This document shows positions 1 to 64,000 of a DNA stretch of 64,000 nucleotides, in pieces; positions within the stretch are counted from its first letter, which is position 1; every line of letters starts with the position of its first letter. The notes below the pieces were generated by a model. It was not told where the DNA came from, made no database searches, and saw nothing but the letters and a program-made list of their open reading frames with translations. The DNA is taken from contig CAVSGI010000001.1 in NCBI GenBank assembly GCA_963727445.1, forward strand, positions 396 to 64,395, in the 5' to 3' direction. This stretch comes from an uncultured delta proteobacterium. GTDB taxonomy: Bacteria > Myxococcota_A > Polyangia > Polyangiales > B10-G4. The translations under genes were made by a program, and so were the position numbers.

Positions 1-874
1 TACTTGAGCGCGCCGGCCACCGCCGCGCCCGCACGACCCGCCGACGTAGAGGCCCTCGTGCCGCACCAGATCGCGCGTCGTCAGGAAGCACTCCCTGTCG
101 TCGACGCGCACGATCTCGTCGAGGATGCTCGAGGTCGATGGTCGTCGGGAAGAAGTCCTCGCCGATGCCCTCGACCTTGTAGGTGAAGGGCTTGGTGACC
201 CGGCCGGTCTTGACGAAGTCGTAGTAGAGCGAGCCGACCGGGTCGACGCCGACGAGCTGCACCTCGGGCTTCTTCTCCTTGAGGTAGCGGCCGGTGCCGG
301 TGATGGTGCCGCCGGTGCCGAGGCCCGCGACGAAGACGTCGATCTCGCCGCCGGTCTGCTCCCAGAGCTCGGGGCCGGTGGACGCGGTAGTGCCCGCCGG
401 GGTTGTCGAGGTTGTGATACTGGCGGGTGTAGAACGAGTTGGGCGTCTCGTTCGCGAGCCGCTCGGCCACCGAGTAGTAGCTGCGCGGGTCGTCGGGCTC
501 GACGGCCGTCGGGCAGACCACGACCCGCGCGCCGTAGGCGCGCAGGCGCCGCGATCTTCTCCTGCGCTCATCTTGTCGGGCATCACGAAGATGCACTTGT
601 AGCCACGCACCGCCGCGATCATGGCGAGCGCCGGCGCCGGTGTTGCCGCTCGTCGCCTCGATGATCGTGCCGCCGGGCTTGCAGGTCGCCGCGCTCCTCG
701 GCCTGGTCGATCATGTTGCAGCGCCATGCGGTCCTTCATGGAGCCGGCCGGGATTCAGGTACTCGCACTTGACGTAGATGTCGGCGTCGACGTCGCAGCG
801 CGACGCTGTTGAGCTTGACGAGCGGCGTGTGACCCACTGCCGTCGAGGATGTTCTCGACCGCGCCCTTCATCAT
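1..874 (-). pseudogene. Cysteine synthase / cystathionine beta-synthase family (PLP fold type II) gene. The 3' end runs off the window and the frame is broken about ten times.
   Basis: Minus-strand start ATGATG at 874-869. Joining the three minus frames gives ..HTPLVKLNSV..DADIYVKCEYLNPGGSMKDRMALNMIDQAEERGDLKPGGTIIEATSGNTGAGLAMIAAVRGYKCIFVMPDKMSAEKIAALRAYGARVVVCPTAVEPDDPRSYYSVAERLANETPNSFYTRQYHNLDNPGGHYRSTGPELWEQTGGEIDVFVAGLGTGGTITGTGRYLKEKKPEVQLVGVDPVGS... Only the central block survives as track ORF 81..596. Each break I resolved is one extra base, e.g. aatcccggcCggctccatgaag. Confidence 0.8.
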
Positions 875-929
875 GGCCGCGCACTCTAGCGAGGGCAGCC
901 GGGGAGTCAATCTGCTCCGGTGAGGTGCT

Positions 930-2720
930 CTACAGGCGGGTGCCGCTGAAGGTCCCGCTGACGTCGCCGCTGTCGCCCGAGCCTTCGCCCCAGCCGCCCA
1001 TCCACATCCCGTCGTTCAGGGTGGTGGCCGTGCCGTTGGGCAGCGGATCGCCGGCGGTGGCCGTGCCCTGGAGTGTGAGAACTCCCTCGGCGCCGATCAC
1101 TCCGTCGATGCCGAAGTCGAGGAAGGCGCCCGCCGCGCCGAGCGCGGTGTCGCAGTAGTCGGCGTAGGTCATGGCGTCGAGGACCCCGATGTTGCTCTCG
1201 AGGGTCGTGCCGACGGCCATGCAGTCGACCCAGTCGCGCAGCATCTCCGCGCTCGAGGCATAGCCGATGGCGGGCAAGATGCCGTTCACGTAGATGTAGC
1301 GAACCAGGCGCCCGTAATCGAGGTCGAAGCCGTGCATCGGCAGCACGACGCTGTTGCCCGTGACCATGATCTCGGTCTCCATGCTGCGGGGGCGTCCGGC
1401 GAGGCCGGCGTCGAGCACGTCGAAGCTGAAGTCGTGCTCGGCGCCCGCAAGATCGTGCACCGTCACGTGCATCTCGAGGAGCTCGTGGATGAAGGTCGCG
1501 GCCCCGTCGGTCGGCTGGTCCACCGTGAGGCGCGAGGTGAAGCGGGCGCGGTTGATGGCGGTGGCCAGGTCGCTGGCGATGACGCCCCAGGCGGTGATCG
1601 AGTCGGGGACGTACATGGAGATCTGCGAGTTGACGAGGTTCTGGACCGGGATCCCCGCGTCCTCCCACGCGCCGCAGCCGCCGATGATGTTGCGCTGCGC
1701 CCCTTCCCAGGAGCGGAAGTCCTGGAGGTAGAGGGCGCTGATGTCACCGATGGGGTGGTTGATCTCCGAGCACATGTCGTAGTCCTCGCCGCTCATGCAC
1801 TCCCAGTGGCAGGTCTGGCGCATCACGAAGTCGGTGACGAAAGCGCCCGGGTCCTGCCCGTACTCGCCCGGGGTCATGCCGTCGATGTCGTCGTCGTCGA
1901 AGAGCTCACCGATGACGTCGACGCCCGTCTGGATGCTGGGCGGCAGGGAGTCGCCGAAGTCGAACTGATCGTCGAGCATGTAGACGCCTTCGACCAACAC
2001 GTCGATCTCGACGTCCGCGATGGTGACGTCGACGCGCGTCTCCACCGCGCTCGTCACGTTCAGGTTGTCCGTGCAGCCGAAGCCCGTCACGGCACCGGAC
2101 TGTTTGGCCTGAACCGCCACGGTGTAGCCCGCGCCCGCGGTGACGGGGACGAAGGTGGGGCTCTGGGAGAGGCGCATCACGGGGGTGGCGGCGATGAGCG
2201 CGGTGGGGAGCGAGGCCGGGTCGAGAGCGCTGCAATCCTGTCGGACGAAGAGGTACGCCTCGTAACTGTCGAAGGGCGCCGGCCCAGAGCCGGCATAGCC
2301 GAGGTCGACGCGGATCGACCCGGAGTCCTCGTCGGTGATCGCGACCTGGAAGACGAGGGGATCGCCGAGGGGCGGCGTCACCTGCACGGCGAAGGTCACG
2401 GCCGCGGCGCCGGCGGTCACCGCCACCGTCGTTTCGCCTCCCCCGTCGGTGGTGCTCTGGCGCGCGCCGATCATGGCGTCGCCAGCGAAGCCCTGGATCT
2501 CCCAGTCGAGGACGGCGCCCGTGATCACCGATCCGTCCGCCTGCTCGTAGCGCACCGTGAGGTCCGCGCGCTGCTCGAAGCGCACGACCTGGCTGAGGTC
2601 GCTCACCGCGACGAGCCGCGCGCCGTCGGTGGGCATGGTCGTCGTGGATGGACCGTCACTACAGGACGCGACGAGAGGGAAGATGAGCAAGAGCGTGGTG
2701 AGGGGAGCGAAGCGATCCAT
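930..2720 (-). CDS. Hypothetical lipoprotein (596 aa)
   Basis: Intact ORF. The N-terminus MDRFAPLTTLLLIFPLVASC has a lipobox (LVAS|C). Composition is acidic and protein-like, unlike the Arg/Ala-rich antisense ORF 1332..3866. No family recognised. Confidence 0.7.
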   Translation of the reverse strand: MDRFAPLTTLLLIFPLVASCSDGPSTTTMPTDGARLVAVSDLSQVVRFEQRADLTVRYEQADGSVITGAVLDWEIQGFAGDAMIGARQSTTDGGGETTVAVTAGAAAVTFAVQVTPPLGDPLVFQVAITDEDSGSIRVDLGYAGSGPAPFDSYEAYLFVRQDCSALDPASLPTALIAATPVMRLSQSPTFVPVTAGAGYTVAVQAKQSGAVTGFGCTDNLNVTSAVETRVDVTIADVEIDVLVEGVYMLDDQFDFGDSLPPSIQTGVDVIGELFDDDDIDGMTPGEYGQDPGAFVTDFVMRQTCHWECMSGEDYDMCSEINHPIGDISALYLQDFRSWEGAQRNIIGGCGAWEDAGIPVQNLVNSQISMYVPDSITAWGVIASDLATAINRARFTSRLTVDQPTDGAATFIHELLEMHVTVHDLAGAEHDFSFDVLDAGLAGRPRSMETEIMVTGNSVVLPMHGFDLDYGRLVRYIYVNGILPAIGYASSAEMLRDWVDCMAVGTTLESNIGVLDAMTYADYCDTALGAAGAFLDFGIDGVIGAEGVLTLQGTATAGDPLPNGTATTLNDGMWMGGWGEGSGDSGDVSGTFSGTRL

Positions 2721-2747
2721 GGGCGCAGCATATCGCGCCTCGCAGGC

Positions 2748-3794
2748 TCACGAGCCCACGATCTTGCCGCGCCTGTAGCCCGGCGCCCGCGAAAACGGTG
2801 CGAGGGAGAGGTCGTCGCGCTCCCCACGCGCGAGACGACGCGCGCCGGCGTAGGCGATCATCGCGGCATTGTCGGTGCACGAAGCGAAGGGTGGGACGTA
2901 CACCGACACCCCCACGGCCCGTGCAGCGTCGCGCGCGCGCGATCTCAGGCCCCGATTGGCGGCCACGCCGCCGGTCAGCACCAGCCGCGGCACGCCGGTC
3001 ACCTCGCACGCGCGGAGGGACTTCCGCACCAGGCTCTCCACCACCACGCGCTGAAACGACGCGCAGACGTCGGCGCGCTCGTTCTCGGTCGCCGGCACGC
3101 CGTGCTCCTTCACGTGATGCGCGACCGACGTCTTCAGCCCGGAGAACGAGAAGTCGATGCTCGTCTTCTTCGGCATCGGCAGCGGGAATTCGATCGCGCG
3201 GGGATCGCCCATCTTCGCGAGGCGGTCCACCACCGGGCCGCCGGGATAACCGAGGCCGAGGAGCTTCGCCGCCTTGTCGAAGCATTCGCCCGCGGCGTCG
3301 TCGCGGGTCTGACCGAGAAGGAAGATCTCGTCCTCCGAGCGAACCTCGTAGAGCGCGGTATGACCGCCGCTCGCGAGCAGCGCCACGTAGGGCATCTCGG
3401 GCGGCGGCTCGGCGTCCTCCCCCTCGCGCCGGAGGTAAACGGCCAGCATGTGGCCCTCGAGGTGATTGACGCCGACCAGGGGAAGCTCGCGCGACCAGGC
3501 GATGGACTTCGCCGCCGACAAGCCGATGAGCAGTGCGCCGACGAGGCCCGGCCCGTTGGTCACGGCGATGGCGTCGACGTCGTCCAGGCCGTTCGGCAGC
3601 GCCGCGGTCGCCTGCTCGATCACCGGCACGATGGCGCGGAGGTGCGCGCGGGAGGCGAGCTCGGGCACCACACCGCCGTAGGGCGCGTGCTCGGCGATCT
3701 GGCTCGCGACGACGTCGGAGATCACCTCTCCGTCCTCGCGCACCACCGCGGCCGCGGTCTCGTCGCAGGAGGACTCGATGCCGAGGACGTTCAC
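2748..3794 (-). CDS. tsaD: tRNA N6-adenosine threonylcarbamoyltransferase TsaD (Kae1/Gcp family)
   Basis: MNVLGIESSCDETAAAVV...YGGVVPELASRAHL...GPGLVGALLIGLSAAK...VNHLEGH... is the canonical TsaD N-terminal and metal-binding signature. Length of 348 aa is typical. Confidence 0.97.
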   Translation of the reverse strand: MNVLGIESSCDETAAAVVREDGEVISDVVASQIAEHAPYGGVVPELASRAHLRAIVPVIEQATAALPNGLDDVDAIAVTNGPGLVGALLIGLSAAKSIAWSRELPLVGVNHLEGHMLAVYLRREGEDAEPPPEMPYVALLASGGHTALYEVRSEDEIFLLGQTRDDAAGECFDKAAKLLGLGYPGGPVVDRLAKMGDPRAIEFPLPMPKKTSIDFSFSGLKTSVAHHVKEHGVPATENERADVCASFQRVVVESLVRKSLRACEVTGVPRLVLTGGVAANRGLRSRARDAARAVGVSVYVPPFASCTDNAAMIAYAGARRLARGERDDLSLAPFSRAPGYRRGKIVGS

Positions 3795-3801
3795 CCGGAC
3801 C

Positions 3802-4272
3802 TCACCGCTTCAGATACCAGAACCCGAAGTGTCCGCCGCTCGCCGGATTTCCGTCGCCGACGATGATGCGGGCCTCGAGGGTGTCGTCGTCGATGAGGGA
3901 GATGAAGACCATCGCGTCGCGACCCGCGATGGGGCCGGTGGTCGGCCGGCTCGCGTAGATGTAGTTCTGGACCCGCCCCTGGCCGGGGAAGTCGTACTGG
4001 CTGAGCTGGTCGTGCTTCAGCGGCTCGATCACCTCGAGAGGCGTATCGTCGAAGGCGTCGTAGCCCTCGGTCGTCAGAAAGCCGGGCGCGCTCCCTGGCG
4101 AGGGAGCGAAGTCGCGGATCGTGAGCCCGGTGCCCGGGGGAAACCCGCTGAGCAGGAACTCCGGGCGCGCATCGCCGACCACGGTCCCCTGCCAGGTGCC
4201 GTCGTAGTCGCTCAGATCGCTGCACGCGGAGGCGAGCACGATCAGAGCGAGCAGAGCGACGGGGCGGGCCAC
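3802..4272 (-). CDS. Small hypothetical lipoprotein (156 aa)
   Basis: MARPVALLALIVLASAC lipobox. Ends 8 nt upstream of the tsaD start on the same strand. No family recognised. Confidence 0.6.
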   Translation of the reverse strand: MARPVALLALIVLASACSDLSDYDGTWQGTVVGDARPEFLLSGFPPGTGLTIRDFAPSPGSAPGFLTTEGYDAFDDTPLEVIEPLKHDQLSQYDFPGQGRVQNYIYASRPTTGPIAGRDAMVFISLIDDDTLEARIIVGDGNPASGGHFGFWYLKR

Positions 4273-4297
4273 GGGCCGAGGATAGCGCAGAGAGCGC

Positions 4298-6157
4298 TCA
4301 GGGGCTCCGCCGGCGCCGCCGGCGCCGTGCCCAGAGGGCGATGAGACCGAGCATCAGCACGGCGAATCCGCCGCGGCGCGCCGGGCTGGGCGAGATCGCG
4401 CAGCCGCCCCCGTCGTCACCGCCGCCGCCGCTCAAGGCGGCCGGACGGACGCAGGCGTTGGTGACGCCGTCGCCGGTGCGGATGCACTCGAAGCCGGCCG
4501 AGCAGGCGTGGTCGGGCCCGCAGGTGGTCGTGCACACCGACCCGCCGGGCAGCGCGGCGCAGAGGTTGCTGATGCAGTCCTCGTTTGCCGTGCAGCTCTC
4601 CCCCACCAGCCCCGAATCGGGCGCGCAGATGCTGGCCGAGCCGACGTCCACGCAGCTGAAGCCAGCGCTGCACTCGCCCGTGCAGCTCGCGGTGCACCAG
4701 CTGGTGTCGCCGCGCACGGCGCAGGTGGGCGCTTCGGGGGCGCAGTCGGCGTTGGTGACGCAGCCGGCGCCGAGGCCGCCCCGCGCGCCACGCACGCAGA
4801 CCGATTCCCGGCAGTGGAAGACGTCGCCGCAATCGTCGTCGGAGCTGCAGCTCGCGCTGCAGTAGCTCGTCCCGAGCTCGGTGAAGCAGAGCCCCGAGCG
4901 ACAGTCGGCGTCGGCCTCGCAGGGCTCGCCGGCGCCGCGAAGGCCGGAGACGATCGCGGCGGCGACGCAACCGCCGCACGCGCCGGGAGCCGCCGCGCAG
5001 GCCTCCCCCGAGATGCACATCCCGGCGTCTCCCTCGCACGGCGTGAGGCAGCGCTGCCGCCCGTCCCCCGGATCGGTGCAGAAGAGGCTGGCGCATTCGC
5101 TGTCGGACGTGCAGTCGGCGCCGACGCCGAGGCGCATCCCACCCGGCGGGTCAGCGACGGGGAGGCACCGGCCGTCGCAGCCGCTGGTGTGTGCGCAGTA
5201 GTAGCCGACGGAGCAGCCGAGGCTCGGGGTGAGCGGCGAGCAAGGCTCGGTGCAGACCTGGCCGATGGGCGTGTCGTCGCACATGCCGCCGACGCATTCG
5301 TCACCGCTGCTGCACGCCTCGCCGAGCGCCAGGCAGCCCTCGTCCACCAGGTCGTCGCAATCGTTGTCGCTGCCGTCGCAGACCTCGTCTTCGTCCGCGG
5401 CGCAGGCGCCGCTCAGCTCCACGCCGTCGCGGATGAACGCCTGCAGGTCGGGGTTATCCCAACCGTTGTAGACGCCCTCCGCGGTGCCGCAGATCGGATT
5501 CCGACTGCCTCCGAGATCGAAGATGAAGGAGGCCACGCCGTACACGCGACCATCCGGGCCGATGAGAGGGCCGCCCGAGTCGCCTTCGCAGACGGTCGGC
5601 TCGACGAAGACCTTGTCGCCCAGCACCCGCTGGACGCGCTTCTGGGTGCTGTACTTGGTGCCAGCGTCGGAGGAAGGTGTCTGGCCGAAGCCGACGCCGG
5701 TGATGGTCTCGCCGATGAGGCCGCGCGGAGAGTCGAAGCTCACCTCCAGAGGCATGGGCGACGCCGGCGTGCTGAGGATCAGCATGCCGAGGTCGGTGTC
5801 GTCGTTCGATTCGATGTCCCAGGCGCCGGGCGCGGCCAGCACGTCGCTGACGCGATACTCGGCCGAGAAGCTCATGATGGAGGAGCCGGTGTAGACCGAG
5901 AACGCGCCTGGCACTTCCGTGGCGTCACCGCTGCCCCGCACGCAGTGCTTGGCGGTGAGCACCGCGCGCGGAGCGATGATGCTCCCGGTGCACAGGGCGC
6001 CTCGCCGTCCGTTGTAGACGAGGACGACGGCCGGGTGATTGTTGCGGTCGAGGGTCCCGTCGACGATCGCCGCCCGACCCTCGGAGACATCCTCGACGGG
6101 GGCCAGGCAGCCCGCCGCCGCGACCGCGACGGCGACCGTGAAGAGCACTGACTTCAT
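4298..6157 (-). CDS. Secreted trypsin-like serine protease (S1 family) with a Cys-rich repeat region and a MYXO-CTERM-like tail
   Basis: Signal peptide MKSVLFTVAVAVAAAGC. IVDG..LTAKHC (catalytic His) and CEGDSGGPL (catalytic Ser). CDGSDNDCDDLVDEGC is a MopE-like motif, followed by many CxxxxC repeats. The C-terminus GGGCAISPS..FAVLMLGLIALWARRRRRRR matches the MYXO-CTERM pattern. Confidence 0.9.
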   Translation of the reverse strand: MKSVLFTVAVAVAAAGCLAPVEDVSEGRAAIVDGTLDRNNHPAVVLVYNGRRGALCTGSIIAPRAVLTAKHCVRGSGDATEVPGAFSVYTGSSIMSFSAEYRVSDVLAAPGAWDIESNDDTDLGMLILSTPASPMPLEVSFDSPRGLIGETITGVGFGQTPSSDAGTKYSTQKRVQRVLGDKVFVEPTVCEGDSGGPLIGPDGRVYGVASFIFDLGGSRNPICGTAEGVYNGWDNPDLQAFIRDGVELSGACAADEDEVCDGSDNDCDDLVDEGCLALGEACSSGDECVGGMCDDTPIGQVCTEPCSPLTPSLGCSVGYYCAHTSGCDGRCLPVADPPGGMRLGVGADCTSDSECASLFCTDPGDGRQRCLTPCEGDAGMCISGEACAAAPGACGGCVAAAIVSGLRGAGEPCEADADCRSGLCFTELGTSYCSASCSSDDDCGDVFHCRESVCVRGARGGLGAGCVTNADCAPEAPTCAVRGDTSWCTASCTGECSAGFSCVDVGSASICAPDSGLVGESCTANEDCISNLCAALPGGSVCTTTCGPDHACSAGFECIRTGDGVTNACVRPAALSGGGGDDGGGCAISPSPARRGGFAVLMLGLIALWARRRRRRRSP

Positions 6158-6163
6158 CTGTTT

Positions 6164-8002
6164 CTATCTCCGTCGCCGCCGGAGGAGCACGACGCCCCCG
6201 CACAACATCGCCAGGGCGAAGAAGGGTGCGGTTGGCGAAGAGCCCACCGGCCGACCAACCGAGCACCCACCACCGTCCTCTCGTCCTGGTGGAGACGGTG
6301 CCACGCAGACCGCTCTCGCGCCATCCGACGTGCGGACGCACTCGAAGGCGCCCGCACAGGCCGTGTCAGGACCGCACAGACGGGTGCAGATCCCCGCGCC
6401 GGTGCACACGCCCGAGATGCAATCCTCGGGTACGGTGCAGGAGTCACCGACGACACCCCTGGCCGGAGCGCAGACGCTCGCGTCCCCGATGTCGACGCAG
6501 TCGAAGCCTTCGAGGCACGGGTCGGCGTCGGAGCAGAAGCTGGTGCACCAGGTGACTCCGTCGCGGGTCGCGCAGAAGGTGTCACCACGGCAATCGCCGT
6601 TCACGATGCACGAGTCGCCCACGCCGCCGCCAGGACCGCGGATGCACATCCCGTCACGACAGTGGAAGCGATCCGCGCTCCCGCAATCGGCGTCTTCGCC
6701 GCAGGCGCGCGTGCAATAGGAGAGGCCGGCCTCCGAGTTGCACATGCCCGACGCGCAGTCTTCCATGGCGCTGCAAGGCTCGCCGAGCCCGCGCGCGCCG
6801 ACCACGATGGCCGCGTCGACGCAGCTGCCGCAGGCGCCCGCCACCGCCGAACAGACCTCGCCCGCGTAGCAGGTTCCCTCGTCACCGCGGCACGGGGTGA
6901 GGCAGCGCTGCCGGCCGTCGCCGGGGTCGGCGCAGAAGAGCGAGATGCACTCGAGGTCGGTCGTGCAGTCGGAGCCGTCCGGCGCACCCATGGGGCGCGG
7001 GTCGGGGAGGGGTACGCAGAGCCCATCGCAGGAGCCGGAGCGTGCACAGTAGAGCCCGGTCGGGCAGCTGAGCTCGGGGCGCAGCGGATTGCAGCTCGCG
7101 CTGCAGAGCCGTCCCTCTGGCGTGTCGGCGCACATGGTGCCGATGCACTCGTCGTCGCCGGTGCAGGGGGAGCCGAGGGGCGAGCAGGTCTCGTCGACCT
7201 CGCCATTGCAGTCGTTGTCGTAGCCGTCGCAACGCTCGGCTCCGTCGTTGAGGCAGGAGCCGGAGTCGCCGATCACCATGTCGATCATGTCGAGGAAGAT
7301 GTCGAGGCGGTTCGCCGCGGCCAGGGAGCCGGCGCCGCAAGCGACTCTCTCGCCGAAGGAGGTGGTGCCGACGATCTCGTTGTTGGCCGCGAGCATGATC
7401 GGCCCCCCGCTGTCGCCCTCGCAGGTCATCGGTGTCGTGTAGAAGATGTCCCCGTCGACGAAGCGGATCCGCCCGCTGGCGCGGAGCTTCGTGCCCACCG
7501 TTCCAGCCGGGGTGGTGCCGTAGCCGATCGCGATGACGTCGTCGCCGATCGAGTCTCGGATGTCGCCGCGATGGACGACGAGCGGCTCGATGCTGGTGAT
7601 CCCCCGCTGCAGGGTGATCAGCGCGATGTCCCGTCCCACCAAGCCGGTGAGGCGTGCGTCGTAAGAGCCAGGGGTCGTGGTGACGTCCACCGCCGAGTAG
7701 GTGGCCGACAAGAGACTGGTCGAGTCGCCCACGCCGATGATGAAGGCGGAGGCCGGATCCGGAGCGGCCGCGTTTTCGCGCTGGACGCAGTGCTTGGCGG
7801 TGAGCACGACGCGCTCGGCGATGAGTGAGCCGGAGCACAATCCCGACGCCGCGGAGTTGTAGACGACCACCACGGCGGCGGTGCTGTCCGGGGAGCCGTC
7901 CACGATGGCCTCGGCGGCACCGCTGGCCTCGTCGAGGGAGGTGGGCGCCATACACCCCACCAGCAGAACGCCCAGGACGAAAACCAAGGAAGAAATCCGC
8001 AC
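6164..8002 (-). CDS. Secreted trypsin-like serine protease (S1), tandem paralog of 4298..6157, with a MYXO-CTERM-like tail
   Basis: LTAKHC, CEGDSGGPI, CDGYDNDCNGEVDETC, Cys-rich repeats and C-terminal GGGCSVGR..FFALAMLCGGVVLLRRRRR. The track ORF runs to 8107. I prefer the GTG at 8002, which has GGAGG 8 nt upstream and gives the signal peptide (M)RISSLVFVLGVLLVGC. Confidence 0.9.
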   Translation of the reverse strand: MRISSLVFVLGVLLVGCMAPTSLDEASGAAEAIVDGSPDSTAAVVVVYNSAASGLCSGSLIAERVVLTAKHCVQRENAAAPDPASAFIIGVGDSTSLLSATYSAVDVTTTPGSYDARLTGLVGRDIALITLQRGITSIEPLVVHRGDIRDSIGDDVIAIGYGTTPAGTVGTKLRASGRIRFVDGDIFYTTPMTCEGDSGGPIMLAANNEIVGTTSFGERVACGAGSLAAANRLDIFLDMIDMVIGDSGSCLNDGAERCDGYDNDCNGEVDETCSPLGSPCTGDDECIGTMCADTPEGRLCSASCNPLRPELSCPTGLYCARSGSCDGLCVPLPDPRPMGAPDGSDCTTDLECISLFCADPGDGRQRCLTPCRGDEGTCYAGEVCSAVAGACGSCVDAAIVVGARGLGEPCSAMEDCASGMCNSEAGLSYCTRACGEDADCGSADRFHCRDGMCIRGPGGGVGDSCIVNGDCRGDTFCATRDGVTWCTSFCSDADPCLEGFDCVDIGDASVCAPARGVVGDSCTVPEDCISGVCTGAGICTRLCGPDTACAGAFECVRTSDGARAVCVAPSPPGREDGGGCSVGRPVGSSPTAPFFALAMLCGGVVLLRRRRR

Positions 8003-8142
8003 TTCTGTCACCTCCACCCCCGAACGAGGCGTCAAACTAGCTGCCGCCCTCCCCCACCGCAACGCGGTGTCCCTCCCACGATGGGAGCGCCGGTCGTCCG
8101 CCAGCATCGGGTGTGGATGCTCACACCAGACGACTTCTGTCG

Positions 8143-11100
8143 TCAGCTCAAGGAGTTAGCCGCGGCTTCCCAGCGATGGTAGCCGAGCGCATCGCCGGCC
8201 TGGGCGGCCTTGTCGGCAGCAGAGCGATAGAGGGACAGCGCCTCCACCCGCTTGGTGCGGTGGTGCTCGATCACCCCGATCGTCCCCATCGAGAGGCTCT
8301 CCAGCGCAGGCGCGCCCGCCTTCTGGGCCAGCTCTCGCGCCTCTTCGGCCGCTTTGGTGGCGTCTTCCAGCTCGCCCAGGCGGACCAGCACCTCCGCCAG
8401 CTCCACCAAGGTGCGCGCCCGTCGCTCCGGCGACGCATCGACCTGCTTTTCGAGCTCGGAGGCCCGCCGGAAGGCGACGGAGGCGCCGGTCGGGTCGTTG
8501 TCTTCCCGCCGCACCAGCCCCATCGCCAATTGCACCCGCGCCTCGACGTCGTGGTTCTTCTGGCGCTCGGCGAGCTCGAGCGCCTGACCGAGAAGGCGCA
8601 CCGCGTCGCGGCGCCGATCGCGGCGGGAGGCGACCCTGCCGAGCGCCAGGAGCATCCGGGCGCGCTCGGCGCTCGCGGGCCCCACGAGATCGAGCGCCTC
8701 GCGCAAGACGCCATCGGCGCCGGCCACCTCGCCCGCGCGCTCCAGGGCTTCGCCCAGCTTGCGGCTGAACGTGACGATGGCGCCCTCGAGCATCAGATCG
8801 CCGGTCTCGAGCATCTCGCGCCGGCCGAGCTCGAGCGCGCGCCGAAACGCGAGGATCGCGGCGCTGGCGTCGTCCCGGCGAAGCGCGACGTCTCCCATGC
8901 GCTCGAGGAGCATCAGCGCGCTCATGGTCTCGCCCGCCCGATAGCCGTGGTTGGCGCGCACCTCGAGGGGCTCGTCAGCGTTGGTGGTGAGCTCGAGGGC
9001 GCGCGCGTGCAGATCGCGGCGCGCCTCGGCCGGGATGCCTCCCTCGACCAGATCGCGGATGAAGGGATGGGAGAAGACGAGGTCGCTGTCGTCGATGCGC
9101 AGGAAGCCCTGGCTGGTGACGTCTTCGAGGCCGGCCAGATCACTCTCCTCGACCAGCCCGCGCAAGTAGTCGAGGCTGCAGCGATCCCCCACGACCGACG
9201 CCGCTTGGAGCACGCGGCGCGCCGGGAGCGACAATCGGTCGAGGCGCTGCGCGATGGCGTCGGCGAGGCGAACGGGAAGCGAGTCGTCACCGATCTCACC
9301 GCCGCCGAGCGCCTGCACCTGCTCGAGGTAGAGCGGCAAGAGGCGTCGATGCGGCGCCACCTCCACGACCTCGCGCGGCTCCTCGGACTCGTGGAGGAAC
9401 GCGTCGGCGGTCGCCGGGTCCAGGCCCGAGATGTCGATGACCTGGACCTCCTCGCTCTTCTTGAGATCGCCCGAGTAACCGGCGGTGGCGAGAAGGGTCG
9501 AGGTATCGCCGAGGTGCTTCGGCAACTCGCGCAGGACGTCCTGGCTCAGGCCATCGAGCTGATTGAAGTCGTCGACGACGAGCATCACCCGCCCCGAGTC
9601 GGCGTTGCCCACGGCGATCTTCACCGCTGTGGAGAGCGCCACCGCCACCGCGCTCGATCGACCGCGGTCGTCGAAGCCCGTGAGCCCGACGGGGTTCGCC
9701 ACCTCCGAGATGCCTGCGCGCAAGAGCGGCTCCGAGAACACGCCGTTTGTGGATGCGAGGCGCGGCAGATCGCTCTCCTCCACGGAGAGGAGCGCCGCCA
9801 CCAGCTCGCGGATCGGTGCATAGGGCACCGGGGCGCGGGTCCAGTGCGGCCCGGCGCCCACCACCAGGTCTCCCGCCTCTTCGCCCTGATGGGCCAGCTC
9901 TTCGAGGAGGCGGGTCTTGCCGACGCCGGGCTCGCCGGCGAGGTGGATCCACACCAACCGTCCGTCCGCTTCCTGACGCAGACCGCCGAGGCGTTCCAGC
10001 TCCGCGCGTCGCCCGATCAACTGGCGGGTCGCCTGAGTGTCCCGGTAGTGCGAGGGCGTGAGCGGCCGCATCGGCTCGAGGTCGATGTCGAAAGCCTCGA
10101 CCGGGACCTCGACCTCTCGCTCGGTGCCGCCCAGCCGCGCGCCGCAGGAGCCACAGAAGCGCATGGTGGTGGGGTTGTCGGCACCGCAGCTGCCGCACGC
10201 GACGACCGCGGTCTGCGCCTTCTTGCGCGCGGCCTGCTCCACGGCCTCTTTGATGGCCTGGGCCATCTCGTCCGCCGTCTGGAAGCGATCGTCGGCGCGC
10301 TTGGCGAGCGCCTTCATGGTCACCTGCACCAGCGAGTCGGGGATCTCGCGGAGCGGCGCGGCTTCGGCGGGATTGGGCACCGGATCGTTGATGTGCCGCA
10401 GCACGACCTTGGTGGGGGTCTCGTCTTCGAAGGGCAGCTGATCGGTCAAGAGCTCGAAGAGCACGACACCGAGGGCGTAGAGGTCGCCGCGACCGTCGAC
10501 CGCATCACCGCGCCCCTGCTCTGGCGACATGTAATCCGGCGTTCCGCAGACGAGACCGGGCGAGGTGATGGAGGTGCTGCCCGCGCCGCTCACGATGGTG
10601 GCCAGACCGAAGTCCACGACCTTGACCAGATCGCCGCCGGATCGGAAGCGCTTGATGATGATGTTCTCGGGCTTGAGGTCGCGGTGAACGACGCCGAGCG
10701 CATGCGCTTCGCCCAGAGCGCCGAGCACGCCGACCAACGCATCGCGGATGCGGGTGAACGGCAGCGGCCCCTCTTCGTGGATCACCAGAGCGAGGTCCTT
10801 GCCCTGGAGGAACTCCATGACGAGGTAGAGGATCCCGTCGTCGGTGCGTCCGAAGTCGATGATGCTGACCGAGTTCGGATGGTTCAGGCGGCTCGACGCA
10901 CGGGCCTCGGTGTAGAAGCGCGCGACCGTCTGCTCGTCGCCGAGGAGGTGCGGGTGGATCACCTTCACCGCCACCGTGCGCCCGAGCGCGGTTTGCTCCG
11001 CGCGGTAGACGCGCCCCATGCCGCCGACGCCCACCAGCTCGTGGAGGGTGTAGGAGCCGCCGACGGTGCGGCCCACCAACGGGTCGTTTTGCGCGCTGGT

Positions 11101-11184
11101 GGAGGAGATCGACGACCCGCAGCGCGAGCAGAAGCTGTCGCTCTCGTTGCAGGGGGCGCCGCAGTGGTGACAGACTACGGCCAC
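8143..11184 (-). CDS. Multidomain Ser/Thr protein kinase: zinc ribbon, kinase domain, zinc ribbon, P-loop NTPase (STAND-like), TPR-like C-terminus
   Basis: N-terminal CHHCGAPC..CSRCG. Kinase motifs HRDLKPENIII, DFGLA, GTPDYMSPEQ. Second ribbon CGSCGADN..CGSCG. Walker A LAGEPGVGKTRLLEEL. Long helical C-terminus. GTG start at 11184. Confidence 0.95.
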   Translation of the reverse strand: MAVVCHHCGAPCNESDSFCSRCGSSISSTSAQNDPLVGRTVGGSYTLHELVGVGGMGRVYRAEQTALGRTVAVKVIHPHLLGDEQTVARFYTEARASSRLNHPNSVSIIDFGRTDDGILYLVMEFLQGKDLALVIHEEGPLPFTRIRDALVGVLGALGEAHALGVVHRDLKPENIIIKRFRSGGDLVKVVDFGLATIVSGAGSTSITSPGLVCGTPDYMSPEQGRGDAVDGRGDLYALGVVLFELLTDQLPFEDETPTKVVLRHINDPVPNPAEAAPLREIPDSLVQVTMKALAKRADDRFQTADEMAQAIKEAVEQAARKKAQTAVVACGSCGADNPTTMRFCGSCGARLGGTEREVEVPVEAFDIDLEPMRPLTPSHYRDTQATRQLIGRRAELERLGGLRQEADGRLVWIHLAGEPGVGKTRLLEELAHQGEEAGDLVVGAGPHWTRAPVPYAPIRELVAALLSVEESDLPRLASTNGVFSEPLLRAGISEVANPVGLTGFDDRGRSSAVAVALSTAVKIAVGNADSGRVMLVVDDFNQLDGLSQDVLRELPKHLGDTSTLLATAGYSGDLKKSEEVQVIDISGLDPATADAFLHESEEPREVVEVAPHRRLLPLYLEQVQALGGGEIGDDSLPVRLADAIAQRLDRLSLPARRVLQAASVVGDRCSLDYLRGLVEESDLAGLEDVTSQGFLRIDDSDLVFSHPFIRDLVEGGIPAEARRDLHARALELTTNADEPLEVRANHGYRAGETMSALMLLERMGDVALRRDDASAAILAFRRALELGRREMLETGDLMLEGAIVTFSRKLGEALERAGEVAGADGVLREALDLVGPASAERARMLLALGRVASRRDRRRDAVRLLGQALELAERQKNHDVEARVQLAMGLVRREDNDPTGASVAFRRASELEKQVDASPERRARTLVELAEVLVRLGELEDATKAAEEARELAQKAGAPALESLSMGTIGVIEHHRTKRVEALSLYRSAADKAAQAGDALGYHRWEAAANSLS

Positions 11185-11203
11185 GGTTGCGCGATCTTAG
11201 CTC

Positions 11204-11983
11204 ATGGTGGACCCCATCCAAAGCGCCAACGTTGGCCAGCCAACAGACCTGGCGCGCACCGCGCGGGTCGATTCGCTCCGCGTCACCGTTCTCGGGGTCA
11301 ACGCATGGGCGCTGCTGCTCTTGTTGCCCTGGCTGTTGGCGGCGCCCGCGGAGCCAACAACGGTTCTCTGGCTCTTCATCCCCCTCATCGCCCTCGGCGT
11401 CGGCACGCTCGCAATCTCTTCGCAGCGTCTTTTCGCCGCGTGGGTGCTCCTCGGGGTCTTCCCGGTCTTGTGCGCCTTCATCGTCGCCTTCATGCCTCAG
11501 CTCACCGAGCACCCCCCCCATGGGACGTTCAGCCACGCCCTCGGGGCGCTGGGGCTGGTCGCCTTCGGGGCCGGCGCCGCCATGGCGGTGGGTAGGCCCC
11601 TCGAGGTGCGGAGCGCGTCCCGCCGTCCTCTCGGCACGGTCGCGCCCGTCGAAGAGCGGTCCCAGCGACGCAGGGGCCGGCGGATCCTGGTCGCCATCAC
11701 CACCGCCGGCGCGTTCGCCATCGCGCTCTTCGCGCCCGCTGTCGGCGACCAGAGCGCGTACGTGCAGGCCTGGGGAGAGGCGAGCCGCGAGGCCGCCACG
11801 CTGAGCGCAGTGGTAGGCGGCGGCCTTTCGGCGAGCCTCCTCGCCCTTGTCATCGGCCCGGGCCTGCGCGCCAGCCGCGCGCGTGCGCCCGTCGCGCGTC
11901 AGGCCAACCGGCGAGCGCTGATGCTGCTCGGGCTCTTCGTGGTCGGTCTGGTGCTCTACGCCTTCTACGTCACCGCGCGCTGA
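11204..11983 (+). CDS. Hypothetical integral membrane protein
   Basis: Several hydrophobic spans (WALLLLLPWLLAA, LWLFIPLIALGVGTLAI, VLLGVFPVLCAFIVAF, LMLLGLFVVGLVLYAFY). The start is uncertain: only 19 nt separate it from the divergent kinase start. Confidence 0.5.
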   Translation: MVDPIQSANVGQPTDLARTARVDSLRVTVLGVNAWALLLLLPWLLAAPAEPTTVLWLFIPLIALGVGTLAISSQRLFAAWVLLGVFPVLCAFIVAFMPQLTEHPPHGTFSHALGALGLVAFGAGAAMAVGRPLEVRSASRRPLGTVAPVEERSQRRRGRRILVAITTAGAFAIALFAPAVGDQSAYVQAWGEASREAATLSAVVGGGLSASLLALVIGPGLRASRARAPVARQANRRALMLLGLFVVGLVLYAFYVTAR

Positions 11984-12038
11984 GCGCCGTCGTCAGCGGC
12001 CTTCGTCGAAGCGGCGCATCCCCTCGAGGAGCAGCCCC

Positions 12039-12614
12039 TCACTCGACATGGTGATGACGCGCTCCGCGGGACGGATTCGAAGGGTCGAGAGTGAACTCGC
12101 CGTCGTCCAGCACCAGCATCTCGTAGAAGGCTTCTTCGCCGCGGAGCTGACCGTAGGCGGCGTCCCAGATCATCCCCTCGCTGAAGAGGATGCGCCCCTC
12201 ACGGCCTCCGGCAGCGATGGAGAGCTGCCCGCTCTTGCGACCGTTCGACAGGATCTGCACCACGTCCGGCAGGGCCATCTCCGAGAGCGAGCCGCTCACG
12301 CCCCGGCCGCTCGCACCGCGCGCCTTGTTTCCGGTGCTCAGCACCTGACGGGTCTTGGCGGCGACGACGTCTCCCGAGGCGGGCTTGACGAGGTAGTCCG
12401 CCGCGCCGATCTCGAAGCCGCGCCGGACCGAGTCACGATCGCCCAGCCGGGTGATGAAGAGCACCGGAACCTCGGCGCCCTTGCCCCCCTGCCTGAGGCG
12501 GGTGACGAGCTCGAAGCCGTCGATGGGCTTGAGGTCGACCTCGGCGATGACCGCGTCGATGCCGCCCTTCTGCACACGCTCGTAGGCCTCGATGGCTCCG
12601 CGCGCGATCTCCAC
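12039..12614 (-). CDS. Response-regulator receiver plus DUF4388 (PATAN-like) domain. Probably the C-terminal part of a larger frame-broken gene.
   Basis: ...DAVIAEVDLKPIDGFELVTRLRQ..VPVLFITRL..GAADYLVKP is a REC domain. SLSEMALPDVVQILSNGRKSGQLSI...GEEAFYEML is DUF4388-like. The same frame stays open upstream to about 12845 (..LLSDCPTVLLVDPDAEETAVLELRLVEHGFD) with no start codon. Confidence 0.8.
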   Translation of the reverse strand: MEIARGAIEAYERVQKGGIDAVIAEVDLKPIDGFELVTRLRQGGKGAEVPVLFITRLGDRDSVRRGFEIGAADYLVKPASGDVVAAKTRQVLSTGNKARGASGRGVSGSLSEMALPDVVQILSNGRKSGQLSIAAGGREGRILFSEGMIWDAAYGQLRGEEAFYEMLVLDDGEFTLDPSNPSRGARHHHVE

Positions 12615-12723
12615 GTCGAAGCCGTGCTCGACCAGCCGGAGCTCGAGGACCGCCGTCTCCTCGGCATCGGGATCGACGAGCAGGACCGTCGGGCAATCGC
12701 TGAGCAGCCGGTTCTTGAGGTCG

Positions 12724-14220
12724 TCACCGAGGACGACGCTCTTGAGGATGTCGATGATGTTCCCGTCGAAGAACTTGTCGCGATGGCGCTCGAGAGCCGC
12801 GACCGCCTCCTTGGGCTCGAGGATCTTGCGGAACGGGTTCTTCGCGTGGGACGTCGAGATCGCAGTAGGTCTCGACGATGGCGAGGATGCGTGCCGGCAT
12901 CGGTACGTCCTTGCCGCTCAGGCGATCGGGGAACCCCTTACCGTCGGGGCGCTCGTAGAGATGATCGAGGGCCGCGGTGGTCGCCTCGACGAGCTTGACC
13001 GACTCGAAGAAACGCAGCGGAGCCTGGTGGGTCTTCTGCGCCTGGATGCGATGCCCCTCGTACTGCGCGACGTTGAGCGGCGTCAGGTGGTAGCTCGCGC
13101 CCTTGCCGATGTCGTGGATCTGGGCCGCGACCGTCAGGCCGAAGCTGTCCTCGTCGTTCAGCCCCATACGCTCGGCGAGGCGTTTGCAGAGACGCGCCAC
13201 CTGCGCCGAGTGTCCGCGGAGCTCGTTGCGGCTCTGCTCGAGGAGCGCGACCAGCACGTTGAGGGTGTCGAGATACTCGGCGTAGGAGACGCCTCGGACC
13301 ACCGCCGGCTCGGGCTCCGCTTTCGGCGTCGTCACGGGCGCGGAGGGGATCTCGACCGGCGATTGCGCGGCGGAGGAGGGTGGCGCAGCCGCCACGTCGG
13401 GCGCTTCGATGGTCAGCTGGGCCCGCTGTCGGCGGGCCGGCATCACCGGCTGGGCGGTGTCGGCGGGGCCGAGATCGATGGGGGGTGCGGACTTGCGCCG
13501 GCGCGCGGCGGGCGCCAGGGGCCGCTCTCCCGTACCCATCGAGGGGTCGGTCATGGGATCGGGCGCGCTGGCACCGGTGTTCTGGTAGTAGTCGACGCCG
13601 CCGTAGTTCTGCTGCCCGACGCCGAGGCTGCGACCCACGGAGGGGAAGCGCGCGGCCAGCTCTGCGAACGCCGTGCGGTGACCGTCGTAGTGCTTCTTGA
13701 CCAGCGCTTCGATGGTGGCGGGACGCGCGATGTACACCAGCACGTTCTTCACCTTGCTGACCATCTGGACCTGCTTGACGATGTCGTCCGCCACCGGATC
13801 GGCGGCGACCACCGACAAGGCGCCCTTGTCCGCGTCGTAGAGGATGGGAAAGATGGTCAGCTTCTCGGCGAGCTTCTTCGGGACCAGGCGCAGCACGGCG
13901 GGCGCCACCGAGAGCTTGGCCAGCTTGGGCGTCGTCACGAAGCGGGTACGGAAGATGTTCGCGAGGTACTGGAGCAGCTCCGCCTCGGTGATCGCCCCGA
14001 TCTCGATGATCGCGTCCTCGCAACGGCCCTCGATCTGCTGCGCGTGCAGAATCGCGCGCTGCTGCTGCGCCGGCTCGATCATCGCCTCTTGAACGAGGCG
14101 TTCGAGGAGCTTGGTTCCCGGTGGAACTCTCTGTCCCGGCGGCGGCGGACTCACGGTGGAGATAGTATCGCAGACCGCGACTGGCCTCGTGGTAGATTTC
14201 GCGCTCCGATGGACGGGCAC
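12724..14220 (-). CDS. Signalling protein with a GspE/MshE-N-like N-terminal domain and an HD-GYP phosphohydrolase domain. The 3' end is frame-shifted.
   Basis: KLLERLVQEAMIEPAQQQRAILHAQQ...IGAITEAELLQYLANIF..V..L is MshEN-like. HSAQVARL..AAQIHDIGK..HLTPLN..YERPDGKGFPDRLSGKDVPMPARILAIVETYCDL is HD-GYP, with GFP in place of GYP. The text after CDL is Arg/Pro junk. The real start is possibly the GTG at 14154. Confidence 0.8.
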   Translation of the reverse strand: MPVHRSAKSTTRPVAVCDTISTVSPPPPGQRVPPGTKLLERLVQEAMIEPAQQQRAILHAQQIEGRCEDAIIEIGAITEAELLQYLANIFRTRFVTTPKLAKLSVAPAVLRLVPKKLAEKLTIFPILYDADKGALSVVAADPVADDIVKQVQMVSKVKNVLVYIARPATIEALVKKHYDGHRTAFAELAARFPSVGRSLGVGQQNYGGVDYYQNTGASAPDPMTDPSMGTGERPLAPAARRRKSAPPIDLGPADTAQPVMPARRQRAQLTIEAPDVAAAPPSSAAQSPVEIPSAPVTTPKAEPEPAVVRGVSYAEYLDTLNVLVALLEQSRNELRGHSAQVARLCKRLAERMGLNDEDSFGLTVAAQIHDIGKGASYHLTPLNVAQYEGHRIQAQKTHQAPLRFFESVKLVEATTAALDHLYERPDGKGFPDRLSGKDVPMPARILAIVETYCDLDVPREEPVPQDPRAQGGGRGSRAPSRQVLRREHHRHPQERRPR

Positions 14221-14724
14221 CGGTGGAGAGCGTCGACCACTCTATTGGCCACGACTCTGGTCCTCGCCTCCGCTTGTGGAGGTGGTGGGAGCTATCGAGA
14301 CGGTGTCTTCACCGACGACGAAGCGCGCTTCGACATCGCGCACCCAGGCGCCGGGTGGCGACCGTTGGACGTTCAGGACAACGACCTCGCCTGGGACAAC
14401 GAGCGCCTCGGTGCCGTGATCCAAGCGAACGCGACCTGTGATCCGGACATGGACGTCCCGCTCTCCGCGCTCCGCAACCACCTGCTGATCGGCTGGACGG
14501 CGCGAGAAGTCCAGAGCGAGGAGCTGATCCAGCTCGATGGACGAGAGGCGCTACAGACGCATCTCCTCGCCAAGATCGACGGTGTCCCGCGCGAGCTCTT
14601 TCTCACCGTGATGAAGAAGGACGGCTGCGTCTACGACTTCGCCCTCGCGGCTCCGCCGGGAAACGGTTTCGCGAGCGCGCGCCCCGCCTACGATCAGATC
14701 GTGGCGAGCTTTCACACGCTCTGA
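14209..14724 (+). CDS. Hypothetical lipoprotein (171 aa)
   Basis: The in-frame ATG at 14209 inside track ORF 12592..14724 gives MDGHRWRASTTLLATTLVLASAC (lipobox) followed by normal composition. The ORF upstream of 14209 is an antisense shadow of the HD-GYP gene. Confidence 0.65.
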   Translation: MDGHRWRASTTLLATTLVLASACGGGGSYRDGVFTDDEARFDIAHPGAGWRPLDVQDNDLAWDNERLGAVIQANATCDPDMDVPLSALRNHLLIGWTAREVQSEELIQLDGREALQTHLLAKIDGVPRELFLTVMKKDGCVYDFALAAPPGNGFASARPAYDQIVASFHTL

Positions 14725-14729
14725 GCTTC

Positions 14730-14951
14730 TCAGTGCGCGACGCGGTCGCGACCCACCACCACGACCACCGGCGGACCCCGTGCGGCCGAGCTCCCAGCGC
14801 ATACGTTGGGACTGTCGCACATCCGGACGGTGCCGTTCGATGCGAGCGCTTCCTTCACCAGCGCGCCGCTGAGCACCTCGCGCTCGTAGGCGAAGAAGGC
14901 TTCGACGTCTTCGGCGTCGGGCGGGCTCAGGTCCCACCGCCCGGGTCCCAC
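14730..14951 (-). CDS. Hypothetical protein, probably the 3' part of a frame-broken gene
   Basis: GC3-rich frame. Coding-like sequence continues upstream across a frame break near 15066 (..AEAAVDVDALDAELVRLAGARSRLRLRVGRVAEALV / ..NVDTIEAWLARAERRTYKHLREEVEVAETL..). No family recognised. Confidence 0.3.
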   Translation of the reverse strand: MGPGRWDLSPPDAEDVEAFFAYEREVLSGALVKEALASNGTVRMCDSPNVCAGSSAARGPPVVVVVGRDRVAH

Positions 14952-15352
14952 CCGCGCCAGCGTCTCGGCGACCTCGACCTCCTCGCGCAGGTGCTTGTAC
15001 GTGCGTCGCTCCGCTCGCGCGAGCCACGCCTCGATGGTGTCGACGTTCGCGACCCGCGCTACCGCCCGCGGTGGCGAACCAGCGCCTCGGCGACGCGGCC
15101 GACCCGAAGGCGCAGCCGACTCCGCGCGCCCGCGAGGCGCACGAGCTCCGCGTCCAACGCGTCCACGTCGACGGCCGCTTCGGCGCTCTGTCTCAGAAGC
15201 CCCACGACGAAGTTCCCCCAGCTTGGAAAAGAGCTTGCCGCCTCAGGTCCAACCCATGCTCGCGAAGGCTGGTCTTTCCCGTCGTCGCTCTCGATATGTC
15301 ACCCCCGAGGGGTGACGCGCTGGTCGTTGTTCGCGATCACGTGACGTGGTCC

Positions 15353-16879
15353 TCAGATGAACTCGACGCCCTGCGCCAGGGGCAGCTCGCCGCCCCAGTT
15401 CACGGTGCAGGTCTGACGGCGCATGTAGGCCTTCCAGGCGTCGGAGCCGCTCTCGCGACCTCCGCCGGTCTCCTTTTCGCCGCCGAAGGCGCCGCCGATC
15501 TCGGCGCCGCTGGTGCCGATGTTCACGTTGGCGATGCCGCAATCGGAGCCGATGGCCGAGAGGAAGCGCTCGGCGGAGCGCATGGACTCGGTGAAGATCG
15601 CGCTCGACAGCCCTTGCGGCACGGCGTTCTGCGCGGCGATGGCTTCGTCGAGACCGTCGACTTCGAAGACGTAGAGGATGGGCGCGAAGGTCTCCTCCCA
15701 CGCGATGGGGAAGTCCTCCTGACGAGGCGCCTGGACGATGGTGGGCTTCACGAAGAAGCCCGCGCCCTCCACCTTGGCACCGCCGGTGAGGACGGTGCCG
15801 CCCTGGGCCTTCGCCTTTTCGATGGCCGCCTCGTAGGCGCTGACCGCCCGCGCGCTCGAGAGCGGCCCCATGAGGGTGCCCTCCGACAGAGGATTGCCGA
15901 TGGAGACCGACTCGTACGCCGCCACCAGGCGCTCGCGCAGCTGCGCCGCGACGCCCTTCTGCGCGAAGATCCGGCGGGTGCTGGTGCAGCGCTGACCCGC
16001 GGTGCCCACAGCGCCGAAGGTGATGGCGCGCACGGCGAGGTCGATGTCGGCGTCGTCGAGCACCACGATCGCGTTGTTGCCGCCGAGCTCGAGGAGGCTC
16101 CGCCCGAGACGGCTCGCCACTCGGGACGCGACCTGCTTGCCGACGGGAATCGAGCCCGTGAAGGAGACGAGCGGAAGCGCGGGGTCGTCGGCGATCAGAG
16201 CGCCGAGCTCGGCGCCGCCGAGGACGAGAGAGAAGACGCCCGAAAGACCGTGGGCCTTCTCCACTTCGCGGCAGATCGCGTGCACCGCCAGGCTGACGAG
16301 CGGCGTGGTCGGCGAGGGCTTCCACACGCAGGTGTCACCGCAGACGGCGGCGAGGGCCGCGTTCCAGGACCACACGGCGACAGGGAAGTTGAAGGCGGTG
16401 ATCATCCCGACCGGTCCGAGGGGATGCCACTGCTCCATCATCCGGTGGCGGGGACGCTCGGAGGCGATGGTCAGTCCGTAGAGCTGACGGCTCAGTCCGA
16501 CGGCGAAGTCGCAGATGTCGATCATCTCCTGGACCTCGCCGTGCCCCTCGGAGCGGATCTTCCCCATCTCGAGGCTCACCAGATCTCCGAGCGCTTCCTT
16601 CGACTCCCGAAGGCGCTCACCGAGATCGCGCACCATCTCGCCGCGCTTCGGGGCCGGGACCATGCGGAAGGTCTCGAAGGCGCGCTGCGACGCCGCCACC
16701 ACCGCGCGGTATTCCGCCTCGGTGTGGGTCGGCACCGAAGCCAGCGGCTCGCCCGTCGTGGGGTCGGTGCTGGCCACGGCTCGGCCGCTCGCGCCCAGCC
16801 ACTCGGGCCGCGCGATGCCGTCTTGATCGATCTCGATGCCGAAACGGCCGAGGAGCTGCTGAGTCTTCGCCTGCGTCAT
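15353..16879 (-). CDS. NAD-dependent aldehyde dehydrogenase, ALDH7 / piperideine-6-carboxylate (aminoadipate-semialdehyde) dehydrogenase-like
   Basis: 508 aa. EMGKIRSEGHGEVQEMIDICDFAVGLSRQLYG, ITAFNFPVAVWSWNAALA, LELGGNNA and GTAGQRCT (catalytic Cys) match the ALDH7 (antiquitin) subgroup. Confidence 0.93.
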   Translation of the reverse strand: MTQAKTQQLLGRFGIEIDQDGIARPEWLGASGRAVASTDPTTGEPLASVPTHTEAEYRAVVAASQRAFETFRMVPAPKRGEMVRDLGERLRESKEALGDLVSLEMGKIRSEGHGEVQEMIDICDFAVGLSRQLYGLTIASERPRHRMMEQWHPLGPVGMITAFNFPVAVWSWNAALAAVCGDTCVWKPSPTTPLVSLAVHAICREVEKAHGLSGVFSLVLGGAELGALIADDPALPLVSFTGSIPVGKQVASRVASRLGRSLLELGGNNAIVVLDDADIDLAVRAITFGAVGTAGQRCTSTRRIFAQKGVAAQLRERLVAAYESVSIGNPLSEGTLMGPLSSARAVSAYEAAIEKAKAQGGTVLTGGAKVEGAGFFVKPTIVQAPRQEDFPIAWEETFAPILYVFEVDGLDEAIAAQNAVPQGLSSAIFTESMRSAERFLSAIGSDCGIANVNIGTSGAEIGGAFGGEKETGGGRESGSDAWKAYMRRQTCTVNWGGELPLAQGVEFI

Positions 16880-16887
16880 GGGCGCGG

Positions 16888-16895
16888 AGTATAAG
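16888..16895. promoter_or_regulatory. Candidate shared -10 region for two divergent, near-leaderless genes
   Basis: The 23-nt intergenic region is gggcgcggAGTATAAGaggcgac. TATAAG (16890-16895) ends 7 nt before the E1 GTG at 16903. The complement TATACT (16893-16888) ends 8 nt before the ALDH ATG at 16879. Confidence 0.3.
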
Positions 16896-16902
16896 AGGCG
16901 AC

Positions 16903-19113
16903 GTGAGCGCCTTCGACCCCGTTCGCTCCGCCGATGATGGCTTTCTCACGGCGCTGAGCCACTTCGTCCCCCGCGGCGCCCGCCGCGGGGCGAAGGATCC
17001 GGTCGCCGACGGCACCTCGCTGACCACCGAAGAGGCCTGGGCGCTCTTCGAGGCCCAGGTGAAGAGCCGCCACCTGGATTTCGCGGCGCGAACGCTGCGG
17101 AAGCTGGGCGCGGGCTACTACACCATCGGCAGCGCGGGCCACGAGGGAAACGCGGCGGTGGCGGCGGCGCTCCGGCCCGACGATCCGGCGCTGCTCCACT
17201 ACCGCTCCGGGGCGTTCTTCCTGCACCGAGCCGCGAGGCATGGAGGTGTCGACGGAGTGCGGGACGTGCTCCTCGGCGTGGTGGCCTCGCGCGAGGAGCC
17301 CATCGCGGGCGGCCGCCACAAGGTCTTCGGGAGCCGCGCGCTGCACATCCCGCCGCAGACCTCGACCATCGCCTCGCACCTGCCGCGCGCGCTCGGGCTG
17401 GCGCTGGCCCTCGAGCGACGCCGGCGCGTGCCCATCGCCGCGCCCTACCCCGACGACGCGATCGTGGTCTGCAGCTTCGGCGACGCATCGGCGAATCACT
17501 CGACCGCCGCCGGCGCGATCAACGCCACGCTGCACACGGCACATCAGGGCCTGGCGGTGCCGCTGCTCTTCGTCTGCGAAGACAACGGCCTCGGGATCAG
17601 CGTGCCCACGCCGAGCGGGTGGATCGAAAAGGCGTACGGAAGCCGACCGGGGCTTCACTACGTGGCCGCCGACGGCTGCGATCTGGTGGAGGCCTTCGAA
17701 GCCGCAGAAGAAGCGGTGCGCTACGTGCGACAGCGGCGGCGGCCGGCGTTCCTCCACCTGGCGACCGTGCGCCTGCTCGGCCACGCCGGCTCCGACATCG
17801 AGATCGCCTATCGCTCGGCTGCGCAGATCCGCGGAGCCGAGGAGCGGGACCCGCTGCGCACGAGCGCGAAGATCCTCGTCGAGGCCGGCGCGGCGAGCCC
17901 CGAGGAGCTGCGCCTCTTCTACGAGCGCATCCGCGCGGAGGTCGGCGAGACCGCGCGCTCGGTGGCGGCGAGCGTGGGGCTCGGGAGCCGCGACGAGGTC
18001 AAAGAGCACCTGAGCGCCGCGGAGGAGGAGTGGGACCTCTCGGGAAGGCCCGCCCGGCCCGCCATCCGCCGCACCTTCCTCGGCAACAAGCTCCCCGAAG
18101 AGCGCGGCGGCCTCACCCTCGCGGAGAGCCTCAACGCCGCCCTCGGCGACATCCTGGCGCGCCACCCCGAAGCGTTGATCCTCGGCGAGGACGTGGGCAA
18201 GAAGGGCGGCGTCTACGGCGTCACGCGCGGCCTTCAGAAGCGCGCGGGCGCGGCGCGCGTCTTCGACAGCATCCTCGACGAGCAGTCCATCCTCGGCGTC
18301 GCCCTCGGCGCCGGCCTGGCGGGCTACCTGCCCATCGCCGAGATCCAGTACCTCGCGTATCTGCACAACGCCATCGACCAGCTCCGCGGCGAAGCGGCGA
18401 CGCTCTCCTTCTTTTCGAAGGGTGCGTACACGAACCCGCTGGTGCTGCGCGTCGCTGGCTACGCCTATCAGAAGGGCTTCGGCGGACACTTCCACAACGA
18501 CAACGCCATCGCCTCACTCCGCGACATCCCCGGCCTGATCCTCGCGTCCCCCTCGAGGCCGGACGACGCGGCAGGGATGCTGCGCGCGTCGGTCGCGGCC
18601 GCACGCACCGGCGCGGTGGTGGTCTTCCTCGAGCCCATCGCGCGCTATCACACGCGCGATCTGTACGAGGAGGGCGACGGCGGGTGGCTCGCGCCCTACG
18701 ACCCGACGTCCATCGTTCCCCCCGGGAGCGCGCGTGTGCACGGCGACGGGACGGACCTCTTGCTGGTGACCTTCGCCAACGGGCTCTTCATGAGCCTGCG
18801 TGCGGCCCGCCGTCTCGCCGAAGAAGGGGTGAAGGCGCGCGTCCTCGACCTCCGCTGGCTCGCCCCGCTGCCGGTCGCGGATCTGCTGCGCGAAGCGGAG
18901 GCGGTCGGCAGGGTGCTCGTGGTGGACGAGACGCGACAGAGCGGCGGCGTCTCGGAGGGCGTGATCAGCGCGCTCGTGGACGCGGGCTTCGCGGGGCCCC
19001 TGAAGCGGGTCACCAGCGATGACAGCTTCGTCCCTCTCGGCCCGGCGGCCGACTACGTGCTTCTGGGGGAAGACGAGATCGCAGCGGCCGCGCGCGCCCT
19101 CGTTTCGGGTTGA
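16903..19113 (+). CDS. Thiamine-diphosphate-dependent 2-oxoacid dehydrogenase E1 component, alpha-beta fusion
   Basis: 736 aa. The N-terminal half is E1-alpha-like (YYTIGSAGHEGNAA..., SFGDASANHSTAAGAINA, LFVCEDNGLGISV). The C-terminal half is transketolase pyrimidine-binding plus C-terminal domain (ILGEDVGKKGGVYGVT..., QYLAYLHNAIDQL, RVLDLRWLAPL). Confidence 0.93.
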   Translation: MSAFDPVRSADDGFLTALSHFVPRGARRGAKDPVADGTSLTTEEAWALFEAQVKSRHLDFAARTLRKLGAGYYTIGSAGHEGNAAVAAALRPDDPALLHYRSGAFFLHRAARHGGVDGVRDVLLGVVASREEPIAGGRHKVFGSRALHIPPQTSTIASHLPRALGLALALERRRRVPIAAPYPDDAIVVCSFGDASANHSTAAGAINATLHTAHQGLAVPLLFVCEDNGLGISVPTPSGWIEKAYGSRPGLHYVAADGCDLVEAFEAAEEAVRYVRQRRRPAFLHLATVRLLGHAGSDIEIAYRSAAQIRGAEERDPLRTSAKILVEAGAASPEELRLFYERIRAEVGETARSVAASVGLGSRDEVKEHLSAAEEEWDLSGRPARPAIRRTFLGNKLPEERGGLTLAESLNAALGDILARHPEALILGEDVGKKGGVYGVTRGLQKRAGAARVFDSILDEQSILGVALGAGLAGYLPIAEIQYLAYLHNAIDQLRGEAATLSFFSKGAYTNPLVLRVAGYAYQKGFGGHFHNDNAIASLRDIPGLILASPSRPDDAAGMLRASVAAARTGAVVVFLEPIARYHTRDLYEEGDGGWLAPYDPTSIVPPGSARVHGDGTDLLLVTFANGLFMSLRAARRLAEEGVKARVLDLRWLAPLPVADLLREAEAVGRVLVVDETRQSGGVSEGVISALVDAGFAGPLKRVTSDDSFVPLGPAADYVLLGEDEIAAAARALVSG

Positions 19114-19146
19114 AAGCCCGCCGATTGGGGTTAGCTTCCGGCGACC

Positions 19147-19590
19147 ATGACTCTCAAGGCACGCATCCTCGAAGACCTCAAGAAGGCGATGCTCGCGAAG
19201 GACGAGCTGACGCGGGACACCCTCCGCATGGTCAAGGCCGACCTCATGAACAAGGAGGTCGAGACCGGCCGCGACGCCACCGACGAGGACACCCTCGGCG
19301 TGCTCGCGCGCGCGGTGAAGACGCGCGAGGACTCGGTGACGCAGTACGACGAAGGCGGCCGCCCGGACGCTGCCGACAAGGAGCGACAGGAGATCGCCGT
19401 GATCCAGCGCTACCTGCCGAAGAAGCTCGGCGAGGCAGAGGTTCAGAGCGAGATCGAGGCGATCGTCTCCGAGCTCGGCCTCAGCGGCAAGAAGGACATG
19501 GGCAAAGTGATGAAGGAGCTCAAGTCCCGCCACGGCGCCGCGATCGACGGGCGAACCGCCTCGAAGCTGGCGGCAGAGATCCTGGGATAG
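19147..19590 (+). CDS. GatB/YqeY domain-containing protein
   Basis: MTLKARILEDLKKAMLAKDELTRDTLRMVKADL...KEIAVIQRYLPK...MGKVMKELK... is the full-length YqeY pattern (147 aa). Confidence 0.9.
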   Translation: MTLKARILEDLKKAMLAKDELTRDTLRMVKADLMNKEVETGRDATDEDTLGVLARAVKTREDSVTQYDEGGRPDAADKERQEIAVIQRYLPKKLGEAEVQSEIEAIVSELGLSGKKDMGKVMKELKSRHGAAIDGRTASKLAAEILG

Positions 19591-19784
19591 TCTGCGCGCT
19601 CGCTACGCCCTACCGGCGTGGACGCGGAAGCCCGCGAGAGCGAACGCGAAGAAGAGCCCGAGAGCGAGCTCATCACATCGCTCTTTGGCGTCACCCCTCA
19701 CGGGTGACACTATCCGGAGACCGTTGACGGCGACGATCTCGCTCGTGCAAACCTAGACCATGGGTCTGCGCAAGAATCGTTCGC

Positions 19785-19819
<35 letters not shown>

Positions 19820-19893
19820 GGAACAAGGCTGGCAGACCCAAACGATGGCAGACGAGGGTTTGTTGGAGCGGCGGCATACCCATCTTCGGGTGG

Positions 19894-21333
19894 ATGATCC
19901 TGCTCGTGGTGTCGGCATGCGTCCCAGATGGCCCCGGCCAGGGCTCGACCAGCGGACTTCACGACGACGGGGGCACGCGAGAAGCGCATGGACCCGGACT
20001 TCCCCATTGCATCAATGACGGACCGCTCGGTCGTCAGGCGATCCCTCGTCGCGTCGTCGTCAACCATGGGCGGGACCATGCCCGGTACGACCTCCCGCCT
20101 CGTGGCCCCTTGTCCATCGAGATGGTCGTCACCGGAATCATGGACCTGGACGTCGAGGGGCCCTCGGCGGATCACCCTGACGAGGTCGAAGCGACGTTGA
20201 ACATCGTCGGTCACGGACGCGCGGTCCTCGGCGCGGGCTCCGACGGCACGCTCACGTATGCCACCTGGCGCGGTCGCGCTCTCGACTTGAGTCGACCGAG
20301 CACCCATTACGCCGACGGAACGCCGATCGATGCGCCCCGCGCGGTCACGCTCGCATCGGACCTCCAGGAACGATTCGATTCGCTCGGACAGGAGCTGGCC
20401 GCGAGTCTTCGGGGATGCCTCGGCGACCCGCCCGAGGATCCGCCTTCGTGCCCCACCAACGGACAAGCAGCACAAGTCGCGGGGTTCGACGTCGGGGGAG
20501 CTTCGTGCGCCGGTTGTTGGGGCGCTGCCCTCACTGAGCTCACTCACTGCTTGTTGGGTGTCGCCGAAGGCTGTGCCGCCTGTGCAGGTGCCGGGCTCTT
20601 TGCCGGCCTGTGTGAGGTGATCTGTCTGGTGGTGGGCTTCCTCGCCTGCATCGCCTTGTACATCTTCTCGATCATTGAATGCCAGAACAGCGAGGCCTGC
20701 TGCCCTGAACGGTGCGATGACAACATGGACTTCATCAACCCCACCCCCCACTGCTGCCATCGGGACTCGACGTGCGTCGATCCCACTCGCGGCCTTTGCT
20801 GCGATCACAGCTGCGGCGGCGGCACCTGCTGCCCGGTGGGCAATACCTGTGCGAGCGACCCGAATCTAGCCGGAAGCCTCGCCTGCGATTCCGCGACGGT
20901 GTGCTGTCCCACAGCGAATGCGTGTGGGGACAGCTGCTGCGCTGAAGCGAACATGTGCGCCGACCAGCTCAACGGACCGTGTTGCGAGGGAACTCGGGGC
21001 AACCCCGGCGGTCCCTGCCCCGGCTCTCCGGGCGACGACTCCACCCCCGCCAACTGCTGCAACCCTGACCAAAGCTGCGCCGACTTCGGCGTGTGCTGTA
21101 AGGCGGGTACGCAGTGTGAGATGCGGGGAACCTGCTGTCCTGACGGCTACCAGTGTGCGACCCCAGATGGGGGATGCTGCCCCGCTGGGACGCACTTCTG
21201 TCCCGACTGCTTCCCGAACGGAGCGTGCTTCGAAGGCGACTGCCCGACATCGGAAACTGGTGAGCCGGTGTTCTGCCTCGAGCGAGGAGGCGTCGAACCG
21301 GTGCCCTCCATGCCTCCGGCGGACGGCCCATGA
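19894..21333 (+). CDS. Cys-rich lipoprotein 'A' (479 aa): N-terminal globular part, a Cys-studded hydrophobic segment, and a C-terminal CC-repeat (granulin-like spacing) region
   Basis: MILLVVSAC lipobox. Hydrophobic stretch LFAGLCEVICLVVGFLACIALYIFSII. C-terminal repeats CCPVGNTC, CCPTANAC, CCAEANMC, CCNPDQSC, CCKAGTQC, CCPDGYQC, CCPAGTHFC. The stop overlaps the next start (ATGA at 21330). Confidence 0.7.
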   Translation: MILLVVSACVPDGPGQGSTSGLHDDGGTREAHGPGLPHCINDGPLGRQAIPRRVVVNHGRDHARYDLPPRGPLSIEMVVTGIMDLDVEGPSADHPDEVEATLNIVGHGRAVLGAGSDGTLTYATWRGRALDLSRPSTHYADGTPIDAPRAVTLASDLQERFDSLGQELAASLRGCLGDPPEDPPSCPTNGQAAQVAGFDVGGASCAGCWGAALTELTHCLLGVAEGCAACAGAGLFAGLCEVICLVVGFLACIALYIFSIIECQNSEACCPERCDDNMDFINPTPHCCHRDSTCVDPTRGLCCDHSCGGGTCCPVGNTCASDPNLAGSLACDSATVCCPTANACGDSCCAEANMCADQLNGPCCEGTRGNPGGPCPGSPGDDSTPANCCNPDQSCADFGVCCKAGTQCEMRGTCCPDGYQCATPDGGCCPAGTHFCPDCFPNGACFEGDCPTSETGEPVFCLERGGVEPVPSMPPADGP

Positions 21334-22013
21334 AAACGCGATGGCTCTGTCTTCATATCATCGCCGCCTTGGCTACGGGTTGTGGCGGAGATGACACGGG
21401 TCCGTTTGATTCCGCCGTTGACAGCGTCGCTGCCGATGACATGTCGGTGGGCGATGCGCTTCGGGATGGCACCGCTGGGGATGCCGGTTCCGATGGTAGT
21501 GGCGTGACCTGCGAAATCGCTCCCACCGTCGACACCTCGTGGTTCGGCGGTTCACTGCTCTACTGTGGATTCGGGACCGAAGCGTGCGGAGCGACCGCGA
21601 CCCCGACCGGGCCGTGCCTCTGCACGCAGGAATGGTCGTCCCCGTCGACGGGCTCGCGCTGCGGTGGCGCCGTCGTCTCTCCGGATGGCTCCCACACGTA
21701 TCTCGCGTCATGTGACCCCCAAAGCGGTACTTGCCGATGCTCGTTCGACGGTGACGAATGCTACTGCCGAGCGAAGCCCGCCCGCCCATGCAGCGACCTC
21801 TGCCAATCGGGTTCGAGGGGATGCCTCTGCGGCACGCTTCCGGATGGCACTCCCTCCAACCGATGCATAGACATGTGCCAAGACGTGCCCGGCCTGGTGG
21901 AGTGCTGCGCAGATCCCGATGCCTCAGGAGCCTGTTTCTGTGATGGCGAACCCCGCTCCGACATCTGCGAGCGCAGCCTGAACTGCTGCTGGACAGGAGG
22001 GAACGAAATCTGA
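21330..22013 (+). CDS. Cys-rich lipoprotein 'B1' (227 aa)
   Basis: MKTRWLCLHIIAALATGC lipobox. About 24 Cys in the mature part (CLCTQEWS, CRCSFDGDECYC, CLCG, CCADPD, CFCDG, NCCWTGGN). Paralog of 23083..23736. Confidence 0.7.
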   Translation: MKTRWLCLHIIAALATGCGGDDTGPFDSAVDSVAADDMSVGDALRDGTAGDAGSDGSGVTCEIAPTVDTSWFGGSLLYCGFGTEACGATATPTGPCLCTQEWSSPSTGSRCGGAVVSPDGSHTYLASCDPQSGTCRCSFDGDECYCRAKPARPCSDLCQSGSRGCLCGTLPDGTPSNRCIDMCQDVPGLVECCADPDASGACFCDGEPRSDICERSLNCCWTGGNEI

Positions 22014-22041
22014 TGGGGGGCGCTGGGCTCGACTGGCAGCG

Positions 22042-22160
22042 CTGCAACCCTGACCAAAGCTGCGCCGACTTCCGTTTTGTCTCGACCGCGGAGGTGTCGA
22101 TCCCGTCCCCTCCATGCCTCCAGCGGATGGCGCGTGAAAACCCTCTGTGCCAACGTGACG
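22042..22160 (+). pseudogene. Decayed duplicate of the A 3' end / B 5' junction
   Basis: 22042-22072 is identical over 31 nt to 21057-21087 (ctgcaaccctgaccaaagctgcgccgacttc). 22073-22160 resembles 21268-21350 (..ccctccatgcctcc[a/g]gcgga.. then GTGAAAAC.. for ATGAAAAC..). About 180 nt of A are missing in between. Confidence 0.6.
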
Positions 22161-23100
22161 TGAGACAGCTTCCATCAGGTAAATAGTGAGGGTGGAGGAG
22201 ATGACGTCAGCATGGATCAACACGTTCACGGATCGGTACAGGGCTCGCCAGGGCCGCGTCTAGGTCACGGCGCTTCATCGACACCTCGCCGGCGCAGATC
22301 TGGGCGACGATGGTCGACGAGGGCGTGTACGTCGCGTCGATGCGCACGATGTACCGTGTCCTGGGCGGCCAGGGCGAAGTCCGGGAGCGTCGCGACCAAC
22401 GCCGTCATCCTCCAGCGATGACGCCAGACGGTCCGAACCAAGCCTGGAGCTGGGACATCACGAAGCTCCGGGGACTACGCCCGTACGAGGCCTTCTACCT
22501 GTACGTGATCCTCGACATCTTCAGTCGCTTCGTCGTGGCGTGGATGCTCGCGAAGCACGAGCGGGCGACGTACGCGACGAATCTCATCGAGCGAGCCTGC
22601 GAGGCGGAGGGGATCGAACCGGGGCAGCTGGTCCTTCACTCCGATCGCGGCTCGCCGATGACCGCGAAGCCCGCGGTCGCGCTCATGGGTCAGCTCGGCA
22701 TCGACCCGAGCTACAGTCGGCCGCGAACGCCGAACGACAACCCGTACAGTGAGTCGCACTTCAAGACCTTGAAGTACCGGCCCGAGTACCCGGGCAGATT
22801 CGGCTCGTACGAGGACGCTCACGCGTACTGCTGCGACCTGTTCCCCTGGTACAACCACGAGCATCGGCACTCCGCGCTCTGCTGGCTCACGCCCGCTGCC
22901 GTCCATCACGGCCGCGCCGATGCCATCCTCGACGCGCGGCAGCGCACCATGCTCGAGGCCTACGATGCGCATCCTGAGCGCTTCGTCCACGGCCCCCCGC
23001 GGGTCCGCCGCCTCCCCGAAGAGGTGTGGATCAACCAGCCGACATCGGCGATTCAGATCGAAGGATCAGCTCACTGAAATTCATGAAACGAGCTGTCTCA
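22161..23100 (+). mobile_element. IS3-family insertion sequence remnant (about 0.94 kb, orfA and the 5' part of orfB deleted)
   Basis: Ends TGAGACAGCT (22161-22170) and AGCTGTCTCA (23091-23100) form a perfect 10-bp terminal inverted repeat (TG...CA). They extend imperfectly to about 30 bp. The element encloses an rve/DDE orfB fragment. No target-site duplication is seen. Confidence 0.75.
22205..23077 (+). pseudogene. IS3-family transposase OrfB (integrase core), 5'-truncated
   Basis: ..RFIDTSPAQIWATMVDEGVYVASMRTMYRVLGGQGEVRERRDQRRHP..PNQAWSWDITKL..FYLYVILDIFSRFVVAWM..LHSDRGSPMTA..SYSRPRTPNDNPYSESHFKTLKY..YNHEHRHSAL. DDE residues are present. There is no OrfA/HTH and no plausible native start. 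Confidence 0.85.
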
Positions 23101-23736
23101 AATTCGTTGACACCTTCCGAAACGCGAGTGTTGTGCCTGCATCTCCTCGCCGCATTGGCTACCGCTTGCGGCGGAGATGACACGTCGGCTCTCGATAGCA
23201 GGACCGGCGACACGACACCCGACGCGGGCAGCGGCGCCTGCGACACGATTCCCGAGGTCGATACGACTTGGTCCGGCGGTTCACTCCTCTACTGCGGATA
23301 CGGAACCGCCTCGTGTGGAGCAACCGCAACACCGGATGGCCCATGCTTGTGTACACAGGAATGGTCGACGCCATACTCCGGACCACATTGCGGCGGAGCC
23401 GTGGTCTCCCCCGATGGCGGCCACACGTACCAAGCATGGTGCAATCCGCGAACCGGCGTGTGCCGCTGCGCCTTCGATGGCGACGAATGCTACTGCCAGG
23501 CACGGCCCGCCCGCGCCTGCAGCGATCTCTGCTCGAGCGACATACGCGGATGCATGTGTGGTGCGTTTCCCGACGGAACGCCTAGAAGCGTGTGTGTTGA
23601 CACGTGTGGCGATCCCGAGCTCGGGCAGTGCTGCCTCGACTCCGACTCACCCAATGTCTGCAATTGCTGGGAACCCCGCTCCGACGTCTGCGAGCGCAGC
23701 CTGAACTGCTGCTGGACGGGCGGGAACGCAATCTGA
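23083..23736 (+). CDS. Cys-rich lipoprotein 'B2', paralog of B1
   Basis: MKRAVSNSLTPSETRVLCLHLLAALATAC lipobox. The mature region aligns with B1, with all Cys conserved (roughly two-thirds identical by eye), and has the same C-terminus ERSLNCCWTGGN. The ATG at 23083 lies inside the IS3 right end. The ancestral ATG position reads TCC. Confidence 0.7.
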   Translation: MKRAVSNSLTPSETRVLCLHLLAALATACGGDDTSALDSRTGDTTPDAGSGACDTIPEVDTTWSGGSLLYCGYGTASCGATATPDGPCLCTQEWSTPYSGPHCGGAVVSPDGGHTYQAWCNPRTGVCRCAFDGDECYCQARPARACSDLCSSDIRGCMCGAFPDGTPRSVCVDTCGDPELGQCCLDSDSPNVCNCWEPRSDVCERSLNCCWTGGNAI

Positions 23737-23829
23737 GACTGCTCGAAACCATGAGCGGCTCTCTGAAGCGGCCCGGAATTAGCGGCGGGCGCGCGTGCCG
23801 GCGCCCCGGATCCGGGGTAGGTTCCCGCG

Positions 23830-24672
23830 GTGCGCCTGTCCGCTCTCGCTCTGGTCGTGGTGGCGCTCGCCCCGGCGAGCGGGGCGCTCGCGTCGGATTT
23901 CTGGGACGAGGTGAAGAGCCCCGGCCTGAGGAGCTACCGGCGTCACCTGGCGGAAGGCCGTGCTGCGGCTGCCGCCGGCCGCTTCGAGGATGCGCTGAGC
24001 GAATCCGCGGTGGCCATCGAGATCATCGAAGAGCGCCCGGACGCATGGATCCTCCGTGGGCGCGCCCTCGGTGAGCTCGGCCGTCTCGACGCGGCGACCG
24101 AAGCCTTCGCCCGCGCTCTCGCGATCGACGACGACGCCCTGTCCACGCCCGAGGAGGGCCGTCACGCAGCTCAGCTCCTCGCGGCGGGTGGGCGCTACGA
24201 TCTCGCGGCGCGCGTCCTGCCGCGCCTCCTCGGACACATGCAGGCGTCGAGCGCGCGCACCGAGCTCTATGCGCTCTATGGAGACGTGCTCTCCGCGCTC
24301 GGCCCGGAGCGACTGGGGGACGCGATCGCCGCCTATCGCGAGGCCGTGCGCCAGACGGGCCGCCACGATCCGCGGGCGGCCCTGGGGCTCGCGCTCTGTC
24401 TTCGCCGGGCGGATCGCGCGGCCGAGGCGCGCGACATCGCGCGCGGCGTGACGACCCGGGGGCACATCGACGGTCTGCTCCACGCGCTGCCGCTCCCCGA
24501 ATCGGAGCGCGCGGCGCGGCGCGCGGTGGCGCTCATGGCCATCGGTGATCGCGAAGGCGCCAAGCAGGCCTGGCGCGACGCATCCGCGGGAGAGTTCTTC
24601 GCGGACGAAGCGCGCGCCGAGCTCGCGGCCCTCGGAGGCCCCACGCGCCCGTCGCGGGAGGACGCAGAATGA
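23830..24672 (+). CDS. Secreted TPR-repeat protein
   Basis: Signal peptide MRLSALALVVVALAPASGALA. Repeated 34-aa-like helical units (AWILRGRALGELGRLDAATEAFARALAID..). GTG start. Confidence 0.65.
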   Translation: MRLSALALVVVALAPASGALASDFWDEVKSPGLRSYRRHLAEGRAAAAAGRFEDALSESAVAIEIIEERPDAWILRGRALGELGRLDAATEAFARALAIDDDALSTPEEGRHAAQLLAAGGRYDLAARVLPRLLGHMQASSARTELYALYGDVLSALGPERLGDAIAAYREAVRQTGRHDPRAALGLALCLRRADRAAEARDIARGVTTRGHIDGLLHALPLPESERAARRAVALMAIGDREGAKQAWRDASAGEFFADEARAELAALGGPTRPSREDAE

Positions 24673-25637
24673 AGCGTGCGCTGGCGCTCGCTTTCGTGGC
24701 GATCCTCGCGAGCCTCTTGCCTGTCCGCGACGCGCGCGCGCAGGAGGTCGACCCCGGCTTCTGGCGCTCGGTGCGCGAGCCCGGATACGGGCGCGCGATG
24801 CATCTGGCGCAGCAGGGCATGTACATCCTCGAGGTGCACGCGCAGCGGCTTCGCGATGGCACCGCAGGGCCGCACGAGCTCAACGCCATCCTCGAGAGCG
24901 CCATCGAGCGCTTCGATCTCGCGCACCGCCTGGCACCGAACGACCCGGTGATCCTCTATCTGCACGCGAGCGCGCTGTCTCAGTGGACCTCGCCCGATGG
25001 TGATCACGGAAAGACGCCGATGGACGACGACGCGCTCGCGATCTTCGAAGAGCTGCGCGAGCTCGACCCCACCTTCCTCGCGGACCGCGTGGCATTCACC
25101 GTCGGCATCATCTACACCCGGGCGCACCGCTTCGCCGAGGCCGCCGACGAATACCGCGTCGCCATCTCGCGTGCGATCGAGTCCGACTCGACCCACTGGT
25201 CGAACCTCGCCGAGGTGACCATGCTCGCGGGCGACGTCGAGGAGGCGGTGCGCCTCTTCGAGCGCTCCATCGAGATCGCAGACGCCATCGGTCAGTCGCG
25301 GGACCTCGCCCTCTGGGGGCTCGCCGTGGCGCTCGATCGCGTGGGCGAGCACCGCCGCGCACTCGAGGTCGCCGACGACGCGCTCACCAACGACCCCGAC
25401 GAGCCGATGGCAGCCCTGCGGAGCGAGGGCGTGTTCTACGAGCCCCCTCACGAGATCTACTGGTATGAAGGCCTCGGCCACGCCGCGCTGGCCCGCCGCG
25501 CCGAGACCGCGGAGAGCCGGGCGCTGCATGAAGCCCAGTCCCGCCAGTCCTTCCGGCGCTATCTCGCGGAGGGCGGCGATGCCTCGCCCTGGGCGGCGCT
25601 GGCCCAGCGCCACGCCGACGGGCTGATCGCTCGCTGA
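24669..25637 (+). CDS. Secreted TPR-like repeat protein
   Basis: Signal peptide MKRALALAFVAILASLLPVRDARA. Helical repeats. The start overlaps the upstream stop (ATGA at 24669). The N-terminal motif D(F/P)(W/GFW)..V..PG is shared with 23830..24672. Confidence 0.65.
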   Translation: MKRALALAFVAILASLLPVRDARAQEVDPGFWRSVREPGYGRAMHLAQQGMYILEVHAQRLRDGTAGPHELNAILESAIERFDLAHRLAPNDPVILYLHASALSQWTSPDGDHGKTPMDDDALAIFEELRELDPTFLADRVAFTVGIIYTRAHRFAEAADEYRVAISRAIESDSTHWSNLAEVTMLAGDVEEAVRLFERSIEIADAIGQSRDLALWGLAVALDRVGEHRRALEVADDALTNDPDEPMAALRSEGVFYEPPHEIYWYEGLGHAALARRAETAESRALHEAQSRQSFRRYLAEGGDASPWAALAQRHADGLIAR

Positions 25638-25676
25638 TTTCTGGACGGATCCGAGCCGGTCGGGCATGGACGAGAG

Positions 25677-26336
25677 ATGCGCCGCGCTCTCCGCGCCAGC
25701 AGGCTCGTCGCCTCGGTGGTCGCCACCTTCATCTATCTCGCCTTCGAGGAAGCGGTGCGGGCCTCCCAGGAGCGCGCCGCCGAAGCCAGAACCGCCCTCG
25801 ACCAGCCCCGCGCCGACGCGACGAATACCCTGTCGGTGCACGATCGCCCCACCCTGCCCGGCACGGTGGAGGCGCCGATCCGAGACCTGGTGGCGATGTC
25901 GCCGGTGATCCGCGTGATCGAGCCCGCCGCTGCGCCTCCCCGCCCCGCGGTGCTCTTCGAGGCCCCCGATGCCCGGGAGCGCGAAGAGCGCGCGCCCGAC
26001 GTGGCCACGCTGCTGTCGACGCTGCGCCGCGACGTCGGCTGCACGACGAAGGCGAACGCCACGCACGAGGCGTGTCGCGCCGCGGAGACCCTCGGCGACC
26101 TCCTGGACCGCGACGCGGTGCTCGAGGCGCTCGAAGAGACCGTCACCGCGGCGCGCCGTCCGGATTGTGTGCGGCGCGCCTCGGCACGCGCCCTCGGACG
26201 ATCGTCCCGCGCCGCGGCCCGGAGCGCGCTCCTGCGCATGCTCGCCGTCGCCAGGGGCCGCGCCGAGTGGAGCGGCAGCCGGACGGAGAAGGATCTGGTC
26301 GCGCTCCTCCTCCGCACCCTCGACGCCGCGGCCTGA
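25677..26336 (+). CDS. Hypothetical membrane-anchored protein with a HEAT-like C-terminal repeat
   Basis: N-terminal anchor LVASVVATFIYLAF. The C-terminus ..EACRAAETLGDLLDRDAVLEALEE..VRRASARALGRS..ALLRML is reminiscent of HEAT/PBS-lyase repeats. The assignment is weak. Confidence 0.45.
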   Translation: MRRALRASRLVASVVATFIYLAFEEAVRASQERAAEARTALDQPRADATNTLSVHDRPTLPGTVEAPIRDLVAMSPVIRVIEPAAAPPRPAVLFEAPDAREREERAPDVATLLSTLRRDVGCTTKANATHEACRAAETLGDLLDRDAVLEALEETVTAARRPDCVRRASARALGRSSRAAARSALLRMLAVARGRAEWSGSRTEKDLVALLLRTLDAAA

Positions 26337-26383
26337 GCGCCCGATAATCCGCGCGCGGGGCGGAAGCGAGCCGAGGAGGGCCG

Positions 26384-27394
26384 GTGAGAGCGTGGAAAAT
26401 CGAAGGGAGCTTCGGCGTCGAGAACCTGAAGCTTCACGAGGAAGAAGACGAGGCGCCGCAGCACGGGCAGGTGCGCCTGTCGATGCGCGCCTGGTCGCTG
26501 AACTATCGCGACCTCCTGATGGTCCGGGGCGAGTACGACCCGCGCCTTCCGCTGCCGCACGTGCCCCTCTCCGACGGCGTCGGCGTGGTGGAGGCGGTGG
26601 GCTCGGGCGTGAGCCGGGTGGCCGAGGGCGACCGGGTGCTGCCGATCTTCGCGCAGAAGTGGTTCAGCGGCACGCCCACCAAGCGTGAGCTCATGTCGGC
26701 GCTCGGCGGCTCCATCCCCGGCACGCTCCGCGAATCCATGATCGTCTCCGAGGAGGCGGTGGTGAAGGCGCCCGCGCACCTGAGCGACGCCGAAGCGGCG
26801 ACGCTGCCCTGCGCGGCGCTCACCGCGTGGAGCGCGCTGGTCGAACAGGGCGAGCTCAAGGCTGGCGAGACGGTGCTCATTCAGGGCACGGGCGGGGTCA
26901 GCATCTTCGCGCTCCAGATCGCGAAGATGTGCGGCGCGCGCACCATCGTCACCTCGAGCAGCGAGGAGAAACGCCAGAAGGCGAAGGCGCTGGGCGCGGA
27001 CGAGACGATCGATTACCGCGCCGACCAGAGCTGGGGACGCACCGCCAAGGCGATGAGCGGCGGCGAAGGCGTCGACCACGTGATCGAGGTGGGCGGCGCG
27101 CGAACCATCGAGCAGTCCGTGCGCGCCGTGAAGCCGGGCGGCCAGATCTCCGTCATCGGCAACCTCTCCGGCAACACCGCCGAGGTGAACCTGGTCTCGA
27201 TCCTGATGCGCAACGTGCGCGTCCAGGGGGTCTTCGTCGGCCACCGCGATGGCCTCACCCGCATGTGCCGCGCCTTCTCTCAGCACACCCTTCGGCCGGT
27301 CGTGGACCGCACCTTCCCCTTCGAGCAAGCGCCCGCCGCATTCGAGCACCTGGCGAGCGCCGCCCACTTCGGCAAGATCGCCATCGCGCGTTGA
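26384..27394 (+). CDS. Medium-chain (zinc-type) alcohol dehydrogenase / NADPH:quinone oxidoreductase family protein
   Basis: MRAWKIEG..VRLSMRAWSLNYRDLLMVRG..PLSDGVGVVEAVGSGV..GDRV..; Rossmann motif VLIQGTGGVSIFALQIAK; 336 aa. Confidence 0.92.
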   Translation: MRAWKIEGSFGVENLKLHEEEDEAPQHGQVRLSMRAWSLNYRDLLMVRGEYDPRLPLPHVPLSDGVGVVEAVGSGVSRVAEGDRVLPIFAQKWFSGTPTKRELMSALGGSIPGTLRESMIVSEEAVVKAPAHLSDAEAATLPCAALTAWSALVEQGELKAGETVLIQGTGGVSIFALQIAKMCGARTIVTSSSEEKRQKAKALGADETIDYRADQSWGRTAKAMSGGEGVDHVIEVGGARTIEQSVRAVKPGGQISVIGNLSGNTAEVNLVSILMRNVRVQGVFVGHRDGLTRMCRAFSQHTLRPVVDRTFPFEQAPAAFEHLASAAHFGKIAIAR

Positions 27395-27433
27395 TCGAGG
27401 TGGTGGGACGGTCGTAGGCTCCCGCTCCTGAGC

Positions 27434-29293
27434 ATGAGCGTTCGGGACCCCTTCGCAGAGGACGCCAAGGCGCTCCACATCGAGATCGACGCGATCCTGG
27501 CGAAGGACCTCGACGACCTCGCCCTCCGAGACGCGCTCGAGGCGCTCGAAGAGCGCAAGGCGATCCACCTCGTCTACTACCGGCTGATCCGCTCGCTGCT
27601 CGAAAAGAACCCGGTGGTCTTCGGGCCCCTCGTCCGACCGCGCCTCGACTCCTGGGGCTACGACCGCAATGGGAAGTGGCATCACCCCTGGACCAACGAC
27701 GAGGGCAAGCGCGATCTCGCCTTCATCCTGAAGCTCGCCGAGGAGCGCGGGGATGACGCGCTCTTCAAGCGCGCGATGCTCGTCTATCTCGATCGCGCCA
27801 AGTGGAAAGACCGTAACGCGCTCTTTCAGAAGGAGCTCCTCGCCCGCCTCGAGGGAGCCGCCGAGCCTCACGAGCGCGCTTCCGTCTTGTCGCGCTTCGA
27901 CCGGCTGGGCGTCCTCGACGACGACACGGCCCTCACCATCTACGCGGCGGCGCCCCTCGCCGGCCGGTCCTTCATCAGCCGTCACCTCCCGTGGCGGCCC
28001 TGGGGCACGGACGACGTCGATTTGTTGCCGAAGCTCCTCGAGGAGACGCGCGATCGCGATCCCGACTTCTACTTCGAGCTCTACCGCCGCCTCGCGGGGG
28101 ATGCGACCTGGGCAAGGGACGTGGACGTCGTGCTCCGCGAGGCGAGCGACGACGCGCTCGCGGCGGAGCTCGAGAAGCTCCACCCGCAGCGCTACGTGAA
28201 GAACGCGGCGAAGGTCTTCGCCAAGGCGCTCAAGGAGCGCGACGACGCGGCGCTGCCCTACGTGAGCCGCCACGTGGACGCGGTCGTGCGGGGCTTCTTC
28301 GGCCGGGGCGAGTACGGGGATCTCCTGCGCATCGCCTATGACCGCGGCTACGACACGCTCTGGGCGGGGCTCCTGCGCCACGCCGCGCCGCCGAAGGACT
28401 GGAACGCCGAGGTCCGGCGGCTCGCAGAGGTCCGTCGTGACGGCGGCGATGCGCGACGGCGCCTGCTCCTCCTCGCCGGCGCCGGCCGCGAGCTCAGCCT
28501 GCCGGGCCTGGGCCTCGCGCGGTTGCAGCCCCTCGAGGACGACACGGCGGTGCTGCTCTTCGAGCGATATCCCGAGCTGCTCCGCGGGCCCTTCAAGCGC
28601 AACATCTTCGGGGGCTGGCACCAGCCCTACACGAAGCTCGTCGCGCGCGTCCTCGCGGAGGGGGACGAGCTCCTGATCGACTTCCTCGCGAGTCGCTTCG
28701 TCACCCGCGGCGGTCCCTACATGAACGAGAAGGTGCTGGCCTCCGCGGCGACGCTGTCGAAGCACTACGAAGCGCTCCGCGGCGACCCGGTCGCCTTCGC
28801 CGAGCGCGCGGCGAACGTCCTCGGCCAGGTGCCGCCCTTCGTGATCTACGCCTACGAGCTTCTGCTCGAGACGAACCGCCTGGCGCGGCTCCTCTACGAG
28901 CACGCGGCCCGGGACTATCTCGCGAGCCCCGTCGCGATCCGCGATCTTCTCGAGGCGCCCGAGATCCACGCGCAGCGCCTCGCGTTCCTCGCCCTCTCGC
29001 TCGACGACGAACGCGCCCGTACCCTCGGCGCGGCGAATCTCGATCTCCTCGCCGCGACGCTCCTGCGCCCACTCCACCGGCGGACCCGGCTCCTCGCCAT
29101 GGACGCGCTCGACAACGCCGCGCGCGATGAGGCGACGGCCGCGCGCGTTCTTCACACCGCGCGCGAGGCGATGTTCCTCCCCGACGTGCGTTACCCGAAG
29201 GAGGAGCTGGTCGGGCTCCTCGGGCGCATCCTCCATCGGCACGCGAGCCTCCGCAGCGAACGCGAGCGGCCGGTCGTCTACGGGAGGGCGTGA
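27434..29293 (+). CDS. Retron-associated large alpha-helical repeat protein (candidate ARM-like accessory protein)
   Basis: Intact 619-aa ORF. Leu/Ala/Arg/Asp-rich helical periodicity throughout, with no signal peptide or catalytic motif recognised. The stop overlaps the next start (ATGA at 29290). Confidence 0.7.
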   Translation: MSVRDPFAEDAKALHIEIDAILAKDLDDLALRDALEALEERKAIHLVYYRLIRSLLEKNPVVFGPLVRPRLDSWGYDRNGKWHHPWTNDEGKRDLAFILKLAEERGDDALFKRAMLVYLDRAKWKDRNALFQKELLARLEGAAEPHERASVLSRFDRLGVLDDDTALTIYAAAPLAGRSFISRHLPWRPWGTDDVDLLPKLLEETRDRDPDFYFELYRRLAGDATWARDVDVVLREASDDALAAELEKLHPQRYVKNAAKVFAKALKERDDAALPYVSRHVDAVVRGFFGRGEYGDLLRIAYDRGYDTLWAGLLRHAAPPKDWNAEVRRLAEVRRDGGDARRRLLLLAGAGRELSLPGLGLARLQPLEDDTAVLLFERYPELLRGPFKRNIFGGWHQPYTKLVARVLAEGDELLIDFLASRFVTRGGPYMNEKVLASAATLSKHYEALRGDPVAFAERAANVLGQVPPFVIYAYELLLETNRLARLLYEHAARDYLASPVAIRDLLEAPEIHAQRLAFLALSLDDERARTLGAANLDLLAATLLRPLHRRTRLLAMDALDNAARDEATAARVLHTAREAMFLPDVRYPKEELVGLLGRILHRHASLRSERERPVVYGRA

Positions 29294-30876
29294 TGTTCGT
29301 CGCCGTCGACTACGCGAGCCCCAGCGCTCTGGTCAGCACCCGCAAAGACAGCGCCCTCGATCTGCGGAGCGACGGCACCCGACCTGTGCGCCTGCACGCG
29401 CGCATCGAAGAGCCCTACGTGCTGCCGGTGCGCCTGGCGCTACGCGCGCTCGGCGAGGTGGTCTGGTCGGACGATCGCTGGGTGGACGACATGTGGTACG
29501 GGTTCATCCTCGACCCGGTCGTCACCGTCCACGACGACCGCGTCTTCTTCGAGGCGTTCAGCCAGGACCAGAGCGCCTACGGGTTGGTGATCCTCGATCG
29601 CGCCGTGCTCGAGACCGAGGGCGAGGTGGTCATCGGCACCACCAACGTGGACTTCACCGCCTGGCTCTGGGCCGCGCTCGGCGAGATGCGGAGCAGCCGA
29701 ACGACCTGGCTGCGCGTGGGGCCGGAGGGGGTCGAGGTGCGCACCAGCGGCGGCGGCAGCCGCTTCGAGCCCAAGGTGGAGATCCCCGACCACTGGGTGC
29801 GCGGCTTTCTCCAGATGCAGGCGGCGGCGGCGATGCCGGGCACGCGCCTCGTGTTGAAGCCGGTGGACCTGCTCTCCGCGATCCGCTACCTCCGCTACAC
29901 CAAGGCCAAGGTGAGCCCCCGCGCCCTGCGCTACGAGATGCCTCCCGGCGAGGACGCGCGGTTGGTGATCGAGCCCTTCGAGCACGTGGTGCCGCTGCGC
30001 GGAGCGGACCACGGCCGTGAAGAGGAGCGCGTGATCCGCACCTGGGGCCGGCGCCGGCTCCGCCTCCTCGAGCCGCTGCTCCCCTACGCGGACGAGGTGC
30101 GCGTCTACCTCAAGGGTCGCGCGCTGCCGAGCTTCTACGCCGCCCAGCTGCCCGGGGTGACCTTCGTCCTCGGCCTCACCGGCTGGACCGCGAACAGCTT
30201 CACCCGGAGCGGGGGGCACGATCTGGCCACGGGCATCGAAGATGCGGACGAGCGGCTGGTGAACGCCGCGATCGAGGCGCTGCGCGCGCGGCAGGCGGCG
30301 ACGGCGGAAGAGATCGCGCGCGCCATCTCGGCGCCGCTGCCCGAGGTGGACCGCGCGCTCGCGCGCCTCTGCCGGCGCGGCCGGGCCATCTTCGACGTCG
30401 AGGCGCGCGCCTATCGCCATCGGGAGCTCTTCGCCGAGCCGCTGGATCTGAAACGGGAAGCGGAGCTCTTCCCGCCGGACCGGCGACGCGCCGAAGCGCG
30501 CAAGCTCCTCGACAGCGGGGCGGTCGAAGTCGAGTCGGTCGCCGTGGAGCAGACCAGGAAGGTCCGAAAGCTGAAGACGCCCGAGGGTCGGGTGACCCGC
30601 GAGGTGGTGCACCGCGACCATCGGGTGCGCGGGAAGATGCCCGGCGTGACCCGCACCGAGATCGTCGTCGCCGAGAGCGGCCGCGTGATCTTCGGCACCT
30701 GCAGCTGCCCCTTCTTCGCGGACAACCTCCTGAACCGTGGACCCTGCGAGCACATGGTGGCGCTCCTCGAGGCGAGCGCGAAGGAGCGCAAGGACGCGCC
30801 GACCTCCACTGAGGCGTCGGGCGACGCGAGCCAGCCAGCGCCGCCGCGACACGACAACCACGGAGAGGACGCATGA
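29290..30876 (+). CDS. Retron-associated SWIM zinc-finger protein
   Basis: 528 aa. The C-terminal CSCPFFADNLLNRGPCEHMVAL fits the SWIM CxCx(n)CxH signature. It ends 25 nt before the msr/msd inverted repeat. Confidence 0.85.
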   Translation: MMFVAVDYASPSALVSTRKDSALDLRSDGTRPVRLHARIEEPYVLPVRLALRALGEVVWSDDRWVDDMWYGFILDPVVTVHDDRVFFEAFSQDQSAYGLVILDRAVLETEGEVVIGTTNVDFTAWLWAALGEMRSSRTTWLRVGPEGVEVRTSGGGSRFEPKVEIPDHWVRGFLQMQAAAAMPGTRLVLKPVDLLSAIRYLRYTKAKVSPRALRYEMPPGEDARLVIEPFEHVVPLRGADHGREEERVIRTWGRRRLRLLEPLLPYADEVRVYLKGRALPSFYAAQLPGVTFVLGLTGWTANSFTRSGGHDLATGIEDADERLVNAAIEALRARQAATAEEIARAISAPLPEVDRALARLCRRGRAIFDVEARAYRHRELFAEPLDLKREAELFPPDRRRAEARKLLDSGAVEVESVAVEQTRKVRKLKTPEGRVTREVVHRDHRVRGKMPGVTRTEIVVAESGRVIFGTCSCPFFADNLLNRGPCEHMVALLEASAKERKDAPTSTEASGDASQPAPPRHDNHGEDA

Positions 30877-30901
30877 GCGTCCTGTCGATAGAGATGATCA
30901 C

Positions 30902-31057
30902 GACCGGTGAGGAGCTCGAAGCGAGATCAGCCTTCTGCGCGGTGTTTCGCCGTGCTGGCGTATTGAGCTCATCACATCGCCGCGGTCCCAGCGCACGAAA
31001 CGCCGGGAGCCACGGGTCCAGGGCCCCGAGAGTGGTCCTTCGGGTTCCTCACCGGTC
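30902..31057 (+). ncRNA. msr-msd: Retron msr-msd non-coding RNA (template/primer for msDNA)
   Basis: A 20-bp inverted repeat (30902-30921 / 31038-31057) closes a 116-nt structured region 22 nt upstream of a retron RT. Both DNA mismatches become G.U pairs only in the + strand transcript. AAGCGAGA follows the 5' arm. Internal hairpins lie at 30937-30955 and 30980-31015. Confidence 0.7.
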
Positions 31058-31078
31058 ACCTTCTCGTCGGGCGGGCGC

Positions 31079-32359
31079 ATGAGCCTCCTCAGGCGCTTCC
31101 TCTCCTTCTTGTGGCGCCTCTTCTTCGCCTCGAAGAAGCTCGAGCGGCGCACGACGCGCCACGGCCAGGGCGACCTCGATCAGACCCACGAGGAGGTCGA
31201 TCTCTCGGGCGGTCCGCTCAAGCCCGCGCATCGACGCAGGGCGCTCCACGACCCGCGTCTTCTTCCAAAGCCCGCGCGAAAGAACCCCTGGGAGAAGCCG
31301 CCGAAGGTGATGGACGCCGACGAGGCCGGCCGCCTCTTCGCGCCGACGATGCGCACCAAGAGCCGGCGGCTGCGCACCCTCGTCGCCGACGAGGAGCAGC
31401 TCGCGCGTCACGACCTCCCCGCCTGGAAGAGCGAGGCCGAGGTCGCAGCGGCCCTCGGCGTGACCCGCGGCGAGCTGCGTCATTTCAGCATTCATCGCCA
31501 GCGTGAGCGCACCCCCCACTACGTGACCTTCGCCGTGCCCAAGCGGAGCGGAGGCGAGCGATTGATCTGCGCGCCGAAGGCGCAGCTCAAGGCCTTGCAG
31601 CGAACGCTCCTGAAGGAGCTCATCGAACACCTTCCCGTTCACGACGCGGCCCACGGCTTCCGCAAGGGCCGCTCGGTGCGCACCGCCGCCGAGGCGCACG
31701 TCGGCCGCGCGGTCGTCGTGCGCATGGACCTGCGCGACTTCTTCGGAACAGTCACCTTCGTGCGCGTGCGCGGTTACCTGGTGGCGATGGGTTATGGCTA
31801 CGAGGTCGCCACCATCCTCGCGGTGCTGATGACGGAGGCGCCACGCCAGCCGGTGGCCGTGGGAGACGACGTCTTCCACGTCCCCGTCGGCCCGCGGAGC
31901 GCGGTGCAAGGTGCGCCCACCAGCCCCGCGATCTGCAACGCGATCGTCCACAAGCTCGACGCGCGCCTCTCGGGCCTCGCCGCCGCGCTCGGGTTTCGGT
32001 ACACCCGCTACGCGGACGACCTCACCTTCTCCAGCGACGATCCCGAACGGGTCGGCCGGTTGATGCACGCCGTGCGGGAGATCGTGCGAGACGAGGGCTT
32101 CGCGCTCAACCGCGACAAGACGCGGGTCATGCGCAAGGGCGGCCACCAGACGGTCTGTGGCGTCACCGTCAACGAGACGCTCGGGCTCAGCCGAAAGACG
32201 CGCAAGAAGCTGCGCGCGATGATCCATGCGGAGAAGCAGAGTCGTGACCGTGGCGAGGCCGACGCCTCGCGCACGGCGATGATCGAGGGCTGGCTCGCCT
32301 ATCTGTCGATGCTCAATGAAGAGCAGGCCGAGGCGCTCCGCGTGCGCTGGGTCAGCTGA
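31079..32359 (+). CDS. ret: Retron-type reverse transcriptase
   Basis: YVTFAVPKRSGGERLICAPKAQLKALQRTLL (RT1-2), AHGFRKGRS, RMDLRDFFG, LPQ-type block VQGAPTSPAICNAIVHKLD (retron NAxxH), FRYTRYADDLTFS (YADD), VCGVTVN (retron VTG-like block). There is a roughly 110-aa N-terminal extension. 426 aa. Confidence 0.93.
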   Translation: MSLLRRFLSFLWRLFFASKKLERRTTRHGQGDLDQTHEEVDLSGGPLKPAHRRRALHDPRLLPKPARKNPWEKPPKVMDADEAGRLFAPTMRTKSRRLRTLVADEEQLARHDLPAWKSEAEVAAALGVTRGELRHFSIHRQRERTPHYVTFAVPKRSGGERLICAPKAQLKALQRTLLKELIEHLPVHDAAHGFRKGRSVRTAAEAHVGRAVVVRMDLRDFFGTVTFVRVRGYLVAMGYGYEVATILAVLMTEAPRQPVAVGDDVFHVPVGPRSAVQGAPTSPAICNAIVHKLDARLSGLAAALGFRYTRYADDLTFSSDDPERVGRLMHAVREIVRDEGFALNRDKTRVMRKGGHQTVCGVTVNETLGLSRKTRKKLRAMIHAEKQSRDRGEADASRTAMIEGWLAYLSMLNEEQAEALRVRWVS

Positions 32360-33167
32360 GCTCGTCGTTCAACAGGTCGAGTCGGGCGAGGCCCGGCTTC
32401 AGCTGCTCGCGCCAGCACCGCTCGAAAACCAGCACCTGACGCACGGGCGAGAAGAGCCCGAGGGCGGCGCGCGCCGGCTCGGGGTGGGCGTCGAGGGTGC
32501 GCGCGTCCTCGCCCACCTCGCGAAGGATCCGCGCGGCCTGCTCGCGATGCGGCGCGACGGTGGTCGCCACCAGATGACGCCAACTCGTGAGCGTCGAGGG
32601 ACGAAAGCGCTTCAGCGACTCCTCGACGTAGGCCCAACCGAATCGCTGGTGGCCCTCTTCGTCGGCGACGGTCGCGTCCAGCACCCGGCGCACCGCACCA
32701 TCGGGACAGCGCTCGCGCAGGTCCTCCACGAACGCCACCGAGATGGTCTCGTTGATGAGGAGCATCGAGATCGCCGTGGTGAGCGCGCGCTCGGGCATGG
32801 GCGCGCGGAGGTAGCGCTCGGGATCGCGCAGCTCGACGGGGTCCGGAAGCATCGGCGTCGCCCCGAGGGCCTCGCAGAGCGCCGCGCAGAGCGCCGTGTG
32901 CCGGATCTCGTCCACCACCAGGTCCGCCGCGCCCGCGTAGACCTCCAGAGGATCGCCCGCGCCGACGACCTCGGAGGCGAAGCGCGTCATGATCTGGATG
33001 GAGCGGAACTCGGTGCGCACCCGCTGCTGCCAGGTTCGGCGCGCCTCCTCGAGGAGCGACGGATCGTGCGCCTGCGGATCGAAATCCGACAGGTCGACGC
33101 CATCCCCCAGCACCTCGGCTGAGAGCGCCGCGAAGGGTGGTCCAGCGCGCATGAGCGGACGGGCCAT
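32352..33167 (-). CDS. Ferritin-like (di-iron carboxylate type) domain protein
   Basis: Two ExxH motifs in helical context (LVVDEIRHTA, VADEEGHQRFGW) plus LINETISVAFVEDL. 271 aa. The 3' end overlaps the RT 3' end by 8 nt (convergent). Confidence 0.6.
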   Translation of the reverse strand: MARPLMRAGPPFAALSAEVLGDGVDLSDFDPQAHDPSLLEEARRTWQQRVRTEFRSIQIMTRFASEVVGAGDPLEVYAGAADLVVDEIRHTALCAALCEALGATPMLPDPVELRDPERYLRAPMPERALTTAISMLLINETISVAFVEDLRERCPDGAVRRVLDATVADEEGHQRFGWAYVEESLKRFRPSTLTSWRHLVATTVAPHREQAARILREVGEDARTLDAHPEPARAALGLFSPVRQVLVFERCWREQLKPGLARLDLLNDELS

Positions 33168-33171
33168 GCGA

Positions 33172-33675
33172 TCAGCCCGCGTCTGACATCATCGCCGCGT
33201 CCGCCTCCACCGAACCGTCCCCGGAGGGACCGACGTCGGACGCATCGGACATCCCCGCATCGGACGGGGCCGCGTCGGAACCCGCATCGCCGCCCGGGCA
33301 GGAGACGGCGGGGCCATCGAGGCAGGTCCCGTCGCCGCAGTCGGTGTACAGGCCGTAGTTGCAGATGGTGTCCGGCGGGCAGTAGCAGGTGTCGATCATC
33401 CCGGCGCTACAGCATGGCTCCCACGTGCCGCCGTCCCCGCCTCCGTCGACGGTCGCGTCCCCGCTCGGATGCGAGTCGCCGCACCCCGTGAACAAGAGTG
33501 CGCTCCCCGAAAGGATCAGCGACAAGAGCAGCGGCCAGGCGCTGCCCGCCACGCACCCGGCACCGAAGAAGACCAGCGCGAAGACAAGAAGGGCGAAGGG
33601 GAGACGGGAGGCGTGGCGAACCATGTCGGACACCGGAGCAACGATCGTACCGTATCCGGGCTGCGGAATTGCCAC
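33172..33675 (-). CDS. Small membrane-anchored Cys-rich protein
   Basis: Two hydrophobic spans (LPFALLVFALVFFGAGC, WPLLLSLILSGSALLF) and the Cys cluster WEPCCSAGMIDTCYCPPDTICNYGLYTDCGDGTC. An alternative start is the ATG at 33624. It ends 4 nt before the ferritin-like gene. Confidence 0.5.
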   Translation of the reverse strand: MAIPQPGYGTIVAPVSDMVRHASRLPFALLVFALVFFGAGCVAGSAWPLLLSLILSGSALLFTGCGDSHPSGDATVDGGGDGGTWEPCCSAGMIDTCYCPPDTICNYGLYTDCGDGTCLDGPAVSCPGGDAGSDAAPSDAGMSDASDVGPSGDGSVEADAAMMSDAG

Positions 33676-33714
33676 GAAAGCGCCCGGTCGGTGTGCCGAG
33701 GCGTGCCGCGGGCT

Positions 33715-34566
33715 TCAGCTGCGACCGGTGACCTGGTGGGCCACGCGCCCGACGAAGAAGGGACCCATCTGAACGATGTAGGTCGAGGTCTGCTTCGTCT
33801 TCCGCATGGTCTGGACCACGTGGGAGAGGCGGTGGAGGTTGTCGCCGATGAGGCCGATGACGAACTCGTTGTCGCCCTGGTCGAGGCCGTGACAGGCGAG
33901 CCGGATGTCGTGGGCCAGGTCCTTGGCCCCATAAGCGCGGCCGATGATGGCGTGCTCCTTGAGGATCTTGCCCTGCTCGCGAGCGTCGAGCTTCTCGAAC
34001 TCACCGCTGCGTCGAAGCGGATACCAGACGTGCCACGGCCACTTGTCGTTGAGGGCGGTCTCCTGCGGACGCTCGAGGATCCAGTACTCGAGGTCCGGCT
34101 CGTAACCGCTCGAATACGTGCGACCGAACATCGTGTAGGACGGCCGAAGCGTGAGCTGCGCGAGGCGCGTGTCCCGGAAGATCGGCCGGATGGTGGTGAC
34201 GAAGTGGTCGGGGTTCTCGCTCCAGGTGAGCAGACCGATGGCGCGCGGATCGTTGACGTCCTCGTAGACCACCCCGGCGGCGCCGGCTTCCTCGAGCGCG
34301 GAAGCGATCGTCTTTGCAGCGTCCTCGGGATCGGCGCCGGGCGCGCAATCGAAGATCAGGAGCTGCATGAAGAGGCGCCGGTCCATCACCTGGCGCTTGC
34401 CGTCCTTCTCACCGCCGTACTCGTTGATGTCCACCTTCATCAGGTCGGTGGCGCCGCCGCTCTTCGGCGACTCGGTGCGAACCGGCGCAGACGGCTGGGC
34501 GGCGGCTGGGCCTCCGACGCCGGCGGGCGGACGCTCCGAGGGATTGAACTCGCTCCTGTTGCTCAT
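33715..34566 (-). CDS. Chlorite dismutase (Cld/HemQ) family protein
   Basis: The in-frame ATG at 34566 gives MSNRSEFNPS... WHVWYPLRRSGEFEKLDAREQGKILKEHAIIGRAYG, DIRLACHGLD..DNEFVIGLIG and LSHVVQTMRKT match the Cld-family C-terminal core. The track ORF upstream of 34566 is Arg-rich junk. Confidence 0.75.
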   Translation of the reverse strand: MSNRSEFNPSERPPAGVGGPAAAQPSAPVRTESPKSGGATDLMKVDINEYGGEKDGKRQVMDRRLFMQLLIFDCAPGADPEDAAKTIASALEEAGAAGVVYEDVNDPRAIGLLTWSENPDHFVTTIRPIFRDTRLAQLTLRPSYTMFGRTYSSGYEPDLEYWILERPQETALNDKWPWHVWYPLRRSGEFEKLDAREQGKILKEHAIIGRAYGAKDLAHDIRLACHGLDQGDNEFVIGLIGDNLHRLSHVVQTMRKTKQTSTYIVQMGPFFVGRVAHQVTGRS

Positions 34567-34598
34567 GCGCCGGAGCTTACCCCACATCTTCGCTGCTG

Positions 34599-35123
34599 CT
34601 AACGGGGCGTCGGCCGTCCCAAGCGCTCTGCGGGCTCGGGCTCCTGGCTCTCCTGGGCCCAGGGATCGAGGACCTCGCTGGTGGCCGGCATCGGCCACGG
34701 CTCGTCGCGGGATTCGAAGGGGTCGAGGACCTCGCTCGTCACGGCCCAGTGCCTGCGCTCCATGCTGGCGCGGAGAAAGTCGGCGACGGCGAGGCCGATC
34801 CACGCCGCGCCCCGCTCACCCGAAGGAGCCGCGACGTGGGTGAGACGCCGCCGGCCGGCGGGTTCCTGAAAGAAGAGCTGCGCCGAGCGTCCGTCGCGCG
34901 CGACCACTACTGCGAGCGTGCCCCGCGTGTGCTCGACGCCGGCGTCGAGGAGCGAGACCACCGGAATGTTCAGCGCCCGCTCGACGACTTCGCGCACGCG
35001 CTGGGCGCCGACCTGTGTGCTCTGAGACTCCACGGTGACCGCGAGTGGTTCGTCCGCGCGCGCCCGGCTCACCCAGAGGCTGCCCAGACAGAGTGAGATG
35101 ACGAAGACCGTGACCGTTCTCAT
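34599..35123 (-). CDS. Hypothetical secreted protein (175 aa)
   Basis: The in-frame ATG at 35123 gives the signal peptide MRTVTVFVISLCLGSLWVSRARA. The rest of track ORF 34599..36581 is antisense shadow of the M2 peptidase gene. Confidence 0.5.
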   Translation of the reverse strand: MRTVTVFVISLCLGSLWVSRARADEPLAVTVESQSTQVGAQRVREVVERALNIPVVSLLDAGVEHTRGTLAVVVARDGRSAQLFFQEPAGRRRLTHVAAPSGERGAAWIGLAVADFLRASMERRHWAVTSEVLDPFESRDEPWPMPATSEVLDPWAQESQEPEPAERLGRPTPR

Positions 35124-35186
35124 GATGCCTCGAGTATACGCGACGCCGTTGACTCGGGCCGCCGGGGGCGGGCATGGTCCGGCGCC

Positions 35187-37025
35187 ATGAAGCCGCCCTT
35201 CCTCGTCGCCGTCCTCGTGACCGCGCTCCTCGCCTCCGCCTGCGGTACGCCCGGCGCGGGCCAGCCCACCACGCCGCCGCCGCCCACGCGGACGGTCCAG
35301 GACGAAGCCAACGACTTCCTGGCCTATTACACGCCGCTCATGGTGGGCCTCTACACGGAGATGGTCCGGGCGAGCTGGACCGCGAGCACCGACGTCAGCG
35401 AAGAGCACACCGGTCTGCGCACCGGCGCCGACACGGTCTGGGGTGCCTTCGTCGGCAGCGGCCTGGTGATCGACCGCGCGCGCACCCTCCTCACCCACGA
35501 GAGCGAGCTCGACGAGCTCACGGTGCGGCAGCTCCGCATGGTGCTCGAGAACGCCGCCGTCGCGCCCCAGACCAACCCAGAGCTCGCGCGCCGGCGCGTC
35601 GCAGTGGAGAGCGCTCAGTCGGCCATCCTCGACGGCTTCCAGTTCTGCCTCGATCGCCGGGGCGAGACCTGCCGCCGCCCGCTCACCACCAACGACATCG
35701 ACCGCGTGCTGGTGGAGTCCGACGACTTGCGCGAGCGGCTTCGATACTGGGACGCATCCAAGGAGGTCGGGGTGGCGCTGCGGCCCGGCCTCTCGGAGCT
35801 GCGCGACCTCCGCAACGCGACCGCGCGAGAGATGGGCTTCGCCGACTTCTTCGCCTATCGCATCAGCAACTACGGGATGACGCCGGACGAGATGATGGCA
35901 CTTCTCGATCGCATTCTCGAGGAGGTGCGTCCGCTCTTCGACGCGCTCAGCTGCTGGACGCGCTACCAGCTCGCCGAGCGCTTCGGCCAGCGCGGCGAGG
36001 TTCCAGCGCGGATCCCCGCGCATTGGATCGGCAACCGCTGGGCCCAGGCGTGGCCCGGCCTGGTCGAGACCGTGGACATGGACGCGCTGGTCGAGGACAA
36101 GGAGCCGGAGTGGATCGTCCAGCAGGCAGAGCGCTTCTACGTCTCCTTGGGCTTCCCCGATCTGCCCCAGACGTTCTGGGAGAACAGCGACCTCTACCCG
36201 GTCCCCGAGGGTGAGGAGCGCGAAAAGAACGATCACGCCAGCGCCTGGCACGTCGATTTGAACCAGGACGTGCGCAGCCTGATGAGCGTCGAGCCGAACT
36301 GGCGCTGGTTCGGCACCACCCACCACGAGCTCGGCCACATCTACTACTACCTGGCGTACTCCAACCCCAACGTGCCGCCGCTCCTTCGCGAGGGCGCGAA
36401 CCGCGCCTTTCACGAAGCGGTGGGCAACCTGATCGAGCTGGCCAGTGGTCAGATGCCCTACCTGCACCAGGTGGGGCTCATGCAGGAGGGGCAGGAGCCC
36501 GACCAGATCCAGGTGCTCCTCGACCGTGCCCTGACCGGCCCCATCGTCTTCTTGCCCTTCGCCATCGGCACCATGAGCCACTTCGAGAAGGCGCTCTACT
36601 CGGATGGTCTACCCGACGCGCAGTTCCAGTCGTATTGGTGGGAGCTCGCCGGCCAGTATCAGAACGTGGCGCCTCCCGACGAGCGCCCGGCCGACGGATG
36701 CGATGCGTGCAGCAAGACGCACATCATCGACGACCCGGGTGAGTACTACGACTACGCCCTCGCAGAGGTGCTCGTGTACCAGTTCCACGATCACATCTGC
36801 CGCGAGATCCTCCACCAGGACCCCCACGCCTGTAACTACTACGATCACCCCGAGGTCGGCGCGTACCTCTACGACATCCTGCGCGTCGGCGCGACCAAGG
36901 ACTGGCGGCAGGTGCTGATGGAGGCCACCGGCTCGGAGCTCAGCGCCCAGCCGATGCTCGAGTACTACCGGCCGCTCTTGGAGTATCTGAACGCACAGAA
37001 CGGCGACCGCTGCAGCGGCGACTAG
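35187..37025 (+). CDS. Peptidase family M2 (angiotensin-converting-enzyme-like peptidyl-dipeptidase) lipoprotein
   Basis: Lipobox MKPPFLVAVLVTALLASAC. The zinc site HHELGHIYYYLAY closely mirrors the ACE HHEMGHIQY. A downstream EAVGNLIELA supplies the third ligand Glu. 612 aa. Confidence 0.88.
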   Translation: MKPPFLVAVLVTALLASACGTPGAGQPTTPPPPTRTVQDEANDFLAYYTPLMVGLYTEMVRASWTASTDVSEEHTGLRTGADTVWGAFVGSGLVIDRARTLLTHESELDELTVRQLRMVLENAAVAPQTNPELARRRVAVESAQSAILDGFQFCLDRRGETCRRPLTTNDIDRVLVESDDLRERLRYWDASKEVGVALRPGLSELRDLRNATAREMGFADFFAYRISNYGMTPDEMMALLDRILEEVRPLFDALSCWTRYQLAERFGQRGEVPARIPAHWIGNRWAQAWPGLVETVDMDALVEDKEPEWIVQQAERFYVSLGFPDLPQTFWENSDLYPVPEGEEREKNDHASAWHVDLNQDVRSLMSVEPNWRWFGTTHHELGHIYYYLAYSNPNVPPLLREGANRAFHEAVGNLIELASGQMPYLHQVGLMQEGQEPDQIQVLLDRALTGPIVFLPFAIGTMSHFEKALYSDGLPDAQFQSYWWELAGQYQNVAPPDERPADGCDACSKTHIIDDPGEYYDYALAEVLVYQFHDHICREILHQDPHACNYYDHPEVGAYLYDILRVGATKDWRQVLMEATGSELSAQPMLEYYRPLLEYLNAQNGDRCSGD

Positions 37026-38088
37026 CTAGAAGCTATCTCAAAACTCGTGGGATCTAAGTCTGCGAGGATTAAGAAGAAAGCGTTGGGGGATCGACGTCGG
37101 ATCGGTTTTCTGATCTACGGTCTGAATGGATCTGACCGATCAGCAGTGGAAAATCCTGGAGCCCCTTCTTCCTGAGCGCGACAGACGTAGGGGCAGCCCA
37201 GGAAGGCCACGACGGTCTGCTCGTGAGGTGCTCGACGGCGTGCTGTGGATTCTACGCACCGGTGCGCAGTGGGGCGATCTGCCAGGACGTTATCCGCCGT
37301 ACCAGACATGCCACCGACGCTATCAGCAGTGGGTCGACGAAGGTGTGATGGAGCGAATGCTGCGAGCGTTGGCTGAAGACCTACGGGATCGCGGGAAGCT
37401 GGACCTGACAGAAGGATTCATCGACGGCACCCACGCGGGGGCCAAAAAGGGGGGCCTTGCGTTGGAAAAACTCGTCGCGGGAAGGCCACCAAGATCATGG
37501 CAGTCGCAGACGGCAATGGTCTTCCTATCGCCGCTCTCGATTGCGAGTGGTCAGCGTCATGAGGTCACGCTCGTCGACGAAACGTTAGACGCGGCCTTCT
37601 TGGACGAGCTGCCGCAACGTTTGATCGGAGACAAGGCGTACGACAGTGTTCGCGTGGCTGCAGAACCTCCGACGGCTCGTTACCCGCTACGAACGCCGGC
37701 CAGAAAACTTCCTGGGCTTCGTGCGGCTCGGCTGTCTCGTCATCCTGCTCAGACAGTTCTGAATCACCCAGTTCGAGAAACTCGTCCGAGATTGATTTAT
37801 CAGGCGCCGGAGGGAGGGTCGCACCCCGGGGTGTCCGGCCGTGCCAACGCGCACGCAGTGTCGCACCCGCGTTGGCACGGACGGACAGGGGACCTTGCGC
37901 GAGCGCTCTCTAGTCGGCAAGAAGGCGTAGCGGTGCCGTCAGGCGACGCGGAGCTGGATTGCCGACGAGACCACGTTGCTGGTCTTGCCTCGCGCTCGCA
38001 TCTGCAAGGTCCCCGAGCCCCGGGGTGGGACCCTCCCTTCGGCGCGGTCATGCAGTTCGCGAGCGCTGAGTTTTGAGATAGCTTCTAG
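37026..38088 (+). mobile_element. IS5-family (IS427-like) insertion sequence, decayed
   Basis: Perfect 21-bp terminal inverted repeats CTAGAAGCTATCTCAAAACTC (37026-37046) and GAGTTTTGAGATAGCTTCTAG (38068-38088). The outer CTAG can equally be read as a 4-bp target duplication. The element encloses a broken DDE transposase gene. Confidence 0.85.
37126..37762 (+). pseudogene. IS5/IS427-group transposase, frame-shifted and internally deleted
   Basis: [70 protein letters not shown].. is the typical N-terminus. The frame slips at gccAAAAAGGGGGGcc and returns near 37545 (..[18 protein letters not shown].. is in another frame). DKAYDS is joined directly to [38 protein letters not shown], so about 45 aa of the catalytic core are missing. 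Confidence 0.85.
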
Positions 38089-39884
38089 CCGCCGAAGCTG
38101 GTCTCCAGGCCGATGTCGGCGATGCTCCCCTCGGGGCCGCCCGAGTCGATCCCCGAATCGATCCCCGAATCGAACCCCGAGTCCATCCCCGAATCGATCC
38201 CCGAATCGATCCCCGAATCGAACCCCGAGTCCATCCCCGAATCGAACACGCACGCCGGGCTGGAGAGGCAGTCACTATCGGCGCAGTCGACGTCCATATC
38301 GCAGTCGTTGTCGACACCGTCGCGACAGGAGATCTCGCTGGGACACTCCGGATCCAGCCTGCACCCGCAACCCGAGTCTATGCCGCTGCCCGTGTCCACC
38401 CCCGTGCCCGTATCCACGCTCCCATCCGGCAGCCCAGCATCGAAGCAGCTCGGGTCTAGCGGTTTCATGCACATGCGCGTGCTCGGCGCCTCTCCGGTGT
38501 CGGTGCAGCTCCCCGACACGCAGAGCCAAAGGTGCTGGGTCCCGGACTGGGTCCCCTCGGTTACACATGGATCGCCCTCACACCCGAACCACATCTGATC
38601 CGTGGTGTCGCAAGTTCGGGTCGTGTCGACGGTCACTGTGCAGCTCTGCTGCGAGATCCGCGTCGGGCCCGGCACGCAGCTTCCGGAAGCGTCACAGGTG
38701 TAGGGCGTGGTCATGACCGTCTGGGTGCCCGCGCCCATGCAGATCTGGTCGGGCATCGCGTCTTCGAGAGACCCACAGGCGCCGACCACTTCGTCGTCGG
38801 GGCAATCCGCGTCGCTCGCGCATCCGACGCACGCGCGCATCCCTTCGTCACAGGTGGTGCTGCCGGCGCATGGATCGCCGCCCGGTGTACAGCTTCCGTC
38901 CGCGGCGCACGTGCCGGGCGCGGTGCAGAAGAGGCCGTCGTCGCAGGCCGCGCCCGCGCCGCCCGTGTTGGTGCAGGCGCCCGCCGTGGCGTCACACGCG
39001 TCGGTGGTGCACGCGTCCCCGTCGTTGCAGGTGACGCAGGCGCCGCCGCAGCAGCTCTGGCCCGTGCGACACAGGGCGGTGCGAACGCAGACGTCCCCTT
39101 CGCAGCGCGCGAGCTCGCAATCGGCGGGCTGGCAATTCGCGCCCGCGCCGGTCTCGACGCACCCGGCGCCGTACTGACAGCCGTTCATCGGATCGCAGAC
39201 CGGCGAGTCGGTGGACGCGGTGCAGAGATCGTTGCGCGCCTGGTGGATGCACTCGCCCCGGAAGCAGACGTCGTCTGTGCACCCCACCCCGTCGTTGCAG
39301 TCGAGCTCGGTGCGGCACGCGGGCTCGACGCCCCCGTCCGCCGTGCCGCCGTCGACCTGGTCCGGCAGCCCGGTGGCGGGGTAACGGCTCGGCTGACAGT
39401 CGCCGTTCTGGTTGCAGCTGGAATCCGGGCTCTCGCAGGGGTCGACGTAGAGGCACTGCGCGTAGAAGCGGAGCCTGAGGACGATGGCGTGGCCCTCCAC
39501 GTAGCCGCTGATCGCGCGCACCACCGCGATCGGGTCGGCGCTGCTCTCGTCGTAGAGCCGCCCCTCGATTCGGTAGAGCCGCGTGGGGTCGTCGTCTGCC
39601 GGGACCAGCGTGTGGGTGACGGGCCAGCTCCCGCCGGTGTCGGGATTGACGATGTCCTGCAGCGCCAGGCGGAGCTGCTGGGGTGCGCTTCCGTCGCCTC
39701 CAGGAACCGCCGCACCTCGGTCGGCACCCCAGGCGAGGATCTCGATGTCGCGCGCCACCTCGCGCACGGCGCGGTCCGCTTCGAAGACCACGGTCACCTG
39801 CGTCGCGGGCCTCGGATCGGGGCAGCCGCCAGCGGCGAGGACGAGGGCGAGAGCGACGGGCGCGACCGAGACCCGCGACATCAC
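38085..39884 (-). CDS. Secreted Cys-rich protein with a C-terminal (DSGx)n repeat
   Basis: Signal/lipobox MMSRVSVAPVALALVLAAGGC. The central 350 aa carry dozens of Cys (CNDGVGCTDDVC, CDGDACTTDAC, DGVDNDCDMDVDC). The C-terminus reads DSGMDSGFDSGIDSGIDSGMDSGFDSGIDSGIDSG. The stop TAG lies in the CTAG at the IS end. Confidence 0.8.
   Translation of the reverse strand: MMSRVSVAPVALALVLAAGGCPDPRPATQVTVVFEADRAVREVARDIEILAWGADRGAAVPGGDGSAPQQLRLALQDIVNPDTGGSWPVTHTLVPADDDPTRLYRIEGRLYDESSADPIAVVRAISGYVEGHAIVLRLRFYAQCLYVDPCESPDSSCNQNGDCQPSRYPATGLPDQVDGGTADGGVEPACRTELDCNDGVGCTDDVCFRGECIHQARNDLCTASTDSPVCDPMNGCQYGAGCVETGAGANCQPADCELARCEGDVCVRTALCRTGQSCCGGACVTCNDGDACTTDACDATAGACTNTGGAGAACDDGLFCTAPGTCAADGSCTPGGDPCAGSTTCDEGMRACVGCASDADCPDDEVVGACGSLEDAMPDQICMGAGTQTVMTTPYTCDASGSCVPGPTRISQQSCTVTVDTTRTCDTTDQMWFGCEGDPCVTEGTQSGTQHLWLCVSGSCTDTGEAPSTRMCMKPLDPSCFDAGLPDGSVDTGTGVDTGSGIDSGCGCRLDPECPSEISCRDGVDNDCDMDVDCADSDCLSSPACVFDSGMDSGFDSGIDSGIDSGMDSGFDSGIDSGIDSGGPEGSIADIGLETSFGG
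38141..38248 (-). repeat. 12-bp tandem repeat x9, organised as two 48-bp super-units, coding for (DSGx)n
   Basis: Read directly: ccgagtcgatcc ccgaatcgatcc ccgaatcgaacc ccgagtccatcc, then the same 48 bp with one change, then ccgaatcgaaca. Confidence 0.95.
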
Positions 39885-40597
39885 GGCCCTCCGAGGGTGA
39901 AGGTCACCTGCCCGGTGGTCCCGAGGGTCGGGTCCGCCTGTCCGGGGTCATAGGCGACGACGGCAGCGGTCACCACGCCACCGACGACGAGCGCGCCCAC
40001 GATCGTCCAGAACCACCAGGTCGTGTAGAAGGGTCGGCGCTCGGCGAGCTCGGCTTCGGCCGCGCGACGACGCTCCTCCTCCTGGCGCAGCTGCTCCTCG
40101 CGCGCCTCCTCCGCTTCCACCGAGGACCGAAGGGAACCGATGCGCGATTCGACCTCGGCGCGATTCGACGCATCCGGCACGCGCTCCAGGTAGTGCTCGA
40201 AAGCTTCGATCGCTTCGCGCTTGCGCTGAAGACGATCGAGAGAGGTGCCGATGTTGAAGAGGAGCACCGGTCGGTCGCTCAGCTCGAAGGCGGTCTCGAA
40301 GCTCTGAAGCGCATCCTCGAAACGGCCGTCGGCGAAGGCCATGCGGCCCGCTTCGAATCGGGTCCGGGCTTCCTGCTCGATGCGCTCGGCGCGCTCGTCG
40401 GCCGCGGCCCCGAAAGCGTCCGGCTCCTCCGGTGCTTCTTCTTCGACCGCCGCATCGGCGGCGACCTCGGTCTCGGGGGCTGGCTCTTCCGTCTCCTGTG
40501 CCGAGGCGACGCGTGCAAGCCACGTCGCAGCGCAGAAGAGCAAGACAAACGACGCACACCGGCGGAGCGGCACGAAGGGAGCATACCAAAAGGTCAA
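39881..40597 (-). CDS. Secreted/anchored TPR-like protein with a coiled coil and a C-terminal TM helix
   Basis: Signal peptide ..RRCASFVLLFCAATWLARVASA. GRFEDALQSFETAFELS..LLFNIGTSLDRLQRKREAIEAFEHYL is TPR-like. The charged coil EEAREEQLRQEEERRRAAEAE is followed by the TM helix WWFWTIVGALVVGGVVTAAVVAY. The likely start is the GTG at 40573 rather than the TTG at 40597. Confidence 0.6.
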   Translation of the reverse strand: MTFWYAPFVPLRRCASFVLLFCAATWLARVASAQETEEPAPETEVAADAAVEEEAPEEPDAFGAAADERAERIEQEARTRFEAGRMAFADGRFEDALQSFETAFELSDRPVLLFNIGTSLDRLQRKREAIEAFEHYLERVPDASNRAEVESRIGSLRSSVEAEEAREEQLRQEEERRRAAEAELAERRPFYTTWWFWTIVGALVVGGVVTAAVVAYDPGQADPTLGTTGQVTFTLGGP

Positions 40598-41412
40598 AGC
40601 TCCTGCTCCAGCATGAGCCGGCGCAGCGCCGCGGTGGCAGGAGGTAGCCGGCTCACGCCTCGATGGACCAGGGAAAAGGTTCGGTGGACGGGAGTGTGGG
40701 CATGCGGGAGCAGGGCGAAGGTGCCGTCCGAAAGCTCGCGATCGACGGCCGCGCGGCTCAGAAGCGCGATCCCGACACCCGCACGCACGTTGCCCTTTAC
40801 CGCGGCGATGCTGTTGAGCTCCATCACGATGTCCGCCTCCGGATAGAGACGGTCGAGGTGCGCCCGCGTCGTGGTCCCAGGGTTGAGCGTCACCACGGGC
40901 GCGCTGCCCACCGCGGAACCCGGCAGACCGATCCAGATCAGCGCGTCGTCCCGAAAATGCTCGCCCCGGCCGTCGCTGACGATGGCGAGGTCGAGCTCGC
41001 CCTTCTCGAGCCCGTCGAGCGCGTCGTCGGTCGTCGACTCCCGAACCTCGTAGCGCACTCCCGGATGGAGATGGACGAGGCGCGCGAGAATCGGCGGCAA
41101 CAGATAAGTGCAGACGGTGGCCCCCGCGCCCACAGCGACCCGGCCCGTGTCGAGGCGGCTCACCTCCGCGACGGCGCGCAACCCGTCCTCGACGGCGGAG
41201 AGAGCCGCGCGCGCACGCGGCAGGAGCGCCTCGCCTTCCGCCGTGAGCGAAGCCCCACGGCGGCCCCGGTGAAAGAGGCGGGCCCCAGCGCGCTCCTCGA
41301 GCCTCTGGATCGAAGCGGTGAGGGCGGGCTGGCTCAGATGCGCGTGGCGCGCAGCGGCGGTGAAAGTCCGGTGCTCCACGATCAGAACGAAGTGGCGAAA
41401 CGCATCAAGCAT
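40594..41412 (-). CDS. LysR-family transcriptional regulator
   Basis: MLDAFRHFVLIVEHRTFTAAARHAHLSQPALTASIQRLEERAGARLFHR is the LysR HTH, followed by a substrate-binding domain. Divergent from the TauE/SafE gene. Confidence 0.95.
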   Translation of the reverse strand: MLDAFRHFVLIVEHRTFTAAARHAHLSQPALTASIQRLEERAGARLFHRGRRGASLTAEGEALLPRARAALSAVEDGLRAVAEVSRLDTGRVAVGAGATVCTYLLPPILARLVHLHPGVRYEVRESTTDDALDGLEKGELDLAIVSDGRGEHFRDDALIWIGLPGSAVGSAPVVTLNPGTTTRAHLDRLYPEADIVMELNSIAAVKGNVRAGVGIALLSRAAVDRELSDGTFALLPHAHTPVHRTFSLVHRGVSRLPPATAALRRLMLEQEL

Positions 41413-41482
41413 CAGTGATGCTTATCGTAACAGACAATTCTATCCATTTGACCTATCAACGGTCCGAGCCCAGGCTCTCTCC

Positions 41483-42193
41483 ATGTTCGGCCTCATCCTT
41501 CCTCTCGGGATCGCCGCTGGCGCCCTGACCACCATCGCGGGGGTCGGGGGCGGGATGATGATGGTGTTGGTCCTCTCGCTGCTGGTCGAGCCCCAGTGGG
41601 CGCTGGCGGTCACGGCCCCCGCGCTCCTCCTCGGCAACGCGCATCGCGCCTGGGTCTTCCGCAGCTCGGTGGACCGCCGGCTGGCTCTTTCGCTGATCGC
41701 AGGTGCGGTGCCGGCCGCCTTCGTCGGGGGCCTGTTGACGGTGCGGATCGAGGAGTGGGTGCTGCACTGGCTCATCCTCAGCGCCACGCTCTTCGCGCTC
41801 CTCAAGCAGCTCGGCCGCTTCGACTGGTCGCCGGGCCCGAAGGCGATGCTTCCCGTCGGCGCGGGCACCGGCTTTCTCACCGCGACCACCGGCGGCGGCG
41901 GCCTGCTCCTCGCCCCCATGCTCCTCTCCGCCGGCCTGCGCTCCGAAGCTTACGTGGCCACCGCCGCGACGGTGGCCACGGCGATGCACGTGGGCCGGAT
42001 CGGCGGCTACGGCATCGGAGGCCTGATCGACGCGCACACCCTCACCATCAGCGCCGCCCTCGCCCTCGCCATCATCGCCGGCAACTGGTTGGGGAAGAAG
42101 AGTCGCGAGCACATGAGCGAACGCTTCAAGCTCGCCGTCGCCTGGGGCGCGATGCTCGTCGCGATGGGGCTGGCCGTCGCGGGCGTCGCCTGA
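41483..42193 (+). CDS. TauE/SafE family sulfite/anion exporter-like membrane protein
   Basis: The in-frame ATG at 41483 gives MFGLILPLGIAAGALTTIAGVGGGMMMVLVL..; a second GTGFLTATTGGGGLLLAP motif; about 7 hydrophobic spans. This is the typical TauE/SafE (DUF81) pattern. Confidence 0.85.
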   Translation: MFGLILPLGIAAGALTTIAGVGGGMMMVLVLSLLVEPQWALAVTAPALLLGNAHRAWVFRSSVDRRLALSLIAGAVPAAFVGGLLTVRIEEWVLHWLILSATLFALLKQLGRFDWSPGPKAMLPVGAGTGFLTATTGGGGLLLAPMLLSAGLRSEAYVATAATVATAMHVGRIGGYGIGGLIDAHTLTISAALALAIIAGNWLGKKSREHMSERFKLAVAWGAMLVAMGLAVAGVA

Positions 42194-42206
42194 GGACGGA
42201 CCGCGC

Positions 42207-43124
42207 TCAGCGCACGGCGTCGTAGCTGCGTGCGTGCAGGTTGAGGCGGAGCCCGCCGCTGAGCGTGCCCGCGTTGATGACGTCGGCGCCGCCCCACAGG
42301 TCGACGCTGAGCCAGGGACGGACGAAGAGCTCGACACCCAGGCGCGCTTCGAGGGTCCAGCGACCGACGAAGTCGCGGGTGTGGCTCACGCAGTCGCCGA
42401 GGACGCTTGTCACTTCCACGCCGACGCCCTGACCACCGGCCATCACCTCGCCCCGGATGCGAACGGGACCCACGGGGATCGCTACCCCCAGGACGACGCC
42501 GCCGGTGACGGCGGAGACGTCACCGGCGGTGAGGGAGCGGGCGCCGAGCCGGACCTGGCCCGTCGGCGCCCCGCCGGTGGAGCCGTCGACCTCGATCCCC
42601 GTGAGGAAGTAGCGGCCGATGGCGACCGTCGCGCGGAAGTTGATCCCGCCCGTCATCACGGTCGGGTCTTGAAGGTCCCCAGCGTTGAGGACGAAGGAGT
42701 AGGGGTTCGCGTCGTGATAGGTGACGCCGCCGAAGGTGATCCCGTCGAGAGAGAGGCGCCGGAAGGAGGGACCGAGCTCGAAGCGGATCGCCGGCCACGT
42801 CGAGTTCCACCCTGCGCCGAAGCGCGTGCACTGCTCGAAGCCGGTGATGTCCGTCTCGTCTCGGCAGGGTGCCGTGCCGATCTCGATCCCTCCGCCACTG
42901 CTGGAGGAGGAGGAAGAAGACGAAGACGAAGAGGAGTAGTCGTCGTCGCTCCAACTCGATCCCCCCGCATTGCTGCTGCTCGATCCGGAGCTGGAGGAAG
43001 ACGACGACGACGACGACGACGAGCCCGGCGGCTCGCATCCGTCGTTGGCCCGCGCGACACCCGGATCCACGAAGCAGAGCAACGCGAGGATCGGAAGGCA
43101 GAGGAAGAGCCGGAGCTCGGTCAT
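42207..43124 (-). CDS. Secreted protein with two poly-Ser tracts and a beta-rich (possibly outer-membrane barrel) C-terminal domain
   Basis: The in-frame ATG at 43124 gives the signal peptide MTELRLFLCLPILALLCFVDPGVARA. Then PPGSSSSSSSSSSSSGSSSSNAGGSSWSDDDYSSSSSSSSSSSSSGGG, followed by alternating Gly/hydrophobic strands ending ..GGLRLNLHARSYDAVR. The start overlaps the upstream stop. Confidence 0.65.
   Translation of the reverse strand: MTELRLFLCLPILALLCFVDPGVARANDGCEPPGSSSSSSSSSSSSGSSSSNAGGSSWSDDDYSSSSSSSSSSSSSGGGIEIGTAPCRDETDITGFEQCTRFGAGWNSTWPAIRFELGPSFRRLSLDGITFGGVTYHDANPYSFVLNAGDLQDPTVMTGGINFRATVAIGRYFLTGIEVDGSTGGAPTGQVRLGARSLTAGDVSAVTGGVVLGVAIPVGPVRIRGEVMAGGQGVGVEVTSVLGDCVSHTRDFVGRWTLEARLGVELFVRPWLSVDLWGGADVINAGTLSGGLRLNLHARSYDAVR
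42896..43023 (-). repeat. Two trinucleotide-repeat tracts coding for poly-Ser
   Basis: On the + strand: ..ctgctggaggaggaggaagaagacgaagacgaagaggag.. and ..ggagctggaggaagacgacgacgacgacgacgacgag.., i.e. runs of Ser codons on the - strand. Confidence 0.9.
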
Positions 43125-43639
43125 CGTGCCACCTCCACAGTCATCGTCGCGCCATCTCTGCGAAAGCAGACCGGGTCGACGGGGGCACCCTCGGCCATTC
43201 CGGTCACGTCGACGCAGACCCGCTCGAGATCTTCTTCGTTCGCCCCGGGCTGTTCGTAGGCCAGCGCCTCGGTGGCCCACGCGTGACCATCGAGCGTGGC
43301 GACGATCACCTCGCTGCGCGGATCGTAGAGCTCCATGGGCGTCATGCCGGTGCCCGCTTCGCCGAAGACCGCGATGGAGCGGAAGGTCACGTCGACGGGG
43401 GTGGTGCAGCGGTTGCCGATCTCGTAGTCGATGGCGACCCAGCGACGGCCCACCGCGCCTTCGCCGCGCGGCTGCATGCGCACGTCCAGACAATCGAGAG
43501 AGCGCATGCGCGGCTCCGAAGCCCGGCCGTAGTCGGTGAAGGAGCCGGGCTCGTATCCCACGCCGCATCCCATCACGGCCGTCAGCGTCAGGACTGAAAG
43601 GACCAAACGGTTCACGACCTTCGACACTGCATCTGTCAT
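43121..43639 (-). CDS. Hypothetical lipoprotein (172 aa)
   Basis: The in-frame ATG at 43639 gives MTDAVSKVVNRLVLSVLTLTAVMGC (lipobox). It is translationally coupled to 42207..43124 (overlap at 43121-43124). Confidence 0.6.
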   Translation of the reverse strand: MTDAVSKVVNRLVLSVLTLTAVMGCGVGYEPGSFTDYGRASEPRMRSLDCLDVRMQPRGEGAVGRRWVAIDYEIGNRCTTPVDVTFRSIAVFGEAGTGMTPMELYDPRSEVIVATLDGHAWATEALAYEQPGANEEDLERVCVDVTGMAEGAPVDPVCFRRDGATMTVEVAR

Positions 43640-43745
43640 ACCCGACCGATAGGGGCCGAGTTCCCCGAAAAACCGGGGTCGTCGCTGAAAGATCGCCCCC
43701 GCGAGCGTGAATTTCACGCTCAGGTGGGCCGCGGGGTCACGACCG

Positions 43746-44979
43746 CTACCAGATCTCCATCGGGCCCAGCTCCTCGCCGGACAGAACGAAGAACGCTTCT
43801 CCGTACGTGCTGAGGTGCTCGAGGGCGAGGTCGAGGTCCTCGCGGCTGTGGCCGCGGGTGACGTTGAGGCGGAGGCGCTCTTCGCCTTCCTTCACGCCGG
43901 GATAGGTGATGGGAACCATCATCACGCCGTTCTCGAGGAGCGCCACGTGCATGAAGAGCGCCTTGCGCTCGTCGCGGCACATGACCGGCATGATGTGGGT
44001 GTCGCTGTCGCCGAGGTCGAAGCCGATCTCCGTCAGGCGGCCGCGCATGTAGTCGCGCTTTTCGTGCAGCTCGGCCACCAGCGCCCTCACCGTCGTTTTC
44101 GAGCATCGTCAGGATGGTCGAGGCGGCGGCGACGATCGGCACCGGGAGGCTCGCGCTGAAGAGGAAGGAGCGCGCGTAATGCTTCACGTGCTCGACGATG
44201 TCGGTCTGCCCGACGAGGATCCCGCCGATGCCGCCGAATGTCTTGGAGAAGGTGCTGACGATCAGCGGGACGCGACCCTCGAGGCCGTACTTCTCCACGA
44301 TGCCCTTGCCGCTCTTGCCGAGGGTGCCCGTGCCGTGGGCGTCGTCGAGGATCAAGAACGCGTCGTACTTTTCGCAGAGCTCGACGATCTCGACGAGCTT
44401 CGCCTCGTCGCCGTCGAGGGAGTAGATGCCCTCGATGAGCACGATGGCGTTTTCGCGCTCCTTGTTCTTGAGGATGCGCTCGAGGGACCGGACGCTGTTG
44501 TGATTGAAGAAGCGGACCTCGGGCTGGCGGGTCGGCGTGCCGGCGGCGAGGAAGGTCCCGTCGAGGATGCAGGCGTGACTGAGGTTGTCGAGGATGAGCG
44601 TGGTGTTCTTGTCGGCGAGGCTCATGATCGTCCCCACCATCGCCTGATAGCCGGTGGTGAAGAGCAGGCACTTCTCGAAGCCGAACCAGTCGGCCAGGCG
44701 CTCTTCGAGCTCGACGTGCGCGGTGGTGGTCGCCTGCACCCGCGAGGAGCTGAGGCCGACGGCGAAGCGGTCGACGGCCTCCTTCGCCGCCTCCTTCACC
44801 TTGGGATGATTGGTGAGGCCGAGGTAGTCGTTCGAGCTGAAGTTGACGATGGGCTTTCCGTCGATGGTCGTGTGCAGCCCGCCCGACTCGAAGGGACGGA
44901 AGTACGGATAGACCTGCTTGTCGCGAGCCTCGCGAATGCGCGTCAGCTCTTTCCTCGCCTTTTCTTCCAGCCAGCTCAT
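43746..44979 (-). pseudogene. Alpha-oxoamine synthase family enzyme (8-amino-7-oxononanoate synthase / serine palmitoyltransferase-like), with one frame break near 44095
   Basis: MSWLEEKARKEL..PYFRPFES..FSSNDYLGLTNHPKVKEAA..GLSSSRVQATT..DDAHGTGTLGKSGKG..STFSKTFGGIGG (PLP Lys)..TILTMLEND / VRALVAELHEKRDYMRGRL..HIMPVMC..GVMMVPITYPGV..RLRLNVTRGHSRED. The two halves sit in different frames (track ORFs 43720..45015 and 43746..44090). The break could be an assembly error. Confidence 0.85.
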
Positions 44980-45036
44980 GGGGCGCTGTCTAATCCTCCC
45001 CCCCACTCCGAGCAACCCTCCCGCGAACCGCGGCGG

Positions 45037-46209
45037 CTAGGCAGCGCGCTTCATCACCACGGCGGAGACGTTTCCGTAGAGGCCGACGGTGGTCACGACC
45101 ACGGTCTGCACCTCCTCCGGCGCTTTTCCTGCGATCAGCGGCCCCACCGGCGCTCCCTCGAACCAGGCCATCGCCGTGGCCATCCCGATGGCGCCCGCGC
45201 CGCCGAAGGTCTCGCCGAAGATCGCCTTGGGCGTAGCGATGGCGACCTCGTGCCCGAGGGCGGCGGTGATCCCGGTGCGCTCTTCGTGATCGATCGCCTC
45301 GAGGCCACAGGCCGCCGATGCCACCGCGTCGACGTCGGCGGCGGTGAGCCCCGCATCGGCGAGCGCCGCCTCGACGGCGCGCTGCACCGGATCAGCCGAG
45401 GCGTGGACCAGCACGGCCGGCGACAGGGGTGGCTCGAAGGCGGTGCCGTAGCCGGCGAGGTAAGCGCGGATCGGCGCGCCACGCGCCCGGGCGGCCACCG
45501 GCCGCTCGACGAAGAGGTACGCGGCGCCTTCTCCGAAGGACAGTCCCGGCGCGTCCTCGGACGCGGCCACGGCGCCCAACTTGCGATAGGCGAGGTAGAG
45601 CGGAGAGGAGAGCGGCTCGCCGCCGCCGACCAGGAACGCGTCGGCGCGCCCGTGGGTCAGGTGCGTCTCGCAGGAGAGCACCGTGTCGAGGGCGCCGCAG
45701 TTTCCGTCGACGACGGTGACGTTCGGCGCGCGCAGGTCCTCCCAGATGCTCACGTAGCCCGCGGCCGCGTTGATGACCGTGTTCGGGAAGCGCGACGGGT
45801 TGATGTAGCGAGGGTCTTCGAGCTCCGCGACGAGGTTCAGCTCGGTGATGGCGTCGAGGGATCCATAGGCCGTCGACGAGCAGATCCCGACGCGGCTCGG
45901 ACCGTAGGCGACGAACTCGCCGTCGCGCTTCACACCCGCATCCTCGAGGGCGTGCTTGCCTGCGACGATGAGGAACTTCGTCAGTCGATCGAAGTTCCGC
46001 AGGCCCTTCGGACCGAGATAGTCCTTGGCCTCGAAGCCCCAGACCTCGGCGGCCCGTGGATTTTCGACCTTGTCGTCGAAGGCGGTGTGCTCGCCCGCGA
46101 ACGCCTTCTTCTTCGCCGCCTCGGGATCGGCGAGGGCCGCGATCAACGCCTCGCGTCCGATGGCGATCGGGCTGACCACGCCGAGCCCGGTGATCGCCAG
46201 CGGCCTCAT
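45037..46209 (-). CDS. Beta-ketoacyl synthase-like protein lacking the active-site Cys (chain-length-factor / KS0 type)
   Basis: Intact 390-aa thiolase-fold ORF (MRPLAITGLGVVSPIAIG.., FPNTVINAAAGYVSI, GETFGGAGA). At the nucleophile position it reads ICSSTAYGS instead of ..ACA/C... The start overlaps the upstream KS stop (46206-46209). Confidence 0.8.
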   Translation of the reverse strand: MRPLAITGLGVVSPIAIGREALIAALADPEAAKKKAFAGEHTAFDDKVENPRAAEVWGFEAKDYLGPKGLRNFDRLTKFLIVAGKHALEDAGVKRDGEFVAYGPSRVGICSSTAYGSLDAITELNLVAELEDPRYINPSRFPNTVINAAAGYVSIWEDLRAPNVTVVDGNCGALDTVLSCETHLTHGRADAFLVGGGEPLSSPLYLAYRKLGAVAASEDAPGLSFGEGAAYLFVERPVAARARGAPIRAYLAGYGTAFEPPLSPAVLVHASADPVQRAVEAALADAGLTAADVDAVASAACGLEAIDHEERTGITAALGHEVAIATPKAIFGETFGGAGAIGMATAMAWFEGAPVGPLIAGKAPEEVQTVVVTTVGLYGNVSAVVMKRAA

Positions 46210-47452
46210 CGCGGAAGCCCCACGTCATCGGGGAGCAGCCCGGGCTTCGCCAGGCACAGGACGGCGTCGTAGCCGCCGAAGGCGAGCGCGTTGTTGAGGA
46301 CGACCTTCACCTCGCCCCCGTCGCGCGCTTCGTTGGCCACCACGTCCACGTCGCACTCGGGATCCTGGTTCTCCAGGTTGATGGTGGGCGGCAGGATGCC
46401 GGTCTCGAGGGTCTTGATGCAGGAGACCGCTTCGATGGCGCTCGCGGCGCCCATGCAGTGGCCGAAGACGCTCTTGTTCGACGAGACCGGGACGCGCCGG
46501 CCCTCGAAGATCTGCGTTGATCACCTTCGCTTCGACCCTGTCGTTGGCGACGGTGCCGGTGCCGTGCGCGTTGATGAAGGAGACCTCGGCTGGCGTGATG
46601 CTGCTCGAGAGGATCGCGCGTCGCATCGCCTCGACGCTGCCCGGACCCGTCCGGATGCGGCCGGGTGATGTGATGCGCATCGCAGGCGAGGCCGTAGCCG
46701 CCGACCTCGGCCAGCGGCTCGCCGCCCCGCCGCGCCGCGAGGTGCGCCTCGGACTCGAGGACCACGATCCCCGCACCCTCGCCGAGGAGCAGACCCTTGC
46801 GATCGTCGTCGAAGGGCTGCACCGGTCCGGCGTCATCGCGCCCAGGCGGACGAAGCCCGCGAACTCGAGCTTCTCGAGGATCTCGGTCGCGCCGGTGATC
46901 GCCACGTCGGCGCGACCCGGCGCGGATCTGGTCGGCCGCGAAACCGATGGCGTAGTTCCCCGCCGCGCACGCCGCGGGGAGCGTCTGCACCATGCCGCGG
47001 GTGTCGAAGGCGCGCGCGATGTGGATGGGCAAGAGCGTCGAGCCGTAGCGCTGCAGCTTCATCGCGTGGACGGCGTCCTCGCCTTCGTGGATCCAGGCAG
47101 CCTCGAGCTCGCCGAGGATGTTGGCCTCGCCCATGGTCGTGCCGAGGATCACGGCGGTGCGCGCATTGGCGAGGTGCTTTGGGGCGAGGCCCGAGCTCTG
47201 CACCGCCTCGCGGGCCGCGGCGAGGGCGAAAGCCGAGCACCGCCCGGCGTGGCGCGCTTCGGCCGCGTTGAGGTAGTCGCGGGGACGGAACTGCTTCACC
47301 TCACACGCCATGTGGCGGTCCATCGAGGCGGTGTCGAAGGCCTGCACCTCCGCTGCCCCGCTCCGGCCATCGACGAGGGACTCCCAGAAGGCGGAGATGC
47401 CGATTCCGACGGGGCTGACCACGCCCATCCCTGTCACGAACACACGAGCCAC
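46206..47452 (-). pseudogene. Beta-ketoacyl-ACP synthase (FabF/KAS II-like, catalytic Cys-His-His present), with at least 4 frame breaks
   Basis: MARVFVTGMGVVSPVGIG..TLPAACAAGNYAIGFAADQIRAG / RADVAITGATEILEKLEFAGFVRLGAMTPDRC / PFDDDRKGLLLGEGAGIVVLES..GLACDAHHITRPHPDGSG / SVEAMRRAI..SFINAHGTGTVANDRVEAKVIN / IFEGRRVPVSSNKSVFGHCMGAASAIEAV..ALAFGGYDAVLCL. The pieces are spread over track ORFs 46307..47452, 46225..46905 and 46206..46454. Confidence 0.85.
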
Positions 47453-47577
47453 GGGCGCGCTGCTTTTAGCGTGTATCGGCTCGCCCGTCCACGGAGCCTC
47501 GCCGCGAAAAACCGGCCGGACGGACGGCTTTTGGCACGGCTTGACCGGTCCCGCGCACGCCCGTATCTACCGCCGCC

Positions 47578-49258
47578 ATGGAGCCCCGTTTCGACACGCT
47601 CGTGCAGGCGCTCGCGGAGATCCCGCGACGCGGAAATCGTGGATTCACGCTTCGTCGGCACCGACCGCCAGGAGCGCTACTTCACCTACGAAGAGATGTG
47701 GCAGGAGGCGAATCGCCGTGCGGCGTTCCTGAGGGCGATGGGCCTCGAGAAGGGCGATCGCCTCGCGCTGGTCGTCCCCGAGGGCCACGAGTTCGTGCTG
47801 AGCTTCTTCGGGGCGGTGGTCGCCGGGATCGTGCCGGTGCCGATGTTCCCGCGGGCGACCTTCAAGGGCGTCGACGGCTACGTCGACATCCTCGCCCACA
47901 TCGTCGAGGCCTCGGGCGCGAAGGTGATGCTCTCGATGGAGACGCTGCGGCCGATCATCGACAAGGTGAAGGAGCGGGACGTCGAGCTCCGGCAGGTCGC
48001 GATGTGCGAAACCGCATTCGAAGGCGAGACGCCGGCCTTCGAGCGTCCCGAGGTCACGCCCGAGGACCTGTGCTTCCTCCAGTTCACCTCGGGCAGCACC
48101 AGCCGGCCCAAGGGCGTGATGGTCACTCACGAGAACCTGGTGGCCAACGCCAGCTGCTTCCTCGGCCCCGCCCCCGGCCTCGACCGCAACGACGACGACG
48201 TCGGCGTGAGCTGGCTGCCCCTCTTCCACGACATGGGGCTCATCGGCTTCATCCTCGGCACCATCGTCTGCGACATCCCGGTGGTGATCATCCCGACCGC
48301 GCAGTTCGCGCGCGCGCCGCGGCTGTGGCTCGAGACGATCCACAAGCACCGCGGCACCATCACCTACGCGCCGAACTTCGCTTACGAGCTCGTCGCCAAG
48401 CGCGTGAGGGACAAGGACCTCGAGAGCCTGGATCTCTCGTGCATCCGCGTCGCGGGTTGCGGCGCCGAGCCCATCCGCGCCAAGAGCCTCGCTGCCTTCG
48501 CCGAGCGCTTGGCGCCCGCGGGATTCGACGGCGACAAGGCGTTCCTGCCGAGCTACGGCATGGCGGAGCGACCTGGCGATCACCTTTCACCCGCTGCGGC
48601 ACGCCGATCGTCGTCGATCGGGTCGACCCCGCCGCGATGAAGGCGGGCAAGGCGGTGCCGAGCGAGCGCCGGATGCGCTCGAGCTGGTCTCCTGCGGCCG
48701 CCCCTTCGAAGGACACGAGCTGGCGATCACCGACGACGACGGCGAGACGCTCGCCGAGCGGCGCGTCGGCGAGATCGTCGATCCGCGGCCCGAGCGTGAC
48801 GACGGGCTACTTCCAGAACCCCGAAGCGACCGCCGCGGCGTTCCGCGAGGGCGACTGGCTTCACACCGGCGACCTCGGCTATCGCGCCGAAGGCGACGCT
48901 CTACATCTGCGGCCGCATCAAGGACTTCATCATCATCAACGGCGCCAACCACTACCCGCAGGACATCGAGTGGATGGTGGGCGAGCTTCCGAGGGCGTGC
49001 GGCGCGGCAACGTGGTCGCCTTCAGCGTCATGAACGGACGGGATGGAGGAGCTGGTGCTCATGGCCGAGGGGAACCGGGCGGACGCCGAAGAGCTCCGCA
49101 AGACGATCGCCCGGACGGTGGCCGAGGGCTTCGGCCTGAAGGCCGCGGACGTGGCCATCGTCCCGGTCGGCACCCTGCCCAAGACCTCCAGCGGCAAGGC
49201 CCAGCGCCGAAAGGCCAAGCAGATGTACGAGGATGGAGCGATGCCCGCCCATCCGTGA
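47578..49258 (+). pseudogene. Fatty acyl-AMP ligase (FAAL, FadD32-like adenylating enzyme), with at least 8 frame breaks
   Basis: MEPRFDTLVQALAE / ..RYFTYEEMWQEANRRAAFLRAMGLEKGDRLALV..LCFLQFTSGSTSRPKGVMVTHENLVAN..WLPLFHDMGLIG..TITYAPNFAYEL..AGCGAEPI..PSYGMAE / ATLAITFHPL / GTPIVVDRVD.. / LVSCGRPFEGHELAITDDDG.. / RGPSVTTGYFQNPEATAAAF..WLHTGDLGY / ICGRIKDFIIINGANHYPQDIE / NVVAFSV / ..VPVGTLPKTSSGKAQRRKAK. Confidence 0.85.
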
Positions 49259-49368
49259 GGACGGCTGGCGTCGCGAGGCGCCATCCACTATGGTTCGCGC
49301 GACTCAAATCCGGCGATCGAGGCTATCCGGCCCTCCGATCCCCACGAGTTCTGGAGACTGTTGACCCG

Positions 49369-49610
49369 ATGGAACGGTCCGAGCTTCTGACGATTTTCCG
49401 CAGATGGCGACCGAGATCGCCGAGAAGGACTTCAGCGATGTGACCGAGGACGGTGACATCGCGGAGCTGGGCCTCGATTCGCTCAGATGCTGGAGCTGGT
49501 GGGCGCGATGGAGCGCGAGCTCGAGGTGTCGATGCCCGACGAGCAGCTCGTCGGCATCCAGACCGTGCGGCAGCTCCTGGAGTCTGGTCGAGAAGCGACA
49601 GAAGGCCTAG
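49369..49610 (+). pseudogene. Acyl carrier protein 1 (3 frame breaks)
   Basis: Stitched: MERSELLTIFR-MATEIAEKDFSDVTEDGDIAELGLDSL-MLELVGAMERELEVSMPDEQLVGIQTVRQLLE-LVEKRQKA*. LGLDSL is the phosphopantetheine Ser motif. Two of the breaks are a missing base at c-AGATG. Confidence 0.7.
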
Positions 49611-49710
49611 GGGGCCGAGGGGGACGAGCAGTCCCCAGAACCAAGGGGCCCGAGCGAGCAGTCCCCAGAGGCAGGGGCCGGGACACGGTCCTGCGAAGAA
49701 GGAGCAGTCG

Positions 49711-49955
49711 ATGTCCGACGAAGCATCTGAAGAAGAAGCTCCGAGAGATCATCGCCGAGGTGTGCGAGGTCGACGAGATCCCGGACGACGACCCCGTTCG
49801 AGGATCTGGGCATCGACTCGATGATGGCCATCGAGATCGTCGCGGAGGTCGAGCGCACCTACAAGCTCTCGATCCCGGAAGAGGAGCTCAAGGATCTGAC
49901 GAACTTCACCGCGGTGTTCGAGATGGTTCGCAGCAAGCTCGACGCGGCCGCTTAG
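49711..49955 (+). pseudogene. Acyl carrier protein 2 (2 frame breaks)
   Basis: AAGGAG RBS 8 nt upstream. Stitched: MSDEA-LKKKLREIIAEVCEVDEIPDDDP-FEDLGIDSMMAIEIVAEVERTYKLSIPEEELKDLTNFTAVFEMVRSKLDAAA*. LGIDSM is the phosphopantetheine Ser motif. Confidence 0.75.
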
Positions 49956-50097
49956 TAAGGCCGCGAAGCGGCCGGCACGAGTGGGAGCGGCGCGGAGCGG
50001 ACGAGCCGGCGGAGCGGCGCGTGGCGCCGCGTCGGCGGATCGGGAGCGCAGCGTCGCGGAGCCGGGATTGCGTCCCCGTCCCCCGCTCTCCCAGACA

Positions 50098-50526
50098 ATG
50101 ACTCACACACCCACCGACTTCGTTCATCGCCTGCCGTTTCGCGTCGGCTACATCGACACCGATCGCGCCGCGGTGGTGCATCATTCCGTCTACCTGCGCT
50201 GGCTCGAGCACGGGCGGATCGAGTTCTTCCGCGATCGCGGCCTCGAGTACAAAGCGCTCGAGCTCGACGACAGCCTGGGGCTGCCCGTCGTCGAATGCCG
50301 CATGAAGTACAAGCGCCCCGCGCGCTTCGACGATCAGATCGTCATCGAGACGCGCATCGGCCGCCTGAGCCGCGCCACCGTCCGCTTCGACAGCGAGGTG
50401 AAGCGCGACGATGGAGAGCTGTTGTTGCAGGCGGAGATCACCCTCGCCTGCGTACGGCTGCCCGAAGGCAGGCTCCGCAGCCTGCCCGAGCGCGTGAAGC
50501 TGGTCTGCGGAGCGACCGAGGGCTAG
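50098..50526 (+). CDS. 4HBT/YbgC-type hotdog-fold acyl-(CoA/ACP) thioesterase
   Basis: The in-frame ATG at 50098 gives MTHTPTDFVHRLPFRVGYIDTDRAAVVHHSVYLRWLEHGRIEFFRDRGLEYKALE..GLPVVECRMKYKRPARFDD. This is the YbgC/4HBT catalytic Asp context (YIDTD). 142 aa, intact. Confidence 0.85.
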   Translation: MTHTPTDFVHRLPFRVGYIDTDRAAVVHHSVYLRWLEHGRIEFFRDRGLEYKALELDDSLGLPVVECRMKYKRPARFDDQIVIETRIGRLSRATVRFDSEVKRDDGELLLQAEITLACVRLPEGRLRSLPERVKLVCGATEG

Positions 50527-50984
50527 GGAGAGGCGTCACCCGGGGGTGCGCCGTAAGCCGCCGCCGAGCCAGAGTCCATGGGAGGAGAGGCGTCCCCAGG
50601 GCTCCCGTCGTCACCACCGTCCGGCAGATCTCCGTCGGGCCCGGTGTCCGCCGGGATACCATAAGGCGGCGCGACGTTGCCGGTGTCGATGGCGGAGTCC
50701 ATGGCCGCGCCGGTATCGCCCGTGCCAGTGTCGAGGGTCGTGCTGGTGTCGGTCCCGACATCACTCGCCGTCCCGTCGTCACCGCACCCGGTGATGGTCA
50801 TCGTTCCCGCCACCGCGGCGCCGAAAGCGAACTTCGCCGCGCGGCCGAGGCGCGTCTTCGGCAGGGGCGCGGGACCCGCGCTCCGATACGCCATCGGCAA
50901 CGCCTCACCGCAGAATGGGCAAAGCGGATCACTGATACGAACGTGTCGGGCGCAGCCCGGACATGGAAGCAATCGTGCACTCAT
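50523..50984 (-). CDS. Zinc-ribbon protein with a TM anchor and an acidic Asp/Gly/Thr-rich tail
   Basis: MSARLLPCPGCARHVRISDPLCPFCG (CxxC..CxxC), anchor AAKFAFGAAVAGTMTITGC, then a low-complexity tail. The track ORF starts at 51008; the ATG at 50984 is preferred. Confidence 0.55.
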   Translation of the reverse strand: MSARLLPCPGCARHVRISDPLCPFCGEALPMAYRSAGPAPLPKTRLGRAAKFAFGAAVAGTMTITGCGDDGTASDVGTDTSTTLDTGTGDTGAAMDSAIDTGNVAPPYGIPADTGPDGDLPDGGDDGSPGDASPPMDSGSAAAYGAPPGDASP

Positions 50985-51182
50985 CGTGAATCTCCCCAGC
51001 GCGAGCATACCACCCGCCCGCTTGACCCTGCTTCGGCTGCGCCTTTAATGCGCGCCATGCGCCAGGGCTCACCACGCATCCCCCCCTTCGTCGGGCTCAC
51101 ATCCTGCGGCCGTCAGGCTCCGGCGCCTTCTCCCCTGCAGCTCCGCTTCCTGTTGGAGAACTGATGGAGGAGGATCACGCAG

Positions 51183-52805
51183 ATGGCCGAAGCTGACCCC
51201 GCCAAGATCGAGGACGGATGGGTCGGCCAGGTCATCGGTGACCGCTACCGCATCGTCGACACCCTGGGCGAAGGAGCCATGGGCGCGGTTTTCGTCGCCG
51301 AGCATTTGACCCTCCACAAGAAGGTCGCGCTCAAGATCATCCACGCCGAGCACGTGGACGACGAGGAGCTCCGCGCCCGCTTCGCGCGCGAGGCGATGGC
51401 GACGGCGCGCCTCGACCACCCCCACGTCGTGAGCGCGCGCGACTACGGCTCTCTCGACGACGGCAGCATGTACCTGGTGATGGACCTGGTCTCGGGGCAG
51501 ACGCTCCGGGAGCGTCTGGAAACCGGCCCCGCCCTCGCCTGGACCGACGCCGCGGAGATCGCGGCGCAGATCGCCGACGCGCTGATCGCCGCCCACGCCG
51601 AGGGGATCGTTCATCGCGATCTCAAACCCGACAACGTGATGCTCAAGCCCGGCCGCGGCGGCGACCGGGTGAAGGTGCTCGACTTCGGCATCGCGCGGGT
51701 GCCGACCGATGCGGAGACGGCGACCGACGGTGCCGCGCCGGGGACACCGCTCACCCGGCTGGGCCGGGTGATGGGAACCCCTGGTTACATGGCGCCCGAG
51801 CAGGCGATGGGCGACAACGTGGACGCGCGCGCGGACATCTACGCCCTCGGCGTGATCCTCTGGGAGATGGTCGAAGGCCGCCGTCTCTTTTCGGGCGCGG
51901 AGTTCGCGGAGGTCATCGCGCAGCAGCTCACGACCACGCCGCCGCGCCTCGAGAACGTCCCCGAGGAGCTCGCCGCCATGGTCGAGCGCATGCTCGTGAT
52001 CGAGCCGCGGGACCGCGCATCTGAGGTCGCGGAGATCCACGACACGCTCAGGCGCCTCGTCCGGCGGGCGCGGCGAACGCCGCTCGCCAACGCGGAGGTC
52101 GACCGGGCATCGCTGCCCCAGAGGCACTCGACGCCTGCCGCGTTGCCACTCGTCCTCTTGGGCTGTGCGGGGCTCGCGCTCGTCTCCCTGACCTCGATCG
52201 TCTTCGGCGTAGCGCTCTGGCCTGGCGGAGAGGAAGCCGACCCGAACCCGCAGACGGTGGCCGGGCCCGCACCCGAGACGAGCGCGCCGGCTCCCGCGAC
52301 CTCACTGCCCACCGGGCTCTCACCCGAGTCACAGCCGCCACGGGCGAACGTGGCCGAGGCGCGCGACGTCGACGCCGACCCCTGGGACGCGCCTGCGCCC
52401 GAGCCGCTCGGCCGCATCCGCGAAGAGCTCGACCGAGGACGGACGCCGAACGGTCGTGTCGATCGCACCCTCACCGGACTCGCCGCGCGCCATCCCGACG
52501 ACCCGCGACCCTTTCTGCTTCTGGCGCGCGTCTACCTCGCACGCCGCTGGCGCGCCGACGCCATTCGCGAATATCGGCGCGCGTACGAGCGCGACCCGGC
52601 GGCGCGAGGAGACCCGCAGATGCTCGCCGATCTGGTGAACCTGGTCCCGCACAACACCGTGGGTGACGACGCCTGCCGGCTCATCGAGGACGCCTACGGG
52701 GCAACCGCGGTCCCGGCGATCGAGGAGGCGCTCGACGCGCACCGCCTCGATCCCGACGCGGCCGCCCGCTACGTCCTGTTGCGGCAAGCGCTCCGCGGGG
52801 AGTGA
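51183..52805 (+). CDS. Ser/Thr protein kinase with a TM segment and a C-terminal TPR-like domain
   Basis: IGDRYRIVDTLGEGAMGAVFVAEH..VALKII, HRDLKPDNVML, DFGIAR, GTPGYMAPEQ. TM helix ALPLVLLGCAGLALVSLTSIVFGVAL. Helical C-terminus. Confidence 0.95.
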   Translation: MAEADPAKIEDGWVGQVIGDRYRIVDTLGEGAMGAVFVAEHLTLHKKVALKIIHAEHVDDEELRARFAREAMATARLDHPHVVSARDYGSLDDGSMYLVMDLVSGQTLRERLETGPALAWTDAAEIAAQIADALIAAHAEGIVHRDLKPDNVMLKPGRGGDRVKVLDFGIARVPTDAETATDGAAPGTPLTRLGRVMGTPGYMAPEQAMGDNVDARADIYALGVILWEMVEGRRLFSGAEFAEVIAQQLTTTPPRLENVPEELAAMVERMLVIEPRDRASEVAEIHDTLRRLVRRARRTPLANAEVDRASLPQRHSTPAALPLVLLGCAGLALVSLTSIVFGVALWPGGEEADPNPQTVAGPAPETSAPAPATSLPTGLSPESQPPRANVAEARDVDADPWDAPAPEPLGRIREELDRGRTPNGRVDRTLTGLAARHPDDPRPFLLLARVYLARRWRADAIREYRRAYERDPAARGDPQMLADLVNLVPHNTVGDDACRLIEDAYGATAVPAIEEALDAHRLDPDAAARYVLLRQALRGE

Positions 52806-52906
52806 GCGCCCGCCTTGCCACTTTTTTCACTCCTCGCGCCGAGCGCGGTATCCGTCGAGTCGTCCCCCATCGGCGGGCGAGCCGGCGGACGACTGGAGGT
52901 GATGAA

Positions 52907-53596
52907 ATGCGTGCGTTCTGTGGGCTGAGTGCCCTGATCCTTCTCGCGGCCTGCGGCGGGGCCACCACGGCCACCACGGCCAGCACGATGGCCGCGTCCC
53001 CCACCTACGAGTCCAGCCCCCTGGCCTCGGTGGAGGTCGACATCGAAAACGGCGAGCTCCCGGACGGATGGAACGACGCGAGCCGGCCGGCCCCGTGGTC
53101 GGCCGAGCCCGTGGCGACGGGCGACGCGCCGAGCGAGCTGCTGGCCGCCTGGCGTGAGGCCGACAACCGCGAGCAGTGCGCGCCGCTGGCGCCGACGAGC
53201 TACCTCGAGGGCGCGCGCATTCGTCGCGCCGACTACGCCGGCGGCTGGGCCGTCGAATTCGACAAGCAGGGCATGCCGGGGATGACCCGCAACGGACGCG
53301 CCTGCACCGATTGTGGCCGCGGCGCCTACGGCATCGCCGGCACCGCCATCGAGGTCGACGACGAGGATCCGATGGAGGCCGAAGAGCGGACCCTCGCCGA
53401 CGGAAGCCGCGTGCGCTACGAGGTCTCGGTGGACGAAGCCGACAGCGACGACGGCGGTGCAGCGGGGAGCGTCGCGACCCTCAAGATCCGCGGACAGAAC
53501 TGCGTCTACCAGGTCTGGTCCTTCTCGGGCGACGAGCACCTCGAGGGACTGATCGAAGACCTCCGCTTCGTAGGCGAGGACGGAGAAGAGTACTGA
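52907..53596 (+). CDS. Hypothetical lipoprotein (229 aa)
   Basis: GGAGGTGA RBS, then the in-frame ATG at 52907: MRAFCGLSALILLAAC (lipobox). Followed by the only canonical intrinsic terminator in the window. Confidence 0.65.
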   Translation: MRAFCGLSALILLAACGGATTATTASTMAASPTYESSPLASVEVDIENGELPDGWNDASRPAPWSAEPVATGDAPSELLAAWREADNREQCAPLAPTSYLEGARIRRADYAGGWAVEFDKQGMPGMTRNGRACTDCGRGAYGIAGTAIEVDDEDPMEAEERTLADGSRVRYEVSVDEADSDDGGAAGSVATLKIRGQNCVYQVWSFSGDEHLEGLIEDLRFVGEDGEEY

Positions 53597-53626
53597 CGGC
53601 CTCCCCCGAAGCCCGAGCTTTCACGC

Positions 53627-53656
53627 AGCGCCCACCTCGCGGTGGGCGCTTTTTTT
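53627..53656 (+). terminator. Rho-independent terminator
   Basis: AGCGCCCACC-tcgc-GGTGGGCGCT forms a perfect 10-bp GC-rich stem with a 4-nt loop. It is immediately followed by TTTTTT(T), 31 nt after the stop at 53596. Confidence 0.8.
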
Positions 53657-54028
53657 CGTCATGCGAGATCCGGAGGAGATCCTCTCTCCCGCTCCCCCCG
53701 GCTCCTGTAGGCTGCGCTCCCGATGGAACACACGGACGACGCGAGCTCCTGGTTCGGCGCGCGCATCGGCACGCTGCGCTGCGCCGCCGCCGGGCTGTCG
53801 AGCTTCGCGGCGTCCGGGCGCGCGCCATCGGGATGGACTGGAAGAGACCCACCCGCCTCGGCGCATCACCCTCGCCGACGGAAAGGCGCCTTTCTCGTTC
53901 GTCACGTGGTGACGCGTCACGGTGTCTCCCGTGCCACGGTGACACCGGATCGGCGCCCCCCTTCCGACTGAAAACCGCGGCGGCGGCGCCGTGGCACGCG
54001 CATTGCCAGAGCACTCGGATCGAAGCCC

Positions 54029-55294
54029 ATGGCCCGCGCGCGTCCGCACTTTCTCATCCTCGTCGTCCTCCTCGTGGGTGCGTCCGCTCCGGTTCGTGCA
54101 CAGTTGGCCCCGCTCGAGGCGCGGCTCTGCGCCGGCCGGTCACCCTGCCGAGTGCTCGAGGTGCGCGATGCGGGTCGCGATGCTGGAGGACGTGCGCTTC
54201 GTGTTGCGAAGGTCGCGCTCTTCGACGTCGGTCATCCCCGCGCCGACGGGAGCGCAGCGCTCTACCCGGAACCCTGCGCTCCCTTCGAGTGGCATTCGAT
54301 CATCGGAACCGGGGCCGGCGCACGGACGCAGTTGCTCACTCGCATCTGCAACGACGGCTACGGCGCGGCGGGGGTCGGTTTCGACGACGTTCGCGTGGAT
54401 CCAAACCGGGTCTCGGTCTTCGAGACGGGGGGCTCGGCGTGGCGATGGTCCGAGTCCAACCAGGTGTCGATTTCCCCCCCGAGGCTGCTGCGAACCTCCT
54501 CCGAGGGCTACTGGAACATCGGGCCGAATGCGATGGTCGTGACGGTCGACTACGAGCACTTCACGGCGGCGGGGGGCTGGGGGGCACCGGTCTGCGGAGA
54601 GGAGCCATCCGACGGCGTCGCGATCGCGGATCCGACCTACCGCTGGGCGTCGGTGCCGCGCGTCACGCTCGCGCCCAGCGCCACTCGCCGGTTGGAGCGC
54701 GGCGAGATCGACCTGGGCCGCTGTGCACTCTCCATGTCGGGGCAGCGTGGGTGGAGGACGCTGTCCGGCGAGCGGCACTCGGCACTGGACGCGGTTCGAG
54801 CGTTGTGGGTTCGCGGGGGCCCTTTGCTCATCGATGTCGTGGACGACCAGGTGACGCCCGACGACACCGTCGAGCTCTACGTCGCCCGGGATGCGCGCCC
54901 CTCGTATGCCGAGCATTGCGTGGGGCCGCCGAGCGCGCCGCGGAGCCATCGAATTCGTCTACGGGATGGCCGCCTGCTGCCACAGGGAACCGGCGGCCGC
55001 CTGCCCCCGGTGAGACGGATCGTTCGCTTGGATGGAAGCCTGCGCTTCATCGTGCAACTGCCGGCGTCGTCGGCGCTCACCATCGTCCGTGACGATGTCG
55101 ACGGAGAACAGCGGTGGCGGGCCGCGTCGAGCACGCTGAACGAGAACGACGACCGCTCGGTGGGCGACGTGTGGTCCGTGAGGGGCGAGGACCAGGGCTC
55201 GGCCGGGCCGGCATGCTCCGTCACCGGTGACACGCTCGTGCCATCCGTGGAGGTTCCGATCGAAACCGTCAGCACGTCGCGAAGCGAGGAATGA
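54029..55294 (+). CDS. Hypothetical secreted protein (421 aa)
   Basis: Signal peptide MARARPHFLILVVLLVGASAPVRA. Normal composition. No family recognised. Confidence 0.6.
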   Translation: MARARPHFLILVVLLVGASAPVRAQLAPLEARLCAGRSPCRVLEVRDAGRDAGGRALRVAKVALFDVGHPRADGSAALYPEPCAPFEWHSIIGTGAGARTQLLTRICNDGYGAAGVGFDDVRVDPNRVSVFETGGSAWRWSESNQVSISPPRLLRTSSEGYWNIGPNAMVVTVDYEHFTAAGGWGAPVCGEEPSDGVAIADPTYRWASVPRVTLAPSATRRLERGEIDLGRCALSMSGQRGWRTLSGERHSALDAVRALWVRGGPLLIDVVDDQVTPDDTVELYVARDARPSYAEHCVGPPSAPRSHRIRLRDGRLLPQGTGGRLPPVRRIVRLDGSLRFIVQLPASSALTIVRDDVDGEQRWRAASSTLNENDDRSVGDVWSVRGEDQGSAGPACSVTGDTLVPSVEVPIETVSTSRSEE

Positions 55295-55373
55295 CGTGCC
55301 GCCGGCGGTGACGAGGCAGAGACCCAGCGACTTCGAGACAGCCCGACTCATCGTGGGGTCGATCATACCAGCC

Positions 55374-56786
55374 CTACGGGCAGCGGCCGACGCTCACCGA
55401 CCAGCTGAGCTCGTAGCCGTCACAGACCGCCGCCGGAGCGTCCTCGCGGGAGACGACGATGAAGAGCTGCCCCGAGTCATCCCGGGCGAAGCGATCGAGA
55501 TCCAGGGAGATCTCCTCGTCGGTGGTGCCGGGGTTGTTGGAGCACGCCTCGAGCGGGTCGGAGGAGCGTTCGTAGTACGCGCACAGGGAGTAGTCGTCCG
55601 GGAGATTGGCGAGGGTGACCAGCGCGCACATGCCGAGCTCGCGCGAGCTCTCCGTGACGTCGACCCCGACCCAATCCTGGGTGTCGTCCCCGGGGAAATA
55701 GCCGCGGATGGTCGCGCTGCCGACGTCGTCGATGGGCGCGAAGAACTTCGCCTCGTCCCGCGTGTTGCCCAGGTCGTACATGTCGGCCCAGCGGCAGACG
55801 CCCTCGCCGGGCAGGTCGTCGGGCGAGAAGACGGTGTCACGCATGAACTCGTAGGACGCGGTGCGCCAGGACGCGTTGAACTTGGGGTTGGTCGCCCACC
55901 TCGAAGCGTCGTCACTCGATGTCCACGCCGTTCGGTAGTAGTCGACGCCATTGTCGGCGAGCACGCGCTGGCCCGTCCCCGGGCCCGCGTTGAAGAAGAC
56001 CGTCGACCAGAAGAACTGACCGACCGCATCCAGAGCGGCGAACTCGCTGGTGCCGATGGCGATCGCGGCTCGTTCACGAGCCCACGCGAACATCCCGGCG
56101 TTGGCGTAGAGCCCCTGCTCGATGGTCAGGCAGTTCAACGAGCGAACCGTCTCGCCCCGCTCGTTGACGCTGCTGGCGACGCAGGTGCCCGAGTCGACGA
56201 GCTCCACGATGTCGGGAGGCATGAAGGGACGCAGCGCGGCGAAGTTGTCGACGAGCGTGTCCACCCCGAAGAAGGTGAACCCGTCGACGTAGAGATCGCT
56301 TCCCGAGGCCTCCACCTCGTCCCAGGTCGGGATGGACTCGGCCGCGTCCGGATCGGACATCGCGATGGTTCGCTTGAGGCCTTCGAGATCGAGGGCGAAG
56401 TAGCCGCCCTCGGTGATGAAGTTGATGGCCACCGCCACCTCGTCGACCTCGGCCGCCGTGCCGCGGCTCGCGAGCGCTTCGTTCACGAAGGTCGTGACCT
56501 GTGGGAGCGCCGCCCGGAAGCGCTCCTCGCCCCAATTCGAGTCGTTGAAGAAGCCGTTGTAGCGCCGGGGCCGAACACCGTAGCGCGCCTGGATCTCCGC
56601 GGCGGTGATGTCGTAGAGATCGTTCCCCGAGGCATCGGCTTTGCCGTCCGATGCGGGATCGTAGGCCTCGAGACAGGCCGGATCCGTGCACTCGGGAGAG
56701 GTCGCGGGCGTCTCGCCGGCGCAGGCCGTGATCGAGGTGAGACAAGCCAGAAGCAGAGCGTTTCGCACCGAGCGCGAGCGTAACAC
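55374..56786 (-). CDS. Hypothetical lipoprotein with a C-terminal pre-peptidase (PPC)-like domain
   Basis: I prefer the GTG at 56786 (GGGGAGGG upstream), which gives (M)LRSRSVRNALLLACLTSITAC. The C-terminus ..GYFPGDDTQDWVGVDV..LPDDYSLCAYY..DGYELSWSV resembles PPC domains. The track ORF start at 57074 would overlap the divergent gene. Confidence 0.6.
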   Translation of the reverse strand: MLRSRSVRNALLLACLTSITACAGETPATSPECTDPACLEAYDPASDGKADASGNDLYDITAAEIQARYGVRPRRYNGFFNDSNWGEERFRAALPQVTTFVNEALASRGTAAEVDEVAVAINFITEGGYFALDLEGLKRTIAMSDPDAAESIPTWDEVEASGSDLYVDGFTFFGVDTLVDNFAALRPFMPPDIVELVDSGTCVASSVNERGETVRSLNCLTIEQGLYANAGMFAWARERAAIAIGTSEFAALDAVGQFFWSTVFFNAGPGTGQRVLADNGVDYYRTAWTSSDDASRWATNPKFNASWRTASYEFMRDTVFSPDDLPGEGVCRWADMYDLGNTRDEAKFFAPIDDVGSATIRGYFPGDDTQDWVGVDVTESSRELGMCALVTLANLPDDYSLCAYYERSSDPLEACSNNPGTTDEEISLDLDRFARDDSGQLFIVVSREDAPAAVCDGYELSWSVSVGRCP

Positions 56787-56832
56787 GCCCTCCCCGTCCC
56801 GCGCACGCTCCCAGGTGTATCCTCGAGGGGTC

Positions 56833-57885
56833 GTGCGCCCGTTCACCATCGCTCTCTCGGCTCTGGCACTCACGCTCTGCGCGTGCGGAGACGACGGCGC
56901 GACGCCCGACGGCGGCGGGGCTGACGCCGACACCGGAACGACGACCCGCGACGGCGCCGCGGATGGCACGACACCCGACACCGGTGGCGCCGCCGACGCA
57001 GGCCCCACCGGCGACCTGCCGAGCGGGGACATGGGCATCGCTTCTCGCCATCCGGGCGACGAGGGCATCGACACAGACCCCGACGTGATCTTCGCCGACG
57101 ACTTCGAGAGCTACGGTGATGCATCGGAGCTCGGGGGCCGCTGGAACGGCAACACCTTCGGGATCCTCGACATCGTGCGTGACGGGGCCAACGTCTACGC
57201 CGGCAGTCAGGCCCTGCAGATGACCCAGCCTCAGCAGGACGCGGAGCACTCGAACGGCGTCCAGCGTCTGGTCGATCCCGAGCTCGATGTGCTCTTCCTG
57301 CGCTGGTACGCGAAGCTCGCCCCCAGCTTCGACGTGGTGGGCTCGAGCCACAACGGCGCAGGCATCTCCGCTCACTACTTCATGGGATTCATGTCGACGC
57401 CTGGCATTCCGGCGGACGGCACGAACAAGTTCCTGATCGAGTACGAGTGCTGGCGGGGAGAGGCCTCCGATCCGAGCCCGGGGAGCCTCAACGTCTACAT
57501 CTATCACCCCGAGCAGCGCAGCGACTACGGCGACCACTTCTTCCCGAACGGAGACGTTCTACCCAACACCAGCATCCCCGGCGACTTCGGCCCGGACTTC
57601 GTGCCCCGACCGAACGTCACCCCGGAGCTCGACCGCTGGTACGCCTACGAGGTCATGTTGAAGGCGAACACCCCCGGCATGCGTGACGGGCGCATCGCCC
57701 TGTGGCTCGACGGAGAGCTCATCGCCGACTTCCCGAACCTGAGGCTTCGCGACGTCGACACGCTGACGATCGACCGCTTCGGTCTCTCCCTGCACGCGGG
57801 CTCGAATCCTTCGAGCGAGACCTACAAGTGGTACGACAACGTCGTCGCCGCCCACTCGTACATCGGGCCGCTCTACTCGCCCTGA
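56833..57885 (+). CDS. Lipoprotein, possibly a polysaccharide-lyase / concanavalin-like fold enzyme (tentative)
   Basis: The in-frame GTG at 56833 gives (M)RPFTIALSALALTLCAC. The mature part ..VIFADDFESY..RWNGN..GSQALQM..LFLRWYAKL..RWYAYEVMLKANTPG..DGRIALWLDGELIADF..LRD..IDRFGLS.. resembles secreted beta-jelly-roll lyases. The family is not confirmed. Confidence 0.55.
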   Translation: MRPFTIALSALALTLCACGDDGATPDGGGADADTGTTTRDGAADGTTPDTGGAADAGPTGDLPSGDMGIASRHPGDEGIDTDPDVIFADDFESYGDASELGGRWNGNTFGILDIVRDGANVYAGSQALQMTQPQQDAEHSNGVQRLVDPELDVLFLRWYAKLAPSFDVVGSSHNGAGISAHYFMGFMSTPGIPADGTNKFLIEYECWRGEASDPSPGSLNVYIYHPEQRSDYGDHFFPNGDVLPNTSIPGDFGPDFVPRPNVTPELDRWYAYEVMLKANTPGMRDGRIALWLDGELIADFPNLRLRDVDTLTIDRFGLSLHAGSNPSSETYKWYDNVVAAHSYIGPLYSP

Positions 57886-58004
57886 AGACCGACGATCGGA
57901 AAGCGATTCGCGTCGTGGCCGAAGCGGAGCATCCGCGCGGCGCAGTGCTCGGTGGCTCTACGGATTGAACGGCAGCGCGGACTTTCGTCTACACTCGTGA
58001 ACAG

Positions 58005-59183
58005 ATGATCGACGGTTCGCGCCTCGTGCTCCTGGTCCTCCTCTGCGCCGCTTGCGGATCCGGCGCGACCTCCGATGGGGGCCATGACGCCGCCGCCGAC
58101 GCCGCTGACACGCCCGACGCCGACGCTGCGGTGAGCGCGGATGGGGGAGACGGCGGGGACGGGGGTGGAGACGGCGGCGCGTCGGACGGCGGCCTCCCCG
58201 GCGGTCCCTTTCCCGAGGGTGCCCCCTTCGAGACGGCCGAGGAGATCTGGGAGTACGCCGAGGTGGAGGGCGCCGTGTGCGGCAACGGCAGTCCGCTCGG
58301 CGTCGCGGTCAACCGAAGCACGGCCTCGAACGACGTGCTGCTCTTCTTCGCCGGCGGGGGCGCGTGCTGGGACGTCAACACCTGCTTCGTGCTGCGTTCG
58401 GCGGTGCACCTCGACGAGAACGTCGGCGAAGCGGTGGTCCTCGGCGAAGCGCAGGCGAGCGCGCTCCGCGTCTTCCTCGATCGGGACGATCCCGACAACG
58501 CCTTCCCCGACGCGAGCTACGTATACGTTCCGTACTGCACGGGTGACGTCCACGCGGGGACGCGGGTCGCGACCTACGAGGCGCTCGGGATGACGCGCAT
58601 GGTCCACCACGTCGGCGCGACCAACACCGACCTCATCCTCTCGCGCATGCGGGCGACGTGGTCCGAAGCGGAGCGCGTCTGGGTCACCGGGGTGAGCGCG
58701 GGCGGCTACGGGACGACGATGCACTGGTGGCGTGTCGCCGAGGCCTTCCCGGCCGCACGCGTCGACGCGCTCTCCGACTCGGGCCTCCCCATCGCGCCCA
58801 GCGCGGCGCGCATGGCGGAGATGCGCAGCGCGTGGGCGCCCCGCTTTCCTCCGGGATGCGCCGAATGCGAGACCGAGATGGGATTCGCCGGCCTTTTGCC
58901 CCATTACGCCGCGACCCGGCCCGAGGACGCACAATACGGTCTCCTCGCCTACACCCACGACGGTGTCATCGGACTCTACTTCGATCGTGACGGCGCCGCG
59001 GTGGAGCGCGCGCTCGGGGCCCTGCGCACCGCCGCTCCTCCTTCCCAGCGGACCTTCTACGTCGATGGCGTCGACCACGTCCTGTCGCCGATGCCCGCCC
59101 TGACACGCGACGGCGTCTCGATCGCCGACTTCGTCCGTCGATTCGCCACGCGCGATCCGACGTGGGAGCACGTCGGGCCCTGA
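58005..59183 (+). CDS. Lipoprotein, pectin-acetylesterase-family-like alpha/beta hydrolase (tentative)
   Basis: Lipobox LVLLVLLCAAC. LLFFAGGGACWDVNTC, YVYVPYCTGDVHAG and VWVTGVSAGGYG (GxSxG) resemble the PAE/Notum-type esterase blocks. Confidence 0.55.
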   Translation: MIDGSRLVLLVLLCAACGSGATSDGGHDAAADAADTPDADAAVSADGGDGGDGGGDGGASDGGLPGGPFPEGAPFETAEEIWEYAEVEGAVCGNGSPLGVAVNRSTASNDVLLFFAGGGACWDVNTCFVLRSAVHLDENVGEAVVLGEAQASALRVFLDRDDPDNAFPDASYVYVPYCTGDVHAGTRVATYEALGMTRMVHHVGATNTDLILSRMRATWSEAERVWVTGVSAGGYGTTMHWWRVAEAFPAARVDALSDSGLPIAPSAARMAEMRSAWAPRFPPGCAECETEMGFAGLLPHYAATRPEDAQYGLLAYTHDGVIGLYFDRDGAAVERALGALRTAAPPSQRTFYVDGVDHVLSPMPALTRDGVSIADFVRRFATRDPTWEHVGP

Positions 59184-59219
59184 ACGGCCTCTGGGCCCCG
59201 CTTCGAGCGCGAGCTCGGC

Positions 59220-59432
59220 TTGGTGTTGGTCCGTGCGACGCGAGATGGGCTCGCGGTCGACACCCAGGTGCTCGGCGCCCGCTTTCACGAGACGGCGAAC
59301 GCCGAGATCGCGCGCGCCCTGGGTACGTCGGTCAATACGGTACGCAATCAGCTCCGCGGTCTCTTCCGCAAGCTGGGCGCCAGCACCCGCGCCGAGGCCA
59401 TCGCGCTGAGCCTCGGCCACGGCGATCGCTGA
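59220..59432 (+). CDS. Orphan LuxR/GerE-type HTH fragment
   Basis: ..ETANAEIARALGTSVNTVRNQLRGLFRKLGASTRAEAIAL.. matches the LuxR C-terminal HTH. There is no upstream receiver or ligand domain and the start is poor (TTG/GTG). It may be a remnant. Confidence 0.4.
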   Translation: MVLVRATRDGLAVDTQVLGARFHETANAEIARALGTSVNTVRNQLRGLFRKLGASTRAEAIALSLGHGDR

Positions 59433-59494
59433 GCACGCGGGAGGGCTTCGCTGACGCATCCGAGCCAAAACTTAGCCAATTGGAAAAGTTTCTC

Positions 59495-59523
59495 TTGACC
59501 CCGCTCTCGAGGGAATCTAATAG
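59495..59523 (+). promoter_or_regulatory. Candidate sigma70-type promoter of the ArsR-SRPBCC operon (near-leaderless)
   Basis: TTGACC (59495-59500), a 17-nt spacer, then TAATAG (59518-59523), which ends 8 nt before the ATG at 59532. It sits in the only AT-rich patch nearby. It is flanked by the palindromes TTAGCCAATTGG (59472-59483) and TTAGCCATATGGCAAA (59524-59539). Confidence 0.4.
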
Positions 59524-59531
59524 TTAGCCAT

Positions 59532-59873
59532 ATGGCAAACCATGGTACGACGCTCGATGCCGCGTACCACGCGCTCTCGGACGCGACGCGGCGGGCCGTC
59601 ATCGAGAGGTTGGTCGCGGGTCCGGCGACCATCAGTGAGCTGGCAGAGCCGCACGCGATCACCCTGCCGACGTTCATGAAGCACTTTCGGGTGCTCGAGG
59701 ACAGCGGGTTGGTGCGGTCTGAGAAGCGGGGACGCGTTCGCACCTGCTACTTGGAGCCTCTGGCGCTCCGCAGCGCCGAGGCTTGGTTTTCCCAGCAACG
59801 CCGCCGAATGGAGCGGAAGCTCGATCGGCTCGCATCGTTGGCCGAGGAAATGGAAAGGAAGTCGAAGAAATGA
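59532..59873 (+). CDS. ArsR/SmtB-family transcriptional regulator
   Basis: ..YHALSDATRRAVIERLVAGPATISELAEPHAITLPTFMKHFRVLEDSGLVRSEKRGRVRTCYL is the classic ArsR winged HTH. 113 aa. Confidence 0.9.
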   Translation: MANHGTTLDAAYHALSDATRRAVIERLVAGPATISELAEPHAITLPTFMKHFRVLEDSGLVRSEKRGRVRTCYLEPLALRSAEAWFSQQRRRMERKLDRLASLAEEMERKSKK

Positions 59874-60355
59874 GCGTTGTCCACGATACATTCACAATCG
59901 TTCGTGAAATCGCGGCCTGTCGGGAGCACGTCTTCGCGGCTTGGGCCAATCCCGAGCTGAAGCGACGCTGGTTCGTCGACAGCGACGGCCCACAGTGGAC
60001 CGAGCGCGACTACAGGCTCGACTTTCGCGTCGGTGGCAGGGAGACGGGGCGCTTCATACTCACCGAGGGCCCGGGCGCCGGCGAGCACGCCAACGTCACG
60101 CACTACCTGGACATCGTCGACGGCGAGCGCATCGCCTTTGCGTACACCATGGCGATCGATGGTCGCATCCACTCTGCTTCGCTCACGACGGTGACGTTCG
60201 AAGACAAAGGCGGCGGCACGCGCCTCTCGTACACCGAACAGGGCGCGTTTTTCGGGGCGTCCGACGGCGCCCAGATGCGTCGGGGCGGCTGGGTGAAGCT
60301 GCTCGAGGCGCTCGACGGCGTACTGGAAGAGACCAAGGGGCAGATGGGGGCGTGA
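59870..60355 (+). CDS. SRPBCC / AHSA1 (Aha1-like) domain protein
   Basis: The ATG overlaps the ArsR stop (ATGA at 59870). TFTIVREIAACREHVFAAWANPELKRRWF..DFRVGGRE..Y.DIV.GERI.F.Y.M......S..TV.FE..GGGTRL is the typical ArsR-partner SRPBCC pattern. Confidence 0.85.
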   Translation: MSVVHDTFTIVREIAACREHVFAAWANPELKRRWFVDSDGPQWTERDYRLDFRVGGRETGRFILTEGPGAGEHANVTHYLDIVDGERIAFAYTMAIDGRIHSASLTTVTFEDKGGGTRLSYTEQGAFFGASDGAQMRRGGWVKLLEALDGVLEETKGQMGA

Positions 60356-60385
60356 GCGGTCCTCGGATGACCGCTGCCGCCGGAC

Positions 60386-61984
60386 CTATTCGAGCGTCGT
60401 GAGGCTGAGCGGGGTCAGCTCCGTACGCACCGACGCTCCCATTCGGTAGTAAGGGCCGTTGGGCGTGACCGAGTAGCAGTCGCTCGGCGTGCCCATGTAG
60501 ACGGGGCCAGTGTATTCGGCATCGGCCTCTACGACGTCGCGGACGCGCAAGACCGGGCCGACGGATGCGCACGCCTCGTAGTCGTCCTGGAAGAACAACG
60601 TGGTGGCGGCGTCGGGCAGCGGCTGGCTCGGGGGGATGACGGCGAGTGGCTCGGTGCACCCCGCGTCGGCGTATTGCGCGGTATCGAGCAGCGCGTGAAC
60701 GGTGTGTTCGGAGGGAAGACAGGCGAGGCTGTCGTCGGGGAACGCCACCGGAGCGCAACGCTCGCCCGCCTCTTCGAAGTACGCGGTGGCGCCGTGGAAC
60801 GGGGTGTCGGCGATACCCGGAAAGAGGAACACGCCGTCGTCGCGAACGAGATAGAGCGTCCGCATCGGTCCCGCTCCGCGCGGCGCGCTGTCGAGCGGCA
60901 GCATCTCGAGCGGCACCACGCGATAGACGTGGTCGGTGCCCGGGGTCATCACGTCCGCGAGGGGCGTCTCGACGCAGGTGTCTCCGCTCCGACGAAACAC
61001 GGGACCCGTGATCTCCGTGTCGCGGCGGCCGATCGTCAACATCGTCCCGCCGCTCGCCAGCGTCTCGAAGGTGTACACCACCTCGGGCAGATCTCCACAC
61101 TCGGGCAGCGCCGGCGGACGCGTCGCCACCACCGGAACGGTGCAGGCATCGTCCGCGTAGACGTCGCTGAGGGAGTACAAGTTGTCGATCGGCAGACAAC
61201 CTCGGTCGGCGATCGCGAGTGCATGGGACGGCCCACAGGGACCGTAGCGCGGATCGACCCCGCGCACGGTTCGGCGCGCGCCATCCTCGGCCACCCACCT
61301 CTGTACGCCCAGGGCGTCGCCGTCGGGCACCGTCTCCAGCTCGCCCGCGACGAACGCGTCCGGAGGCACGACCGCGTCCGTCCTGCCGAAGGTGCCCTCC
61401 GGCGGCGGATCGCGCGGCCCATCGCACGACCCCACGACGCCGTCGTAGTACGCGGTGGGCGCGCTGATCGGAGTCACGCTGCGGACCTCGTTCACGAGTC
61501 CTTCATGGCCACAGGCCGGCGTGATCATCGTCGAGAGCTGCACGTGCGTCGCCTCACCGCACTCGGGCCGGAAGTTGACGACGATCGGATCGTCGTCACA
61601 GGTCGCAGACACGTGCCCGGTCGGCGAGTTTCCGGGGAGCAACGGCAGACAGCGCAGTCGACCGTCCGTCGCGTAGGCGAAGTCGCAGTACACCTCGAGC
61701 TCGCTGTCCCACCACGCGTAGAACACGGGGTCGGCGCCCTCCCCGACGATGACCTTCGCTTGGAGCCGCGAGCCGCTCACCAGCGCCGGCAGGAAGCGGT
61801 CAGGGGTATCGGGCAGGCCGCCGTCCCCCATCGATCCGTCGCTGCCGGCGTCACCGTCGGTGGCCCCGTCCATGGTCATGCCATCGGCGGCTGCGTCTGT
61901 GGGGCCCGTCGCGCTGTCGTCCCCACACGCCGTGATGGCGAGCGCGCCCAGGATCAGAACTCTCGAGGTCTTGCCCATACCCAC
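60386..61984 (-). CDS. Hypothetical lipoprotein (532 aa)
   Basis: MGMGKTSRVLILGALAITAC lipobox. Normal composition with scattered Cys pairs. No family recognised. Confidence 0.65.
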   Translation of the reverse strand: MGMGKTSRVLILGALAITACGDDSATGPTDAAADGMTMDGATDGDAGSDGSMGDGGLPDTPDRFLPALVSGSRLQAKVIVGEGADPVFYAWWDSELEVYCDFAYATDGRLRCLPLLPGNSPTGHVSATCDDDPIVVNFRPECGEATHVQLSTMITPACGHEGLVNEVRSVTPISAPTAYYDGVVGSCDGPRDPPPEGTFGRTDAVVPPDAFVAGELETVPDGDALGVQRWVAEDGARRTVRGVDPRYGPCGPSHALAIADRGCLPIDNLYSLSDVYADDACTVPVVATRPPALPECGDLPEVVYTFETLASGGTMLTIGRRDTEITGPVFRRSGDTCVETPLADVMTPGTDHVYRVVPLEMLPLDSAPRGAGPMRTLYLVRDDGVFLFPGIADTPFHGATAYFEEAGERCAPVAFPDDSLACLPSEHTVHALLDTAQYADAGCTEPLAVIPPSQPLPDAATTLFFQDDYEACASVGPVLRVRDVVEADAEYTGPVYMGTPSDCYSVTPNGPYYRMGASVRTELTPLSLTTLE

Positions 61985-62109
61985 CCCTGTCCTCGAAGCA
62001 GTACCACATCTCGGCGCCCGGGTGTCCGCGGGACACGATCACCAAGCGTTGGGGATATCGCTGGCCGATCGGAGTGCGCAACGTAGCGTCCTGCGCTAAG
62101 TCTGCGCCC

Positions 62110-64000
62110 GTGAATCGTCGGCTGGCCGAAGTGTCGTCCACGCTCTCACTGCTCCTCTTCGCCGGGTGCGGTGAGCCGGACGCGGCTTCGCCCGATGGCG
62201 GGTCGCCGGATGCAGGGGACGCGGCTGTGTCGATGCCGAGGAGGCCGGAGCCGCCCACCGCGCCACAGGCGGCGGCGCTCCCCGAGATGGGGCCGTGCCC
62301 ACGGGGGTGGCGCACGGTCGAGGTCGAGGGGATCGATGTCTGCGAGCCCTGGCCCGAGAGCGGCCGCGCAGACTGCGGAACGAGCGCGTTTCACCTCCCG
62401 GGCTCCGCCGGCTGCGCGCGCGTCGGGCCCGCGTGCCCGACCGGTGACTTCGCCGATGGGCTACCCGCGACGGGCGTTCTCTACGTGACCGCGGACGGCA
62501 CCGGCGACATTGGAGCGGACGGTTCGCGGGCCCGACCCTTCGAGTCGATCGAGGCGGCGCTCGCCGCAGCGTCCCCGGGCTCCACCATCGCCCTGTCGAA
62601 GGGCGAGCACGTCCTCACCGATGGGCTCCGGCTCGAGTCGGCGATCACCATGGTGGGCGCCTGCACGGAGGCGACCGTCGTGCGCAACGCGCCGGAGATG
62701 CCGGTGGCGGGAGCACCGCTCGACTCGACCCTCAAGCTCACCGCGGCCGGTGCAGCAGTTCGGAGCCTGACCGTCACGGGAGACCGAGCTGGTCTCCTGG
62801 TCAATGCCGCCGACACGACGATCGAGGGCGTGGTCGTCGATCGGGCCTACGCGCTGGGCCTGGGTCTGTTGGGTGGGGCGGACGTGGTCGTCCGCGACTT
62901 CGTCGTCCGCGGCACCCGGCCGGCCGTCGACGGTCGTTTCGGACGCGGCGTCAACGCAGACAGCGGCGCCCACGCGACGTTCGAGCGCGTCGCGCTCGTC
63001 GAGAACCGCGAGGTCGCGGTGAGCGTCTCCGACACCGGGACCACGGTGTCGCTCACGAACGCGGTCATCGCCGACACGCTTCCGCGCGCCGACGACGACT
63101 GGTTCGGGCGAGCGTTCGCGGTGCAAGGGGGCACCGTCCGGGTCGAAGCGAGCGCCATCGAGCACAACCGCCACGATGCCGCGTTCGTCAAGGACGCCAC
63201 CTTCGAGATGGTCGACTCCGTGCTGCGAGACACCGAGCCCCAACAGACCGAGACGCACTACGGCAGCGGCATGCTCTTGTCGGGGAGCGACGTGATGCTC
63301 CAGCGGCTACGGATCGAACGGAACACGTCGGTGGGGGTGCTGGCGGGGAGCGGATCGACGCTTCGGGCCGAGGACCTCGTGGTGATCGACAGCGCGCCAC
63401 GGCCGACCGGAGACGCGGGCCTCGGCATCGAGGTGACCGGCGGCGCCACCGCTCAGGTCAGCCGTGCGTATCTCGCCGGTCATGCGGCGGCCGCGGTCGC
63501 CGTGACCGAGGCGTCGCAGCTGACGGTGGAGGACTTCACGATACGAAGGTCCGTGGGTCGACTGGACGGAGGCGACGGGGTCGGTGTGTCGCTGACCGAT
63601 GACGCCGTCTTCACCGCCACGCGGCTCGACATCGAGAACGTTCGGGACGCTGGCATCTACGTGCGCACCGGCTCTCGCGCCGACATCACGGACCTCCGCA
63701 TCGCCGACGTGCGCTTCGACCTGGTCGATCGCGACTATGGTCGCTCGATCAGCGTGGAGATGGGGGGCTCGCTGACGCTCGAGCGCGCTCGGCTCGAACG
63801 GGCCGATCAGGCGCACCTGGTGGTCCTGATGGGCAGCACCGCGACGCTGTCGAACCTCGCGATCATCGGACCCAATCCACCCGACGACGGTCGCGGCAAC
63901 ATCCAGCTCCTCGGCATGGGGCTCGCGGTGCAGGAGAACAGTCAGGTCACGGCTGACCGGGTGTCGGTCCTGGATACGATCGGGTTCGGCGTCCTGGTCG
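62110..64000 (+). CDS. Right-handed parallel beta-helix repeat lipoprotein (pectate-lyase-fold), 3' end off-window
   Basis: Not in the ORF track because it has no stop. I translated 62110..64000 by hand and found no stop. (V)NRRLAEVSSTLSLLLFAGC is a lipobox. VLYVTADGTGDIGADGSRARPFESIEAALAAASPGSTIALSKGEHV is a DUF1565-like cap. It is followed by repeated ~22-aa units (..V.L..V.I....G.GV....A...). Confidence 0.75.
   Translation, partial: MNRRLAEVSSTLSLLLFAGCGEPDAASPDGGSPDAGDAAVSMPRRPEPPTAPQAAALPEMGPCPRGWRTVEVEGIDVCEPWPESGRADCGTSAFHLPGSAGCARVGPACPTGDFADGLPATGVLYVTADGTGDIGADGSRARPFESIEAALAAASPGSTIALSKGEHVLTDGLRLESAITMVGACTEATVVRNAPEMPVAGAPLDSTLKLTAAGAAVRSLTVTGDRAGLLVNAADTTIEGVVVDRAYALGLGLLGGADVVVRDFVVRGTRPAVDGRFGRGVNADSGAHATFERVALVENREVAVSVSDTGTTVSLTNAVIADTLPRADDDWFGRAFAVQGGTVRVEASAIEHNRHDAAFVKDATFEMVDSVLRDTEPQQTETHYGSGMLLSGSDVMLQRLRIERNTSVGVLAGSGSTLRAEDLVVIDSAPRPTGDAGLGIEVTGGATAQVSRAYLAGHAAAAVAVTEASQLTVEDFTIRRSVGRLDGGDGVGVSLTDDAVFTATRLDIENVRDAGIYVRTGSRADITDLRIADVRFDLVDRDYGRSISVEMGGSLTLERARLERADQAHLVVLMGSTATLSNLAIIGPNPPDDGRGNIQLLGMGLAVQENSQVTADRVSVLDTIGFGVLV

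Follow-up and report, generated by a model that had tools for sequence, protein, structure and literature searches.

The window (the whole stretch of 64,000 nucleotides that was analysed) carries, at 27434-32359 on the forward strand, a four-part retron operon composed of an ARM/HEAT solenoid gene, a SWIM gene, a 156-nt structured ncRNA and a retron reverse transcriptase (RT). Judged from its sequence, the locus is very probably a complete type XIII retron of the Mx65 (Retron-Mxa2) sub-family that produces msDNA. It adds one further retron to a class that was described in 2020, some of whose retrons have been known since the 1980s. The family assignments of the SWIM protein and the RT, the synteny of the three genes and the conserved ncRNA structure with its variable, complementary a1/a2 stem are established. 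The four parts are co-oriented and most likely form a single transcription unit. ORF calling returned the three ORFs just where the original prediction had placed them (27434-29293, 619 aa; 29290-30876, 528 aa; 31079-32359, 426 aa). The features of the locus are as follows.

27434..29293, forward strand: P1, first gene of the operon, a 619-aa ARM/HEAT-type alpha-solenoid (by predicted structure), AgmJ-like
29290..30876, forward strand: P2, SWIM protein of 528 aa (527 aa from the ATG at 29293)
~29380-30180, forward strand: predicted PCNA-like clamp-fold domain of P2 (AF2 and Foldseek)
~30211-30420, forward strand: putative winged helix of P2 (weak profile matches), followed by a beta-rich region
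30682-30774, forward strand: SWIM Zn finger of P2 (Pfam SWIM)
30902..31057, forward strand: msr-msd ncRNA gene, 156 nt between the outer a1/a2 inverted-repeat ends
30902..30929, forward strand: a1 arm, distal part 30902-30921 and proximal stem P0 30925-30929 (GATCA)
30930, forward strand: putative priming (branch) guanosine, first unpaired base past the a1/a2 stem, context C-A-G-C
30937..30955, forward strand: H1 msr hairpin, GCGCGGUG-UUU-CGCCGUGC, with the invariant motif GGUGYUUCGCC
30982..31013, forward strand: H3, conserved template (msd) hairpin, loop CGYACGNAACG
31013..31028, forward strand: H4, small hairpin CGGG-UCCAGGGC-CCCG, adjoining the inferred reverse-transcription start
31033..31057, forward strand: a2 arm, proximal stem P0' 31033-31037 (TGGTC) and distal part 31038-31057
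31079..32359, forward strand: retron RT, 426 aa (PADLOC RT_XIII, Pfam RVT_1)
31685-31699 and 32009-32020, forward strand: RT region X (AAEAH) and YADD, respectively, with VCG at residues 359-361 (alignment)

The RT matched the PADLOC model RT_XIII with 437.7 bits (1.4e-131) and Pfam RVT_1 at 1e-23, the runner-up models being RT_other (318.7 bits) and RT_outgroup (304.1 bits). Its closest solved structures are all retron RTs, namely Ec86, Ec78 and Ec67 (E 4e-30 to 7v9u). The palm motif YADD named in the original prediction is present (RYADDLTFS, residues 311-314), and so is the VTG-like block, which reads VCG here and VTG in most relatives. The NAxxH that had been taken as retron-diagnostic at SPAICNAIVHKLD proved to be a coincidence, as this segment aligns to SPKLANLICSKLD of Ec86, just past RT motif 4 (QGAPxSP). 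In the alignment to 7v9u, the true region X lies opposite NATPH of Ec86 and reads AAEAH (residues 203-207), so that Asn is replaced by Ala; several relatives have G, A or S at this position. The expected long N-terminal extension reaches about 100 aa beyond Ec86, the extension (residues ~1-140) being conserved from residue ~41 onward, and a further ~18 aa are inserted between motifs 3 and 4 relative to Ec86.

Upstream of the RT, the non-coding stretch and its inverted repeat were borne out: the repeat arms 30902-30921 and 31038-31057 are 20 nt long and 90% complementary, span 156 nt and end 21 nt before the RT ATG. The ncRNA folds at -87.4 kcal/mol (z = -4.8), with none of 200 shuffles as good. 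Its core recurred in 53 of 54 related loci that were examined (one anchor pattern was missed in L015, and L064 and L066 deviated only at the base after AGC) and is 71-79% identical among related loci; the msd is its most conserved part and is more conserved than coding DNA. The structure pairs 87% of cells, compared with at most 52% when slid, and accounts for 113 double-sided changes against 39±5 in shuffles (0 of 500 as good). No Rfam family matched the ncRNA, and no intron RNA was found.

The a1/a2 arms, 13-41 nt long, are ~30-38% identical across loci, which is about chance level, and are still complementary. Pairs of P0 covary; at column 23/135, for example, CG occurs 30 times, GC 14 times and UA 4 times. 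Through this stem, the guanosine of A-G-C (30930) comes to face the template's 3' end; A-G-C is invariant in 49 of 49 distinct ncRNA sequences. Published priming contexts are CAGC for Mx162 and Sa163 and GAGC for Mx65 (PMC6868368), and where the window has CAGC, the homologous position of the M. xanthus locus reads GAGC. In H1, 98.9% of cells are paired and four pairs show double-sided changes; its non-Watson-Crick cells are G·U (73) and hardly ever A·C (2), which points to selection on the RNA strand. H3 shows 68 A·C cells in its outer part and 32 in its stem, with 0 and 7 G·U cells, respectively. Such A·C cells are G·T wobbles on the complementary strand, which suggests that the H3 hairpin is selected in the msDNA (cDNA) strand. 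H4 has 127 Watson-Crick, 60 G·U and no A·C cells, a sign of selection at the RNA level.

Profile searches of P1 against Pfam, PADLOC and NCBIfam returned no match. Its AF2 model is confident (pLDDT 91.2) and almost entirely helical, in keeping with the all-helical 619-aa protein that had been foreseen, and Foldseek found generic ARM/HEAT solenoids only (best E 1.5e-3); by its predicted structure, P1 is an ARM/HEAT solenoid. The type XIII accessory gene has been described as encoding an ARM protein, with which the RT co-evolves (Mestre et al. 2020, PMC7736814). Several of the 41 P1 homologs (35-66% identity) are named 'gliding motility protein' or 'AgmJ'; for Myxococcus and Corallococcus relatives the annotation is 'adventurous gliding motility protein AgmJ', and one such gene lies inside a retron operon. 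Because P1 relatives carry the name of this Myxococcus adventurous-gliding-motility gene, the original statement that no phenotype is known for the class needs a caveat.

The junction of P1 and P2 reads GTGATG (29290-29295), so the overlap is GTGA or TGATG, and the ATGA overlap previously read at 29290 is wrong; the public-data gene call starts P2 at ATG 29293 (527 aa). Overlap or near-abutment is kept in relatives, with 4 nt in C. macrosporus as an example.

P2 matched PADLOC SWIM_XIII with 471.1 bits (9.4e-142), and the SWIM finger predicted at its end, CSCPFFADNLLNRGPCEH, was recognised by Pfam SWIM at residues 465-495 (6e-5). The protein combines a CxCx12CxH finger with a D-D-E-D-E pattern, as does the type XIII 'cluster 114' protein (Mestre et al. 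2020, PMC7736814). More than 1000 homologs were found, with 55-81% identity among the best 120. In the AF2 model (pLDDT 77.7, pTM 0.78), the predicted fold of the N-terminal half of P2 (~30-296) resembles PCNA or a beta-clamp and not a transposase. Foldseek against the PDB gave PCNA at E 3e-8 (probability 1.00, TM 0.65-0.73 normalised to PCNA), PCNAs and beta clamps came first among 454 matches at E<=1e-3, and the top 50 listed were all clamps; the named top matches in BFVD include viral PCNAs, phage beta clamps and herpesvirus processivity/replication proteins. A profile search against PDB sequences detected no sequence similarity to PCNA or DnaN. The predicted domain superposes on the whole PCNA monomer, with two domains of beta-alpha-beta-beta-beta units, but differs from the clamps in being fused to a winged helix and a SWIM finger and in having many invariant acidic/polar residues that clamps lack. 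P2 should not be classed with the clamp family. The putative winged helix gave weak profile matches to MarR/AdcR and eS25, many invariant Arg and Lys lie in or beside helices of the predicted model, and the disordered N-terminal peptide is conserved.

Loci were retrieved through P1 from 66 genomes of Myxococcota, Planctomycetota, Alpha- and Gammaproteobacteria and Verrucomicrobiota, and in every one of these 66 that was long enough, P1, SWIM and RT genes stood in the same order and on the same strand. The co-conservation of the parts thus held for the three genes and, in all but one locus examined, for the ncRNA core. The module is patchy across at least five phyla and its flanks are always different, which fits horizontal transfer of an accessory system; in the window, the flanks are ordinary metabolic genes. 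Genomic contexts differ between phyla as they do for defence modules. Taken together, the RT_XIII and SWIM_XIII matches, the finger and acidic pattern, the ARM/HEAT model and the synteny uphold the type XIII gene set of the original prediction, and the published features of that type (PMC7736814) agree with those of the window locus. The RT did not group with group II, DGR or Abi RTs.

Mx65 (Retron-Mxa2, M. xanthus, type XIII) shares with the window the order of AgmJ-like protein, SWIM protein, ncRNA and RT, as well as the ncRNA core and helices and the homologous position of the priming G. The RT of the M. xanthus member has 427 aa, which we take to be the length of the Mx65 RT, and is ~57-58% identical to the 426-aa window RT; its region X, GAAPH, also lacks Asn. 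With its GAGC context and GAAPH, this member fits the published marks of Mx65, which are a GAGC priming context, a region X without Asn and a validated msDNA (PMC6868368). The window differs in its P1 (only ~40% identical), its CAGC context, its a1/a2 arms (unrelated in sequence, 20 nt compared with 16 nt in Mx65), a 3-nt deletion before H1, VCG in place of VTG and its genomic flanks. Compared by published features, Mx162 (Retron-Mxa1) and Sa163 (Retron-Sau1) are likewise type XIII, with an N-terminally extended RT and a CAGC priming context, but have a far longer ncRNA (241-nt precursor, 162-nt msDNA; PMC6868368), and none of the 66 P1-retrieved loci contains an ncRNA as large as that of Mx162.

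Homology with Mx65 and other retrons suggests that priming by the RT starts from the 2'-OH of G30930. The enzyme would copy ~60-65 nt leftwards from ~31032, stopping within the variable H2 region, and RNase H would strip most of the template to leave a branched RNA-DNA in which the DNA forms the conserved H3 hairpin. The nearly invariant msDNA may be a specific ligand of the equally conserved P2, which would grip it via its basic clamp-like N-terminal module, winged helix and SWIM finger; P1 may scaffold the complex, for example by binding the N-terminal extension of the RT or the conserved disordered N-terminal peptide of P2. As other retrons do, this one would keep its accessory proteins in check through the msDNA-RT complex; once a phage factor changed or removed the msDNA, the freed clamp-like P2 could interfere with DNA replication or repair, so that infection stops. 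We give a role of the operon in anti-phage defence an even chance, and regard the clamp-based effector step, which draws on the predicted fold, as a tentative and somewhat doubtful proposal. The searchable literature yielded no study that tests a type XIII retron functionally against phage; to our knowledge, the retron types with a reported function so far all act in anti-phage defence.

A domesticated retron would instead have a housekeeping or developmental role in which its msDNA-protein complex serves the host's DNA metabolism or regulates genes, and myxobacteria that lose P1 would be affected in A-motility. The AgmJ annotation of P1 relatives, one of them directly in a retron operon, points in this direction, as does the conservation of the msd above coding DNA. 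Searches of Pfam, PADLOC and NCBIfam revealed no recognisable toxin, nuclease, NADase or membrane effector domain in P1 and P2, no defence island surrounds the window locus, and no homolog occurs among 50,697 phage records. Type XIII also stands alone among retron types in having a phylogeny that correlates with 16S, which points to vertical inheritance in myxobacteria, and domestication has been raised as a possibility for it (Mestre et al. 2020, PMC7736814). However, the patchy spread in different flanks fits horizontal transfer, the retron functions reported so far are anti-phage, and an insertion in agmJ would have polar effects on SWIM gene, ncRNA and RT, while slow growth or toxicity could mimic reduced colony spreading. 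The name AgmJ reportedly comes from a transposon screen by Youderian et al. in 2003. We know of no obvious phenotype from the early deletions of myxobacterial retrons, and overall we consider domestication unlikely, if well above negligible.

For P2, a transposase-derived DEDE nuclease was suggested in 2020, and as such it would be a catalytic effector cutting DNA on a retron trigger. The acidic pattern D75-x7-D83-x4-E88-x32-D121-x38-E160 closely resembles the published Dx7Dx4Ex30-32Dx37E (Mestre et al. 2020, PMC7736814), with D75, D83, E88 and D121 invariant and E160 nearly so in 27 homologs, and the many invariant polar residues of domain 1 would suit an active site. Yet ~30-296 is predicted to form a two-domain DNA clamp and not the RNase H-like fold of DDE/Mutator transposases, clamps head the PDB matches and the BFVD pattern is alike, and neither a transposase or nuclease in the PDB-sequence profile search nor a nuclease match in Pfam or NCBIfam was obtained, all of which makes a nuclease effector quite improbable. 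AAEAH for NAxxH in region X and VCG for VTG could be read as the marks of an inactive relic, whose RT lost retron-specific residues and no longer makes msDNA. We judge this very unlikely, given three intact, full-length ORFs, an intact YADD, ncRNA core, priming A-G-C and arm complementarity, and the lack of Asn both in several relatives and in Mx65, a validated msDNA producer (PMC6868368). The generic RVT_1 domain, taken alone, would also suit an RT of another class (group II intron, DGR, Abi or DRT) beside an incidental inverted repeat; retron models score best, at 200-440 bits, compared with 72.7 bits for the group II intron model (cut-off 300) and <30 bits for the Drt models, and the ncRNA, outside any Rfam family, is conserved and covarying in more than 50 loci, so that the chance of this is minute.

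Distant type XIII systems lie on a Clostridium butyricum megaplasmid and in Methylobacterium. In both, the gene for a SWIM-family protein with 29-35% identity to P2 stands immediately before that for a retron-type RT (32-47%); in C. butyricum a large upstream gene occupies the position of P1, and in both systems a P1 homolog was undetectable and the conserved Mx65-type ncRNA motifs were absent. Streptomyces pairs of a SWIM protein (~29% to P2 over ~80% of its length) and a large uncharacterised DUF6493 partner, which has no detectable homology to P1, lack RT and ncRNA and have the reversed gene order. Ec86 (Eco1, type II-A) and Ec78 (type I-A) share with the window the homologous RT core, the a1/a2 stem and the priming G in an AGC context, but carry enzyme effectors (a nucleoside deoxyribosyltransferase-like toxin in Ec86, the PtuAB ATPase/HNH pair in Ec78), whereas the partners in the window are an ARM/HEAT solenoid and a predicted clamp-fold/winged-helix/SWIM protein without a known catalytic domain. 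The very high conservation of the msd, together with the reported vertical inheritance in myxobacteria, is unusual among defence retrons.

At window positions 27434-32359 lies a genuine type XIII retron, complete in its parts, which belongs to the Mx65/AgmJ sub-family. Its three open reading frames lie exactly where the original prediction had placed them:

27434-29293, forward strand: gene of P1, the first protein (619-aa ORF)
29290-30876, forward strand: gene of P2, the SWIM protein (528-aa ORF)
31079-32359, forward strand: gene of the reverse transcriptase, RT (426-aa ORF)

The ATGA overlap proposed for the first two genes was a misreading, as the junction reads GTGATG; the overlap is GTGA if P2 begins with GTG, or TGATG if it begins with the ATG at 29293, which is the start used in public gene calls and yields a P2 of 527 aa.

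The RT had been assigned to the retron group, and both model scores and the nearest solved structures place it there and not among group II intron, DGR, Abi or DRT enzymes. When we ran PADLOC, as had been proposed as a check, type XIII models came out on top for both the RT and the SWIM protein. For the RT, model RT_XIII scored 437.7 bits against 318.7 and 304.1 bits for two generic retron models and less for other retron types, which places it by model score in clade 10, the RT clade of type XIII. All of its best 25 PADLOC matches were retron RT models. Of the NCBIfam models, that for group II introns has a cut-off of 300 and gave 72.7 bits; scores with the Drt models stayed below 30 bits. 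The solved structures related to the RT were those of retron RTs only, namely Ec86, Ec78, Ec67, Ec83 and Eco8.

Two of the RT features originally described, the YADD motif (RYADDLTFS, residues 310-318) and the N-terminal extension, are present, the latter being conserved from residue 41 or thereabouts. The NAxxH mark had been read at SPAICNAIVHKLD, but this stretch aligns to Ec86 SPKLANLICSKLD, just past motif 4, and not to region X. We therefore rejected NAIVH as region X, which lies between RT motifs 2 and 3: when the RT is aligned with the solved Ec86 enzyme, it is AAEAH (residues 203-207) that pairs with Ec86 NATPH, so that the window RT retains A-x-x-H with Ala in place of Asn. Most relatives have NAxxH at this position, and Myxococcus has GAAPH. 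NAxxH occurs in 14 of 16 validated retron RTs, the Asn being replaced in Mx65 and Ec48 (PMC6868368); Mx65 is thus the same kind of exception as the window RT. The VTG-like block was correctly located, aligning with Ec86 VTGLVIS, although its letters are VCG (VCGVTVN), with Cys replacing Thr; in relatives the block is mostly VTGVTVN or VTGVVVN and in some cases VAG. Between motifs 3 and 4 the window RT is about 18 aa longer than Ec86, owing to an insertion (EAPRQPVAVGDDVFHVPVGPRSAV, residues ~250-275) that is conserved across the sub-family.

In the definition of type XIII, the RT belongs to clade 10 and is linked to a protein of 'cluster 114', which combines a DEDE motif and a winged helix with a SWIM finger of the form CxCx12CxH; usually a HEAT/ARM protein precedes them, the published ARM clusters being 216, 259, 1688 and 3262. 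The RT was found to co-evolve with this ARM partner, and Mx162, Mx65, Sa163 and Ne144 were listed as members (Mestre et al., 2020; PMC7736814). As predicted, a SWIM-finger protein is encoded upstream of the RT: P2 matches the PADLOC model SWIM_XIII (9.4e-142) and, in residues 465-495, the Pfam SWIM domain. Its finger, C-S-C-(12 residues)-C-E-H, fits CxCx12CxH, and its acidic pattern, D75-x7-D83-x4-E88-x32-D121-x38-E160, fits the published motif Dx7[D]x4Ex30-32Dx37E except that the last spacing is one residue longer. Among 27 homologs D75, D83, E88 and D121 are invariant and E160 nearly so. The winged helix was seen in the predicted structure, with weak profile matches to MarR/AdcR and eS25. 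Since the finger and the acidic pattern both fit, the class had been named correctly, and the assignment to type XIII with an ARM plus WH-SWIM pair is borne out by the RT_XIII and SWIM_XIII matches, the finger, the acidic pattern and the ARM/HEAT model of P1.

P1 itself had no match in Pfam, PADLOC (up to E 10) or NCBIfam. Its structure was modelled with confidence (pLDDT 91.2) as a helical solenoid plus two small beta hairpins, so that P1 is almost all-helical, as had been described. A Foldseek search with this model returned generic ARM/HEAT proteins only (beta-catenin, importins, CAND1, condensin HEAT subunits) at low TM, the best E being 1.5e-3. The model thus predicts that P1 is an ARM/HEAT-type scaffold without a specific relative, and it is through predicted structure only that P1 qualifies as the upstream HEAT/ARM accessory protein of type XIII.

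We found 41 homologs of P1, at 35-66% identity, and a P1-based scan of one genome per species yielded 66 loci. The hosts include Myxococcota (Myxococcus, Archangium, Corallococcus, Hyalangium, Haliangium and MAGs) as well as Planctomycetota, Alphaproteobacteria (Hyphomicrobium and others), Steroidobacter, Opitutaceae and a Vulcanimicrobiota MAG. At every locus with enough downstream sequence, P1 was followed on the same strand by the SWIM gene (45-66% identical over long alignments) and then by the RT gene (52-61%); a SWIM or RT homolog was missing only where the contig ends. The upstream genes are therefore syntenic with the RT in relatives, as had been expected. None of the genes that neighbor the retron in the window recurred in the flanks of the related loci, which indicates that the four-part unit is a self-contained module occurring in differing genomic contexts.

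P2 homologs were absent from 50,697 phage records, and its relatives among plasmid records were distant ones on megaplasmids and chromids. A Firmicutes version of the system, on a Clostridium butyricum megaplasmid (L067 1603-7852), has overlapping genes in the same order for a hypothetical protein of 979 aa, a SWIM-family protein of 602 aa and an RT of 502 aa, and Methylobacterium has a SWIM homolog and an RT. Neither a P1 homolog nor Mx65-type ncRNA motifs were detected at these two loci, and the Clostridium 979-aa partner showed no detectable homology to P1. On a plasmid of Streptomyces sp. NBC_01426 (L068 4767-8827), a distant SWIM-family relative of P2 is paired with a DUF6493 protein, for which no homology to P1 was detected, and has no RT nearby; this pair indicates that the SWIM module also exists outside retrons.

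The 20-bp inverted repeat noted before the RT gene was confirmed: its arms are 90% complementary and end 21 nt before the RT start. With 20 nt in each arm and 116 nt between them, it encloses the msr-msd gene, whose features are, in order:

30902-30921, forward strand: a1, inverted repeat
30925-30929, forward strand: P0, 5' side of the proximal stem
30930, forward strand: priming G, the first unpaired base past the stem, in the context CAGC
30937-30955, forward strand: H1, msr hairpin
30957-30981, forward strand: H2, variable
30982-31013, forward strand: H3, long hairpin, template part
31013-31028, forward strand: H4, small hairpin
31033-31037, forward strand: P0, 3' side of the proximal stem
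31038-31057, forward strand: a2, inverted repeat

The locus therefore shows the hallmarks of a retron ncRNA next to the RT gene, namely terminal a1/a2 repeats and, at the inner end of a1, a priming G within AGC. The ncRNA folds at -87.4 kcal/mol compared with -66.3 ± 4.4 in shuffled sequences (z = -4.8), and none of 200 shuffles was as stable. Rfam gave no match at E<=1 over 26-34 kb.

In most related loci a long-range inverted repeat, with 13-41 nt per arm and a span of about 150-200 nt, begins just past the SWIM stop codon. Between the arms, a core of ~105 nt was present in 53 of the 54 related loci examined, in addition to the window; L015 failed one anchor pattern, and L064 and L066 failed only on the A after AGC. 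Its motifs are an invariant A-G-C, GGUGYUUCGCC, CGYRCGNAACG and UCCNNNGC. When whole ncRNAs were aligned with MAFFT, the variable arms fell out of register and the RNAalifold structure was partial, so 49 distinct sequences were instead aligned by anchoring on the core. In this alignment identity was 29-38% in the arms, which is about chance, 71-74% in the core and 76-79% in the template part, the latter exceeding the 67-70% that the three genes reach in their best local matches at the nucleotide level. The drawn structure had standard pairs in 87% of cells, compared with 34-52% when the 3' partners were slid by 1-3 columns. Double-sided changes numbered 113 cells against 39 ± 5 in shuffles, and the covariation score was 0.217 against 0.122, with none of 500 shuffles as high. 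The distal a1/a2 stem was scored per locus and not per column because its internal loops differ in length.

The helices differ in the kind of non-Watson-Crick apposition that they show.

Pair counts in the ncRNA helices across the aligned loci
H1: Watson-Crick 359; G·U 73; A·C 2
H4: Watson-Crick 127; G·U 60; A·C 0
H3, outer part: Watson-Crick 125; G·U 0; A·C 68
H3, stem: Watson-Crick 371; G·U 7; A·C 32

Where the sense strand has A·C, its complement has a G·T wobble. Thus H1 and H4 look to be selected as RNA, and H3 as DNA in the reverse-transcribed msDNA, in agreement with the position of H3 in the template part. The counts come from related sequences and so are not independent events, but the pattern spans several columns and clades. 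The part coding for the msDNA is nearly invariant across phyla, and its wobbles suggest that selection acts on the DNA strand.

Retron Mx65, whose RT is 427 aa long, makes an msDNA in which a 65-nt DNA is joined to a 49-nt RNA at G4. The M. xanthus locus (L022) encodes an RT of 427 aa, has GAGC as its priming context and GAAPH, with the Asn replaced, as its region X. From its priming G to the base before the stem there are 106 nt, a length that matches 65 + 46 if the two parts overlap slightly. The published priming contexts are CAGC in Mx162 and Sa163 and GAGC in Mx65 (Simon et al., 2019; PMC6868368); the window, with CAGC at G30930, resembles the former pair and differs from Mx65. The window shares with the sub-family an AgmJ-like first gene, the ncRNA core and the length of the RT (about 425-435 aa), and its ncRNA is homologous to the M. 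xanthus Mx65-type ncRNA, with a 3-nt deletion before H1 that leaves 103 nt from G30930 to 31032. From this we identify L022 as the Mx65 retron and the window locus as a diverged member of the Mx65 sub-family. By homology, the window msDNA should be about 60-65 nt long, and homology to the Mx65 locus suggests that it is branched, with a 2'-5' linkage.

The P1 homologs of Myxococcus and Corallococcus are named 'gliding motility protein' at NCBI and 'Adventurous gliding motility protein AgmJ' in UniProt. In Corallococcus macrosporus (L070 6001-10970), the AgmJ gene overlaps a 534-aa gene by 4 nt, and a 427-aa RVT_1 gene follows after a gap of 166 nt. This arrangement identifies the gene annotated agmJ as the first gene of an Mx65-type retron operon, there and in M. 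xanthus (L022 736-5649). The name reportedly goes back to Youderian et al. in 2003, and our searches of the literature found no paper on AgmJ in Myxococcus or on a connection between agmJ and a retron. One may speculate that the AgmJ phenotype is indirect: a transposon in the first gene would be polar or would unbalance the complex, and slow growth could pass for poor spreading.

P2 was modelled at a usable quality (pLDDT 77.7, pTM 0.78), and in the model residues ~30-296 form repeated beta-alpha-beta-beta-beta units, followed by the winged helix, a beta-rich region and the SWIM finger. Foldseek returned 454 PDB matches at E<=1e-3 (best E 3e-8, probability 1.00), at the head of which stood PCNAs of archaea and eukaryotes, the ASFV clamp and the beta clamp of E. 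coli; TM normalised to PCNA was 0.65-0.73. Among viral models (BFVD) the named top matches were viral PCNAs, phage beta clamps and herpesvirus processivity/replication proteins. The N-terminal half of P2 is thus predicted to have a two-domain DNA-clamp fold. At the level of sequence, a profile of 27 homologs found no clamp at E<=1 among all PDB sequences, and Pfam gave no clamp domain match in P2. The clamp-like domain is confined to this family of SWIM proteins, with matches at E<=1e-3 in 826 representative clusters, most of them of 450-670 aa, and no paper on a clamp-like retron partner was found in the literature searched. Many invariant Arg and Lys residues lie in the helices and adjoining loops of the clamp-like half, and the invariant acidic residues sit in domain 1. 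The predicted structure, in which the acidic-motif region adopts a clamp fold and not an RNase H-like one, does not support the 2020 suggestion that this region came from a DEDE transposase; Pfam, NCBIfam and the profile search of PDB sequences gave no transposase or RNase H-like match for P2.

Residues 1-29 of P2 (window 29290-29376) are predicted to be disordered, with pLDDT of about 30-40, yet contain the invariant residues D-Y-A-x-P-S. This N-terminal peptide is a candidate short linear motif for binding the ARM/HEAT partner.

The original prediction knew of no established effector activity, trigger or phenotype for type XIII. Although myxobacterial retrons were the first retrons to be discovered, the literature searched likewise held no functional study assigning type XIII a trigger, effector activity or confirmed role, with the caveat that relatives of its first gene carry the AgmJ motility annotation. 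By homology with other retrons, the first steps are well supported: the operon would be transcribed, the ncRNA would fold, and priming at G30930 would yield a short msDNA that forms a DNA hairpin. P2, which is as conserved as this invariant msDNA, would then bind it as its ligand. Grooves of ARM/HEAT proteins usually hold peptides in extended form; P1 would serve as the scaffold, with the conserved N-terminal extension of the RT and the disordered N-terminal peptide of P2 as candidate partners. The assembly would act as a guard, such that disturbance of the msDNA by a phage releases or redirects P2. It is conceivable, if rather unlikely, that type XIII acts through a sliding-clamp mimic and not an enzyme toxin: an msDNA-bound protein with PCNA fold, winged helix and SWIM finger, held on an ARM/HEAT scaffold, whose release or re-targeting hits replication or repair.

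A domesticated function of the retron in place of defence is a serious alternative. A sliding-clamp mimic would be compatible with either, leading to a block of phage replication or to a domesticated myxobacterial role that would explain the AgmJ annotation. If correct, the sliding-clamp idea would describe a new kind of retron effector and might explain an old motility mutant. Three testable handles emerge, namely a predicted clamp rather than transposase fold in the SWIM partner, the agmJ link and the DNA-strand signature in the msd. The window locus is one further member of type XIII, for which Mx65 of M. xanthus offers a better model in experiments.

The genomic surroundings of the retron, together with other annotated genes of the window, are as follows:

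16903-19113, forward strand: fused E1 alpha/beta 2-oxoacid dehydrogenase component
22310-23077, forward strand: IS integrase with rve core, upstream
23830-25637: two TPR proteins, upstream
25677-26336: unknown gene, upstream
26384-27394: zinc-type dehydrogenase, upstream, ending 39 nt before P1
32352-33167, reverse strand: unknown gene, downstream
33172-33675: Cys-rich protein, downstream
33715-34803: chlorite-dismutase-family protein, downstream
35187-37025, forward strand: M2 (ACE-like) peptidase (Pfam E 2e-102)
37126-38076, forward strand: IS4/5-family transposase (DUF4096), downstream
51183-52805, forward strand: Ser/Thr protein kinase

Neither a tRNA gene nor a clear marker gene was found in the 64-kb window. 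The high G+C content, the TPR proteins and the Ser/Thr kinase are compatible with an origin in Myxococcota without proving it. The two transposase genes (22310-23077 and 37126-38076) bracket about 14 kb that hold the retron; since they belong to different families, they do not form a composite transposon, and they may mark a variable region. The only sigma-70-like site in 26200-32700 lies at 26320-26348 on the forward strand, upstream of the zinc-dehydrogenase gene, and the scan around the operon gave no intrinsic terminator, such promoter and terminator scans saying little in G+C-rich DNA. Co-transcription of the retron with the zinc-dehydrogenase gene is possible; this gene is not conserved beside the retron in other loci. 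Very long antisense ORFs run over the retron genes on the reverse strand, at 25733-29242, 29440-30861 and 31049-32227 (1169, 473 and 392 aa), and with their arginine- and glycine-rich translations they look like artefacts of high G+C content rather than genes.

Follow-up and report, generated by a model that had tools for sequence, protein, structure and literature searches.

Two adjoining genes upstream of a retron reverse transcriptase (RT) raise the question of how a retron accessory pair might act if neither of its proteins carries a recognisable toxic enzyme. They lie in a 64,000-nucleotide stretch of DNA, here called the window. An earlier note, made from the letters alone, had described them as a candidate effector pair of a 619-aa helical protein and a protein with a SWIM finger, and had proposed that they form a sensor or scaffold complex.

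Locus organisation

Both open reading frames (ORFs) are present in the ORF listing of the window at the positions given in Table 1, and the gene order is 619-aa gene, SWIM gene, structured ncRNA and retron RT gene, all on the + strand. The 619-aa and SWIM genes are tightly coupled, as the stop codon of the former (TGA, 29291-29293) overlaps the start of the latter. The letters at the junction are GGGCGTGATGTTC, reading GTGATG, and they offer two starts for the SWIM gene, either GTG at 29290 with a 4-nt overlap (GTGA) and 528 aa or ATG at 29293 with a 1-nt overlap and 527 aa. We use the ATG, because the homologues have M-I/F-V N-termini. The 4-nt ATGA overlap described in the earlier note is therefore right in its length only with the GTG start, and its letters are not those of the junction, although the ORF ends of many related loci are compatible with an overlap of the ATGA type. 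Stoichiometric co-expression of the two genes, as the earlier note proposed, may follow from such coupling. The spacing of 25 nt between the SWIM stop codon and the ncRNA agrees with the start of the a2/a1 inverted repeat at 30902.

The two arms of this repeat are 20 nt long and 90% complementary, and the putative ncRNA has a minimum free energy of -105.6 kcal/mol (z -4.8). When 12 intergenic regions of five phyla were aligned, 11 of them had long conserved sequence blocks and hairpins in common, with compensatory changes in 9 of the 28 predicted pairs; no Rfam family matches the ncRNA. The RT has an N-terminal extension of about 140 aa and NAxxH and YADD motifs in its translation. It matches RVT_1 of Pfam (E 1.1e-23) and, as the best of 74 RT models in PADLOC, RT_XIII (1.4e-131), and its closest relatives in the PDB are the RTs of the retrons Ec86, Ec78 and Ec67.

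Table 1. Features of the retron cassette, with positions in the window.
Feature	Position	Strand	Basis
Gene of predicted HEAT/ARM-like alpha-solenoid, 619 aa, retron accessory protein 1	27434..29293	+	ORF, AF2, Foldseek, profile matches
Gene of predicted clamp-WH-SWIM protein, 527 aa (528 aa if GTG 29290), accessory protein 2, PADLOC SWIM_XIII, Mestre cluster 114_1	29293..30876	+	PADLOC, homologues
Predicted two-domain DNA-clamp (PCNA-like) fold, residues ~30-300	29380..30192	+	AF2, Foldseek
Winged helix (MarR/HTH_24-like), residues ~315-376	30235..30420	+	Pfam, AF2 pattern
SWIM zinc finger CxCx12CxH (C470, C472, C485, H487)	30682..30774	+	Pfam PF04434
Putative retron ncRNA (msr-msd)	30902..31057	+	a2 (30902-30921) and a1 (31038-31057) inverted repeats, fold, conservation
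Retron reverse transcriptase, 426 aa	31079..32359	+	Pfam, PADLOC, PDB relatives

Assignment to type XIII retrons

The four-part cassette of solenoid, clamp-WH-SWIM protein, ncRNA and RT is conserved over at least six phyla. In 77 out of 80 related loci the solenoid gene, the SWIM gene, a gap with the ncRNA and the RT gene follow each other in this order on one strand; contig ends cut the remaining three loci. The same layout is also found in Archangium, in variants with a long solenoid, in Clostridium and in Methylobacterium, and there are 293 pattern-matched relatives among 185,579 species genomes. Compared with their planctomycete orthologues, the SWIM protein is 58%, the RT 53% and the solenoid 36% identical.

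The genome has a GC content of 70%, and the window contains many long spurious ORFs, for example an antisense ORF of 1169 aa at 25733-29242. This would speak for reading the two ORFs as chance open frames, or as unrelated neighbours of the RT. We rejected this extremely improbable reading because of their full-length homologues (E = 0 to 1e-80) and the strict synteny; the confident AF2 models of both proteins also stand against it.

Type XIII was defined by Mestre et al. 2020 (NAR 48:12632, PMC7736814), with the members Retron-Mxa1/Mx162, Mxa2/Mx65, Nex2/Ne144 and Sau1/Sa163, and was described there with a winged helix (WH) and SWIM protein (cluster 114_1) following a HEAT/ARM protein, its function being noted as unknown. 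By their sequences, the two genes of the window are the standard accessory, and presumed effector, pair of such a retron, and the locus is not new as a class, since PADLOC places both the SWIM protein (SWIM_XIII, E 9.4e-142) and the RT in type XIII. The RT has retron motifs and belongs to the RT_XIII clade (clade 10), the putative ncRNA separates the RT gene from the accessory genes, the SWIM protein combines a DEDE motif, a winged helix and a C-terminal CxCx12CxH finger, and a predicted solenoid of the HEAT/ARM type is encoded directly upstream, adjoining and overlapping the SWIM gene. The solenoid itself differs from the type XIII partners modelled in PADLOC v2. It belongs to a 619-aa AgmJ-type family, of which the WGR_XIII and HEAT-ARM_XIII models there detect 0 out of 38 members, and it has no detectable relation to the WGR_XIII-type partner. 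The linkage to a retron proposed in the earlier note is thus well founded in the downstream RT with its YADD motif, the colinear loci and the two type XIII profile matches, with the effector role being presumed.

In the literature searched, structures or mechanisms were found for the retrons I-A, II-A Ec86, type VI, Eco2, Eco8 and type IX. The same literature held no report of a type XIII mechanism or of a clamp fold in retrons, and no experimental data on type XIII (toxicity, phage protection).

The 619-aa protein is a predicted helical solenoid

A word-seeded search gave 41 matches to the 619-aa protein, full-length homologues among them, and an exhaustive profile search gave 433. Neither Pfam, PADLOC nor NCBIfam has a match, and the HEAT or ARM repeats of Pfam are not detected in its sequence. 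The AF2 model (pLDDT 93.2) is almost entirely alpha-helical, in agreement with the helical protein of the earlier note, with 39 helices and a single beta-hairpin at residues 350-364. These helices form the stacked hairpins of a solenoid in the predicted model, for which Foldseek finds generic HEAT/ARM solenoids only (TM ~0.2), the best being AP2, importins, CAND1, condensin Ycg1, beta-catenin and designed armadillo proteins, all with low TM. This suggests that the protein is a HEAT/ARM alpha-solenoid, i.e. a helical-repeat scaffold.

Myxococcal orthologues carry the database name 'adventurous gliding motility protein AgmJ'. The literature searched gave no account of an AgmJ phenotype. Through its name the solenoid gene is connected with an old motility screen in Myxococcus, and thereby with a possible phenotype that work on retrons may have overlooked.

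The SWIM protein combines a predicted clamp-like fold with a winged helix and a zinc finger

Homologues of the SWIM protein are numerous (>1025 matches) and 55-60% identical across phyla. The C-terminal SWIM finger is matched by PF04434 above the gathering score (E 6.3e-5; C470-x-C472-x12-C485-x-H487), and none of its four ligands varies among 36 sequences. In the earlier note this finger was the only motif, which no longer holds. A winged helix precedes it, with weak Pfam matches in the window protein itself (TrmB, HTH_Cmi2_C), MarR or HTH_24 matches with E as low as 2e-6 in 9 out of 36 homologues and an H-H-H-E-E pattern in the AF2 model. In the model, a beta-hairpin region comes next, before the SWIM finger.

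Residues ~30-300 of the AF2 model (pLDDT mostly 80-96, pTM 0.77) are predicted to form a PCNA-like two-domain clamp fold. The best 50 Foldseek matches in the PDB are all PCNA or other clamp chains (E ~1e-8, probability 1.00), with TM (target) values of 0.62-0.72 over ~285 columns, and the matches in BFVD include viral PCNA, beta-clamps and herpes processivity factors. Clamp folds consist of two or three clamp-domain repeats, and the predicted model has this architecture. As sequence and profile searches of Pfam and the PDB gave no link to PCNA or DnaN, we speak of a clamp-like fold and not of a PCNA.

The predicted likeness extends over a whole PCNA protomer, with the two-domain beta-alpha-beta-beta-beta repeat of sliding clamps and of monomeric clamp-fold factors such as herpesvirus UL42. 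Like the clamp families, the SWIM protein has basic residues on its predicted helices, and these invariant or near-invariant Arg and Lys residues (R47, R133/R136, R170, R198/R201/K204, R253-R255) are on helices that match those of PCNA in order, by alignment columns and the AF2 model. Unlike clamps, the domain continues into a winged helix and a SWIM finger on the same chain and has invariant acidic motifs; the structural alignments reach only 7-16% identity, and the system has no clamp loader and no polymerase partner except the RT. Taken as a model, this suggests a DNA-sliding-clamp-like, zinc-finger DNA-binding protein and not a classical toxin enzyme.

Related pairs without a reverse transcriptase

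Whether the two proteins might belong to a housekeeping family found without RTs, the outcome that the earlier note had set against its own reading, depends on the distance considered. Close orthologues are always linked to an RT, but a distant sister pair, in which a SWIM protein occurs with a DUF6493 solenoid and no RT, is abundant in very many Streptomyces genomes. Its SWIM protein is homologous to that of the window over the full length (hhalign probability 99.9, ~29% identity) and matches SWIM_XIII of PADLOC (6e-51). The partners are DUF6493/DUF7824/DUF7825 proteins. These pairs of Streptomyces and Burkholderiales resemble the retron pair in having a large helical-repeat partner and a 4-nt overlap, but they have neither RT nor ncRNA, the SWIM gene comes first, and the DUF6493-type partner has no detectable homology to the 619-aa protein. 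Across many Streptomyces chromosomes the RT-less pairs are ~80% identical and lie among metabolic genes, while some RT-less relatives adjoin an integrase, a toxin-antitoxin pair or a DNA methylase.

In evolutionary terms, the cassette may be compared with the type I-A retron Ec78 and Septu PtuAB, where RT-msDNA is likewise joined to a two-protein module that is also found free-standing. The analogy does not extend to mechanism, as PtuAB is an ATPase with an HNH nuclease and the pair of the window has no recognisable ATPase or nuclease.

Mode of action and alternative explanations

No P-loop, nuclease, protease, TIR or other enzyme family was found in either protein by Pfam, NCBIfam, PADLOC and PDB sequence searches, and Foldseek gave no recognisable catalytic domain for either model, in keeping with the earlier note. 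On the basis of the sequences and the soluble-looking models, transmembrane segments were judged to be absent.

Tentatively, and at slightly less than an even chance, we propose that the clamp and solenoid proteins form an accessory module that binds nucleic acid, assembles on RT-msDNA and acts without a classical toxin enzyme. The highly conserved clamp-WH-SWIM protein would bind nucleic acid, most likely the msDNA/msr of the retron itself, which is unusually conserved in sequence, at its duplex stem and junction. The faster-evolving solenoid would wrap the complex and serve as scaffold, as sensor surface or as both. With the RT, the two proteins would make up a ribonucleoprotein of the kind known from other tripartite retrons. 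On perturbation of the msDNA or the complex, e.g. by phage, the effect would come from binding to DNA or host proteins and not from a classical nuclease, NADase, protease or membrane toxin. The origin of the pair is probably in the free-standing module of SWIM protein and DUF6493-type solenoid that works without an RT, or in an ancestor common to both, and would then be comparable to the way in which type I-A retrons co-opted Septu. The predicted clamp, winged helix, SWIM finger and HEAT/ARM solenoid fit the nucleic-acid-binding scaffold that the earlier note had in mind.

The lack of a catalytic domain is contested in the literature, because Mestre et al. counted the SWIM protein among putative nucleases by its conserved DEDE motif and inferred it to be DDE-transposase-like (PMC7736814). 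The protein would then be a cryptic metal-dependent nuclease with a catalytic tetrad from an IS256/Mutator-type transposase, kept inactive by RT-msDNA until infection and regulated by the solenoid. The motif (D74-x7-D82-x4-E87-x32-D120-x38-E159) lies in the clamp region and is invariant or nearly so in 36 sequences; D74, D82, R83, E87, D92, T116-T117-N118 and D120 are invariant there and E159 is near-invariant. The RT-less Streptomyces homologue, at 29% identity, retains D74, D82, E87, D120 and E159 but not D92. Acidic and polar residues conserved in this way are more to be expected in active or metal sites than on surfaces that bind DNA passively, which is why a cryptic enzyme has to be weighed, and enzymes are the majority of characterised retron effectors. 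A C-terminal SWIM finger with an acidic motif upstream is common to MULE/Mutator and IS256 DDE transposases, and the finger on eukaryotic MULE transposases has been used as an argument for this reading (PMC7736814). However, the acidic region is RNase H-like in those transposases and a predicted DNA clamp here. No transposase or nuclease family is matched by sequence; the best 50 Foldseek matches in the PDB are all, and the best 50 viral ones nearly all, clamps or processivity factors, and no RNase H-like, transposase or nuclease structure is among the matches listed. By secondary-structure position in the model, D82 is at a hairpin tip and D74 and D92 are at the opposite hairpin end, which makes a single tetrad look geometrically unlikely. 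The fold search thus favours the absence of a catalytic domain over the nuclease inference, and we regard a nuclease as unlikely. As polymerase processivity is the task of sliding clamps and of the monomeric clamp-fold factors of herpesviruses, and the Foldseek matches in the PDB and BFVD are of this kind, the pair might instead serve msDNA biogenesis, with the clamp-like protein as a processivity or termination factor of the RT on its structured template and the solenoid as loader or chaperone. The RT co-evolves with the solenoid, and long msDNAs of 144-163 nt occur within type XIII (both PMC7736814). Against this stands the homologous SWIM-solenoid pair without any RT in thousands of genomes, for which reason the core function cannot be RT processivity. 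Myxobacterial msDNAs, moreover, have been produced with msr-msd-RT alone, and we consider a biogenesis role quite improbable.

A different question is whether the cassette is a defence system at all. It might be a domesticated, vertically inherited cellular module, e.g. for DNA metabolism or regulation and not for abortive infection, with the A-motility phenotype of AgmJ as one read-out. Among the retron types, it is type XIII that has trees correlated with 16S (0.78), and domestication was suggested by the authors who defined it (PMC7736814). The neighbours in the window are TPR proteins, a Zn-dehydrogenase, a chlorite-dismutase-like protein and a peptidase M2, with no defence island, and a search for phage or mobilisable-plasmid copies of close relatives found none. 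The 16S correlation, the housekeeping-like neighbours and the lack of such copies jointly weaken the defence framing. The high sequence conservation of proteins and ncRNA across phyla, the RT-less Streptomyces pairs among metabolic genes and the motility name on the myxococcal orthologues point in the same direction, although the phenotype behind that name was not located in the literature searched. Set against domestication are the patchy distribution of the relatives, scattered over phyla as is typical of accessory or defence genes, the RT-less relatives beside an integrase, toxin-antitoxin pair or DNA methylase, and an IS integrase with a GC step ~4 kb upstream of the cassette. To our knowledge, every retron type that has been studied by experiment is a defence system. 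Overall, domestication appears to be an improbable, though not a negligible, account of the cassette.

Implications for type XIII retrons

Type XIII includes Mx162, the first retron ever described, and is thus the oldest known retron family. With its DEDE region predicted as a PCNA-like clamp and not a transposase fold, DNA or msDNA binding, oligomeric state and clamp-like loading would be favoured as the focus over nuclease activity alone, and the RT-less SWIM-DUF6493 pairs would be a simpler system in which to look for the core activity. It is possible, though we lean against it, that the type XIII effector is a non-replicative protein of the sliding-clamp fold with a winged helix and SWIM finger which, with its HEAT solenoid, clamps nucleic acid (msDNA, or chromosomal or phage DNA once released), and that it comes from a larger clamp-SWIM and solenoid module of thousands of Streptomyces genomes that was co-opted by retrons. 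If true, this would add a new class of effector to bacterial immune or conflict systems, and the clamp fold would have a new biological use.

Assignment to retron type XIII

The cassette in the window is near certain to be a type XIII retron. This type, to which Mx162, Mx65, Ne144 and Sa163 belong, was defined by Mestre et al. 2020 (PMC7736814). It is characterised by a clade-10 reverse transcriptase (RT), a distinct ncRNA, a cluster 114_1 protein that combines a DEDE motif with a winged helix and a CxCx12CxH SWIM finger, and usually a HEAT/ARM protein upstream (PMC7736814). Every one of these features was found in the window cassette, the ncRNA as a candidate and the HEAT/ARM protein as a predicted solenoid. 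The SWIM protein matches the PADLOC profile SWIM_XIII (9.4e-142). The RT matches RT_XIII (PADLOC: 1.4e-131) and RVT_1 (Pfam: 1e-23), carries the YADD and NAxxH motifs and has the RTs of the retrons Ec86, Ec78 and Ec67 as its nearest solved relatives in the PDB. The earlier note, which proposed a retron effector pair with no recognisable catalytic domain, was right in kind, but the pair is part of an already classified retron type, and nothing in this analysis shows a new kind of system. In the literature searched, no paper on the type XIII mechanism later than Mestre et al. 2020 was found, and nothing relevant on retrons and PCNA or on recent Mx162 work.

Features of the cassette, its surroundings and related loci
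Feature	Sequence	Position	Strand	Evidence
IS-type integrase ORF	window	22310-23077	+	Pfam rve 1.4e-21, rve_3
Solenoid ORF, 619 aa	window	27434-29293	+	ORF scan
SWIM-protein ORF, 528 or 527 aa	window	29290/29293-30876	+	ORF scan
SWIM-protein residues 1-28	window	29293-29376
Gap between SWIM and RT genes, 202 nt	window
ncRNA	window	30902-31057
20-nt inverted repeat	window	30902-30921 with 31038-31057
RT ORF, 426 aa	window	31079-32359	+	Pfam, PADLOC
RT residues 1-140	window	31079-31500
Long ORF after RT gene	window	32316-33122	+
Long ORF after RT gene	window	32352-33167	-
Archangium MAG locus with second RT	L003	446-2080 and 7611-9077
Long-form solenoid and SWIM_XIII genes, metagenomic locus	L082	6001-12915
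RT-less clamp-WH-SWIM + DUF6493-type module	L087	6767-10827
RT-less clamp-WH-SWIM + DUF6493-type module	L088	6989-13322
RT-less clamp-WH-SWIM + DUF6493-type module	L091-L093	7001-11058

Cassette layout and conservation

The region around the cassette has a GC content of ~70%, and promoter and terminator scans of this sequence were uninformative. The two accessory genes meet at GTGATG, so that the ATGA overlap reported in the earlier note is absent. The solenoid gene stops with TGA at 29291-29293; if the SWIM gene starts at GTG the overlap is 4 nt, and if it starts at the homologous ATG (29293) it is 1 nt. The argument that the genes are coupled by overlap stands. A 4-nt ATGA-type overlap is compatible with the ORF ends in many related loci. 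The SWIM stop codon lies exactly 25 nt before the start of the repeat, as had been stated.

An IS-type integrase ORF is located ~4.4 kb upstream of the cassette, and at about 23.5 kb of the window there is a step in GC content, from ~0.65 up to ~0.72. Two long ORFs directly follow the RT gene and overlap its end. They have no match in Pfam, PADLOC or NCBIfam, no conserved fourth gene was seen 3' of the RT in the related loci with annotation examined (L001, L083, L089), and they probably do not belong to the cassette. The RT itself has an N-terminal extension of ~140 aa before the RVT_1 domain, which is well conserved in a planctomycete orthologue (DPRLLPK, TMRT..R, LP.W.SE).

For the solenoid protein, 41 word-seeded homologues were found; searched exhaustively, the profile built from these picked up 433 representatives. 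For the SWIM protein the homologues number more than 1025, spread across phyla at 55-60% identity. Metagenomic sequences are the nearest homologues, ahead of those from myxobacteria and planctomycetes. When one genome per species was scanned, 293 relatives emerged, of which the best 80 loci were compared. The order solenoid, SWIM, gap and RT on one strand is kept in 77 of these 80 loci, the remaining three being cut by contig ends. The compared loci come from Planctomycetota, Verrucomicrobiota, Myxococcota, Alphaproteobacteria, Acidobacteriota and one Flavobacteriaceae MAG, and three have a frameshifted or short RT. The homologues together with the conserved order exclude chance ORFs, and the functional link of the accessory pair with the retron is strong. 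One Archangium MAG locus has another RT, more distantly related (E 3e-77), ~3.5 kb 5' of its type XIII cassette.

A conserved ncRNA

The inverted repeat in the gap forms the a2/a1 stem expected for a retron ncRNA, and the structure inside this stem is stable (MFE -105.6 kcal/mol, z -4.8). An Rfam scan of the intergenic region gave chance miRNA and snoRNA matches only and no retron family. The primary sequence of the ncRNA (columns ~96-213 of the ncRNA alignment) is conserved across five phyla, namely Myxococcota, Planctomycetota, Verrucomicrobiota, Alphaproteobacteria and Acidobacteriota, with hairpins and nearly invariant long blocks such as GCCGCGGTGTTTCGCCGCGG, TCACATCGCC and GAGTCCAGAGC. 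Compensatory changes are found at 9 of the 28 predicted pairs. Such primary-sequence conservation is unusual among retron ncRNAs, and it suggests that the msDNA/msr sequence itself is recognised. Compared with a Phycisphaeraceae orthologue in each case, identity is 58% for the SWIM protein, 53% for the RT and 36% for the solenoid. A highly conserved putative DNA-binding protein beside a highly conserved msDNA template would fit specific recognition, and the fast-evolving solenoid would fit a sensor or adaptor surface.

A predicted clamp-like fold in the SWIM protein

The AF2 model of the SWIM protein (36 sequences) has a pLDDT of 78.6 and a pTM of 0.77. In this model a beta-alpha-beta-beta-beta type domain occurs twice within residues ~30-300. 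In a Foldseek search against the PDB the best 50 matches were all chains of PCNA or other sliding clamps (E ~1e-8, probability 1.00), with a target-normalised TM of 0.62-0.72 over ~285 columns. Against viral models the best matches were viral PCNAs, phage beta-clamps and one herpesvirus processivity factor. The clamp-like region is followed by a MarR-like winged helix (~315-376), long beta-hairpins (412-460) and then the SWIM finger, which is thus not the sole motif of the protein as had been assumed. The DEDE-bearing region is predicted to have a DNA-clamp fold and not an RNase H-like transposase fold. As no sequence-level link to PCNA was found in Pfam or in PDB sequence and profile searches, we call the region clamp-like and not PCNA.

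Single-sequence and profile searches of the PDB with both accessory proteins gave only weak winged-helix matches (MarR, eS25, Z-alpha; E > 0.05), no solved structure of the SWIM protein was found among PDB sequences, and NCBIfam has no model for either protein. That the pair has no recognisable classical enzyme domain was borne out in the Pfam, NCBIfam, PADLOC and PDB searches.

Invariant or near-invariant Arg and Lys residues of the SWIM protein lie on helices that match in order the DNA-facing helices of clamps, a placement in the model which fits DNA binding. Invariance is also seen for a set of acidic and polar residues, namely D74, D82-R83, E87, S90, D92, T116-T117-N118 and D120, and E159 is near-invariant. 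In an RT-less homologue with 29% identity, D74, D82-R83, E87, S90, T116-N118, D120 and E159 are kept and D92 is not. Since they are kept without an RT, these residues would serve the core function of the SWIM protein itself rather than contact with the RT.

The N-terminal 28 residues have low pLDDT and the invariant motif D-Y-A-s-P-S (Y7, A8, P10, S11), followed by R30 and R33. The RT-less Streptomyces homologue has a recognisable form of this motif (FAYARPSS), and the tail resembles a peptide for docking a partner. A 17-residue beta-hairpin extension was rejected as a marker of RT presence, because an RT-linked SWIM protein of 490 aa also lacks it.

The solenoid protein and AgmJ

The 619-aa protein, for which an ARM/HEAT solenoid had been considered, is modelled by AF2 (38 sequences, pLDDT 93.2) as an unbroken alpha-solenoid that comprises about 39 helices and a single beta-hairpin at 350-364. 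Foldseek matched it to generic HEAT/ARM solenoids only (AP2, importins, CAND1, condensin Ycg1; TM ~0.2). Its C-terminal third is the best conserved part and contains the invariant basic motif LLRPLHRRTR. PDB sequence searches with the single protein and the profile found nothing significant and no solved structure, and no Pfam, NCBIfam or PADLOC model matches the protein or the 38 family members. PADLOC-DB v2 holds WGR_XIII and three HEAT-ARM_XIII models, none of which detects this family, Myxococcus proteins included, so automated annotation would report such retrons without their first accessory gene.

In UniRef and NCBI, the Myxococcus and Corallococcus orthologues (P0305, P0327) go by 'Adventurous gliding motility protein AgmJ' or 'gliding motility protein'. 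The agm genes stem from a transposon screen for A-motility, and judging by the name on these orthologues, agmJ apparently encodes the solenoid of a type XIII retron. If an insertion in agmJ were polar, it would affect the SWIM gene, the ncRNA and the RT as well. Nothing relevant on AgmJ was found in the literature searched.

Variant partners and RT-less relatives

Long-form solenoids of ~1100 aa, whose C-terminal half corresponds to the 619-aa family, are likewise encoded ahead of SWIM and RT genes. They are not SWIM-solenoid fusions, as the ~540 aa added at their N-terminus bear no relation to the SWIM family. In Methylobacterium and Clostridium the solenoids match WGR_XIII. Single-sequence-versus-profile hhalign, a weak negative, showed no homology to the 619-aa family for the Methylobacterium WGR_XIII solenoid or for DUF6493 solenoids. 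Of the two partners, the SWIM protein is constant, and the solenoid can be exchanged.

In the metagenomic locus L082, genes for an aldo-keto reductase, an acetyltransferase and a 126-aa protein lie between those of a long-form solenoid (1133 aa) and a SWIM_XIII protein (495 aa). No RT was called downstream of this SWIM gene, and a 96-aa ORF 3' of it was ruled out as an RT remnant. The locus has the look of a type XIII cassette that has decayed or been rearranged.

By tblastn against plasmids we found full-length SWIM homologues without an RT (hhalign probability 99.9; SWIM_XIII 6e-51). Their gene overlaps by 4 nt with a DUF6493/DUF7824/DUF7825 gene, in reversed order (SWIM first) compared with the retron. 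The partner proteins are helical, ~800-880 aa long, present once or twice per locus and in some cases carry HEAT repeats. Such pairs occur on a Streptomyces plasmid, on Streptomyces chromosomes and on a Diaphorobacter plasmid, where the module adjoins an integrase and a VapC/Phd pair. The sister family comprises at least 3785 clusters at 90% identity and is very common in Streptomyces. No relatives were found in phage records, and no literature on the RT-less module was found. The existence of these pairs indicates that the clamp-SWIM and solenoid pair is a module whose function does not depend on an RT and that type XIII retrons carry it alongside RT and ncRNA. The sister family bears on whether the pair is a housekeeping family found without RTs, which would refute the retron reading of the earlier note; it does not refute that reading, since the close orthologues are RT-linked without exception.

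Possible mechanisms

In the best-supported mechanism, to which we give somewhat less than an even chance, clamp and solenoid would form a nucleic-acid-binding complex assembled on the RT-msDNA, with no classical enzymatic toxin. Mestre et al. 2020 counted the SWIM protein among putative nucleases because its DEDE motif resembles IS256/Mutator transposases (PMC7736814); given the clamp fold predicted for this region, a cryptic nuclease using the acidic motif seems unlikely. We regard as similarly unlikely that the cassette has been domesticated for a cellular function other than defence. Type XIII correlates with 16S, which suggests vertical inheritance (PMC7736814) and would agree with domestication, as would the housekeeping-like gene neighbourhood, the Streptomyces RT-less pairs and the AgmJ name of the orthologues. 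The same RT-less pairs speak against the accessory pair being an msDNA biogenesis factor, since an RT-independent function is at odds with a role in processivity, and we hold this explanation to be quite improbable.

New from this analysis are the prediction of a clamp fold for the DEDE region, the sister module that lacks an RT, the connection of the AgmJ name with a retron solenoid and the lack of an AgmJ-type solenoid among the PADLOC models. What type XIII retrons do is a real and long-standing question, and these leads make its answer more testable.

Follow-up and report, generated by a model that had tools for sequence, protein, structure and literature searches.

A probable msr-msd RNA gene of a compact type XIII retron in an uncultured delta proteobacterium

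We analysed a 64-kb stretch of DNA (hereafter the window, meaning the stretch at its full length) and conclude that positions 30902-31057 very probably constitute the msr-msd non-coding RNA (ncRNA) gene of a type XIII retron, with G30930 as the likely priming G. The whole element is 156 nt long. Its terminal a1/a2 repeats enclose an msr hairpin and one long msd hairpin, and it lies on the same strand as the reverse transcriptase (RT) gene. A previous reading of the sequence alone had proposed a retron msr-msd RNA for this region, with transcription in the direction of the RT, and the proposal is borne out by structure, orthologues, wobble counts and gene context. The retron is a type XIII retron of a compact, short-msd sub-lineage with a 102-nt G-to-G core, which could serve as a short, engineerable retron scaffold. 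The gain is one of annotation more than of discovery: the msr-msd is now fixed for an unannotated type XIII retron and for 12 orthologues.

The window has a GC content of ~70%. The + strand order at the locus is the 619-aa gene, the SWIM/DEDE gene, the ncRNA and the RT gene, and the features are as follows.

27434-29293, + strand: 619-aa accessory gene, first of the cassette (ORF; stop overlaps the SWIM start by 4 nt)
29290-30876, + strand: 528-aa SWIM zinc-finger/DEDE-motif protein (PADLOC SWIM_XIII, Pfam SWIM, motifs)
30873-31082, + strand: 69-codon ORF that runs from the SWIM stop to the RT start and holds the whole ncRNA (ATGA at both ends)
30902-30921, + strand: a2, 5' arm of the outer stem (sequence, fold, inverted repeats; 12 orthologues)
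30922-30924, + strand: 3-nt bulge CGA between outer stem and inner helix (fold; 0-4 nt and variable in orthologues)
30925-30929, + strand: inner closing helix, 5' strand GAUCA, pairing with 31033-31037 (fold, covariation)
30930, + strand: predicted branching G, in UCAGCC (inferred; invariant in 13 loci)
30937-30955, + strand: msr hairpin GCGCGGUG-UUU-CGCCGUGC (fold, covariation)
30956-30979, + strand: variable linker, probably the msr 3' end and the zone where the RT stops (general retron anatomy)
30980-31015, + strand: template of the msd hairpin, stems 30980-30993 / 31001-31015 (fold, covariation, A.C bias)
31016-31031, + strand: template of the msDNA 5' tail, first base predicted as A31031 (position relative to the opposing G; Ec86 analogy)
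31032, + strand: invariant G facing the predicted branching G (conservation, fixed spacing)
31033-31037, + strand: inner closing helix, 3' strand UGGUC (fold, covariation)
31038-31057, + strand: a1, 3' arm of the outer stem (sequence, fold, inverted repeats, orthologues)
31079-32359, + strand: retron RT, 426 aa, with an N-terminal extension (PADLOC RT_XIII, Pfam RVT_1)

Structure, strand and conservation of the RNA

The outer stem is formed by gaccggtgaggagctcgaag (30902-30921) and cttcgggttcctcaccggtc (31038-31057), which can be read directly from the sequence as complementary over 20 bp, with 18 Watson-Crick pairs and two wobbles, G30914.U31045 and U30916.G31043. A search of the 64-kb window for inverted repeats of at least 16 nt with arms at most 300 nt apart recovered the same arm pair as repeat I23 (20 nt, 90% Watson-Crick, arms 116 nt apart). 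Among the 25 longest of the 132 inverted repeats, I23 and two others have 20 nt or more at a complementarity of at least 90%, and both of the others belong to an unrelated element at 37804-38045. The closing stem described in the sequence-only reading was thereby confirmed, both in the sequence and among the inverted repeats.

When 30890-31070 was folded as + strand RNA, the MFE was -90.5 kcal/mol (z = -4.40) and none of 200 shuffles was as good; the - strand RNA of the same region gave -82.6 kcal/mol (z = -3.26). Both inner hairpins that had been named beforehand, 30937-30955 and 30980-31015, are present in the + strand fold and are kept with covariation in orthologues. Rfam returned no retron match at gathering score in the whole window and no retron family at E up to 10 in 29000-33000, a blank which means only that Rfam has no model suited to this type of ncRNA. 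Scans for sigma-70 promoters and intrinsic terminators found nothing.

The unrelated element at 37804-38045 comprises 242 nt of nested inverted repeats, with 28-nt outer arms at 93% complementarity, an inner 20-bp hairpin and a further long stem. Its RNA folds with z = -12.6 on the + strand and z = -11.1 on the - strand, and it is located in a lower-GC patch just 3' of a fragment of an IS4/5-family transposase (PF13340). It had no Rfam match and no RT nearby.

For comparison across loci, RT scans yielded 160 loci and a protein search gave the best 120 relatives of the RT (55-79% identity), from which seven contigs of the closest relatives were added to the locus set. A search with a profile of the core found 13 distinct loci with a homologue of full length immediately ahead of the RT, namely the window, L161, L162, L163, L164, L165, L001, L167, L002, L081, L005 (identical to L082 and L083), L003 and L004. 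The core is 72-93% identical to that of the window at the DNA level, compared with 66-82% for the RT and SWIM genes, while the flanks that hold the arms (25 nt on each side) are 40-88% identical. MAFFT alignments that included the outer arms put these out of register; the arms were judged by the duplex energies of cognate and non-cognate pairs, and the interior by an interior-only alignment (A3). Cognate arms form duplexes with a mean of -41.2 kcal/mol, against -25.3 kcal/mol (sd 6.7) for non-cognate arms, and cross-pairing is confined to close relatives. The closing stem of L167 is weak, at -21.4 kcal/mol. Compensatory conservation of the stem, on which the sequence-only reading had staked its proposal, is thus seen in orthologues, where the arms differ in sequence yet remain complementary to their own partners.

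The interior helices, taken from RNAalifold and a count of pairs on A3, are conserved in the same manner. The inner helix (30925-30929 / 31033-31037) is paired in 93.8% of cells, and three of its five pairs have changed on both sides. The msr hairpin (30938-30944 / 30948-30954, with G30937-C30955 added in the window) is 100% paired and contains two covarying pairs and an invariant U.G; the msd hairpin (30980-30993 / 31001-31015) is 93.6% paired, with three covarying pairs. Over all interior helices, 95.7% of cells are paired and eight pairs have changed on both sides, which was reached in none of 500 shuffles, and pairing drops to 33-47% when the helix partners are slid by one to three columns. 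The least conserved part of the core is the linker at 30956-30979.

A covariance model built from A3 (R1) has a single match in the window, on the + strand at 30925-31037 (127.9 bits). About 30 distant type XIII loci also give weak + strand matches to the model upstream of their RT, and the msr motif GGUG(U/C)UUCGCC is found ahead of the RT in distant loci of this type. We also observed a slightly broader msr core, GGUG(U/C)U(U/C)CGCC flanked by four complementary bases, upstream of type XIII RTs that are only ~40-45% identical to that of the window (L022, L023, L024, L032, L036, L060, L094, L095, L098 and L119). In these loci, which belong to Myxococcota or are annotated as Verrucomicrobia and Alphaproteobacteria, the msr core sits ~600-900 nt upstream of the RT match and the msd parts are much longer.

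Two annotations among the orthologues deserve comment. In L163, the RT gene as called (4001-5428, 475 aa) begins 5' of the ncRNA and runs across it, the core lying at ~3991-4103; the start has probably been over-extended in a GC-rich, stop-free frame. The closest locus from the genome collection, L001 (CAYMSU010000324.1), has an RT that is 65% identical and a GC content of 73% around the ncRNA, and because of this composition and its relatives, its label 'uncultured Enterobacteriaceae bacterium' looks like a binning or labelling error.

The wobble pairs differ in polarity between parts of the RNA. Across the 13 loci, which are not phylogenetically independent, the outer stems contain 25 G.U against 3 A.C, the inner helix 8 G.U against 3 A.C, and the msr hairpin 20 G.U against 0 A.C, whereas the msd hairpin has 1 G.U against ~22 A.C/C.A cells. 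The G.U asymmetry first noticed in the closing stem of the window therefore holds in the outer stems of its orthologues. In the msd hairpin, the mismatch C30983.A31012 occurs in 11 of the 13 loci, and A30990.C31004 or a neighbouring pair is also conserved as A.C. An A.C mismatch in RNA corresponds to a G.T wobble in the complementary DNA, and the msd hairpin is continuously paired when folded as DNA or as - strand RNA; the predicted msDNA folded as DNA is no better than shuffled sequences (z = -0.34). This pattern suggests that the RNA-only parts are selected as + strand RNA and the msd hairpin in the cDNA sense, so that the A.C bias of the msd hairpin, G.T in the cDNA, would indirectly indicate that this hairpin is reverse transcribed. 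Wobble polarity could thus serve to distinguish, by computation alone, the reverse-transcribed part of a retron RNA from the rest.

These observations also bear on whether the element could be a generic intergenic hairpin, such as a terminator, an attenuator, a REP-like or an mRNA-stabilising structure, from which no msDNA is made. Such an element would equally appear as a long GC-rich stem between two genes, and the lack of a retron match in Rfam would be in line with it. We regard it as highly improbable, since no terminator-like site is present, the window holds only one copy of the element, conservation is higher in its interior than in the coding flanks, the anatomy is that of a retron ncRNA adjoining a retron RT, and the wobble polarity of the msd points to selection on cDNA.

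Predicted priming G and start of the msDNA

The retron literature puts the priming G inside the 5' strand of the closing stem or immediately 3' of it, in an AGC-type context that reads CAGC in Mx162 and Sa163 and GAGC in Mx65 (PMC6868368). In the window, the closing helix resumes past the 3-nt bulge as GAUCA/UGGUC (30925-30929 / 31033-31037), and G30930 follows directly after this inner helix, opposite the invariant G31032. G30930 is the sole invariant G between the arm and the msr hairpin across the 13 loci, within CAGC in ten of them, GAGC in two and UAGC in one, and G31032 follows at a distance of 102 nt in eight loci and of 104-105 nt in the other five. The distant locus L094 has a bulge-free closing helix that extends up to ...UUUUGA-G-CC (the G at issue set off by hyphens), with a G before the 3' arm. 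From these comparisons, the branching G is most likely G30930 in UCAGCC: the pair G30930/G31032 appears to conform to a conserved AGC-type priming G facing a G on the 3' side, and G30921 and G30923 do not. RNAalifold also pairs G30930-C30932 with 30957-30959, which would bury the candidate G. This helix was left out of the set, as none of its pairs has changed on both sides and it occupies the candidate priming G.

The sequence-only reading had instead placed the priming G at G30921 or G30923 and the 5' end of the msDNA opposite ~31037. It drew on the likeness of AAGCGAGA (30919-30926) to UAGCGAGA, the context of the branching G in Ec86; moreover, G30921 belongs to an AGC triplet that ends the 20-bp outer stem, and G30923 is located in the bulge, where its 2'-OH would be accessible. 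Neither G is conserved, however. G30921 is replaced by A in L161, the nearest relative (RT 79% identical), whose locus is otherwise intact, and G30923 is T in L165, C in L001 and A in L163. The likeness of AAGCGAGA to Ec86 is likewise not kept in orthologues. The bulge ranges from 0 to 4 nt and is variable in sequence, but the GAUCA/UGGUC helix beyond it is conserved with compensatory changes and the spacing between G30930 and G31032 is fixed. That the same retron ncRNA is primed at G30921 or G30923, with an msDNA starting opposite ~31037, is in our judgement unlikely.

With G30930 as the preferred branching G facing G31032, the msDNA would start opposite 31031, and the first templated base is predicted to be A31031 by analogy with the Ec86 sequence. 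The predicted 5' end of the msDNA has accordingly moved from ~31037 to ~31031, since the closing helix runs on past the bulge. The expectation that the msDNA is short was retained, with a predicted length of ~55-70 nt.

Gene context, related retrons and proposed mechanism

Type XIII retrons are defined by a clade-10 RT together with a SWIM/DEDE protein (cluster 114; Mestre et al., 2020; PMC7736814). This protein has a DEDE motif, a winged helix and a C-terminal SWIM motif, CxCx12CxH (PMC7736814). In many members, although not in all, it is preceded by a HEAT/ARM-like (WGR-like) accessory gene (clusters 216, 259, 1688 and 3262), and the type has its own ncRNA structure, with Mx162, Mx65, Sa163 and Ne144 as validated members (PMC7736814). 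On the evidence of profile and motif matches, the window carries a predicted clade-10 RT (RT_XIII) with a predicted SWIM/DEDE protein adjacent to it. The RT matches PADLOC RT_XIII over residues 93-422 (1.4e-131), with the next best models far lower, and Pfam RVT_1 at residues 153-356. The 528-aa protein matches PADLOC SWIM_XIII (9.4e-142) and Pfam SWIM (residues 465-495), and it contains the motif D75-x7-D-x4-E-x32-D-x38-E160 as well as CxCx12CxH at 471-488; it is the presumed effector of type XIII retrons.

The 619-aa protein had no match in Pfam, PADLOC, NCBIfam or PDB. Its gene occupies the position that the HEAT/ARM-like protein takes in type XIII retrons, as described by Mestre et al. (2020), and by this analogy the 619-aa protein may be the counterpart. 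A gene of ~600-670 aa occupies the accessory position in L162-L167, and the three-gene type XIII layout is kept in these loci. In the comparison with L162, the SWIM protein is 81% identical, the RT 72%, and the 619-aa protein 66% (to a syntenic 616-aa gene). The greater conservation of the SWIM protein than of the RT is to be set against the suggestion by Mestre et al. that the SWIM protein is the more recent acquisition.

The nearest relatives of the host are Myxococcota or Polyangiaceae MAGs. The nearest database relative of the RT is 79% identical over 100% of the length, and its best relative in the PDB is the RT of Ec86 (4e-30). About one tenth of the closest relatives of the RT (518-536 aa) are fusions of an N-terminal WGR domain (PF05406) to a retron RT (P0025, P0033, P0037, P0042, P0046, P0057, P0075, P0091, P0096, P0110 and P0115). 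In the account of Mestre et al., a WGR-like domain is a feature of the HEAT/ARM accessory protein, which is a protein of its own.

The motifs of the RT include YADD at 311, AAEAH at 203 in place of the retron NAxxH, and VCG at 359 in place of VTG. These departures from the consensus could be taken as signs of a decayed retron whose fold survives and which no longer makes msDNA, and the vertical inheritance of type XIII retrons in myxobacteria (PMC7736814) makes relics conceivable. Among the 120 closest RT relatives, however, region X reads GAxxH in 44 and NAxxH in 26, so the N is replaced in most of them (VTG is kept in 100), and the N is also reported as replaced in Mx65, which does produce msDNA (PMC6868368). 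All three ORFs are intact, the catalytic YADD, DEDE and SWIM motifs are present, and the ncRNA core is under strong constraint. Decay is therefore quite improbable in our assessment.

In Mx65 (Retron-Mxa2, Myxococcus xanthus), the DNA measures 65 nt, the RNA 49 nt, with the G at its position 4, and the RT 427 aa. These sizes would fit the 102-nt core and the 426-aa RT of the window. Mx65 is of the same type as the window retron by RT clade and SWIM partner. Both RTs have an extended N-terminus and a replaced N in NAxxH, and the contexts of the priming G are GAGC and CAGC, respectively (PMC6868368). The window element is not Mx65 itself: no Myxococcus protein occurs among the best 120 RT matches, all of which are at least 55% identical. 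Among the matches listed in a protein search that started from an Archangium RT, there was no entry from Myxococcus or Stigmatella. Mx162 (Retron-Mxa1) and Sa163 (Retron-Sau1) share the type and the gene partners with the window (PMC7736814) and, like it, have a long a1/a2 stem with the priming G in CAGC at its inner end (PMC6868368). The msr motif GGUGUUUCGCC is common to the window and to type XIII loci with a long msd, such as that of Archangium. Mx162 and Sa163 differ in producing a 162-163-nt msDNA from a transcript of ~240 nt (PMC6868368), compared with the 156-nt element and the predicted ~55-70-nt msDNA of the window. Ec86 (Retron-Eco1, type II-A), the retron whose structure is known best, also has an a1/a2 stem, a branching G in AGC after the stem, an opposing G and an msd hairpin. 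It belongs to a different RT clade and ncRNA family and has a different effector, and, unlike in Ec86, the ncRNA of the window lies downstream of the effector genes and inside a bridging ORF.

We propose that the RNA would be transcribed on the + strand with, or just ahead of, the RT gene, and would close on itself through the 20-bp outer stem, the 3-nt bulge and the 5-bp inner helix. The RT would then prime cDNA from the 2'-OH of the G that comes directly after the inner helix, most likely G30930, and copying would start at A31031 and proceed leftwards through the hairpin at 30980-31015. Synthesis would stop somewhere in 30956-30979, and host RNase H would trim the template; a role of RNase H1 in the termination of reverse transcription has been described (PMC8989520). 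This would yield a branched molecule of RNA and DNA whose msDNA is ~55-70 nt long. The complex of msDNA and RT may restrain two proteins, SWIM/DEDE and the 619-aa partner, for as long as phage infection has not disturbed the complex. A role in defence, and a toxin-antitoxin-like control of the SWIM/DEDE protein, would be extrapolations from other retron types: we found no functional or structural study of type XIII in the literature, and no solved structure for type XIII SWIM or accessory proteins.

The ORF that bridges the SWIM and RT genes

The whole ncRNA lies within a 69-codon ORF (30873-31082) that has ATGA overlaps both with the SWIM stop at its start and with the RT start at its end, and an SD-like GGAGAGGA is located 3 nt upstream of its ATG. 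Of the 13 loci, 11 have a bridging ORF, eight of them sharing one frame and L003, L004 and L005 using another; the ORF is absent from the close orthologues L002 and L081, which have an early in-frame stop.

The overlaps with both neighbours and the SD-like sequence could be read as marks of a gene for a 69-aa protein, in which case the conservation would reflect coding, with the stem being incidental. Frame 0 is open in 10 of the 13 orthologues and its pN/pS (0.63) is below that of the other two frames (0.90 and 1.12), and with the core being an open reading frame, part of its conservation could in principle be coding. Coding leaves unexplained, however, why the arms change sequence completely and stay complementary. 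The early stops in L002 and L081 also speak against it, as does the use of a different frame over the same conserved nucleotides in L003, L004 and L005. All three frames are about equally stop-free in the GC-rich core, the constraint implied by a pN/pS of 0.63 is weak for a genuine protein, three-base periodicity is slight, and the peptide had no Pfam match. A conserved small protein was therefore rejected on the inconsistency of the frame and the weak pN/pS, and we consider it extremely improbable that the conservation reflects such a protein and not the RNA.

With conservation of the RNA as the preferred reading, the ORF itself still calls for comment, as its start and stop overlaps are not random. 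We compared 77 distinct type XIII loci in which SWIM precedes the RT. An ATGA occurs at the SWIM stop in 33 of them, and for 20 of these 33 loci the reading frame opened by its ATG closes between -30 and +60 nt of the RT start. The +1 frame reaches this zone in none of the 33, and in the 44 loci that lack ATGA either frame does so in four to five. In Vibrio and Enterovibrio, which have a GC content of 45-47%, the bridging frame is stop-free over 142-152 codons, and the other frames contain 6-11 stops. The position of the bridging frame relative to the conserved msr nucleotides differs between lineages.

These comparisons suggest that the bridging ORF may be translated, its peptide probably not being the selected product, and that translational coupling from SWIM to RT through the ncRNA would be the most economical reading. 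That the msr-msd RNA is translated through, with selection acting on the act of translation and not on the peptide, is a tentative proposal to which we give somewhat less than even chances. If it is true, translation could open the RT start to ribosomes behind a stem of -40 kcal/mol, and the folding of the ncRNA and the synthesis of msDNA could depend on the translational state of the cell, for example on a shut-off induced by phages. The ORF would then suggest a layer of translational control in type XIII retrons; our literature search found no report of such a layer or of translation through a retron ncRNA.

The bridging ORF recurs in about one third of the type XIII loci surveyed, across several phyla. 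Its peptide is not conserved across lineages, and the ORF was also observed in L161, L162, L163, L164, L004, L005, L030, L033, L040, L032, L050, L059 and L060, among others.
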